DNA from: a virus
Lineage: Duplodnaviria; Heunggongvirae; Uroviricota; Caudoviricetes
IMG/VR virus record: IMGVR_UViG_2851971941_000002
Direction: 5' to 3' (one strand)
Length of the DNA stretch: 39,096 nucleotides
How positions within the stretch are numbered: position 1 is the stretch's first letter; every line of letters starts with the position of its first letter. The translations under genes and the position numbers were made by a program. Below the pieces are notes generated by a model, which saw nothing but the letters and a program-made list of their open reading frames with translations, had not been told where the DNA came from and searched no databases. Of this stretch, positions 1 to 39,096 are shown one piece after another.

Positions 1-91
1 CACAACATCCGAGGACAGCAACACCCGATACTTTTTCCTGGCTTCCAGCAACGGGGTTTCTTCCTCCGTTGCATATACAGCTCACCTTTTT

Positions 92-385
92 TCACCCACG
101 ATTAACCAACAGCCAGACCAGCAGACACGCCACCACCGGCACAGCAAAATCCATCAGGCTTGCCACATCCCAAGCTCGCGGATCAAAACCGCCCCACCAC
201 GGCATATTCATTCGCTTGCCATGCCCGAACATTTCAATCCAGCGATATTCTGCCTGGGTATGTTCACGCGCAATGAAGAACGTACAACCGGCTATCGCTC
301 CGTAAGCCCAGTTTCCGGTAAAAAGACCAACCAGTATCTGCGCAGCCACAGCACAAAGTGCATGAAGTAAGGGGCTTATATCCAT
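92..385 (-). CDS. hypothetical small membrane protein (97 aa, about 3 hydrophobic segments)
   Basis: ORF track; AGGAGG Shine-Dalgarno (revcomp of 389-394) upstream of ATG at 385, overlapping the stop of the upstream ORF; hydrophobic stretches LLHALCAVAAQILVGLF and FAVPVVACLLVWLLV; last gene of the stf operon. Confidence 0.5.
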   Translation of the reverse strand: MDISPLLHALCAVAAQILVGLFTGNWAYGAIAGCTFFIAREHTQAEYRWIEMFGHGKRMNMPWWGGFDPRAWDVASLMDFAVPVVACLLVWLLVNRG

Positions 386-397
386 TATTTCCTCCTT

Positions 398-676
398 TCA
401 GCTCCATTCCCGAAGCGGTGTTTCCAGCTCCACGACATAATCAGAGAATACAGAAACATCAAACAAGTCATCAAGAATGCGAATGTTGACAAAATAACCA
501 TCATTCCGGATACAGACAGGTTCTCCCTCTTCTGTTACCCCTGTTTCTGTGTAGGTGAAACCAATTTCATCAACTAACAGTTTATTCTGGAGGTCTTCAT
601 CTTCCGCCCAGCCAAGAGATGACAGGAAGGCCTTAAACTGCAGTTTGTCATGAAACTTCAAAGTTAAATCTTTCAT
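398..676 (-). CDS. hypothetical small acidic protein (92 aa), translationally coupled to stf
   Basis: ORF track; its start overlaps the stf stop by 4 nt (ATGA); about 20 Asp/Glu versus about 8 Lys/Arg; no family recognised. Confidence 0.5.
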   Translation of the reverse strand: MKDLTLKFHDKLQFKAFLSSLGWAEDEDLQNKLLVDEIGFTYTETGVTEEGEPVCIRNDGYFVNIRILDDLFDVSVFSDYVVELETPLREWS

Positions 677-2733
677 ACGACCTCTTTTAATTGCCTGTCA
701 TTTAATTCTTTATGCCATATGCGGAAATTGCGAATATGGCCAAACAGATGTCGTTCTCCAGTATTCGTCTGCCCTCCAAATCGGATATTTTTATCAGCGG
801 TCACGCCATTATATTCACAATAAACTTCATTAACCGCTTTACCATTTGTCACCACATGAAAGTGACCATCAGCTTTTGCAATACATCCAAATGTGGTTTT
901 CTCTGCAAATACATCTGTCGCTGCGCTATTAACATACGAGCCTGAAGGGTTTGACAGACTCATATATAACTTACCACTACCTCTGTTGATTGCTGCAATT
1001 GCTGATTGCCCGGTATTGGCTGCTGCTATATCCCACACGCGGGGTGCGGCGTTTGGTGCAATATCCCAGTTTTTATGAATCTCAAGTAAAAAAGTAAATG
1101 GTAACTTATAAAGATTATTTCTGGTGGGGATACTAACCAAATCACTGGCTCTTGTCGTTGCGCTGCCTCCTGAAATAATAAATGATGATACACACGGCCC
1201 ATTCTCTACTTGTGGGGTGGCAAGATAAATATAGTCACCAGATACTGTTGCCCCACCCTGCCCAGGAGAATACTGTATCTGAGAGCCTATTTTTAACTCA
1301 CCATCAATTGCCTGAATCGTTGCCTCTGCAAAAATCCAGCCCGTGGTCTTATCCTTCCTGACTCGTGCCGTAATTCTGCCGGCAGCACCACCTGTCATAC
1401 TAATTTCAAGCGTTTGCGTATCAATGTACGCATCGCCAAGAAAAGTTGTTGCACTACCATCATACTTATCAAACCGTATACGTAACCTTACCTGTCGTTC
1501 TGTTTTAAAACGGCATGAGGTTGTCACGTACTTGTTATCGCCTGAGACATCAACTGACTTTGTTGCAGCAATTGATGCCATATTAATAGCCGAAGTTTGC
1601 CCAACCAGAGAATCGTTGCAGACAAACTTTCCATAAGTAAAACCAAAACTATCCGTCCCGGTTTCGGGCACATCCATGTTTGATGACTTCCCCCAGCTGG
1701 CTGGACTTTCCGAATTGAGCATGTAGTTCGTTCTTTGTCCCTCAATAAGCAGGCCATCACACTCAAATCGCGGCTCATTAATTTCCGCCGTTTTCAGTTC
1801 GCCAGATTTGTTGATATATGTTGCCGTTGATGCGCGACTGAAATTAACCTGTTTATCACTGGCGACCTGAACCACATCGTCACCAATAGCTATTTTTTTA
1901 TAGCCCGGAGAAAAACCCGCAATCATATCCAGTGAATCGTTAAACGGTATCCACACATCAGGCAGCGGCGGCACTATATTCGCACAGGGCTCTGCAGTCA
2001 CTTCCGCTGCGGCTTCTGCGCGGTCTGCCGCCTTTTCAGCTCGTGTCGCTGCCGACAGAGCCTCATCCTTTTTCTGCCCGGCCTTTGTTGCGTCTGCTGC
2101 GGCCTCCCGCGCTTTTGTGGTGGCGACTCCGGCATTTTCAGCGGCTGACTCTGCATTACGGCGGGAAGCCTCTTCACTGTCTGCGGAGGCTTCTTCTGAC
2201 GCACGGGCATTTGTCTCTGAACGTTCTGCCGCTGTTGCTGCGTTTTGTGCGGCTGTTTTTGAAGAAGCTGCCGCTTTCGCGCTGTTACCTGCATTCGTCT
2301 CTGATGTTTTCGCCGCGTTCCTGGACGATGCCGCTGCTGTTTCTGATTTCTTTGCTGCCGCTGCGCTCTGAGAGGCGGCTTCAGCGTTGCGTGCCGCCTC
2401 TTCCACCATCTTTTCAAAACGATACAGTGCCTCCGGACAAACATCATCTTCTGTTGCAGCGCCCAGAAAATCATTCAATGTCCCCGGCTTAGAATCCTCA
2501 TACACGGTGATGGTCCCGGCATGTGAAGGCGGAAAACCTTCAACCAGCAGGGCGACGCTGTACTGGCCATACTCAACATCCATGCTGTAACGTCCGGCTT
2601 CATCCGGATTTTCTGAGGCCACCGTGTTCACCACAACTGTGGTGCTGTTACGTTTTGCTTTCAGCTGGATTGTGCAGTTCTGTACCGGTTTTCCTGTGCC
2701 GTCTTTCAGTACACCTGAAATCTTTACTGCCAT
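673..2733 (-). CDS. stf: side tail fiber protein, lambda Stf-like N-terminus with a different C-terminal region
   Basis: N-terminus MAVKISGVLKDGTGKPVQNCTIQLKA...GFPPSHAGTITVYEDS matches lambda Stf as recalled; Ala/Ser-rich central region; C-terminal motif GHIRNFRIWHKELNDRQL resembles the end of ConA/LamG-like domains; ATG at 2733 chosen over the GTG at 2739 used by the ORF track. Confidence 0.85.
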   Translation of the reverse strand: MAVKISGVLKDGTGKPVQNCTIQLKAKRNSTTVVVNTVASENPDEAGRYSMDVEYGQYSVALLVEGFPPSHAGTITVYEDSKPGTLNDFLGAATEDDVCPEALYRFEKMVEEAARNAEAASQSAAAAKKSETAAASSRNAAKTSETNAGNSAKAAASSKTAAQNAATAAERSETNARASEEASADSEEASRRNAESAAENAGVATTKAREAAADATKAGQKKDEALSAATRAEKAADRAEAAAEVTAEPCANIVPPLPDVWIPFNDSLDMIAGFSPGYKKIAIGDDVVQVASDKQVNFSRASTATYINKSGELKTAEINEPRFECDGLLIEGQRTNYMLNSESPASWGKSSNMDVPETGTDSFGFTYGKFVCNDSLVGQTSAINMASIAATKSVDVSGDNKYVTTSCRFKTERQVRLRIRFDKYDGSATTFLGDAYIDTQTLEISMTGGAAGRITARVRKDKTTGWIFAEATIQAIDGELKIGSQIQYSPGQGGATVSGDYIYLATPQVENGPCVSSFIISGGSATTRASDLVSIPTRNNLYKLPFTFLLEIHKNWDIAPNAAPRVWDIAAANTGQSAIAAINRGSGKLYMSLSNPSGSYVNSAATDVFAEKTTFGCIAKADGHFHVVTNGKAVNEVYCEYNGVTADKNIRFGGQTNTGERHLFGHIRNFRIWHKELNDRQLKEVV

Positions 2734-2742
2734 ATTCACCCC

Positions 2743-2771
2743 ACAAAAAAGCCCGCCTGAACCGGCGGGCT
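2743..2771 (-). terminator. candidate rho-independent terminator between lom and stf
   Basis: On the minus strand, stem AGCCCGCCG / CGGCGGGCT followed by TTTTTTGTGGGG. Confidence 0.5.
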
Positions 2772-2797
2772 GTCATAACACTGTGTTACCTGGCTAA

Positions 2798-3397
2798 TCA
2801 GAACTTATAACCGACACCCACGATGAAACCGTCAGTGCGCCAGTCGCCACTGCCGGAGCCTTCATAAGCAATATCAATGGCCACGGATTCGGTCGGGTTA
2901 AACTGCACGCCAGCTCCCCACGCCAGAGACGTGTTGCTGTGGCGACCGTCATCACTTCCGGTCAGCACGTCGTGCGTTTTCCCCTTGTTGTCAGTTACGC
3001 GGAGATAATCCCCGGAGAAAGTCGACACACGGCTGTAAGCCATACCCGCCATCGCATACGCGCTGAACCATTCATTCACGCGCACAGACGGCCCCACCAT
3101 CACGCTGAACCAGCGGTTACGCACGGAATCTTCATGCCAGCGGGTATCGCTGTAACGGGTAAGCTGGCGATTCTTGTCTCCTGCATAGCTGAATGACGTC
3201 ACCAGCCCCAGTGTGTCCGTAAACTCATAACGGTATTTCACGTTAATCCCGTTAAGATCATCGCTGCCGGGAACGTTCGTCGAGGCATGAAGATACCCCG
3301 CGCTCAGCGTGGACTGATGTTCAGATGCCCATGCAGGCGCACCGGATACGGCCAGACAAATGGCTGCGGACAAAATGGCGGCATAAAGTTTACGCAT
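2798..3397 (-). CDS. lom: Lom-like outer membrane protein (Ail/Lom/PagC family)
   Basis: Signal peptide [40 protein letters not shown] and C-terminal [25 protein letters not shown] match lambda Lom as recalled; position between J and stf as in lambda. Confidence 0.9.
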
Positions 3398-3420
3398 AAT
3401 TACCTCTCGCTTTTCTGCAA

Positions 3421-3446
3421 TAAAAAAGGCACCATTTCTGGTGCCC
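3421..3446 (-). terminator. rho-independent terminator downstream of J
   Basis: On the minus strand, stem GGCACCA-GAAA-TGGTGCC followed by TTTTTTATT. Confidence 0.6.
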
Positions 3447-3466
3447 TTATATGGGTTATAACAATT

Positions 3467-6400
3467 TCAACGAATACTGATGCCGGAAGCGGCTTTTTTG
3501 GTCACAATCACCGTACAGTCGGTGATATTACCTGCCCACTGATTGCCTTTATGGAAAACCTTAAACTCCAGAGTGACGCTTCCCCTGCCACTCGGCATAT
3601 CAATAACCGCACTGTAGCTACCGGGAATGGCCCCTTTAGTTTCTCTGGATGCGATTAATACACCGTTTTTGCGAACTTCAAAACCATAACCCGTGTATCT
3701 TGTACCTCCCGGGTTATTACCACTTCCCGGATCGCTATACGCTATTCCGTTAAAGATAATGGGCGGAATAATGATTTGACGGTCAAAGTTATGATCATCG
3801 CTGATGGTGACTGTAACCGTCCCGTTTGGTGTTTCCGTGTTACCCCACGTACCAGCCTGTTTCGGAAATGATTTGGATACAGCTTTAACGAAGTCACCTC
3901 TGACCTGAGTCGCCTCCAGCATGCCCTTAATCGTACAGTTTTCATTTACCGTGACATTGTTGAGCGTCCCGGCGTTCGCATTCACACTGCCACTGATATC
4001 CGCATTTTTAGCGGTCAGCTTTCCGTCTGATGTCAGGGAAAATACCGGAGGACTGCCACCACTGGTAATGGTGGGGGCCGTCAGGCGCTTCAGGAACACG
4101 TCGTTCATGAATATCTGATTGCCCTGCGCCACAAACATCGGCGTTTCATTCCCGTTTGCCGGGTCAATAAATGCGATACGGTTAGCGGCAACCAGAAACT
4201 GACTCAGTTTGCCTTCCTCCGTGTCCTCCATGCTGAGGCCAATACCCGCGACATAATGTTTGCCGTCTTTGGTCTGCTCAATTTTGACGCCCCACATGGC
4301 ATTCCACTTATCGTTGGCGTCCTTCCACTCTTTCGAAAACTCCTCCAGTCTGCTGGCGTTATCCTCCGTCAGCTCGACTTTTTCCAGCAGCTCCTTGCCG
4401 AGATGGGATTCGGTTATCTTGCCTTTGAAAAAATCCAGGTAACCTTCCGCATCATCGCTCGCCCGACCGACGGCCTCCACGAATGCCGATTTGCCAACGG
4501 TGTTCACACTGCGGATATAAAAGTAATAATCATGGCCCGGTTTGATATTGATACTGGCGGCTATCCAGTACAGCGCCGTACCAAGATAGCGGGCTGTGGT
4601 TTCAACCTGCCTGATATCGGTAATCCGCTTTTCCGAGAACCAGAACTCAAACTGTACCGTCGGGTCATAAACGGCAAGATGCGGCGTGGCGGTTATCTGA
4701 AAATAGCCCGGCGTCAGCTCAATCCTCGACGGTGCTGCCGGTGCGGCAATCCGGAACGATACCGACGCCGGATCGCCCTGCTGCCCCCACGCATTTACCG
4801 CCCGGACTGTCAGCCTGTAGTTCCCCAGCGCCAGTTGCCTGAAGCGGTATGTGGTTTCCGTCGTCCGGGCCGTGCTGACCAGCCGCTCACTGCCGTCATC
4901 CGCTGTTACGGTCAGACGGAGCAGGAAGCTCACGCCCTTCACCACCTTCGGCGTGTCCCAGCGCGCCAGCACCTGATATTCCCCGCTGTCTGCGGTGACT
5001 TCGGCGGTCAGGTGCTGCACCGCTGGCGGCGTGACACCATTCACCGTGCCGCTCTGGTCGCCGTCAAAGTACGCCCCGTTATCCACGATGGCCTCTTTTT
5101 CCGGTACATGCTGCACGGCGGTGATGGCATACGTGCCGTCGTCGTTCTCACGGATACTCACGCAGCGGAACAGGCGCTGGCGCAGCGTCGGCAGCTTCAG
5201 CCCCCACACGCTGTATTCAGCAACACCGTCAGGAACACGGCTCACTTTCACCTTCACGCCGTCGGTGACGGACTGAACCTCCACGCTGATCGGATTGCCA
5301 CTTCCGTCAACCAGGCTTATCAGCGTGGTACCGGAGGATGGCAGCGTGATTTCACGGTCGAGCGTCAGCGTCCGGGTCTGGCTGTTTACCGCCAGCACGC
5401 GCCCGCCGATGCTGATACCGGCATAGTCATCATCACAGATTTCAATGACATCGCCCGGCACATGGCGAAGCCCTTCTGCGCCCACGCAGAAGTCCACGGT
5501 CTGCGTTTCCAGCAGTTCTGTTTTAATCAGCCACAGCCCGGCGCGGTGTGCCTGCCCCCGGCTGGTACAGCCAAAAGCATCCATCTTCGTGACGTTACGA
5601 CCGTAACGGGCAATGGCCTGCGTATCCTCCACAAGCTCTGTCGCCGTCTCCCAGCCGTTGTTCGGGTCAATCCAGTTCACCTCAACGGCATTATGGCGGT
5701 CTTTCAGGGCGCTGAAACTGTAGCGGAACGGCGCGCCATCATCCGGCATCACCACATTACTGCGGTTATAGGTCCACACCTTATCCGACGGTCGGTCCTG
5801 CACGAACGTCAGCGTCTGCCCGTTCCATACCGGCATACAGCGCATCGCCGAGCAGAAATCACTGAGCACATCCCACGCCTTGCGCTGTGTGGTCAGGTAC
5901 GCATTACAGGTGATGCGCGGCTCCGTGCCGCCAAAGCCGTCCGGCACTGACTGGTCGCAGTACTGGCCGATGACATACAGCGCCCATTTGTCCACATCCG
6001 CCGCACCAAGACGTTTCCCCATGCCGTAGCGTGGATGGGTCAGCATATCCCACAGACACCAGGCCATGTTATTGCTGTATGCTGGCTTAAACGTTCCGTC
6101 CCAGATACCGCTGTATTGCCGCGTCTGCGGGTTATAGTTCGACGGCACCTGCAGAATACGCCCGCGCAGATGATAATTACGGCTCACCTGCTGGCTGCCG
6201 AACTGCTCCGAATCCACCTGTACGCCGACCAGTGCCGTGTTCGGGTAGCACTGTTTCACATCGATGATTTCGGTGTATGACGACCAGAGCGTTTTGTTCT
6301 GCAGCTGGTCTGTGGTGCTGTCCGGCGTCATCCTGCGCATCCGGATATTGAACGGGCGCGGCGGCAGGTTACCCACCACCACCGAGGCCAGATACTGTGA

Positions 6401-6880
6401 GGTGGTTTTGCCTTTAATGGTGATGTCTTTTTCCGTCACCCAGCCACCGTTACGCTGTATCTGAACCAGCAGGCGGACTTCCGACGGATTCCGGTCCCCC
6501 TTTGAGGTGGTTTCCACCAGTGCCTGCACACCGAAGGTAAAGCGCAGACGGTCGATGTTTGCAGACGTGATGGTCCGGGTAATCGGCGTGTCGTACTTCA
6601 CTTCCGTACCCAGCACCGTCTCGGAGCCGGAGGATTCAAATCCCTCCGGCGGTGTCTGCTCCTGCTCACCTGCCCGGAAAACCACCGTGACACCGGAGAT
6701 ATTGGTATTCCCCTCACTGTCCAGCACTGGCGTACTGTTCAGCAGCACACTTTTTAATCCGTCCACCGGACCTTCAATCGGCCCTTCACTGATGGCGTCT
6801 ATCACGCTCAGCATCTGGGATGATTTCAGGTTGTCCTTCGCTTCGCGCGGGGTATGCCCCTTACTGCTGCCTTTACCCAT
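3467..6880 (-). CDS. J: tail tip / host specificity protein J
   Basis: 1137 aa; N-terminus [41 protein letters not shown] matches lambda J as recalled; lambda gene order. Confidence 0.95.
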
Positions 6881-6940
6881 TCCTCACGCTCCAGAAACGA
6901 CAAAACCGCCCTGAGGCGGTTTCACATAAAACGTTTTTCA

Positions 6941-7612
6941 TCAACGACCAATCACCACAACCTGACCACCGTCCCCCTCGTCTGCCGTGCTGATCTCCTG
7001 AGAAGCCACCCGCGACCCCACGCGCATTTCACCGTACAGAACAGGCAGAACATTGCCCTGGGCAACCATGTTATCCAGTGAGGAGAAATAGGTGTTCTGC
7101 TTACCGTTATCCGTTGTCTGTGTACGGGGAGTTCTAGCTTTCGGTGCCAGCATCTGCGCCACACCACCAAGTACCATACTGGCACCGAGAGAAAACAGGA
7201 TACCGGTCATACCACCGGCCCCAATGGCTGCCCCCCATGCTGCAAGGGTGGCTCCGGCAGTAAAGAATGATCCGGCAATGGCGGTAGCCCCCAGAACAAT
7301 CTGGAATACGCCCCCTGACTTGGCCCCGGCGACTCTGGGAACAATATGAATCACAGCGCCGTCAGGCAGAACCTCATGTAACTGCGCCGTCAATCCGGAC
7401 GTGCTGACGTCCCGCCCGGCAATCCGTACCTGATACCAGCCGTCGCTCAGTTTCTGACGAAACGCCGGGAGCTGTGTGGCCAGCGCCCGGATGGCTTCAG
7501 CCCCCGTTTTCACACGAAGGTCGATGCGGCGGCCAAATCGTTGTAAATCCCCGTAAAGGCAGATGCGCGCCATGCCCGGTGACGCCAGAGGGAGTGTGTG
7601 CGTCGCTGCCAT
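6941..7612 (-). CDS. I: tail tip assembly protein I
   Basis: 223 aa; MAATHTLPLASPGMARICLYGDLQRFGRRIDLRVKTGAEAIRALATQLPAFRQK matches lambda I as recalled; overlaps the 3' end of K as in lambda. Confidence 0.95.
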   Translation of the reverse strand: MAATHTLPLASPGMARICLYGDLQRFGRRIDLRVKTGAEAIRALATQLPAFRQKLSDGWYQVRIAGRDVSTSGLTAQLHEVLPDGAVIHIVPRVAGAKSGGVFQIVLGATAIAGSFFTAGATLAAWGAAIGAGGMTGILFSLGASMVLGGVAQMLAPKARTPRTQTTDNGKQNTYFSSLDNMVAQGNVLPVLYGEMRVGSRVASQEISTADEGDGGQVVVIGR

Positions 7613-8253
7613 TTGTCGGTATACCTCTCTCGTTTGCTCAGTTGTTCAGGAATATGGTGCAGCAGCTCGCCATCACCACAGTAAATGGCGGCATGATTCG
7701 GCACCGATGAACCAAAACAGCACAGCAGCACATCGCCCGGTTGTGCTGATGACAACGGCACCTGATACAGCCCTGTGGCCTCCAGATTATCCAGATAGAG
7801 ATTCTGACCGTGACGCCACCAGTCATCCCCGCGATGAAAATCCGGCATCTCAATCCCCGCCAGATGATAAGCATCCCGGAACAGCGTGTAACAGTCCGTC
7901 ACCCCGTGCTCAAAGCGCCGCCCGGTAAGATGCGGCACACAGCGGAATTTATGAATCTCACCCCGGCAGACCAGCCACCACGGCAAATCGCTCTGCACCT
8001 GCAGCCGCCTGTCAGCCTCACTCAGCCAGGGCAGACCACCGGGGTGGCTGTGGACCAGCGCCACAATCTCACCCTGCATTTCTGCCCGCAGCCAGTCCTC
8101 CGGCGACATCCGGAAATACGCCTCCGGCTCACCGGAGATATTCACGCAGGGAAAATATCTTTCCCCCTTCGGCGTTCTCACCACGAAGCCACACGACTCC
8201 GCTGGCGCACATCGCCGGGCGTGCGCCAGAATCGCTGATTCTGTCTGTGTCAT
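7510..8253 (-). CDS. K: tail tip assembly protein K (JAB/MPN plus NlpC/P60-like)
   Basis: MTQTESAILAHARRCAPAESCGFVV...HSHPGG matches lambda K as recalled; ATG at 8253 sits 4 nt after the L stop; the ORF-track start at 8295 overlaps L and is probably an artefact. Confidence 0.9.
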   Translation of the reverse strand: MTQTESAILAHARRCAPAESCGFVVRTPKGERYFPCVNISGEPEAYFRMSPEDWLRAEMQGEIVALVHSHPGGLPWLSEADRRLQVQSDLPWWLVCRGEIHKFRCVPHLTGRRFEHGVTDCYTLFRDAYHLAGIEMPDFHRGDDWWRHGQNLYLDNLEATGLYQVPLSSAQPGDVLLCCFGSSVPNHAAIYCGDGELLHHIPEQLSKRERYTDKWQRRTHSLWRHRAWRASAFTGIYNDLAAASTFV

Positions 8254-8257
8254 GGGA

Positions 8258-8956
8258 TTACTGCGAAAGTTTGTTAATGGAAAGGAAGCCGCCAAAGTTG
8301 CCGACGTTATTGCGGAACTTACAACCGCTCAGGCATTTGCTGCATTTATCCTTCGTGATATCGGACGTTGGCTGGTCATATTCATCCGCGACAGCCGGAC
8401 CGCTATAACCGCACTCGTCACCGCGATAGGTCCAGGTGCAGGTGTTGGCCAGCATGATACGTCCCGGAAAAACAGCGCCATCCGTTTCCGTCGGCGTGGA
8501 CAGTACAAAGGAGGCACTCACCGCGCTCAGTTCGCTGCACTGCTCAATGCGCCAGCGGCTGATCACCTCCTGCTCCGGATCGGCATAACTGTTTCCGTTG
8601 ACGAAGTTCACCGCATCCAGAAAACGGGCGTAAACCTTACGCCGGACCACCGTTCCGCCGACCAGACTCTGCAGATCTTCCGCCATCCCGGTGACCATAC
8701 CGTACAGGTTAGAAACCGTCAGCGTGGGGCGCGTACTGGTGCCTTTGCCATTCAGTTCAAAACCGCTCCCCTGAATGGGATACGGCTGATACTGTCGCCC
8801 CTGCCAGGTGACCGGCTCACCTTTTTCGTTCTGCTCATTACAGAAAAAATAACGTTCTCCACCGACCTCTGTCAGGTCGATTTCCCAGAGCACCACGCTG
8901 GCCGACTGCTCCGCACGGGTGCATTCATTCAGTGTTTCCTGCCGGATATCCTGCAT
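8258..8956 (-). CDS. L: tail tip protein L
   Basis: 232 aa; MQDIRQETLNECTRAEQSASVVLWEIDLTEVGGERYFFCNEQNEKGEPVTWQGRQYQPYPIQGSGFELNGKG matches lambda L as recalled. Confidence 0.95.
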   Translation of the reverse strand: MQDIRQETLNECTRAEQSASVVLWEIDLTEVGGERYFFCNEQNEKGEPVTWQGRQYQPYPIQGSGFELNGKGTSTRPTLTVSNLYGMVTGMAEDLQSLVGGTVVRRKVYARFLDAVNFVNGNSYADPEQEVISRWRIEQCSELSAVSASFVLSTPTETDGAVFPGRIMLANTCTWTYRGDECGYSGPAVADEYDQPTSDITKDKCSKCLSGCKFRNNVGNFGGFLSINKLSQ

Positions 8957-9285
8957 CAGTTCACCACCTGTTCAAACTCTGCGCTGAACTCAACACGCAG
9001 CATACTGACCCGCGACGACCATTTTGCGCAGGTCACCTTTATCTGCCGCCACTCATAAGGCGGCGTCCACAGAAAGGATTTCCAGCCCCCGTGCTCTTCC
9101 AGAAACGACTCCAGTACCGTGGCCTCCTCACGGGGGACAGAAAGCGTCACGCTGTACGTTTTCAGGTTGGCATTCAGCCCGGCAGGCGCTCGCTGAGAAT
9201 AGCCATCACCAAAGCGCACCTTTCTTACAGAAGGGACCGAAGCCACATCCATACCGGGTTTCACTTTCCAGCGGAAGGTCTTCAT
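8956..9285 (-). CDS. M: tail tip protein M
   Basis: 109 aa; MKTFRWKVKPGMDVASVPSVRKVRFGDGYSQRAPAGLNANLKTYSVTLSVP matches lambda M as recalled. Confidence 0.95.
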   Translation of the reverse strand: MKTFRWKVKPGMDVASVPSVRKVRFGDGYSQRAPAGLNANLKTYSVTLSVPREEATVLESFLEEHGGWKSFLWTPPYEWRQIKVTCAKWSSRVSMLRVEFSAEFEQVVN

Positions 9286-11843
9286 CGTCCACCTCCGGAG
9301 AACAGGCCACCATCACGCATCTGTGTCTGAATTTCATCACGGGCACCCTTGCGGGCCATGTCATACACCGCCTTCAGAGCAGCCGGACCTATCTGCCCGT
9401 TCGTGCCGTCGTTGTTAATCACCACATGGTTATTCTGCTCAAACGTCCCGGACGCCTGCGACCGGCTGTCTGCCATGCTGCCCGGTGTACCGACATAACC
9501 GCCGGTGGCATAGCCGCGCATCAGCCGGTAAAGATTCCCCACGCCAATCCGGCTGGTTGCCTCCTTCGTGAAGACAAACTCACCACGGTGAACAATCCCC
9601 GCTGGCTCATATTTGCCGCCGGTTCCCGTAAATCCTCCGGTTGCAAAATGGAATTTCGCCGCAGCGGCCTGAATGGCTGTACCGCCTGACGCGGATGCGC
9701 CGCCACCAACAGCCCCGCCAATGGCGCTGCCGATACTCCCGACAATCCCCACCATTGCCTGCTTAAGCAGAATTTCTGTCATCATGGACAGCACGGAACG
9801 GGTGAAGCTGCGCCAGTTCTGCTCACTGCCGGTCAGCATCGCCGCCATATTCTGTGCAATACCATCAAAGGTCTGCGTGGCTGCACTTTTTACCTGCGAC
9901 ATACTGTCCGTGGCGCTCTCTTCCCACTCACTCCAGCCGGACTTCAGGCCTGCCATCCAGTTCCCGCGAAGCTGGTCTTCAGCCGCCCAGGTCTTTTTCT
10001 GCTCTGACATGACGTTATTCAGCGCCAGCGGATTATCGCCATACTGTTCCTTCAGGCGCTGTTCCGTGGCTTCCCGTTCTGCCTGCCGGTCAGTCAGCCC
10101 CCGGCTTTTCGCATCAATGGCGGCCCGTTTTGCCCGTTGCTGCTGTGCGAATTTATCCGCCTGCTGCGCCAGCGCGTTCAGGCGCTCCTGATACGTAACC
10201 TTGTCGCCAAGTGCAGCCAGCTGGCGTTTGTACTCCAGCGTCTCATCTTTATGCGCCAGCAGGGATTTCTCCTGTGCAGACAGCTGGCGACGTTGCGCCG
10301 CCTCCTCCAGTACCGCGAACTGACTCTCCGCCTTCCACAAATCCCGGCGCTGCTGGCTGATTTTCTCATTTGCTCCGGCATGCTTCTCCAGCGTCCGGAG
10401 TTCAGCCTGAAGCGTCAGCAGGGCAGCATGAGCACTGTCTTCCTGACGATCGCCCGCAGACACCTTCACGCCGGACTGCTTCGGCTTTTTCAGTGTCGTT
10501 TCATAGTCCTTTTTCGCTGCCGCCATCAGCGTGTTGTAATCTGCCTGCAGGATTTTTCCGTCTTTCAGGGCCTTATTCAGTTCTTCCTGACGGGCGGCAT
10601 ATTTCTCCAGCGGCGTCTGCAGCCGTTCGTAAGCCTTCTGCGCCTCTTCGGTATATTTCAGCCGTGACGCTTCGGTATCGCTCTGCTGCTGCGCATTTTT
10701 GTCCTGTTGACTCTGCTGTTCAGCCTTCTTTCGGGCGGCTTCAAGCGCAAGACGGGCCTTTTCACGATCATCCCAGTAACGCGCCCGCGCTTCATCGTTA
10801 ACAAAATAATCATCCTTGCGCAGATTCCAGATGTCGTCTGCTTTCTTAAACGCAGCCTCTGCCTTAATCAGCATCTCCTGCGCGGTATCAGGACGACCAA
10901 TATCCAGCACCGCATCCCACATGGATTTGAATGCCCGCGCAGTCCTGTCTGCCCAGGTCTCCAGCGTGCCCATGTTCTCTTTCAGGCGGCGGGTCTGGTC
11001 ATCAAACCCTTTCGTTGCGGCCTCGTTCGCCGCCTGCAATGCCCCGGCTTCATCGCCGGAACGCTGCAACTGAGCAACATACGCAATCTGCTCCGCCGTC
11101 ACGTTATGGAACTGGCGTGCCATCGCCGTCAGCCCCGACGTCGGGTCTGTGGTCAGCTTCCCGAAGGCTTCAGCGACCTTGTCCACCTCCACGCCGGATG
11201 CAGAGGAGAAACGCGCCACACTCTGGCTGATGGACGCAATCTGAGCCTCACCGCTTACCCCCGCCTTAACCAGTGCGCTGAGTGACTCGCTGGTCTGGTT
11301 AAACGTCAGCCCAGCCGCCTGCCCGGCTCTGGACAGGACCAGCATACGATCTGCCGTCAGACCCGCCTGATTGCCGGAAAGGACCAGCGTTTTGTTGAAA
11401 TCGGACAGGGTTGAGTTGCCCTGATACCAGGCATACGCCAGCGCACCGGTCGCCACCGCCAGCGAGGTGGCCCCCACCATCGGCAGGGTGATCGCACCGG
11501 CAAGCCCCCTGAACATGGGGATCATCCCGCCGAAGGAGTCCTTCACCTGCCCCCCCTGTTGCAGCAGGATCAGCCACGGACTTTGCCCGCCTGCAAGCTG
11601 CGTGGCCACGTCGGTGAACTGTGCAGGCAGCATACGCATGGCGGCTTTATACTGCCCGACGGAAATCCCCGCTTTCTGTGCAGCCAGCGCCTGTCGGCTC
11701 AGCGACTGTTCAACGACTGCCGCTGTTTTTTTCGCATCACTTTCCGTACCGGAAAAATGACGCCTGACTCTGGCCATCTGCTCGTCAAATCTGGCCGCAT
11801 CCAGACTCAAATCAACGACCAGATCGCCTACCGGTTCAGCCAT
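9282..11843 (-). CDS. H: tail tape measure protein H
   Basis: 853 aa, same length as lambda H; N-terminus MAEPVGDLVVDLSLDAARFDEQMARVRRHFSGTESDAKKTAAVVEQSL; coiled-coil-rich middle; position after G/T. Confidence 0.95.
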   Translation of the reverse strand: MAEPVGDLVVDLSLDAARFDEQMARVRRHFSGTESDAKKTAAVVEQSLSRQALAAQKAGISVGQYKAAMRMLPAQFTDVATQLAGGQSPWLILLQQGGQVKDSFGGMIPMFRGLAGAITLPMVGATSLAVATGALAYAWYQGNSTLSDFNKTLVLSGNQAGLTADRMLVLSRAGQAAGLTFNQTSESLSALVKAGVSGEAQIASISQSVARFSSASGVEVDKVAEAFGKLTTDPTSGLTAMARQFHNVTAEQIAYVAQLQRSGDEAGALQAANEAATKGFDDQTRRLKENMGTLETWADRTARAFKSMWDAVLDIGRPDTAQEMLIKAEAAFKKADDIWNLRKDDYFVNDEARARYWDDREKARLALEAARKKAEQQSQQDKNAQQQSDTEASRLKYTEEAQKAYERLQTPLEKYAARQEELNKALKDGKILQADYNTLMAAAKKDYETTLKKPKQSGVKVSAGDRQEDSAHAALLTLQAELRTLEKHAGANEKISQQRRDLWKAESQFAVLEEAAQRRQLSAQEKSLLAHKDETLEYKRQLAALGDKVTYQERLNALAQQADKFAQQQRAKRAAIDAKSRGLTDRQAEREATEQRLKEQYGDNPLALNNVMSEQKKTWAAEDQLRGNWMAGLKSGWSEWEESATDSMSQVKSAATQTFDGIAQNMAAMLTGSEQNWRSFTRSVLSMMTEILLKQAMVGIVGSIGSAIGGAVGGGASASGGTAIQAAAAKFHFATGGFTGTGGKYEPAGIVHRGEFVFTKEATSRIGVGNLYRLMRGYATGGYVGTPGSMADSRSQASGTFEQNNHVVINNDGTNGQIGPAALKAVYDMARKGARDEIQTQMRDGGLFSGGGR

Positions 11844-12270
11844 ACCGGACTCCTCCTGCGATCCCTTCTGATACTGTCATCAGCATTACGTCATCCTCCG
11901 TCATGTCCGCCACATCCGGGGAAGCGGGGATAACTTCATTCCCGTCCGGGCCAAAGCGGACACCTCCGGCAAGCCCTGCCGCTTTCTGCATCAGCACATC
12001 ATCTTCAGGCTCTTCGTCAGCCTCGCGCCGGTTCAGCAGACTGAAATCCAGCGGATGCATATCCGGATCGCTGAAAAACAGGCTGAGCACGGTGTACGTC
12101 AGCCCGGAAAAGTGCATATCCAGCAGAACATCATGAAAATAATGGGTACTGTAAAAGCGGTGCCAGTCGGCATACTCCGTGGATGACATCCCGGCAAGCA
12201 TGGCACGCCAGTCGGGTCGCCCCATCTCACGCGCCAGTTTCAGGGCAAAACTCAGCTCACCGTCGAACAC
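11836..12270 (-). CDS. T: tail assembly chaperone T frame (made only as a G-T fusion by -1 frameshifting)
   Basis: 144-aa frame MFDGELSFALKLAREMGRPDWRAMLAGMSSTEYADWHRFY matches the lambda T frame as recalled; overlaps the 3' end of G at the slippery site. Confidence 0.85.
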   Translation of the reverse strand: MFDGELSFALKLAREMGRPDWRAMLAGMSSTEYADWHRFYSTHYFHDVLLDMHFSGLTYTVLSLFFSDPDMHPLDFSLLNRREADEEPEDDVLMQKAAGLAGGVRFGPDGNEVIPASPDVADMTEDDVMLMTVSEGIAGGVRYG

Positions 12271-12674
12271 TTTCCCGCAGAAACAGGCTCTGCAGGCCCG
12301 GCGTCCTCTGCCTGTTCGGGGGCATTATTCACCACAAACTCATACATACCGGACAGCCGGTACACCACGTTTTCAGCATGAGAAATTGCCTCTGTGGGCC
12401 AGGTGGTAAGCACTTCCTGCTCAATCTGTTTAACGGCTTCATTCATGGACGGCATCTGCGTCTTCTTCGGATGGTTATGCCACAGGGACATCGCCACCAG
12501 AAACGCGCCGGTTCTGATGACGTCTTCCACAGTAACCTGCCGGTTGCTGTCGGATCCCGCCGGTTCTGCCTGCCGTTTCATCAGGGCAAGATGCTCAATA
12601 CGCTGCAGGGCTGACAGTTCAGAAAGCGTGACGGTCACGCCGTTATATTCAAATGATTCGGTTTTCAGGAACAT
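12252..12674 (-). CDS. G: tail assembly chaperone G
   Basis: 140 aa; MFLKTESFEYNGVTVTLSELSALQRIEHLALMKRQAEPAGSDSNRQVTVEDVIRTGAFLVAMSLWHNHP matches lambda G as recalled. Confidence 0.95.
   Translation of the reverse strand: MFLKTESFEYNGVTVTLSELSALQRIEHLALMKRQAEPAGSDSNRQVTVEDVIRTGAFLVAMSLWHNHPKKTQMPSMNEAVKQIEQEVLTTWPTEAISHAENVVYRLSGMYEFVVNNAPEQAEDAGPAEPVSAGKCSTVS
12270..12276 (-). promoter_or_regulatory. -1 programmed ribosomal frameshift slippery heptamer GGGAAAG (G to G-T)
   Basis: Plus strand reads CTTTCCC, i.e. GGGAAAG on the coding strand at the G/T overlap, the same slippery sequence used by lambda G-T. Confidence 0.75.
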
Positions 12675-12689
12675 CGCTGACTCTCCGGA

Positions 12690-13430
12690 TTAACTGGCGG
12701 TGACGGTGATTTCTGCAACCGCAGCAAACTCACCATTACCGGATACAACCGGAATGTTGACCTTGCCTGCAGCAACGCCGTTCACGGTGATGGTCATACC
12801 GCTGACCGACACGGTGGCTTTTGTTTTATCCGCAGACACCGCACGGAAGCTCTTGTCGGTTGCGCCCTCCGGCTGGAATGCCACGGTCAGCGTAGTGCTC
12901 TGCCCTTTCACTACGGAAGCACTGGCGGGTGTCACCGTCATGCCGGTTGTCGCCGTCACCGTGCTGCGATCTTCTGCCATCGACGGACGTCCCACGTTGG
13001 TGACTTTCACCGTGCGGGTGATCACTTCCTTCGCCGTCACCGCCTTACCGATACTGCTGACCCAGCCGCGGAACACATCGACCGTGCCGTTCGGGAAGCG
13101 GATTTTATAGGCACGGGTATCCCCTTCATTAAACCACGCCAGCAGCGCCTGCTGCCCCTGCTCTCCGGGCATCCACGCCAGCGTGAAGCTGGTATCTCCG
13201 GCAGATTTCTGCCCCTGCCCGGTCGCAGTCCAGTCCGCATCTTCATCATCGAGATAGCTGTCGTCATAGGACTCAGCGCTCAGTTCGCCGGGCGTCAGGT
13301 CTTTAACTTTAGCCAGACGCGACCAGTCAACGTCTGAAAGCGGGTTCGCATAAGGGTCACCGTTCCCCTTATAAACCCACAGGGTGGTCCCGGCCCCTTT
13401 CACCGGCATTACTGGATTTGGTACAGGCAT
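12690..13430 (-). CDS. V: major tail tube protein V (with C-terminal Ig-like domain)
   Basis: [57 protein letters not shown] matches lambda V as recalled; ATG at 13430 preferred over the upstream ORF-track start at 13460. Confidence 0.95.
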
Positions 13431-13437
13431 ATCGTCC

Positions 13438-13833
13438 TCACATTTCATAGGTAATGACATAAGTCAGATCGGCTGAACTCCACAGGCCCGCATCATCGTC
13501 GCGCCGGTAGTCATAGCCACTGGCCACCATACTGGTGATCAAATCTGACAGTGCCGGGACATCGCTCATCACCGGATAAATCCGGGACTCCATCCACGAA
13601 TCCAGCTCTGAATCCGGCACCTGAGCAGGCAGGAAAACTTCAATATGCAGCTCCGCCTGCCAGGTATCGCTGTCCAGCTCTTCGCCCGTGTATTCAGCGC
13701 CGGTGAGATAAACGGCAACTGCCGGAAAATCCTCCTCATCAAAAACAGCGGGGCGACCATCAAAAAGCGTCGCCCCGGTGTCATGTTTTTCCAGTGCATC
13801 CAGTACGGCTGCACGGAGTTCTGTATGTTTCAT
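13438..13833 (-). CDS. U: tail terminator protein U
   Basis: 131 aa; [52 protein letters not shown] matches lambda U as recalled. Confidence 0.95.
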
Positions 13834-14408
13834 CGCTTTATTACCATCCTCAGTTGATGCTGCAGCGCATAGCCCAGCTCTTTCGGAAGACGTTCACGCC
13901 GTATCCGCTCAATATTCTGTTTAAACGCCGTGGTCAGCGGCACTGCCATCGGGATTTTCACCACATCAATGGGGTAACGGTTTTTCCCGGCCACACGCTG
14001 CATGACATGCCACCGGCCATTTTTCAGTTGCTGAATAAACGCGCCGGGAATACGACGGTTTCCCACCACAAGCACGCTGTCGCCACCTTTCAGGGATGAA
14101 CGCTGCCCCTTTTTACGACGCCTGCGTCGGGACAGGACAACCCGCGCGTTACCCAGCCTGATTACGGGCAAATCCCCCCGGTTAACCTTGATTCTGGCCT
14201 GCGGATTTTTGACCGTGGCCCTTTTCAGCCTGGCCCTTTCCTTTACCAGTTTCCGGCGTACCTTTGTCTCACGGGCAACCTGTGACGCCGACTGCGATAT
14301 CGCGGATGAAGCAACGCGGTTAATGGCCATTGCGGCGGCACCGGGCACCGCCGTTCTGCTGATACGGCTGAGGTTTTCAACGGCCTGCTCAAGACCTTTT
14401 ATGGCCAT
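13830..14408 (-). CDS. Z: tail completion protein Z
   Basis: 192 aa; MAIKGLEQAVENLSRISRTAVPGAAAMAINRVASSAISQSASQVARETKVRRK matches lambda Z as recalled. Confidence 0.95.
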   Translation of the reverse strand: MAIKGLEQAVENLSRISRTAVPGAAAMAINRVASSAISQSASQVARETKVRRKLVKERARLKRATVKNPQARIKVNRGDLPVIRLGNARVVLSRRRRRKKGQRSSLKGGDSVLVVGNRRIPGAFIQQLKNGRWHVMQRVAGKNRYPIDVVKIPMAVPLTTAFKQNIERIRRERLPKELGYALQHQLRMVIKR

Positions 14409-14419
14409 ACATCCCCCTT

Positions 14420-14773
14420 TCAGCGGCGACGGTTAACGGCAGGCGGTACGCCCCGCCCAAGCCAGAGATGACAGCTTCCGCCATCATCCGGCGAAATCCG
14501 GTCTATCCAGAAGTTTTCCTCACCGATGGTCAGCGTGTCGCCGCGCCGCAGCTGCCGCACATCATCAGTCCGGACAAACAGGGACGGGCTGGAGCCTTCA
14601 ACGCGCACGCCCTGTCCGGCATAGCTGATATTTTCAGGGTCATCAAAAACACCACGTATCACAGCACCGGACTGCTCACCGGATGTCATGGTGGCTGACG
14701 TTCCCATGTACCCGCGTATCGTTTCATCGGCGCGGGCAATGGCAGCATCGAACAGGTTATCGAAATCAGCCAC
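14420..14773 (-). CDS. FII: head-tail connector protein FII
   Basis: 117 aa; MADFDNLFDAAIARADETIRGYMGTSATMTSGEQSGAVIRGVFDDPENISYAGQGVRVEGSSPSLFVRTDD matches lambda FII as recalled. Confidence 0.95.
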   Translation of the reverse strand: MADFDNLFDAAIARADETIRGYMGTSATMTSGEQSGAVIRGVFDDPENISYAGQGVRVEGSSPSLFVRTDDVRQLRRGDTLTIGEENFWIDRISPDDGGSCHLWLGRGVPPAVNRRR

Positions 14774-14784
14774 AGCGCCTCCCG

Positions 14785-15180
14785 TTATTGCATTCTGGCC
14801 AGGCCGCGCTCTGTCATTTCAGCTGCCACACCGGCAGAGACACGGAACGCCGTTCCCGGCAGCACAAATGCCACAGGTTCATCCCGCGTGGCGTGAAGTG
14901 CATCAGTATGCAGCGTCACCAGTGCCACAACCGTGACCAGATCAGCCGTATCAGTCACGGTATCCGGCTGCGCTGATACCACCTCATTTTCATGTCCGGT
15001 CAGCGCATTTTCCGGGCTGACAGATGTGTCCTGACCGGCAGCGTCATCCGTGTCATCAAGCTCCTCTTCCAGCTCTGCCACACGGAGCGCCAGTTCTTCT
15101 TTCGTCCCCGTCAGGCTGACATCACGGTTCAGTTGTTCACCCAGCGAGCGGAGACGGGCAATCAGTTCATCTTTCGTCAT
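14785..15180 (-). CDS. FI: DNA packaging protein FI
   Basis: MTKDELIARLRSLGEQLNRDVSLTGTKEELALRVAELEEELDD matches lambda FI as recalled; ATG at 15180 gives 131 aa; the ORF-track start at 15249 is a likely artefactual extension. Confidence 0.9.
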   Translation of the reverse strand: MTKDELIARLRSLGEQLNRDVSLTGTKEELALRVAELEEELDDTDDAAGQDTSVSPENALTGHENEVVSAQPDTVTDTADLVTVVALVTLHTDALHATRDEPVAFVLPGTAFRVSAGVAAEMTERGLARMQ

Positions 15181-15220
15181 GGACTCCTCCACCGAGAGAA
15201 ATGGCCCCGAAGGGCCATGA

Positions 15221-16246
15221 TTACGCCAGTTGTACGGACACGAACTCATCAGGATCAGCCAGCAGCATCAGCGGTGCTGACTGAATCATGGTGAACTCAC
15301 GCGCCGGATCGCCGGTGGTCACCCAGTTTTTCGGGTAACGGGCAGAGGCGTTAATGCCTTCGCGCTGTGCGTCCGCATCCTGAATGCAGCCATAGGTGCG
15401 CAGACCGCGAGCCTGAGTGTTCCCCAGCACCATCGTGTTGTCCGGCAGGAAGTTCTTTTTGACGCCGTTTTCCACGTACTGTCCGGAATACACGACGATG
15501 GCCACATCGCCATACATTCCCTTATAGGACACCGCTTTGCCCAAGTCTTTTACCGCTGTCTCCAGCTCGGAATGAGAGCCGCGACGGGTATCCAGCTTCT
15601 CCTTGACGGCTTTGAAGGAACGGAACAGCGCCCAGCCTTTCGGATCAAACACGATGATATTCACCACACCGCTGGCGTTCAGCGCGTAGGCTTCGATATC
15701 GTCGGTCGGGTCATACGTGGACTTGTCACGCTTGCTCCACTCCGTGCCGCCGGACTGCGTGATGTTATTCGCCTCACTGCGGCCCATATCCACCTCAACC
15801 GGATCGAAGGCTTCACCGGTCATGGTATATTTGCCCTTAAGCACGGCAGAAACTGCCTGCATCTCTTCGACCTGGGCAATCGCCAGATTTTCATCCAGCA
15901 TATTCTGCCGAATAATACGGCGACGACGGTAAGCCGGGTCAGCCAGGTTCTGCGGATCTTCATCCGGCAGGCGACGCAGGGTCATCTGCGGATTCACCTC
16001 ATGCTTGGGTTTGACATAACCCGGCGTAAATTCAGAGGTGGAGCCGCCACGGGATCGGATAACCTCACCGGAAACAATCGGCGAAACGTACAGCGCCATG
16101 TTTACCAGTCCCGGAATTTGTGAGAGATAGACTTTTTCCGTGGTGAAAGGATAGGTTTCACGGAAAAACAGGCGCAGAAACAGCGGATCGAACTTAAAGT
16201 GATGCTGGGTCGATGCCAGTAATTCTGCGGTTGTATATACAGACAT
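15221..16246 (-). CDS. E: major capsid protein E
   Basis: 341 aa, same length as lambda E; MSVYTTAELLASTQHHFKFDPLFLRLFFRETYPFTTEKVYLSQIPGLVNMALYVSPIVSGEVIRSRGGSTSEF matches lambda E as recalled. Confidence 0.97.
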   Translation of the reverse strand: MSVYTTAELLASTQHHFKFDPLFLRLFFRETYPFTTEKVYLSQIPGLVNMALYVSPIVSGEVIRSRGGSTSEFTPGYVKPKHEVNPQMTLRRLPDEDPQNLADPAYRRRRIIRQNMLDENLAIAQVEEMQAVSAVLKGKYTMTGEAFDPVEVDMGRSEANNITQSGGTEWSKRDKSTYDPTDDIEAYALNASGVVNIIVFDPKGWALFRSFKAVKEKLDTRRGSHSELETAVKDLGKAVSYKGMYGDVAIVVYSGQYVENGVKKNFLPDNTMVLGNTQARGLRTYGCIQDADAQREGINASARYPKNWVTTGDPAREFTMIQSAPLMLLADPDEFVSVQLA

Positions 16247-16259
16247 AAATTATTTCCAT

Positions 16260-16282
16260 AAAAAAAGCCGCACAGGCGGCCT
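16260..16282 (-). terminator. hairpin plus U-tract between D and E (terminator or RNA stability element)
   Basis: On the minus strand, GCCGCCTGTGCGGC stem-loop followed by TTTTTTTATGG, in the D-E intergenic space. Confidence 0.4.
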
Positions 16283-16301
16283 TTGTTGATGAAGGGGAAG
16301 A

Positions 16302-16634
16302 TTAAACGATGCTGATTGCCGTTCCGGCAAACGCGGTCCGTTTTTTAGTCTCGTCGCTGGCAGCCTCCGGCCAGAGCACATCCTCATAACGGAACGAGCC
16401 GGACTTGTAGAACGTCAGTGTGGTGCTGGTCTGGTCAGCAGCAACCGCCAGAATGCCAACGGCTGCACCGTCGGTGGTGCCATCCCACACAACCAGCTTA
16501 CGGGTAGTGCCATCCAGCATCAGCGGGGTCATTGCAGGCGTTTTCGCACTCAATCCGCCAGGCGCAATTGCTGTATGAGCCGGATCACTGTTACCCAGCG
16601 GCTGGTAATGGTTAAACTCTTCTTTTGTCGCCAT
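16302..16634 (-). CDS. D: capsid decoration protein D
   Basis: 110 aa; [32 protein letters not shown]...[40 protein letters not shown] matches lambda D as recalled. Confidence 0.95.
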
Positions 16635-16643
16635 AACTGCCTC

Positions 16644-17955
16644 TTATACCGGTAAAGCTTCAGGTGTATTAAGTAATTCTTTATTGGTATCAGATGCCAG
16701 GTTACCTGCAGCCAGCGGTGCCGGTGCACCCTGCATCAGACGATCCAGCGCAGTGTCACTGCGCGCCTGTGCACTCTGTGGTGCTGCAGCCAGAATGCGG
16801 CGGGCCGTTTCCACGGTCATTCCGGGGGTTTCTGCCAGAACGCGCGCCTGTTCTTCGCGTCCGTGAGCCTCCTCACAGTTGAGGATCCCCATAATGCGGC
16901 TGTTTTCTGCCGCAACCGCTGCGGTGATCTGCGCGTTCACGTCCGGCTGCGCCGCGCTGGCGTTTTCGCCCTCCGTCGCTGGCACCACGTCAGTAACGTC
17001 AGCCTGCGAAGCAGTGGCTGAAACAGTTGTTGATTGAGTCTCTTTGGTCATTCGCCCTCCTGAGAGACGGGATTTACGTGCATCCAGTGCCTCACGCATG
17101 ACGGTGATCGCATCGGTGCTGTTAACAAGTTCATCAGCCAGTCCGGCATCAATGGCCTCCTGACCGCTGTACACTGCTGCCTCGGTATCCAGCACAGCCT
17201 GCACGGACAGGCCGGTATATGCCGACACCTTCTGCGCAAACATCCGGCGGGTTGCATCCATCCGGGACTGCAGTGTTTCCCGGACATCATCCGGTAGATG
17301 GCTGTAGGGGTTGCCATCCACCTTATGGCTGCCGCTGTAAATCAGCGTGATTTCCACGCCCTGTTTCTCCAGCGCAGTGCCGTAATTACTGTGAGCCATC
17401 ATGACGCCGATGGAGCCTGTCCGGGCGGTCTGCGTGACCAGACGTCGGGAGGCGGCGCTGGCAAGCAGTTGACCTGCACTGCAGTTCATGTCGTTGGCCA
17501 GCGCCCATACCGGCTTTATGTCACGCACACGGGCGATGATGTCAGCGCAGTCAAATGCTCCCGCCACCATTCCGCCTGGCGTGTCCATATCGAGCAGAAT
17601 GCCGTCCACCATCGGGTCGCTGGCAGCCTGTTGCAGACGGGCGATAATGCCGTTGTAACCGGTCATCCCCGAGTACGGCTGCAGCGCCCGCGTCCGGCTG
17701 ACCAGCGTGCCGGACACCGGCAGCACGGCGATGCCGTTCATGACCTGATAACTGCGGGCCTGTCGTGGTCCGTCATCATCACCGGATAATGCCAGCGTCG
17801 CAAGTGCCTCCTGGGCAGTCAGGCTGTCGCCGGACACCGCATCCGTCAGGCGGCTGATCCCAAGCTGGCCTGCAAGCGCACAAAAGAAAACCCGCGCATA
17901 GGCGGGTTCAAGCATCAGCGGCTCATTAAAGGCCATGCTGGCAATATGCGGGAGA

Positions 17956-17975
<20 letters not shown>
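16644..17975 (-). CDS. C: capsid assembly protease C (scaffold Nu3 expected nested in-frame in the 3' part)
   Basis: After a GTG at 17975 the frame reads VTAELRNLPHIASMAFNEPLMLEPAYARVFFCALAGQLGISRLTD, matching the lambda C N-terminus as recalled; the 20-nt overlap with the B 3' end is as in lambda; the ORF-track start at 18089 is an upstream extension. Confidence 0.9.
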
Positions 17976-21656
<3,681 letters not shown>

Positions 21657-21682
<26 letters not shown>

Positions 21683-22202
21683 TCAGCAACCCCGGTATCA
21701 GTTCATCCAGCGCGGCTGCTTTGTTCATGGCTTTGATGATATCCCGTTTCAGGAAATCAACATGTCGGTTTTCCAGTTCCGGAAAACGCCGCTGCACCGA
21801 CAGGGGGATCCCGTCGAGAATACTGGCAATTTCACCTGCGATCCGCGACAGCACGAAAGTACAGAATGCGGTTTCCACCACTTCAGCGGAGTCTCTGGCA
21901 TTTTTCAGCTCCTGTGCGTCGGCCTGCGCACGCGTAAGTCGATGGCGTTCGTACTCAATAGTCCCTGGCTGGAGATCTGTCTCGCTGGCCTGTCGCAGTT
22001 CTTCAACCTCCCGGCGCAGCTTTTCGTTCTCAATTTCAGCATCCCTTTCGGCATACCATTTTATGACGTCGGCAGAGTCATAAAGCACCTCATTACCCTT
22101 CCCACCGCCTCGCAGAACGGGCATTCCCTGCTCCTGCCAGTTCTGAATAGTACGGATACTCGCGCCGAAAATGTCAGCCAGCTGCTTTTTGTTGACTTCC
22201 AT
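21657..22202 (-). CDS. nu1: terminase small subunit Nu1
   Basis: 181 aa; MEVNKKQLADIFGASIRTIQNWQEQGMPVLRGGGKGNEVLYDSADVIKWYAERDAEIENEKLRREVEELRQ matches lambda Nu1 as recalled. Confidence 0.95.
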
Positions 22203-22420
22203 TGCTCATTCCACGGACAAAAACAGAGAAAGGAAACGACAGAGGCCAAAAAGCCCGTTTTCAGCACCTGTCGTTTCCTTTCTTTTCAGGGAGTGTTTTA
22301 AATAAAAACATTAAGTTACGGCGAAGAAGAACGGAAACGCCTTAAACCGGAAAATTTTCATAAATAGCGAAAACCCGCGAGGTCGCCGCCCCGTAACCTG
22401 TTGGATCGACGGAAAGGACC
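22203..22420. promoter_or_regulatory. cos: cos site: cosN 12-nt cohesive-end sequence at 22380-22391 plus cosB (Nu1-binding R repeats) and the cosQ side
   Basis: Plus strand AGGTCGCCGCCC at 22380-22391 is the reverse complement of the lambda cohesive end GGGCGGCGACCT; flanks (CGCGGGTTTTCGCTATTTATGAAAATTTTCCGG on one side, CGTAACCTGTTGGATCG on the other) match the lambda end joint as recalled; GGAAACGACAG at 22232-22242 and its inverted copy CTGTCGTTTCC at 22269-22279 plus ACGGAAACGCC at 22331-22341 resemble the R3/R2/R1 sites. Confidence 0.85.
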
Positions 22421-22539
22421 CGAAAACGAGAATAATTATCACTTACAGCAAGAATCGAATCTGATCTATTATGGTGCTTGCTATTATGTGCCGGCACAAG
22501 TGCGTCGTTTACCGTCATTTCACACAGAGGCATCATCAA

Positions 22540-22791
22540 ATGAAAATCAGAAATATTCTCGCTATCTCCCTTGCGACATCATCCTTCAGTTGCCTGGCAT
22601 TTAAATCCTCGCCCAATGTGCTACCAGGACCAACGAATCAACTAACTGCGGTAGAAAGTAAAATTATCGGACATTTTTATGCCCCACACAGTACATTACC
22701 CGGAACAACCATCACAGGGACATGTGACGCCTCCCCCGTCCCGGGATGCACCTGTCCGTTTTGTACTATGCTGCGTAGCCAAAACCGATAA
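22540..22791 (+). CDS. hypothetical small secreted Cys-containing protein (83 aa)
   Basis: ATG at 22540 preceded by GAGG; predicted signal peptide MKIRNILAISLATSSFSCLA; four Cys in the mature C-terminus (TCDASPVPGCTCPFC); no family recognised. Confidence 0.4.
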   Translation: MKIRNILAISLATSSFSCLAFKSSPNVLPGPTNQLTAVESKIIGHFYAPHSTLPGTTITGTCDASPVPGCTCPFCTMLRSQNR

Positions 22792-22852
22792 CATCCGCAT
22801 TTACCTGGTATTCCATGATGAGTTCACGCAGCGACTGATAGAGGAAGGAAAG

Positions 22853-39096: not shown

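What the first reader, a model, noticed from the sequence alone, without database searches (positions are those of the whole stretch)
92..385. Small polytopic membrane protein as terminal gene of the tail-fiber operon
A 97-aa protein with about three hydrophobic segments has a strong AGGAGG ribosome-binding site overlapping the preceding stop. A membrane protein at the end of a tail fiber operon is unexpected for virion assembly; prophages often place superinfection-exclusion or lysogenic-conversion membrane proteins at this location. That role is speculative.
Basis: inference. Interest (0 to 1): 0.5.

Follow-up and report, generated by a model that had tools for sequence, protein, structure and literature searches.

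The report
Conserved membrane protein beside tail-fibre genes
This is a real, strongly conserved 97-residue inner-membrane protein of unknown function that many unrelated phages carry right next to their host-recognition (tail fibre or tailspike) genes and that some bacteria carry on their chromosomes; it is not needed to build the fibre, and published data show it is not switched on in the dormant prophage, so the proposed lysogen-protecting role remains unproven.

Summary
The ORF (window 92-385, minus strand, 97 aa) is real. It has an AGGAGG ribosome-binding site and dN/dS of 0.15-0.3. A confident model (pLDDT 94.8) shows three membrane helices, and 22 residues are invariant. The window matches prophage Perceval of E. 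coli LF82, where the gene is the last in the J-lom-fibre-92aa string and faces the convergent sitABCD operon.

The family (PHROG 1443, 'Ybl63') matches no Pfam, NCBIfam or PADLOC model and no solved fold. It occurs in 35% of complete E. coli genomes.

In phages it sits beside receptor-binding-protein genes whatever the tail type: lambda-, SSU5-, P22-, P2-, HP1- and P1-like, and multi-tailspike phages. Its sequence does not track the fibre type, and virulent phages with the same fibre plus 92-aa partner lack it. It is therefore accessory and not an assembly factor.

It is also a syntenic chromosomal gene in Aeromonas, and it lies beside housekeeping genes in sphingomonads.

Published LF82 RNA-seq puts all three prophage copies at background in the LB lysogen. 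Where the gene is transcribed, it follows the gene upstream of it.

Verdict: observation confirmed; 'non-structural accessory membrane protein' supported; 'lysogenic conversion/exclusion' untested and weakened. Best guess (about 0.3): an exclusion-type or envelope-acting protein made late in infection.

The parts
92..385 (-). CDS of the 97-aa three-helix membrane protein (PHROG 1443; UniProt name 'Ybl63'; PERCE_24 / LF82_183; CPT_21_24 in phage 21)
   Evidence: ORF; phrog_1443 E=2.4e-58 over the full length; 100% identical in Perceval and phage 21; AF2 pLDDT 94.8 with helices 4-23, 26-53, 74-96; dN/dS 0.15-0.31
391..396 (-). Shine-Dalgarno AGGAGG, 5-nt spacer to the ATG at 385-383
   Evidence: Sequence; annotated as the RBS in the phage 21 record
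398..676 (-). Upstream 92-aa gene: partner or chaperone-like protein of Laminin_G_3-type side fibres. It is context and not part of the same functional unit
   Evidence: phrog_1361; start overlaps the fibre stop; homologous to the 94/95-aa proteins that follow each Laminin_G_3 fibre in a P1-like element; present in 147 phage records including virulent phages that lack the 97-aa gene, once annotated as a lateral tail fiber chaperone
673..2739 (-). Side tail fibre gene (688 aa): prophage tail fibre N-terminal domain plus a ConA-like/Laminin_G_3 C-terminal domain
   Evidence: PF08400 E=6e-68, PF13385, phrog_1419
2750..2771 (-). Terminator-like hairpin between lom and the fibre gene; the fibre-92aa-97aa block lies downstream of it
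   Evidence: annotated as a terminator in phage 21
1..91 (.). Spacer between the gene's stop codon and the convergent sitD gene (just beyond the window edge); no convincing intrinsic terminator on the gene's strand
   Evidence: sitD position; fold z=-1.7 with no U-run; no terminator-like site found

Best explanation
The gene encodes a non-structural, accessory inner-membrane protein that travels with receptor-binding-protein (RBP) gene cassettes.

Shown: it is a real protein under purifying selection. It forms three membrane helices with an invariant Arg/Trp-rich connecting segment (AREHTQAEYRWI..G.G.R.NMPWWGGFD.R.W) and conserved polar residues inside the helices (D2, H8, Q16, C34, D79). It lies next to fibre or spike genes in phages of all three tail morphologies. 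The fibre beside it does not require it. Its transcription follows that of the gene upstream of it, and it is not autonomously expressed in the LB-grown lysogen.

Inferred: in this lambdoid prophage it is made together with the fibre from the Q-antiterminated late transcript. It inserts N-in/C-out, so that the conserved segment and a buried His-Glu-Asp/Arg cluster face the cytoplasmic side.

Proposed mechanism: there it binds a conserved host inner-membrane component, either an entry or transport protein or a lipid-linked envelope precursor. This makes the producing cell refractory to further phage DNA entry, or alters what the cell displays on its surface. That would be an exclusion-type or envelope-acting function exerted mainly during lytic growth and not constitutively in the lysogen. 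It has no role in the virion.
For: Real and constrained.

Membrane fold.

Topology: K+R average 5.5 in the central loop against about 0.6 on the opposite side. Family members with N-terminal extensions have an extra TM followed by RWRIR, or a basic soluble extension.

RBP linkage across architectures: lambdoid, SSU5-like phage-plasmid, P22-like between tailspike and int, phiHAP-1 after the fibre-assembly gene (26), HP1/P2-like with the start overlapping the fibre stop, E. coli P2-like, P1-like, between two tailspikes, after J plus a spike, Comamonas J-type (12), Cobetia phage Carin-5 spike cluster (52), and an alphaproteobacterial Laminin_G_3 fibre with a 4-nt overlap.

Accessory, not for assembly: the fibre plus 92-aa module is in 147 phage records and the 97-aa gene in 75, and it is absent from the virulent T1-/T5-like carriers. 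The protein is 79-96% identical between E. coli phages with different RBPs. A mosaic joint lies at its 5' end and GC3 steps there.

Self-sufficient function: syntenic, purifying-selected chromosomal copies in Aeromonas and copies beside pnp, ligA and amn in sphingomonad genomes.

Precedent (my own knowledge): Cor, Llp, HK97 gp15 and the gtr/oac genes are exclusion or conversion genes placed beside tail or RBP genes.

Enrichment in temperate elements: 1,902 of 5,426 complete E. coli genomes, median two copies.
Against: No phenotype has ever been tested. There is no similarity to any annotated exclusion or defence family (PHROGs, PADLOC) and no informative fold match. All three LF82 copies are at prophage background in LB, and the Tritos copy is silent in every condition. 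Under the inferred topology the protein has almost no periplasmic exposure, so it cannot meet an incoming tail directly. Conservation across Alpha-, Beta-, Gamma- and Deltaproteobacteria, with cellular copies beside housekeeping genes, is unusual for exclusion proteins and fits a biochemical or housekeeping role at least as well. The topology is not settled: the Aeromonas copies have a basic C-terminal tail, and the phage 21 record reports TMHMM with 2 TMDs, N-in/C-in, and a SignalP signal peptide.
Confidence: 0.3

Rival explanations
1. A cellular small membrane protein with a housekeeping-type job (membrane or envelope-lipid homeostasis, or a small enzyme or ion-binding unit built around the H8/E41/D79/Cys cluster) that phages have borrowed as an auxiliary gene. 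Its benefit to the phage would be to keep the inner membrane or envelope synthesis in a favourable state during late infection, and it would not block other phages.
For: Stable syntenic chromosomal locus in at least four Aeromonas species with dN/dS 0.15-0.19. Copies beside PNPase, LigA, AMP nucleosidase, HerA and a MetE-like gene with no phage genes nearby. Very high conservation with 22 invariant residues, including buried polar ones. The E. coli P2-like phage copy is the one closest to the Aeromonas chromosomal copy (65%).
Against: No match to any enzyme or transporter family or fold. It does not explain why phages place the gene specifically beside RBP genes. The family is small (450 representatives at 50% identity) and patchy for a housekeeping function.
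Confidence: 0.2
2. One reading: a constitutively prophage-expressed moron that gives the lysogen superinfection exclusion or lysogenic conversion.
For: The position corresponds to known conversion or exclusion slots: between tailspike and int in P22-like Gally, and between the fibre genes and the sheath gene in P2-like prophages (that P2 carries Z/fun there is my own knowledge). In Gally a terminator hairpin and a weak promoter-like site precede the gene. GC3 differs from the neighbouring fibre genes. The gene is enriched in temperate elements.
Against: Published RNA-seq: PERCE_24 at 1.6x background, GALLYPH_17 at 1.2x, TRITO_22 at the floor; none was called a moron. In most phages the gene is tightly packed with, or overlaps, the upstream late gene. 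No promoter or terminator is found in the window. The gene is also present in large phages inside spike clusters.
Confidence: 0.1
3. A lysis-timing accessory (holin-, antiholin- or pinholin-like membrane protein) co-expressed with the late genes.
For: It is a small late membrane protein. In a Comamonas prophage it directly precedes two small membrane proteins, a transglycosylase-like protein and a nested Rz/Rz1-like pair. In a Leclercia P1-like element it occupies the exact position of P1/P7 lydC, immediately upstream of lydA-lydB.
Against: LydC and LydA do not match the family profile. The protein ends right after helix 3, without the charged C-terminal tail typical of holins. Perceval and phage 21 have complete lysis cassettes elsewhere. 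The chromosomal copies and the strongly conserved structured loop are not holin-like.
Confidence: 0.1
4. A membrane-associated factor for RBP maturation or assembly, or an RBP-specific partner.
For: The gene is immediately adjacent to RBP genes and is often translationally coupled to them: its start overlaps the fibre stop in A. salmonicida and Chelativorans and abuts it in Leclercia.
Against: The same fibre type with its 92-aa partner exists without it in many virulent phages. The protein is 96% identical next to unrelated terminal fibres and 79% identical next to a tailspike. The adjacent RBPs have unrelated folds: Laminin_G_3, pectate lyase, Phage_tail_fib/S74 and J. Cellular orthologues have no phage partner at all.
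Confidence: 0.07
5. Its main evolutionary role in phages is at the DNA level: a conserved sequence at the right-hand border of RBP cassettes that acts as a homologous-recombination anchor for swapping fibres or spikes. The protein's function would be secondary. This does not exclude the other readings.
For: Nucleotide similarity between otherwise different phages begins at the 5' end of this gene. GC3 steps at the joint. The idea of conserved flanks as RBP recombination hotspots is proposed in PMC10408124.
Against: Strong purifying selection on the protein while synonymous sites are saturated. Chromosomal orthologues are under the same constraint. Invariant residues are spread across distant taxa.
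Confidence: 0.08

Closest known systems
Cor (phi80/N15/HK022-type) and Llp (T5): receptor-blocking exclusion proteins encoded beside tail or RBP genes (my own knowledge)
   Same: A small, non-structural envelope protein placed next to the host-recognition genes.
   Different: Cor and Llp are outer-membrane lipoproteins matched to one receptor (FhuA). This protein has no lipobox or basic n-region, is a three-helix inner-membrane protein, and stays nearly the same next to unrelated RBPs. No sequence relationship was found.
Inner-membrane superinfection-exclusion proteins: T4 Imm, HK97 gp15, P22 SieA (SieA: PMC10883804; the rest from my own knowledge)
   Same: Small phage-encoded inner-membrane proteins; gp15 also sits inside the tail gene region.
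   Different: No hit to any annotated PHROG or PADLOC family. gp15 and SieA are expressed from the prophage, whereas this gene is at background in LB lysogens. This family is far more conserved and has cellular orthologues.
P1/P7 LydC and LydA (holins; PMC9025707)
   Same: Similar size (93-109 aa), membrane proteins. In a Leclercia P1-like element the family member occupies the lydC position, upstream of lydA-lydB.
   Different: No detectable homology. Three helices versus two. No basic C-terminal tail. Found mostly far from lysis cassettes.
gtrABC / oac O-antigen conversion cassettes next to the tailspike gene in P22-like phages (my own knowledge; gtr is mentioned in PMC10883804)
   Same: In P22-like Gally the gene lies in the same slot, between tailspike and integrase; it is a membrane protein.
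   Different: No GtrA, GtrB or acyltransferase domain. It is a single small gene, not transcribed above background in the Gally lysogen, and not serotype-specific in its distribution.
Tail-fibre assembly or partner proteins (lambda Tfa, P2 G, and the 92-aa phrog_1361 family encoded just upstream)
   Same: A small gene directly following a fibre gene, sometimes with overlapping start and stop codons.
   Different: Those are soluble and co-occur strictly with their fibre type. This one is an integral membrane protein, occurs once per cluster, and is independent of fibre type.

Membership tests
PHROG 1443 / UniProt 'Ybl63' (uncharacterised phage protein family) | Full-length profile match | tested here: met
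   phrog_1443 E=2.4e-58, residues 1-96 of 97; the exact sequence carries the name Ybl63 in UniRef. The family has no assigned function.
Moron (autonomously expressed prophage gene) | Transcribed in the lysogen well above the prophage background | tested here: not met
   Published LF82 tables read here: PERCE_24 at 11.5 against a median of 7.1 (cutoff 35.6); GALLYPH_17 at 18.3 against 15.6; TRITO_22 at the floor. Only LB stationary phase, cell-culture medium and macrophage conditions were sampled.
Moron (autonomously expressed prophage gene) | Own promoter and terminator flanking the gene | tested here: inconclusive
   Window: no promoter-like site between the fibre gene and the ORF, and no terminator after it. 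Gally: a terminator hairpin plus a weak promoter-like site upstream, but promoter-like sites there are no more frequent than in shuffled sequence.
Moron (autonomously expressed prophage gene) | Composition or mosaic discontinuity relative to its neighbours | tested here: met
   GC3 is 0.51, against 0.41-0.42 for the fibre and 92-aa genes and 0.62-0.67 for lom and J; inter-phage similarity starts at the gene's 5' end.
Superinfection-exclusion membrane proteins (Imm, SieA, gp15 types) | Sequence or profile similarity to a characterised exclusion family | tested here: not met
   Only unknown-function PHROGs are hit; 0 PADLOC hits for five family members; no Pfam or NCBIfam match.
Superinfection-exclusion membrane proteins (Imm, SieA, gp15 types) | Inner-membrane location | tested here: met
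   Three hydrophobic helices, high-confidence model, positive-inside bias. This is a prediction only.
Superinfection-exclusion membrane proteins (Imm, SieA, gp15 types) | Expression blocks infection by the same or other phages | not testable with these tools
   Needs plasmid expression or deletion lysogens and a phage panel.
Holins / antiholins | Homology to a known holin family (tested against P7 LydC/LydA and D6 LydA) | tested here: not met
   The family HMM gives no score for LydC and only noise (<2 bits) for LydA, while LydC and LydA match each other.
Holins / antiholins | Charged hydrophilic C-terminal tail and a position inside the lysis cassette | tested here: not met
   The protein ends 'NRG' right after helix 3. 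In the window it lies at the far end of the late operon from the lysis genes. It is adjacent to lysis genes only in Comamonas and P1-like elements.
Tail-fibre chaperone or structural tail protein | Similarity to known structural or assembly families, and obligate co-occurrence with the fibre | tested here: not met
   No such hits. The fibre plus 92-aa module is frequent without it. Its sequence is independent of RBP type.
Receptor-blocking lipoproteins (Cor, Llp) | Lipoprotein signal peptide with a lipobox cysteine | tested here: not met
   The N-terminus, MDISPLLHALCAV, has no basic n-region and no L-[AS]-[GA]-C box. C11 is not conserved, whereas D2, H8 and Q16 in this segment are invariant.

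The most novel reading that the evidence does not exclude
A universal small effector that faces the cytoplasm. Phages of all three tail morphologies would place it beside their receptor-binding-protein genes, and some bacteria would keep it as a chromosomal gene. It would act on a step of envelope biogenesis or entry shared across Proteobacteria, for example synthesis of undecaprenyl-phosphate-linked glycans or a conserved inner-membrane transporter. This would couple 'which receptor I recognise' to 'what the producing cell displays or lets in'. It would be a new, receptor-independent class of phage-host interface protein.
Probability: 0.1. Interest if true: 0.8.

Novelty: new variant of a known kind. 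Interest (0 to 1): 0.45.

Why it matters
The gene is one of the commonest uncharacterised prophage genes in E. coli: 35% of complete genomes carry it, usually in two or more copies. Yet it has no Pfam, NCBIfam or defence-database entry and no literature. It sits at the border of the receptor-binding cassettes that are swapped in nature and in engineered therapeutic phages, so it is often carried along, or lost, without anyone knowing what it does. Its linkage to host-recognition genes across tail morphologies, its extreme conservation and the existence of cellular orthologues together point to a specific, testable molecular function. If that function is exclusion or envelope remodelling, it would affect phage susceptibility in a third of E. 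coli strains. The experiments needed are simple: plasmid expression, a clean deletion, topology reporters and point mutants of the invariant residues.

Tried and rejected
1. Family assignment by profile. Pfam, NCBIfam and PADLOC gave nothing. PHROGs gave only unknown-function families. A permissive Pfam scan of all 48 aligned members gave only a weak, generic PhoR-TM match in 8 members.

3. Holin hypothesis through the positional equivalence with P1/P7 lydC: rejected, no homology.

4. Two-gene module with the upstream small protein: rejected. The 92-aa protein belongs to the Laminin_G_3 fibres, and the 72-aa and 75-aa upstream proteins in other phages are unrelated to it.

5. Fused domains in longer family members: none. 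There are only N- or C-terminal extra helices, or a ~45-aa charged loop insertion.

6. The 'Prolipoprotein diacylglyceryl transferase' label on an Aeromonas member: not supported, since LGT is not hit by any member.

7. Tai tail-assembly-interference systems and the P2/P4 defence hotspots in the literature concern different loci and different proteins.

8. Literature searches for the family identifiers (phrog_1443, FIG00639861, CPT_21_24, Ybl63) found nothing relevant.

9. Readthrough from the sit operon as the source of the macrophage signal: unlikely, because PERCE_24 does not track sitD across conditions.

Full report
**1. The observation**

The Shine-Dalgarno AGGAGG is at 391-396, five bases before the ATG. 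The preceding 92-aa gene ends with TGA at 398-400, so the core ribosome-binding site is one base from that stop and does not overlap it. The phage 21 GenBank record annotates the same site.

Hydropathy shows a hydrophobic stretch at residues 4-39, a polar loop at 40-73 that holds essentially all the charges, and a very hydrophobic C-terminal helix at 75-95. AlphaFold2 on a 48-sequence alignment gives a confident model (mean pLDDT 94.8, pTM 0.79). It has three helices, 4-23, 26-53 and 74-96, and an ordered connecting segment.

**2. Where the window comes from**

The first 700 bases are 100% identical to Escherichia phage Perceval and 99% identical to phage 21. Perceval is one of the five prophages of adherent-invasive E. 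coli LF82 (PMC9928086).

On the gene's strand the order is J, terminator, lom, terminator, a 688-aa side tail fibre (PF08400 N-terminal domain plus a ConA-like/Laminin_G_3 C-terminal domain), the 92-aa gene, then this gene. In Perceval and phage 21 the next gene is the convergent sitD of the sitABCD operon, which ends just beyond window position 1. So the gene is the last of the fibre string here. I found no convincing terminator behind it.

**3. It is a real, constrained gene**

The word-indexed search found 577 homologue clusters. The exhaustive profile search found 450 representatives at 50% identity, all about 100 aa and single-domain.

Twenty-two residues are invariant in a diverse alignment: D2, H8, Q16, G29, R40, E41, Q44, A45, E46, Y47, R48, W49, G56, R58, M61, P62, G65, G66, F67, W72, D79 and P83. 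Sixteen more are at least 90% conserved, including C34 and C87.

Pairwise dN/dS is 0.15-0.31 wherever synonymous sites are not saturated. Between phage types the synonymous sites are saturated, yet the proteins remain at least 57% identical.

The gene's DNA is present in 1,902 of 5,426 complete E. coli genomes. The median is two copies and the maximum is seven, and every copy is annotated 'hypothetical protein'.

**4. What it is not**

- No Pfam, NCBIfam or PADLOC model matches. The only PHROG hits are phrog_1443 (full length) and phrog_34165 (a C-terminal fragment), both of unknown function.
- The only names any source gives are 'Ybl63' and 'putative membrane protein' (phage 21), plus one Aeromonas entry called 'Prolipoprotein diacylglyceryl transferase'. 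No family member hits the LGT model, so I regard that last label as an error.
- No paper mentions the family identifiers. The phage 21 genome announcement, whose authors used HHpred, says nothing about function.

**5. Genomic association**

This is the most informative evidence. In phages and prophages the gene lies beside receptor-binding-protein (RBP) genes, whatever the tail architecture:

- Lambdoid Perceval, phage 21 and Tritos.
- An SSU5-like phage-plasmid.
- P22-like Gally, between tailspike and integrase.
- Halomonas phiHAP-1, after the fibre-assembly gene and before the sheath gene.
- HP1/P2-like prophages of Leclercia and Aeromonas salmonicida, where its start abuts or overlaps the fibre stop.
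- E. coli P2-like prophages, between the fibre H gene plus a 75-aa gene and an invertase plus the sheath gene.
- A Leclercia P1-like element, after two fibre-and-partner pairs and before lydA/lydB.
- A 160-kb Salmonella contig, between two pectate-lyase tailspikes.
- A Citrobacter prophage, after J and a tailspike.
- A Comamonas prophage, after a 2,520-aa J-like protein.
- Cobetia phage Carin-5, inside a spike and fibre cluster.

A census of loci from one genome per species adds a Laminin_G_3 fibre in the alphaproteobacterium Chelativorans (4-nt overlap), pectate-lyase spikes and fibre-partner genes. Exceptions exist: a partial homologue in jumbo Aeromonas phages lies next to a helicase/terminase-like gene.

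**6. The linkage is not a physical partnership with a particular RBP**

The upstream 92-aa protein is a separate matter. It is homologous (E about 1e-17) to the 94/95-aa proteins that follow each Laminin_G_3 fibre in the P1-like element. It occurs in 147 phage records, and most of those are virulent T1-like, T5-like or Dhillonvirus phages. One record annotates it as a lateral tail fibre chaperone.

The 97-aa protein is found in only 75 records and not in those virulent phages. So this fibre type does not need it.

The protein is 96% identical next to an unrelated terminal fibre, 84% in the SSU5-like element and 79% next to a tailspike. The two copies that follow homologous HP1-type fibres are only 57% identical to each other.

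Nucleotide similarity between phages starts at the 5' end of the gene. GC3 steps from 0.41-0.42 (fibre and 92-aa genes) to 0.51. Both indicate a mosaic joint there.

**7. A cellular branch**

- In Aeromonas rivipollensis, A. aquatica, A. media and A. taiwanensis the gene sits at one syntenic chromosomal locus (pirin, the gene, RIO1 kinase, two LpxL-like acyltransferases). No phage genes lie within 8 kb, and dN/dS is 0.15-0.19.
- In sphingomonad-type genomes it lies beside PNPase, NAD-dependent DNA ligase, AMP nucleosidase or HerA. In one Leclercia lineage it lies beside a MetE-like gene.

Whatever the protein does, it can do it without phage partners.

**8. Topology (inferred)**

The central loop averages 5.5 Lys+Arg, against 0.23 at the N-terminus, 0.02 in the helix 1-2 turn and 0.56 at the C-terminus. 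Family members with N-terminal extensions carry either an extra transmembrane helix followed by RWRIR, or a basic soluble extension. With three helices this points to N-in/C-out. The invariant loop and a polar cluster (D2/H8, R40/E41/H42, D79) would then lie at the cytoplasmic face, and almost nothing would be exposed to the periplasm.

Two caveats apply. The Aeromonas copies have a basic C-terminal tail. The phage 21 record reports TMHMM with two TMDs, N-in/C-in, and a SignalP signal peptide. The invariant polar residues within the first helix argue against a cleaved signal peptide.

**9. Expression (published data, read here)**

Misson et al. [quoted passage not shown]

- PERCE_24, which is this exact gene, has a normalised count of 11.5 against a Perceval median of 7.1 and a cutoff of 35.6. 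That is the same level as J, lom, the fibre gene and the 92-aa gene.
- The Gally copy has 18.3 against a median of 15.6. The authors state that Gally has no morons.
- The Tritos copy is at the detection floor in all five conditions.
- Inside macrophages the Perceval fibre, 92-aa and 97-aa genes rise about 8- to 30-fold, while terminase through J stay at the floor. The signal does not follow sitD, so it is not convergent readthrough.
- In Tritos the fibre genes rise but the family gene does not.

The simplest reading is that the gene is transcribed when the gene upstream of it is, and has no lysogen-specific expression of its own.

The transcription signals agree. The window has no promoter-like site between the fibre gene and the ORF. 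In Gally a terminator hairpin and a weak promoter-like site precede the gene, but promoter-like sites there are no more frequent than in shuffled sequence.

**10. Tests of specific rivals**

Holin. In P1/P7 the 93/94-aa holin LydC lies exactly where the family member lies in the Leclercia P1-like element. However, LydC and LydA do not match the family profile, while they do match each other. The protein also lacks a charged C-terminal tail. In Comamonas the gene is followed by what looks like a lysis cassette, but this is not general.

Recombination anchor. The mosaic joint fits the proposal in PMC10408124 that conserved RBP flanks promote cassette exchange. Selection, however, clearly acts on the protein.

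**11. Interpretation**

The 'prophage-expressed exclusion or lysogenic conversion' part is weakened by the transcriptome data and by the tight coupling to late genes. It cannot be excluded, because only a few conditions were sampled and no phenotype has been tested.

My best-supported reading (about 0.3) is an accessory inner-membrane protein made with the RBPs late in infection. It would act within the inner membrane or at its cytoplasmic face on a conserved host component, with an exclusion-type or envelope-modifying outcome.

A borrowed cellular housekeeping function (about 0.2) is the strongest rival, because of the chromosomal orthologues and the enzyme-like conservation. Lysis-timing, RBP-maturation, constitutive-moron and DNA-level anchor readings each get 0.1 or less. 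The remaining probability is 'something not yet thought of'.

**12. Novelty and score**

The gene itself is already catalogued as hypothetical, and small accessory phage membrane proteins next to tail genes are a known kind. What appears to be undescribed is:

- this family's linkage to RBP genes across all tail morphologies, irrespective of RBP fold;
- its extreme conservation;
- its cellular branch;
- its prevalence in E. coli.

That makes it a good, cheap experimental target, but not a demonstrated new mechanism. I score interest at 0.45.

Noticed in passing
window 398-676 (-): The 92-aa gene upstream belongs to a fibre-partner family (phrog_1361). Its start overlaps the fibre gene's stop. 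Homologues follow every Laminin_G_3-type fibre (two tandem pairs in a Leclercia P1-like element) and occur in 147 phage records, including virulent T1-like, T5-like and Dhillonvirus phages, where one is annotated as a 'lateral tail fiber chaperone'.
   Followed up: partly
window 673-2739 (-) and locus L159 764-4467 (Tritos): In the published LF82 RNA-seq tables (PMC9928086), the side-tail-fibre genes of both lambdoid prophages (PERCE_22-24, TRITO_19-21) rise strongly inside macrophages while terminase through J stay at the detection floor. This implies late-operon-independent transcription of the fibre genes. Two weak promoter-like sites lie inside the fibre gene on its strand (window 2001-1973 and 1424-1397).
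   Followed up: partly
window 92-6880 (-): Stepwise codon-position-3 GC along the operon: J 0.67, lom 0.62, fibre 0.41, 92-aa 0.42, 97-aa 0.51. Inter-phage nucleotide similarity begins at the 5' end of the 97-aa gene. Both indicate mosaic joints on each side of the fibre cassette.
   Followed up: partly
window 3425-3448 and 2750-2771 (-): Terminator-like hairpins follow J and lom, so lom is bracketed by terminators and the fibre block lies downstream of the second one.
   Followed up: no
window 1 and beyond (locus L002 2551-6000): The window starts just after the stop of sitD. In Perceval and phage 21 the sitABCD iron/manganese transporter operon converges on the 97-aa gene; the LF82 study reports it as an expressed moron.
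   Followed up: partly
L003 8300-10033 (Comamonas testosteroni prophage): The family gene is followed by two small membrane proteins (125 and 99 aa), a 183-aa transglycosylase-like protein and a nested Rz/Rz1-like pair. This looks like a lysis cassette placed directly after the tail genes.
   Followed up: partly
L148-L151 7391-7957 (E. coli P2-like prophages): A resolvase/invertase gene sits immediately after the family gene, between the fibre gene and the sheath gene. No inverted alternative fibre segment was evident in the gene calls.
   Followed up: no
L145/L146 2437-8164 (Leclercia P1-like element): This P1-like element lacks cin, the invertible C segment and lydC. In their place it has two tandem Laminin_G_3 fibre-plus-partner pairs and then the family gene, directly before lydA-lydB-darA.
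   Followed up: partly
proteins P0147, P0184, P0246: A subgroup of the family carries a ~45-residue charged, Tyr/Trp-rich insertion in the conserved loop, between 'RWIE.FG' and 'NMPWWGGFD'. Other members have an extra N- or C-terminal helix.
   Followed up: no
protein P0304 (Aeromonas, cluster of P0094): A 102-aa Aeromonas family member is named 'Prolipoprotein diacylglyceryl transferase' in UniRef. No member of the family matches the LGT profile, so the name appears to be an annotation error.
   Followed up: yes

Follow-up and report, generated by a model that had tools for sequence, protein, structure and literature searches.

Side and lateral tail fibers determine the types of O-antigen or capsule that a phage is able to pass. 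The tail tip of Ur-lambda carries 12 Stf copies, arranged as four trimeric fibers around the gpV/gpM junction (PMC12617516), and chimeras of lambda Stf are an example of fiber swapping in delivery particles (PMC11338833). The head-spike fiber of RcGTA binds the R. capsulatus capsule (PMC7296036, PMC10218006), with one chain in each spike (PMC7296036). In IrisVonRoten, Gp22 contains a protruding “galectin-like domain” that could be an extra receptor-binding domain, and O16 recognition is attributed mainly to a separate T-shaped fiber, Gp24, not to Gp22 (PMC11990801).

Here we analyzed the side tail fiber gene of a virus in a DNA stretch of 39,096 nucleotides (the window), the whole of which is E. 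coli LF82 prophage Perceval at 100% identity. The gene, stf (673–2733, minus strand; 686 aa), is not new to the databases, where it is annotated as the side tail fiber of this lambdoid prophage (PERCE_22). It is of the phage 21 type, and its DNA is 98.6% identical to that of the phage 21 side tail fiber (CPT_21_22). The biology is ordinary, a mosaic tail fiber in a known prophage. The records of phage 21 and Perceval and two papers on them (PMC9119081, PMC9928086) contain no description of fiber tip domains, receptor, or small ORFs.

Gene identity, collar, and shaft

The tail operon has the order J-lom-stf, all on the minus strand (J, 3467–6880; lom, 2798–3397; stf, 673–2733), so that stf lies downstream of J and lom, as a lambda-type Stf does. 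A single ORF (673..2739, minus strand) contains the gene, which starts at an ATG at 2733 with the lambda-like peptide MAVKISG, has GGGGTGA upstream of that ATG, and ends in a stop codon at 673–675. Over its full length, the protein matches phrog_1419 (tail protein) with 1100 bits. The features of the locus are the following.

2750..2771, minus strand: terminator-like hairpin between lom and stf, found by a consensus scan (stem of 8 bp, 7 of them GC pairs, and a T-run after it)
2452..2733, minus strand: lambda-type collar (tail-attachment) domain, Stf residues 1–94
1969..2451, minus strand: Ala/Ser/Glu-rich shaft, Stf residues ~95–255
1855..1968, minus strand: leader of the distal module (PLPDVWxPxxDSL...), Stf residues 256–293, a block conserved among distant relatives
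1144..1854, minus strand: jelly-roll domain 1, Stf residues ~294–530, homologous to the RcGTA head-spike fiber
676..1143, minus strand: jelly-roll domain 2, LamG/ConA-like, Stf residues ~531–686, ending in GHIRNFRIWHKELNDRQL
398..676, minus strand: orf92, a soluble, acidic protein of 92 aa (pI 4.2; phrog_1361), in ATGA overlap with the fiber stop codon
92..385, minus strand: orf97, a predicted small membrane protein of 97 aa (phrog_1443), with hydrophobic segments at ~3–24 and ~74–95

The hairpin carries a terminator annotation in phage 21. Opposite-strand and out-of-frame ORFs within stf (among them 2043–2492, plus strand; 1998–2474, minus strand; 2117–2371, plus strand) were taken to be side effects of the GC- and Ala-rich composition of the shaft, whose coding part reaches a GC content of 0.60. 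The fiber type is abundant: at least 80% of the 3.4-kb stf region is present in 434 of 5426 complete E. coli genomes, 228 phage records hold this type of fiber, and the 90%-identity cluster of Stf has 2232 member sequences.

Stf residues 1–94 match the collar of Ur-lambda Stf (PDB entries 9E7M/9MGH, “Tail fiber protein”; phmmer, E = 6e-51). The Pfam family PF08400 (“Prophage tail fibre N-terminal”) covers residues 1–131 (227.4 bits; cut-off, 26.6), and BLASTP aligned lambda orf-401 at 75% identity over residues 1–158, with near identity over residues ~1–113. The following shaft shows a low-complexity similarity of 53% to that of lambda Stf and is 100% identical to the shaft of Lambda_2E9. It is presumed to be a trimeric coiled coil, and no tandem repeats were detected in the Ala-rich part at the DNA level. 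The collar would anchor trimeric Stf fibers around the tail tip, and the Ala-rich shaft comes next.

Two jelly-roll domains in the distal tip

A preliminary description, made from the letters of the window alone, had read 673–2733 as a mosaic side tail fiber, with a first ~100 residues that match lambda Stf and a distal part that differs. Both halves of this reading agree with our data: in addition to the ORF and the PF08400 match, lambda orf-314, the lambda fiber tip, gave no alignment with Stf, and no relationship links the distal ~430 aa to the lambda tip. These residues form a module of two ConA-like/LamG β-sandwich domains, with no lambda/T4 gp37-like trimeric needle.

In domain 1, the NCBIfam family NF048003 (GTA_spike_fiber) matches residues 329–529 with 56.8 bits (cut-off, 36) over positions 1–181 of the 182-position profile, and homology to Rcc01080 extends over residues ~297–543 (E = 6e-10). 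Laminin_G_3 (PF13385) scores 24.6–25.7 bits on Stf itself, below the Pfam gathering cut-off of 27.6, and matches 43 of 82 aligned relatives (E ≤ 1e-3; best, 4.3e-10); the Pfam family CBM_4_9 matches 10 of the 82. The tip has the β-sandwich jelly-roll fold, and its best structural matches are noncatalytic binding domains, namely AbnA domain 4, botulinum Hc-N, CBM40, pentraxins, and LamG. The “possibly lectin-like” distal domain of the preliminary description was right as to the fold, but that description had overlooked that the tip holds a pair of jelly rolls, of which the first is the GTA_spike_fiber domain. It had also likened GHIRNFRIWHKELNDRQL, encoded at 688–741 within the C-terminal block that the family conserves most strongly, to the C-terminal strand of ConA/LamG jelly rolls, and the LamG/ConA-like domain 2 does end there.

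Two hypervariable cores, residues 350–507 and 550–649, are set in the conserved scaffold of the tip; the first lies in domain 1 between conserved edge strands. The structure prediction covered a single chain; the tip would most likely form one independently folded head per Stf chain.

The module as a mobile cassette and its downstream genes

The module was found in at least eight phage lineages. A homolog of orf92 lies directly downstream of it in lambdoid, P2-like, Drexlerviridae, T5-like, Dhillonvirus, Queuovirinae, and rV5-like phages and in an Aeromonas prophage, and the anchors ahead of it are PF08400, PF12571 (P2 gpH type), PF03406, or other. Close lambdoid relatives are 100% identical to Stf over residues 1–270 and only 10–50% identical over residues 271–660, and the last 26 aa and the downstream genes are conserved again. 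These profiles are those of a cassette swap and bear out the earlier suggestion of a swapped distal module. Within one species, allelic modules are 26–30% identical beside nearly identical flanks. A homologous module is present in Gp22 of the T5-like IrisVonRoten (52% identity), and one P2-like prophage has a 70-aa Caudo_TAP remnant behind the cassette. Relatives in which an IS66 insertion has taken away the last ~44 aa are still isolated phages. The recombination or fusion points, which are conserved, lie near residues 256–345 and 661–686. Module and orf92 together behave as one mobile cassette that replaces fiber tip and Tfa across very different phages.

The ATG of orf92 overlaps the stf stop codon (ATGA). 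The same 4-nt overlap of module stop and orf92 start was observed in 80/80 prophage loci of IMG/VR, which was used because a profile scan of species-representative genomes yielded only three loci, and in every locus examined the module stop overlaps or abuts the start of the gene for the 92-aa acidic protein. Orf92 matches phrog_1361 (function unknown) over its full length (E = 3e-42), is under purifying selection (dN/dS, 0.22–0.41), and is 99% identical beside modules with cores that are only ~29% identical. It had no match in Pfam, NCBIfam, PDB, or PADLOC, no profile match to Caudo_TAP/Tfa, and no alignment to lambda Tfa. Its single-sequence structure model was poor (pLDDT, 60). Compared with solved structures, neither the sequence alone nor a 12-member profile gave a credible match (best, telomerase p19 at E = 0.34). 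In a co-variation comparison, orf92 did not track the variable cores of the module; the contact site of orf92 cannot be read from co-variation, because proximity on the DNA is a confounder.

The second small gene, orf97, starts 12 nt beyond orf92 behind an AAGGAGG site and matches phrog_1443 (function unknown) over its full length (E = 2e-58). Its dN/dS is 0.17–0.27, it has no match in Pfam, NCBIfam, or PDB and no membership in Caudo_TAP/Tfa, and its phage 21 counterpart is annotated with two TMDs. It follows orf92 in 77/77 temperate-phage loci with room for it, and P2-like prophages also carry it after orf92 (80% identity). The bond between orf97 and the cassette is only partial, because the gene also occurs behind the unrelated P22-type tailspike of phage Gally, and the virulent carriers of the module that were examined lack it. 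In the LB transcriptome of LF82, orf97 is not among the listed morons (PMC9928086).

The preliminary description had stated that no canonical Tfa follows the fiber and that two small ORFs do. Both ORFs are present on the minus strand, outside any Pfam or NCBIfam family and without a Caudo_TAP match; a lambda/T4-type tip with an ordinary Tfa, which it had named as evidence against its reading, was sought, and neither part was found at the Stf locus. Its proposal that the module has its own accessory proteins holds for the linkage of orf92, which is seen in every locus examined, and only in part for that of orf97. As to their roles, orf92 most probably serves the tip as a dedicated partner in assembly or maturation, either a chaperone or a small stoichiometric subunit, and would recognize the conserved scaffold of the module. 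More tentatively, and on balance we doubt it, orf92 (phrog_1361) may found a hitherto undescribed class of small, acidic fiber-tip partners unrelated to Tfa, gp38, and the intramolecular S74 chaperones, one that double jelly-roll tips require for maturation or that stays bound to them. Orf97 would be a small membrane protein carried only by temperate phages, and possibly a membrane factor that shields lysogens from, or frees progeny from, fiber-bound glycan.

Proposed function and relation to known systems

We consider it probable that Stf is a collar-anchored fiber with a glycan-binding tip of two jelly rolls, encoded in a cassette with its partner orf92. The tip most likely binds a surface polysaccharide, O-antigen or capsule, in a reversible manner. 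Such binding would make adsorption faster or allow the phage to get through the glycan layer ahead of the contact between J and its outer-membrane receptor, and the two hypervariable cores on their conserved scaffold would determine specificity. In favor are the homology of domain 1 to the capsule-binding RcGTA fiber and the homologous galectin-like domain of Gp22; against it stand the Laminin_G_3 score of Stf itself, below the cut-off, and the assignment of O16 recognition in IrisVonRoten mainly to Gp24. Homology provides no detail of the binding site, because the RcGTA head fiber has a solved structure for residues 2–10 only (PMC7296036). An accessory role of the fiber is supported by the plaques of Perceval on the rough K-12 strain DH10B (PMC9928086) and by the IS66-disrupted relatives that are still phages.

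The invariant charged residues of the family (E320, R322, E324, E331, Q508, E510, and R528) could make up a catalytic or metal site instead of a scaffold. The tip might then be a ConA-fold glycoside hydrolase or polysaccharide lyase that cleaves O-antigen or capsule like a tailspike. We find this quite improbable, as the top structural matches are noncatalytic, a regular-expression search of the protein returned neither GH16 ExDxxE nor PL7 motifs (RxELR, QIH, YFKAG), and Laminin_G_3 and CBM_4_9 are the only Pfam matches of the relatives. A scaffold also fits better than an active site because the conserved residues lie in the edge strands of all variants, whereas the parts expected to contact a ligand are hypervariable. 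A protein receptor has to be weighed as well, since jelly rolls of the LamG and botulinum Hc type also bind proteins (neurexin, agrin, and BoNT-SV2 complexes) and Ur-lambda Stf binds OmpC (PMC12617516). [quoted passage not shown]

The role of orf92 allows another reading, in which it docks a second, LtfB-like fiber onto the first to give a branched fiber and would be a leftover in Perceval, not a chaperone. A second fiber-like gene does follow orf92 by ~10 nt in IrisVonRoten, JenP1, Tritos, Dru_SM1, AZ23, and KarlJaspers, and the second proteins of Tritos, IrisVonRoten, JenP1, and KarlJaspers share the N-terminal peptide MxTxTxIPxDIxxLK. However, the purifying selection on orf92 is seen in lambdoid and P2-like prophages without a second fiber, and the published multimer model of IrisVonRoten puts the distal fiber on the proximal fiber itself (PMC11990801); we regard such an adaptor as unlikely. 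Finally, the viable relatives with IS66 in the stf 3′ end and the plaques on rough K-12 would also suit a dispensable, decaying fiber with no current function, as stf is in laboratory lambda. This is very hard to reconcile with an intact ORF, with the size of its cluster and its frequency in E. coli genomes, and with a conserved scaffold around hypervariable cores, the pattern of diversifying host-range selection, and we give it almost no credence.

The locus represents a common fiber type with a tip outside the lambda/T4 textbook model and without Tfa, whose obligate neighbor is a 92-aa protein. Module and orf92 could be used in practice as a natural exchange unit with the conserved fusion points given above and, if orf92 is indeed the partner of the tip, would constitute a portable unit for host-range engineering.

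Phage 21 shows no structural difference and shares the downstream 92- and 97-aa ORFs as well as the sitABCD morons. Ur-lambda Stf has in common with Perceval Stf the N-terminal collar (residues 1–94), an Ala-rich shaft of similar kind, and its place behind J and lom. The lambda tip (orf-314), a trimeric needle like T4 gp37, has OmpC as its target and depends on Tfa (Caudo_TAP), whereas the Perceval tip consists of two ConA-like jelly rolls; the lambda combination of a gp37-like tip and a downstream Tfa is absent here. RcGTA Rcc01080 (GhsB), a flexible, β-rich capsule binder, is homologous to domain 1, and the match stops short of the C-terminal LamG domain of Stf; it sits on capsid vertices as a single chain via an N-terminal I/L-G repeat peptide (PMC7296036), whereas Perceval Stf has a collar N terminus and presents the domain at the end of a tail fiber. 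The lateral fibers of IrisVonRoten (Bas32; Gp22), Drexlerviridae, Dhillonvirus, Queuovirinae, and Vequintavirinae have other anchors and shafts, several with a second fiber after orf92 and none with orf97, but they end in the same ~430-aa C-terminal module (37–69% identity) followed by an orf92 homolog. By concept alone, the arrangement is also like the fiber and chaperone cassettes shared across phage families, for example in Alteromonas phages (PMC10579305), where a receptor-binding tip travels between unrelated phages along with the small cognate gene behind it.

Gene context and lambda-type collar

Over 3.4 kb, the window matches Escherichia phage Perceval at 100% identity; Perceval is a lambdoid prophage carried by adherent-invasive E. 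coli LF82. The window is likewise identical to the copies of this prophage in NC101, NRG857C, and other strains. The genes of the fibre region are arranged as follows.

Genes of the side tail fibre region (window coordinates)
3467-6880, minus strand: J, upstream of stf
2798-3397, minus strand: lom, upstream of stf (Ail_Lom, 397 bits)
673-2733, minus strand: stf, 686 aa; ATG at 2733, lambda-like start MAVKISG
398-676, minus strand: orf92, downstream of stf; its ATG overlaps the stf stop as ATGA
92-385, minus strand: orf97, 12 nt past orf92, with an AAGGAGG site in front

The mechanical ORF of Stf starts with GTG at 2739. The ATG at 2733, preceded by a GGGGTGA site and a terminator-like hairpin (2750-2771), is the start annotated in coliphage 21, whose counterparts of the three genes share 98.6% DNA identity and are annotated "side tail fiber," "hypothetical protein," and "putative membrane protein." The convergent sitABCD operon comes next in the full prophage. 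This iron/manganese transporter moron operon (locus L001 2551-6000, beyond window position 1) directly follows the fibre cassette in Perceval, phage 21, and Lambda_2E9.

The N-terminal end of Stf matched PF08400 over residues 1-131 (227 bits versus a cut-off of 26.6) and the chain of PDB entries 9E7M/9MGH over residues 1-94 (E = 6e-51). This chain is the collar domain of Ur-lambda Stf; 12 copies, belonging to four trimeric fibres, surround the gpV/gpM junction (PMC12617516). In BLASTP, lambda orf-401 was 75% identical over residues 1-158 and showed low-complexity similarity to the Ala-rich shaft. At the sequence level, homology to the Ur-lambda collar is established, in agreement with the lambda Stf head proposed in the preliminary description. 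The same description held that the distal part is unlike lambda and that no Tfa chaperone follows; indeed, we detected no similarity between Stf and the lambda tip orf-314, or between orf92 and lambda Tfa. The searches establish the absence of Tfa at this locus, where orf92 and orf97 lie downstream instead. Over the Ala-rich, GC-rich shaft region (1998-2492), other frames and the opposite strand contain long ORFs (149, 158, and 84 aa), which are probably by-products of composition, comparable with lambda's annotated orf206b opposite stf.

A distal module of two jelly rolls

Sequence searches with the C-terminal part returned three signals spanning residues 256-686: NCBIfam NF048003 "GTA_spike_fiber" on residues 329-529 (56.8 bits versus a cut-off of 36), Rcc01080, the head-spike fibre of the Rhodobacter capsulatus gene-transfer agent (GTA), on residues 297-543 (E = 6e-10), and Laminin_G_3 on residues 560-681 (24.6-25.7 bits, just under the cut-off of 27.6). 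The matches establish the module as a sequence homologue of a capsule-binding GTA protein (capsule binding shown in PMC10218006). Because only residues 2-10 of Rcc01080 are experimentally resolved (PMC7296036), no solved structure covers the module.

Foldseek results against the PDB were consistent with a jelly-roll assignment. Among viral models, three coliphage fibres homologous to Stf (TMq 0.89-0.94) shared the two-domain arrangement, as did many proteins annotated "Concanavalin A-like lectin." Searches and models together establish the fold class as two ConA/LamG-type jelly rolls. The jelly roll originally suspected from a C-terminal motif, encoded at 688-741, was therefore correctly recognized, and Laminin_G_3, GTA_spike_fiber, and Foldseek add that there are two domains. 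Matches to AbnA and BoNT aligned over about 185 residues and those to LamG over about 135, so the former may come from the larger domain 1 (~294-530) and the latter from domain 2 (~531-686).

A representative search (E ≤ 1e-3) found module relatives in 2849 clusters, where the ~430-aa unit forms the C terminus of proteins of 420 to >1400 aa. Two more profile searches preceded an alignment of 82 sequences, of which 43 match Laminin_G_3 and 10 match CBM_4_9 (E ≤ 1e-3). Three blocks are conserved: residues 250-345 (PLPDVWxP..DSL ... TATYIxK ... NEPRFE..GLLxEG..TN), 508-540 (QxE...SSxI...TRAxD), and 650-686 (GHxRNxRIWH..LxDxQ). Two stretches, 350-507 and 550-649, are hypervariable. The Stf protein sequence showed no catalytic motif of the GH16 or PL7 type. 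Despite 23% mean column identity, the charged residues Glu-320, Arg-322, Glu-324, Glu-331, Asn-336, Gln-508, Glu-510, and Arg-528 are invariant in the family; located at 320-336 and 508-528 (window ~1726-1776 and ~1150-1212), they could coordinate a metal, take part in catalysis, or make up a contact surface for orf92.

Cassette exchange and linkage to orf92

Compared with its close relative Lambda_2E9, Stf is 100% identical over residues 1-270, 10-50% over 271-660, and 85% over the last 26 residues; orf92 and orf97 are 90 and 100% identical. The pattern marks an exchanged cassette whose breakpoints lie in the conserved flanks. Among IMG/VR prophages, orf92 keeps 99% identity next to modules whose cores share 28-30%, and cassette behavior of the module is established by these comparisons.

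The module was found in 228 phage records, including lambdoids, Drexlerviridae (tunus, KarlJaspers), T5-like phages (IrisVonRoten, L6jm, AKFV33), Dhillonvirus (rolling), Queuovirinae (JenP1, Dru_SM1), and rV5-like myoviruses (EmilHeitz). It also occurs in P2-like prophages with a PF12571 gpH-type N terminus and in Aeromonas prophages beside a P22-type portal and SU10 adaptor. An orf92 homologue lies directly 3' of the module gene in all these loci, overlapping by 1-4 nt or starting at the last base, except for an Aeromonas prophage with a gap of ~110 nt. The stop of the module-bearing ORF overlaps the orf92 start in 80 of 80 IMG/VR loci, which were picked by orf92 profile; 73 have an Stf N terminus and seven another type. 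Records labeled Campylobacter phage (C13, MG065692; A12a, MG065666) and Listeria phage (LM 4-14-1, OR848352; LM 4-11-1, OR847806) carry a module and orf92 of E. coli type at 40-71% identity, on T5-like or rV5-like sized genomes or short fragments, and their host labels look doubtful.

In the P2-like prophage, module, orf92, and orf97 precede a 70-aa Caudo_TAP fragment (27.5 bits versus a cut-off of 22.1), apparently what is left of a gpG-type chaperone after the gpH-tip/gpG pair was replaced. This fragment and an orf97 homologue discussed below are located as follows.

Features in other prophages
L011 (P2-like prophage of E. coli) 7954-8166: Caudo_TAP fragment, C-terminal part only (profile positions 75-130 of 131)
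L013 (Gally) 5001-5288: orf97 homologue downstream of a P22-type tailspike, 79% aa identity

The orf92 product is acidic (pI 4.2) and lacks a hydrophobic segment; its dN/dS of 0.22-0.41, from small counts, shows purifying selection. It belongs to phrog_1361 (no function assigned), and searches of Pfam, NCBIfam, PADLOC, and PDB sequences returned nothing. A structure model built from its sequence alone was unreliable. The orf97 product has two hydrophobic segments, annotated as 2 TMDs in phage 21, and its gene follows orf92 in 77 of 77 prophage loci with room. As orf97 was not found in the virulent carriers examined and its homologue in the P22-like prophage Gally stands behind an unrelated tailspike, we consider it a temperate-phage companion. 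Of the two putative accessory ORFs initially assigned to the module, orf92 is linked to it in all loci examined and orf97 proved not to be module-specific. Primer OPM50, the "1st recombination endpoint" of the Gally-Perceval hybrids Galper1/2 (PMC9928086), maps inside orf92 (window 509-528); together with the Gally homologue, this suggests that the orf97 region is probably the homology patch used for these podophage-siphophage hybrids.

The Stf gene already stands in the databases as an annotated tail fibre, NCBIfam and Pfam have models for its domains, and the literature includes a remark on a homologous "galectin-like" domain. We found no description of the apparently invariable pairing of module and orf92 families across phage lineages, of their putative substitution for the tip-plus-Tfa unit, or of a seemingly temperate-only orf97. 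The finding is useful mainly for receptor-binding-protein engineering.

Proposed role of the fibre and of orf92

The product of orf92 most likely serves as a dedicated partner in assembly and would recognize the conserved scaffold. Alternatively, it could dock a second fibre. Several phages have another fibre-like gene that begins ~10 nt past orf92, and the proteins encoded there in IrisVonRoten, JenP1, Tritos, and KarlJaspers share the N-terminal peptide MxTxTxIPxDIxxLK. However, orf92 is kept where a second fibre is absent. The second fibre-like protein of Tritos bears a Peptidase_S74 intramolecular chaperone; with the shared peptide, this points to branched fibres docking in a similar way.

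In our model, the collar would anchor trimeric fibres, each carrying three independently folded double-jelly-roll heads. Separate heads are suggested because the RcGTA protein acts as a single chain (PMC7296036) and the homologous IrisVonRoten domain was modeled protruding from the fibre end. Stf may be accessory on rough hosts, since Perceval plaques on DH10B and IS66-truncated relatives are still isolated phages. In Escherichia virus Lambda_4C10 (L003 499-2915), an IS66-family element (TnpA, TnpB, IS66 transposase) occupies the 3' end of the homologous stf gene, as it does in 4A7, 1W, 3W, and D2; it costs about the last 44 aa, including the conserved LamG end motif, and these viable isolates keep orf92 and orf97 downstream.

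Through their hypervariable cores, the heads would bind a surface glycan reversibly, which may help the phage adsorb to, or get through, a layer of O-antigen or capsule before J meets its receptor. Lateral fibres with this role have been described in T5-like, Drexlerviridae, and Dhillonvirus phages, and it has also been described for Ur-lambda Stf on unglucosylated O16.

Follow-up and report, generated by a model that had tools for sequence, protein, structure and literature searches.

The function of the small gene located directly downstream of the side tail fibre gene stf was not obvious from the annotation of the locus. Its position suggests a part in fibre assembly, while its small, strongly acidic product also resembles the proteins with which phages counteract host defence. 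The gene lies near the start of the window, by which we mean the whole analysed stretch of 39,096 nucleotides of the IMG/VR virus record IMGVR_UViG_2851971941_000002 (Caudoviricetes). The first 3.5 kb of the window are 100% identical to the reverse strand of Escherichia phage Perceval (OV696612, genus Bievrevirus). The genes on the minus strand follow each other in the order J (3467–6880), lom (2798–3397), stf, the 92-aa open reading frame and a gene encoding a 97-aa hydrophobic protein. The features of this region are as follows:

2750–2771, minus strand: terminator-like hairpin between lom and stf, found by a consensus scan (a pattern match only)
673–2739, minus strand: stf, encoding the 688-aa side tail fibre protein with an N-terminal domain, an Ala-rich coiled coil and a distal cassette
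681–687, minus strand: Shine-Dalgarno-like AAAGAGG in the last stf codons (K-E codons), read from the sequence (AAAGAGGTCGTATG)
673–676, minus strand: ATGA start/stop overlap of stf and the small gene, an arrangement for translational coupling, read from the sequence
398–676, minus strand: gene of the 92-aa acidic protein (phrog_1361 family), from the open reading frame listing and the sequence
92–385, minus strand: gene of the 97-aa hydrophobic protein (phrog_1443), next in the operon

The N-terminus of Stf matches the Pfam family PF08400 ("prophage tail fibre N-terminal") over residues 3–133 (E 6e-68). The protein also matches phrog_1419 and is labelled "tail fiber protein" in Perceval. No further signal of this kind was found between the hairpin at 2750–2771 and the block formed by stf, the small gene and the 97-aa gene, and a consensus scan of the block itself detected no promoter-like or terminator-like site. 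A second terminator-like hairpin is located at 3425–3448 on the minus strand, 3′ of J, and two hairpins thus flank lom.

The sequence-only reading of this locus had described a 92-aa open reading frame with about 20 acidic and about 8 basic residues that starts inside the stf stop codon, and both statements hold. The protein contains 20 D+E, 8 K+R and one H, with a pI of 4.17 and a mass of 10.7 kDa. The ATG of the small gene (676–674) and the TGA of stf (675–673) share the bases ATGA, giving a 4-nt overlap of the two reading frames. The GAGG core of the Shine-Dalgarno-like motif lies at 681–684, four bases 5′ of the ATG, and a GGAG/GGGG-type purine run precedes the start in four of the six other relatives compared (L6jm, rolling, JenP1 and IrisVonRoten). 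The AlphaFold model of the protein has an alpha/beta fold (pLDDT 90.2), in which a strand (residues 2–8) is followed by helices 11–20 and 27–32, strands 33–39, 42–47, 53–57 and 61–67, and helix 74–77. Reading the 92 residues by eye, and not with a predictor, revealed no signal-peptide-like or transmembrane-like hydrophobic stretch.

A spacer of 12 nt separates the small gene from the 97-aa gene, whose Shine-Dalgarno motif AAGGAGG overlaps the stop codon of the small gene. Its product is probably a membrane protein and has no match in Pfam or PADLOC. In 77 of the analysed loci it comes after the small gene, almost all of them being E. coli prophage-type IMG/VR contigs, and in Perceval it occupies the position of the second fibre of other phages. 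It is a candidate for a lysogenic-conversion or exclusion protein.

No family had been recognised for the small protein from its letters alone. A family does exist, though one annotated as "unknown function": phrog_1361 is matched over residues 1–91 of 92 (E 3.2e-42), and phrog_18574, annotated in the same way, with E 1.7e-6. Other identifiers are VOG7707 and FIG00639828. All 27 diverse relatives that were compared match phrog_1361. With tblastn the small gene was found in 143 phage records at 41–100% identity, and divergent variants of it in about 35 rV5-like and about 21 AKFV33-like records; the three search sets may overlap, and these counts are approximate. A profile search of 1.8 billion representative proteins gave 78 matches. 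The 35 inspected matches of 85–152 aa are all standalone proteins with conserved termini. Three long matches (P0065, P0073 and P0097) were considered as fusion proteins and rejected, as they are repeat proteins with a "VN.R..DD" motif and not Rosetta-stone fusions. The family is characterized by the N-terminus M-[KR]-D-x-x-L-[KR]-F, the central strand G-[YW]-[FH]-V-N-[LIV]-R and the C-terminal end P-x-R-x-W-A, and its acidity is retained, with a pI of 4.05–4.8 in 27 of 27 members. The median dN/dS among the small-gene alleles of E. coli prophages is about 0.32, and the gene is under purifying selection. The relatives in 143 phage records, the standalone profile matches with conserved termini and this dN/dS value show that the open reading frame is more than a chance occurrence.

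Relatives of assigned function were not detected. In the databases the family members are labelled "hypothetical protein", except in the RefSeq record of IrisVonRoten, where the label is "tail fiber protein". Pfam gave nothing at E≤1 for the window protein and nothing at E≤0.01 for the 27 relatives, and neither the 92-aa protein nor its 27 relatives had a match in NCBIfam or PADLOC. The only match of the family searches with the window protein and the 27 relatives, LUD_dom (E 0.29), did not reach the threshold and was rejected as a relative, and the sole sequence-profile match in the PDB, Tetrahymena p19 (E 0.02–0.58), was judged spurious. The confident AlphaFold model matched no fold among the solved structures, fibre chaperones and adhesins included. 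The profile searches and structure prediction that had been suggested as a check on the sequence-only reading lead to no known chaperone family and to no solved fold. Our literature searches found no paper addressing the PHROG 1361 / 18574 family, and the small protein is not mentioned in the phage 21 and Perceval literature, the Eligo Stf engineering preprint, the Gifsy-1 Stf paper or the KanT1 paper.

The context of the gene proved to be more informative than its sequence. The part of stf that precedes it contains the following elements:

676–1959, minus strand: distal cassette of stf (Stf residues 261–688), moving horizontally with the small gene (tblastn)
1105–1845, minus strand: domain homologous to the RcGTA head spike fibre Rcc01080 (Stf residues 299–545; phmmer against the PDB)
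691–1056, minus strand: C-terminal LamG / concanavalin-like "lectin head", net basic (Stf residues 562–683; Pfam PF13385 Laminin_G_3)

The cassette, comprising the last ~428 residues of Stf, consists of the Rcc01080-like domain followed by the LamG head. It was found by tblastn in 216 phage records, in 204 of them with at least 80% coverage. The identity of the cassette among enterobacterial phages is 40–83%; the N-terminal parts joined to it are unrelated, with mostly ~17–20% identity between lineages. In a myovirus the cassette forms the end of a 1479-aa fibre. The homology to Rcc01080 is supported by PDB entry 6tb9 chain F3 (E 2.8e-10) and by the NCBIfam model GTA_spike_fiber at Stf residues 331–531. 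In RcGTA, Rcc01080 is present as a single subunit per head spike and binds capsule polysaccharide (PMC7296036). The homology implies that the same module serves on heads and on tail fibres. The C-terminal head has been named galectin-like or lectin-like (PMC11990801, PMC12143355).

The linkage of the small gene to this cassette was assessed in 166 loci, taken from phage records, from IMG/VR contigs and from the window. Without exception, the start of the small gene overlaps the stop of the upstream open reading frame; the overlap measures 4 nt in 85 loci and 1 nt in the other 81. In all 166 loci the upstream protein ends in the LamG terminal motif ...RN[FL]R[IV]W.x.L..Q... The co-occurrence with this stf C-terminal type, proposed earlier as a check, is therefore seen in every locus. 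In every record that was opened, the small gene is located directly 3′ of the cassette. The pair was found in the following lineages:

Lambdoid phages: Perceval, Lambda_4C10, 2G7b and ev243
A 108-kb phage with a lambda-type J-stf region: PhiR41_1
Drexlerviridae (T1-like): tunus
Dhillonvirus: rolling
Queuovirinae: JenP1 and VogelGryff
Tequintavirus (T5-like): L6jm, IrisVonRoten and AKFV33
Vequintavirus (rV5-like): CarlMeissner
Genomic loci: Leclercia, Silvania and Atlantibacter
A Rhodospirillaceae MAG contig: the cassette and small-gene pair, then a head-tail attachment gene

Phage 21 carries the same stf-to-end block as Perceval, with 98.6% DNA identity. These sequence comparisons show that the small gene moves between phages together with one specific type of fibre end, in six or more phage groups.

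Several loci of the set deserve a separate remark. In Lambda_4C10 (locus L007, 3417–5833) three "mobile element protein" open reading frames, representing an IS element, lie between a truncated stf and an intact small gene, and an IS insertion between the two genes is also present in 4A7, 1W, 3W and D2. The occurrence of these interrupted loci in deposited phage genomes suggests that phage propagation requires neither the lectin head nor the coupling. In Leclercia adecarboxylata NCTC13032 (L172, 2840–4812) the fibre-1 gene is split into several open reading frames; the small gene is still open, with its stop shifted by three codons (103 aa versus 100). This locus looks like a decaying prophage fibre locus. 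Records labelled as Campylobacter phages C13, A116, C12, A12a, C14 and C11 (hits H60, H70, H108, H109, H127, H132 and H139; C11 is marked UNVERIFIED) contain fibre loci of the E. coli T5-like or rV5-like type, with identities reaching 100%, as do those labelled as Listeria phages LM 4-11-1 and LM 4-14-1 (H161 and H190). These are probably mislabelled or contaminated assemblies.

The strict linkage bears on the second possibility raised by the sequence-only reading, namely a DNA mimic, an anti-defence protein or a superinfection-immunity protein that adjoins stf by chance. The sole support for it is the small size and the acidity of the protein, properties shared with DNA mimics of the Ocr and ArdA type. 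In every locus the gene belongs to the late structural operon of the fibre, which it joins through the overlap of its start codon with the preceding stop, and among unrelated phages it always moves together with the fibre cassette, not with early or moron regions. The protein has no PADLOC or Pfam match and no homology or fold match to Ocr or ArdA. The lack of any signal-peptide-like or transmembrane-like stretch and the compact alpha/beta model without a counterpart among the solved structures also speak against this explanation, which we regard as very unlikely. The small protein is almost certainly a fibre accessory protein, either a helper or a piece of a joint, and not an anti-defence protein.

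A comparison of fibre alleles indicates what such an accessory protein may do. The fibre gp41 of phage rV5 ends in Peptidase_S74, an intramolecular chaperone, and there is no gene between gp41 and gp40. The allele of the gp41-type fibre found in CarlMeissner and EmilHeitz ends in the lectin cassette and is followed by the small gene at a 1-nt overlap; the family member of CarlMeissner has 110 aa (HMM E 3e-19), and this Vequintavirus variant is without the C-terminal motif P-x-R-x-W-A. The replacement of S74 by the lectin head in EmilHeitz was noted in the RBPseg paper, in which the small protein is unmentioned. T5 Ltf and DT57C LtfA likewise have their own S74 intramolecular chaperone, and DT57C LtfA and LtfB are the consecutively numbered gp108 and gp107 (PMC4728585, PMC10713586), which implies that no gene is numbered between them. 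Peptidase_S74 was found neither in Stf nor in the small protein. Since the S74 allele lacks the small gene and the lectin allele has it, the small gene occurs where the fibre end has no built-in chaperone. This is the classical setting of a trans-acting fibre accessory protein. The S74 domains of T5 Ltf, the K1F endosialidase and rV5 gp41 are thus comparable to the small protein as an alternative allele at the same fibre locus. They differ from it in that the small protein is a separate polypeptide without sequence similarity to them and accompanies a globular lectin head, not a triple beta-helix tip. Virion proteomics of rV5 yielded no small-protein peptides, but rV5 does not carry the gene.

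The fibre end and the small protein are also of opposite charge. The last 130 residues of the fibre have a net charge of +2 to +8 in nine lineages, the rest of the fibre being acidic, while the net charge of the small protein is −9 to −12 in the lineages compared. This charge complementarity is conserved and fits a protein that acts on the head. The same observation, an acidic partner and a basic head kept despite low sequence identity, could be explained by a cap that masks or mimics the receptor on the basic glycan-binding face of the head, inside the cell and perhaps up to release. A groove could then take up the free C-terminal tail P-x-R-x-W-A, which is conserved. The idea is purely inferential, the basic head may merely reflect binding of an anionic receptor, and the Vequintavirus variant has lost the tail motif. 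We consider it improbable that the small protein is such a cap, and just as improbable that it would in this way block aggregation or early binding to anionic LPS precursors, nucleic acids and debris.

In many phages the small gene is followed, after 9–12 nt, by the gene of a second, short fibre. The proximal and distal fibre genes flank the small gene in T5-like and T1-like phages, Dhillonvirus, Queuovirinae, 2G7b and the Leclercia-related loci. The lambdoid order is complete in 2G7b: fibre 1, small gene, fibre 2 and 97-aa membrane protein. Fibre 2 is absent from Perceval, ev243 and PhiR41_1, and all six frames of the whole window are free of a docking peptide of the fibre-2 type. The second fibres contain their own Peptidase_S74 domain. 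The only part common to the enterobacterial second fibres is the N-terminal peptide M-x-[TS]-x-T-x-IP-x-DI-x-x-L[KQ]; its equivalent in the Leclercia-related second fibres is MANR[IK]D[ST]. Full-length matches to residues 1–26 of the IrisVonRoten distal fibre occur only in phages in which the cassette or the small gene was also found, while residues 27–70 are common to many other fibres. The small proteins of the Leclercia-related metagenomic set are 82–100% identical to the query (tblastn). In this set two hypervariable receptor-binding regions enclose a conserved island made up of the small gene, the terminal motif of fibre 1 and residues 1–6/7 of fibre 2. Such an island would suit a general helper as well as a universal joint. 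Two further observations concern the second fibre: in tunus (L003, 5292–5440) its N-terminus contains a tandem duplicate of the docking-type motif, IPSDITKLKNDVSTLKQDVA followed by IPGDITKLKSDVSTLKQDVA, and at locus L009 an ApeA-like HEPN gene (PF18862 and PF18739; 6015–7340, minus strand) follows fibre 2 immediately, on the opposite strand, and is probably a defence moron.

These data bring a structural explanation into play, in which the small protein is a joint or adaptor between the two fibres and persists as an end cap in Perceval-type phages, where the second fibre has been lost. In several phage groups the gene is located exactly between the proximal and distal fibre genes, with spacers of 9–12 nt. 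The second fibres have their own S74 chaperone and so need no helper. The confinement of residues 1–26 of the IrisVonRoten distal fibre to phages with the cassette or the small gene, and the conserved island of the Leclercia-related set, point in the same direction. In addition, the AlphaFold-based model of Humolli et al. (2025) gives Gp24 of IrisVonRoten the shape of a T and attaches this distal fibre to the lectin-headed proximal fibre Gp22, from which a "galectin-like domain protrudes from the C-terminus"; the small protein, Gp23, is not discussed (PMC11990801). The position of the small gene between the proximal and distal fibre genes, and the short conserved N-terminal docking peptide of the distal fibre, recall known fibre joints (T4 gp35/gp36, phiEco32 gp14/gp15, DT57C LtfA/LtfB); DT57C LtfB has been proposed to dock on an internal LtfA domain (PMC4728585, PMC10713586). 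The small protein differs from these in that it has no homology to T4 gp35 and that its gene is also found without any distal fibre. The gene is retained, with purifying selection, in the absence of a second fibre in Perceval, phage 21, ev243, PhiR41_1, Vequintavirus and the Rhodospirillaceae MAG. Moreover, the branched fibres DT57C LtfA/LtfB and AnnaHegner Gp9/Gp10 are consecutively numbered, with no small gene numbered between them. A rule that the terminal W-A occurs only together with a second fibre held in ten lineages and was dropped, since the protein of 2G7b ends in W-M; the broken trend also weakens the case for a joint. Overall, a joint of this kind is the main rival of the explanation that we prefer, though we rate it as less likely. 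A more far-reaching version, in which the small protein would be a universal plug-and-socket on the basic lectin head, docking any second fibre that bears the peptide M-x-T-x-T-x-IP-x-DI-x-x-LK (or MANRID in the Leclercia-related loci), is likewise rather unlikely. If it is true, one conserved joint would allow phages of very different families to exchange the receptor-binding fibres on both sides of it.

The explanation that we prefer, and consider somewhat likely to be correct, is that the small protein serves the lectin-headed fibre end as its dedicated accessory protein, is produced at about 1:1 through coupling and acts on the basic head. It agrees with the linkage of the gene to the cassette even in lineages without a second fibre, with the dN/dS of about 0.32 there, with the alternation of S74 domain and small gene, and with the conserved charge complementarity. 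We propose the following course of events. Ribosomes that finish Stf would translate the small gene next, and because the protein is made by ribosomes that have just completed Stf, about one copy would be produced per Stf chain. The small protein would bind the basic C-terminal head region of Stf and help the head to fold, stay soluble or assemble. In the sister fibre alleles the same task would be performed by the C-terminal self-cleaving intramolecular chaperone. The small protein might then be released, as a pure chaperone, or be kept at the fibre end as a subunit. Where a second short fibre follows, it may also form or stabilise the docking site for the N-terminal peptide of that fibre. 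An accessory helper and a joint are compatible with each other, as a helper that stays bound could be the socket.

The small protein was further compared with the known fibre chaperones. Like lambda Tfa, T4 gp38 and their Mu and P2 counterparts (Caudo_TAP, PF02413), it is encoded by a coupled gene directly 3′ of a fibre gene without an intramolecular chaperone, and it is expected to act on the C-terminal end of the fibre. Some Tfa proteins remain bound at the fibre tip. The small protein differs from Tfa and gp38 in being about half their size, in its predicted single alpha/beta domain and in showing no co-variation with the fibre tip; it has no Pfam Caudo_TAP match, and hhalign with the lambda-type Tfa fragment of ev243 gave a probability of 0.2%. 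A tip-specific chaperone of the Tfa type is contradicted by two pairs of loci: the heads of tunus and IrisVonRoten are 90% identical and their small proteins 47%, and in the related metagenomic viral contigs L008 and L077 the heads are 31% identical and the small proteins 87%. A mirror-tree analysis of the small protein against the cassette gave Spearman coefficients of 0.6–0.7; this signal is driven by clade structure, has clear counter-examples and was discarded. The absence of co-variation with the tip fits a general helper like T4 gp57A, which is likewise small and acidic and to which the small protein would be similar in aiding fibre assembly without tip specificity. T4 gp57A and the small protein are not homologous, and they differ in fold and in gene position: gp57A is all-helical and its gene lies away from the fibre genes, while the small protein has a predicted alpha/beta fold and its gene always adjoins the fibre end.

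Other observations count against the accessory role. The protein resembles none of the known fibre chaperones in sequence or in fold. In RcGTA, the homologue of the first domain of the cassette has been reported without such a partner (PMC7296036). The cassette domains may fold as monomers, and a helper of trimerisation would then be unneeded. In the gel mass spectrometry of AKFV33, which covered four large bands of a 10% gel, no peptides of the small protein ORF136 are listed. The fibre protein ORF137 of AKFV33 (L169, 2439–5060) has a predicted mass of 83.1 kDa and runs at 95.8 kDa in SDS-PAGE (PMC3326045); the excess of 12.7 kDa is near the 10.2 kDa of ORF136 and may be due to anomalous migration. 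Of the fibre chaperone suggested in the sequence-only reading, the link to the fibre is now well supported by the synteny and overlap in 166 of 166 loci and by the co-transfer with the cassette, while the chaperone activity itself continues to be deduced from position, which would suit a structural or joint role equally well, given the second fibre gene that comes next in many phages. Clear homology to a known fibre chaperone family, which that reading would have counted against itself, is absent at the level of Pfam, NCBIfam, hhalign and fold.

An accessory gene placed directly after a fibre gene is a known arrangement; the small-protein family itself is new and has no characterised relative. 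The analysis gives a defined functional context to a family of "unknown function" that is present in about 200 of the searched phage genomes and in the E. coli prophage loci of many further assemblies. Among the fibres with which siphoviruses of E. coli and Salmonella target the O-antigen, lectin-headed lateral and side fibres are some of the most common. They occur also in some Vequintavirus (rV5-like) myoviruses, and their exchange is being used to direct phages and phage-derived delivery particles to new targets. If the small protein is needed for the folding of the fibre end or is the joint to the second fibre, fibre-engineering constructs must include it, and the published structural models of lectin-headed fibres would miss a subunit.

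Follow-up and report, generated by a model that had tools for sequence, protein, structure and literature searches.

What can a cos site still do in a prophage that appears to have lost its early functions? The question is raised by a 39,096-nucleotide stretch of DNA from a member of the Caudoviricetes (IMG/VR record IMGVR_UViG_2851971941_000002), hereafter the window, for which a sequence-only reading had described intact packaging and virion genes beside lost immunity, replication and integration functions. Comparison with active phages and with complete Escherichia coli genomes leads us to a reading that we hold with a probability of roughly 0.88, in which the site is the cos of a Perceval-type icd prophage carrying sitABCD, defective in its early functions, with a late half that is intact by virtue of recency and could be captured by recombination.

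Three phages provide the main points of reference. Perceval (OV696612; genus Bievrevirus) is an active, plaque-forming prophage of the AIEC strain LF82 (Misson et al. 2023, PMC9928086), and has in common with the prophage described here the icd locus, sitABCD, bor/iss, the TonB fragment and the alpha/beta hydrolase. Unlike the prophage described here, Perceval keeps cI, a cII-like gene, O, exo, bet, gam and xis together with an integrase of its own, and its Q, holin and endolysin region and its nmpC porin differ from those in the window. PhiR47_2 (PV340567) was obtained by induction of an ECOR strain and grown on E. coli C. Over the hydrolase-to-cos segment (29420..22381) it matches the window at 99.74% identity, with most nin proteins identical, and it shares the window's O/P type, but its immunity and early region is complete, its O has 339 aa and its integrase is of the Perceval type. 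In lambda the morphogenetic genes are syntenic and of equal length, whereas Q and the holin are of different types, and divergence is seen in the C-terminal part of J, in lom and in stf.

The cos site and its parts

Aligned to the joined ends of lambda (NC_001416), the cos region occupies the interval 22203-22421 on the minus strand. The sequence-only reading had placed it at 22203-22420, which located the site correctly and missed the outermost base of cosQ. Base 1 of lambda corresponds to position 22391 of the window, and there is no difference over lambda bp 1-70, a stretch that takes in the right half of cosN together with I2 and R3. The subsites of cos and their roles have been defined by Feiss and colleagues (PMC4669245, PMC4856287), including the extent and essentiality of I2 (PMC4856287), and the cohesive end, I2, R3, R2, R1 and cosQ all agree with lambda letter for letter (Table 1), bearing out the earlier claim that cosN and the Nu1-binding repeats are intact. 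The site of about 22 bp that constitutes cosN is completed by flanks extending to about 22370-22401, of which the right is that of lambda and the left carries one substitution (G to A at lambda -10) common to both active phages, Perceval and PhiR47_2. The spacing between cosN and R3 is that of lambda, as is the distance from cosQ to the nick, and the cosQ heptamer is matched exactly in Perceval, PhiR47_2 and the prophage of strain A32 as well. Departures from lambda are found between the binding sites: the substitutions in the R3-R2 interval fall at lambda 71, 73, 97, 100 and 102, four of them also present in Perceval and PhiR47_2, and the gap between R2 and R1 has a 1-bp deletion (lambda 137) that both of these phages share.

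Table 1. Positions of the features described in the text. A double dot in a range marks coordinates given along the feature or as outer limits.
Feature	Position	Strand	Remarks
Two small ORFs	92-385, 398-676	-	100% identical to Perceval
Side tail fibre	673-2739	-	688 aa; 100% identical to Perceval tail fibre protein
lom	2798-3397	-	100% identical to Perceval
Tail genes Z, U, V, G, T, H, M, L, K, I, J	3467..14408	-	Full-length lambda matches
Head genes W, B, C/Nu3, D, E, FI, FII	14420..19760	-	Full-length, single-frame lambda matches, 89-100% aa identity
Terminase A	19757-21682	-	641 aa, full length, 99.4% identity to lambda
Terminase Nu1	21657-22202	-	181 aa, full length, 98.3% identity to lambda
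Nu1 ATG	22202	-	12 bp past downstream flank of R1
R1, Nu1 binding site	22242..22227	-	CTGTCGTTTCCTTTCT; exact match to lambda 151-166
R2, inverted Nu1 binding site	22283..22268	-	AGAAAGGAAACGACAG; exact match to lambda 109-124
R3-R2 interval, location of IHF site I1	22324..22284	-	Length as in lambda; 5 substitutions
R3, Nu1 (TerS) binding site	22340..22325	-	GCGTTTCCGTTCTTCT; exact match to lambda 52-67
I2, bent-DNA spacer	22374..22342	-	Lambda bp 18-50; identical
Cohesive end (12 nt), cosN core	22391..22380	-	GGGCGGCGACCT; identical to lambda bp 1-12
cosQ heptamer, packaging-termination subsite	22421..22415	-	GGGTCCT; lambda 48473-48479, exact
TonB C-terminal fragment	23155-23481	-	Pfam, PGAP
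iss/bor	23962-24255	+	92.8% identity to lambda Bor
Rz/Rz1	24287-24748	-	Rz 100% identical to PhiR47_2, full length against lambda
Endolysin R	24745-25221	-	158 aa, intact, full length against lambda
Holin	25208-25525	-	100% identical to PhiR47_2; Pfam holin family
Promoter-like site and terminator-like hairpins	25637-25851	-	Consensus matches only
Q	25835-26524	-	229 aa; 99.6% identical to PhiR47_2; Pfam Phage_antiter_Q
Alpha/beta hydrolase	28373-29416	+	Pfam, PGAP
Inverse autotransporter	29453-33361	-	1302 aa; IAT_beta and Big_1/Invasin_D3 repeats
Replication gene P	33611..34312	-	Intact, 233 aa; 96.5% to lambda P, 97.4% to PhiR47_2 P
O remnant	34309..35232	-	5'-truncated, frameshifted, reads in two frames
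ori iterons	34770-34886	-	Five palindromic copies (TTACCTGATTCGGGTAA type), inside O remnant
IS3-family element interrupted by ISEc21	35233..37790	-	Outer end near 37790 approximate
ISEc21 transposase (IS110 family)	35566-36642	-	Intact; NCBIfam and PGAP
e14-type xis	37801-37989	+	Open
intE pseudogene	37970-39096	+	Two frames

When the cos regions of lambda, the window, Perceval, PhiR47_2 and the A32 prophage are aligned five ways, the window and the A32 prophage show no differences, while four of 270 positions (lambda 77, 100, 146 and 188) distinguish the window from Perceval and PhiR47_2, none of them in cosQ, cosN, I2 or the R elements. One of the four, a C-to-T change at lambda 100 within the R3-R2 interval, is shared in that alignment with the A32 prophage only and is absent from the isolated phages. 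The deposited Perceval genome itself begins at the base equivalent to window 22391, and its last bases, ...CAGGTTACG, are those directly before that site. A match by chance is ruled out, since the 401-nt cos region is 94-98% identical to 88 phage records. Judged by these identities, the site should be cleavable by its own terminase or by any other of lambda specificity. The winged-helix domain of Nu1 would bind R3, R2 and R1 and IHF would bend I1, with the I2 spacer setting the distance at which the large subunit, gpA, nicks cosN 12 nt apart; cosQ and cosN would then halt packaging at the next cos.

Sites of this kind are widespread. Of 5426 complete E. coli genomes, 3982 contain a lambda-type cos that covers at least 80% of the interval, the total being 8738 places, and many genomes hold several, up to eight each; the 20-kb structural arm, at the same minimum coverage, is present in 2927 complete E. 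coli genomes. The site is an ordinary, textbook lambda-type cos of a kind already well known. Just past cosQ, on the plus strand, lies an unannotated ORF (22541-22791) of about 83 aa with a signal-peptide-like N-terminus (MKIRNILAISLATSSFSCLA...), a Cys-rich C-terminus and no Pfam match, near which PGAP instead places a 60-aa hypothetical protein on the opposite strand.

Terminase, virion and lysis genes

The claim that all head, tail and terminase genes are intact is upheld by alignment to both lambda and Perceval, which revealed no hidden frameshifts in the structural genes. When each lambda protein from Nu1 to J is searched by tblastn, a single match results that spans its full length in one frame, at 89-100% amino acid identity, with gaps confined to the divergent C-terminal part of J and a single one in FI, and the open frames of the ORF table match or exceed the lengths of the lambda proteins. 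The slippery site GGGAAAG of G/T is conserved. Against Perceval, the 22,391 bp from window 22391 to 1 are colinear end to end at 98.96% identity, and the sole indel in this left arm, at window 15200, falls in the intergenic E-FI spacer. All 24 proteins from Nu1 to the tail fibre, the full-length Nu1 and A among them, have the same length as their Perceval counterparts and are free of stops. Twelve of the 24 are identical (W, D, E, M, L, K, I, J, Lom, the fibre and the two small ORFs), the last four corresponding to PERCE_21 to PERCE_24, and identity across the head genes ranges from 93 to 100%.

The side tail fibre carries a Pfam phage_tail_N domain and a weak C-terminal match to ConA-like lectins, and is labelled by PGAP as a pseudogene truncated at its C-terminus. 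This label is probably an over-call or annotation artefact, because the 688-aa ORF is 100% identical to the fibre of the plaque-forming Perceval.

Damage of a subtler kind was sought by polarizing all differences from the intact A32 sibling, for which Perceval and lambda served as outgroups. Only six derived substitutions have arisen in the defective lineage over the 15.5 kb between I and Nu1, four synonymous and two replacements, both of the latter in the terminase: A45D in Nu1 (window 22069) and T466I in gpA (window 20286). Over residues 1-98, A45D is one of two differences between this Nu1 and the solved lambda TerS (6hn7, 1j9i). Residue 45 lies within the DNA-binding domain, and the D45 allele is rare, occurring in none of the 80 phage records that hold this segment and in 13 IMG/VR predicted prophage contigs as against at least 120 with the wild-type allele; it was on these grounds suspected of being a lesion. 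The suspicion was dropped, as column 45 is naturally variable (A, D, K, E, G, V or M among homologues from other enterobacteria), which argues that a charged residue is tolerated there. The I466 allele of gpA is present in 21 of 91 related loci. The polarized comparison with A32 thus yielded no evidence for a concealed missense lesion in the arm from I to Nu1, though missense differences from active phages, such as those in FI, which is only 93% identical to its Perceval counterpart, may not all be neutral, and sequence cannot prove them so.

Late control and lysis have been retained alongside the virion genes. R and Rz are 94-97% identical to lambda, and the spacer between Q and S contains a promoter-like site followed by strong terminator-like hairpins, a layout of consensus matches such as would be expected for a Q-controlled late promoter. 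The description of the prophage as "regulation-dead" consequently holds for early and immunity control, for O and for Int, but not for late control, since Q and the late promoter region are kept. In the PhiR47_2 record, R (17274-17749) has one C fewer than the window (at 24962) and is annotated as two CDS, a split that is possibly a sequencing error.

Losses in the early region and at the integrase

The extent of the losses is best seen against a sibling prophage at the same icd locus of strain A32, which is apparently complete and encodes a 339-aa O, a YdaT-type cII analogue, cro, an S24-family cI, kil, gam, bet, exo, xis and int. From window position 4000 to 35232 the two are 99.475% identical, and the sole indel is a deletion in O. 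At 35232 the homology breaks off, and with it O codons 1-30 and everything upstream have gone. The loss of immunity that had been claimed is confirmed by tblastn, which found in the window none of cI, cro, cII, N, exo and bet of either lambda or the A32 sibling, and, among the A32 early proteins, only a related integrase and a weak match to xis; the place of the early region is taken by IS3::ISEc21. NCBIfam recognizes fragments of the IS3 transposase at profile positions 1-85, 147-267 and 283-368. A search for the inverted repeats at the IS3 termini returned nothing usable, so that the limits of the element rest on the homology break at 35232 and on the transposase fragments. The IS3 remnant also has a 1-nt deletion at 37768 relative to strain Z1323MEC0001.

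Two genes for replication and integration carry lesions of their own. The O gene lost its start at the IS3 junction (35232/35233) and additionally suffered a 1-nt deletion at 34557, where AAAA in A32 and PhiR47_2 has become AAA, in agreement with the claim that the replication function O is lost. On the far side of the insertion, the xis-int region (37801..39096) is 89% identical at the nucleotide level to xisE-intE of the K-12 element e14, and the two halves of the intE product are 96-97% identical to K-12 IntE and lie in different frames; a 1-nt deletion in a C-run at 38484 brings a stop after about residue 179, and integration function has accordingly been lost, as proposed. PGAP marks both O and intE as "frameshifted" in two other genomes, B1172 and Z1323MEC0001. 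What the prophage has kept besides its late genes is P, the ori iterons, Q, the late promoter region and an open xis. An AT-rich repeat beside the iterons survives as well (34742-34886 for the two together), and with these repeats and an intact P the origin might still fire if an O of matching specificity were provided in trans.

It might be argued that the prophage is autonomous after all, its frameshifts being homopolymer sequencing errors and its missing functions being supplied by another promoter and initiator. Both 1-nt deletions (34557 and 38484) do fall in short homopolymer runs, and P, the iterons, xis, Q and all late genes are intact, but the same frameshifts are annotated in the independent assemblies of B1172 and Z1323MEC0001, and the sequencing-error explanation was rejected on account of this recurrence. 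Moreover, cI, cro, the cII-like gene, gam, bet, exo and O codons 1-30 were lost by a 2.5-kb IS substitution, not by a base-calling error, and that substitution is common to about seven complete genomes, so that autonomy appears extremely improbable. With no repressor, no early promoters or regulators that would drive Q, no O and no integrase, the prophage would not induce, replicate or excise alone.

The xis-int pair is only 55-65% identical in amino acids to the pair of Perceval or of the A32 sibling, and the attL end looks like that of a different icd-integrating element, fused to a Perceval-like prophage at the IS3. Under this scheme the IS3, later hit by ISEc21, would have replaced everything from the start of O to the e14-type xis-int. 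Going by the end points alone, the history may have been one of IS-mediated deletion, possibly fusing two icd-integrated elements. Between int and icd, outside the window (45284-47658 of locus L003), are an HNH endonuclease and an AAA ATPase resembling ea31 and ea59 of lambda.

The gene for the inverse autotransporter, which contains a tandem 357-bp repeat at 31341-32054, lies between P and ninB, where both Perceval and PhiR47_2 have ren, an SMR/EmrE transporter and ybcK instead; this exchange suggests that the P-ninB position is a hotspot for swapping cargo. According to PGAP, the prophage also contains homologues of nohD, rzpD, rusA, ybcN and ybcO. In the whole window an Rfam scan found no family at threshold, and ARAGORN found no tRNA or tmRNA.

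Extent, age and likely fate of the late half

In Z1323MEC0001 the 3' end of icd and an icd' fragment on the far side of sitABCD share an imperfect repeat of 254 bp (91.7%), delimiting an island of about 47.7 kb from attL to attR that includes sitABCD, as in Perceval. The window represents an internal 39 kb of this island, from just past sitD to the intE stop codon, and is near-identical to chromosomal segments of several E. coli genomes. The colinear arm, the icd locus and the morons are those of a Perceval-like prophage; a complete, lytic-capable genome is not present, and three independent lesions (the early-region replacement, O and intE) common to several genomes that differ in host and country mark the prophage as defective. 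Other non-autonomous lambdoid remnants, which donate genes to infecting phages, likewise keep late, lysis or cos segments; they include the K-12 prophages DLP12/qsr', Rac and Qin as well as the defective Sp prophages of O157 Sakai. The three K-12 examples retain few virion genes or none, while the remnant described here retains the full Nu1-J-stf set, is far younger, and lies at icd with an e14-type int remnant. Identity as a phage-inducible chromosomal island or other satellite was rejected on the strength of the island's size and full virion gene set: cos-type PICIs, as defined after PMC9026076 and PMC6739421, are elements of about 10-15 kb that encode an int, a regulator and replication functions of their own and carry a helper-type cos, but lack virion genes.

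The value of a chromosomal cos could alternatively lie mainly in helper-driven packaging in situ, in which a terminase of lambda specificity would cut at this site and packaging would proceed leftwards on the window via Nu1-J-stf into sitDCBA and the adjacent chromosome and make this a transducing island. Both cosN and cosB are undamaged and face the right way, towards Nu1, J and sitABCD, the distance from attL to attR fits the capacity of a lambda head, and the co-occurrence of several lambda-type cos sites in many E. coli genomes is favourable to such a process; its termination, however, depends on another cosQ-cosN in the same orientation roughly one genome length further downstream (PMC4669245, PMC4856287), and a second downstream cos was not located. 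Without Int and O the element can neither excise nor form concatemers, and we consider this role very unlikely. A single chromosomal cos, as Sternberg and Weisberg reportedly observed in 1975, gives rise to unterminated, non-infectious particles of the "doc" type. A helper-dependent mobile unit is also conceivable, because attL/attR, xis, the iterons, P, Q and cos have been kept in an element of head-filling size; given helper O, an e14-type Int and a matching Q, the island could be excised, replicated, packaged in its own capsids and transferred. We rate this as decidedly improbable. If true, it would represent "satellite by decay", a full-size unit moving sitABCD, iss and the inverse autotransporter.

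We return to the reading of an early-defective prophage that is intact in its late half by recency. The IS3::ISEc21 configuration is found in about seven complete genomes, and between the window and members of this defective lineage there are 10 substitutions and one indel over 39 kb (about 0.03%). It is conceivable that the late module was kept by selection, whether for regulated lysis or biofilm formation, as proposed for DLP12, for gene-transfer particles or for the supply of satellites. None of the 24 late-arm ORFs is interrupted, nor is the lysis cassette, even though the early functions are gone, the derived changes in the structural arm are four synonymous to two replacement, and the cargo of sitABCD, iss and the inverse autotransporter is of benefit to the host. 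Yet six substitutions are too few to tell purifying selection from drift, the cargo alone would keep the island with no need of virion genes, and one member of the lineage (muskdeer13-4) already has an extra IS insertion in its right half. In a lineage this young, neutral evolution by itself would leave 19 kb almost free of disruptive mutations, so that a block of this size should still be open and no selective explanation is needed; maintenance by selection therefore seems very unlikely, and the intactness of the late genes is best explained by recent decay.

In its present state the late half (Q, the late promoter region, lysis genes, cos, Nu1-J and stf) would constitute a silent block, which coinfecting or coresident lambdoid phages could capture by homologous recombination and which a matching Q in trans could also switch on. 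Precedents are available: the hybrids Galper1 and Galper2 combine all structural and lysis genes of Perceval with the replication module of Gally (PMC9928086), and defective prophages have been described as recombination donors by De Paepe et al. (2014, PMC3945230) and Asadulghani et al. (2009, PMC2669165). By analogy, it is reasonable to suppose, as the sequence-only reading did, that this non-autonomous remnant may donate modules to lambdoid phages by recombination. That defective lambdoid prophages act as gene reservoirs is established knowledge and not new. The value of the present analysis lies in annotation, in that the icd island with its sitABCD, iss and inverse autotransporter genes can be recorded for this lineage as a non-autonomous prophage, whose late arm would still be fully recombination-competent with circulating Perceval and lambda-family phages; beyond annotation, a textbook cos in a decayed sibling of the characterized Perceval matters little.

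The differences from the A32 sibling are themselves unevenly distributed. Between 4000 and 6000 and between 31000 and 35232 they are strongly clustered: 72 fall in central J, while the autotransporter repeats account for 38 and O-P for 27, as against only about 13 in the 16 kb between those clusters. This indicates patchwise recombination with other lambdoid prophages and not clock-like divergence.
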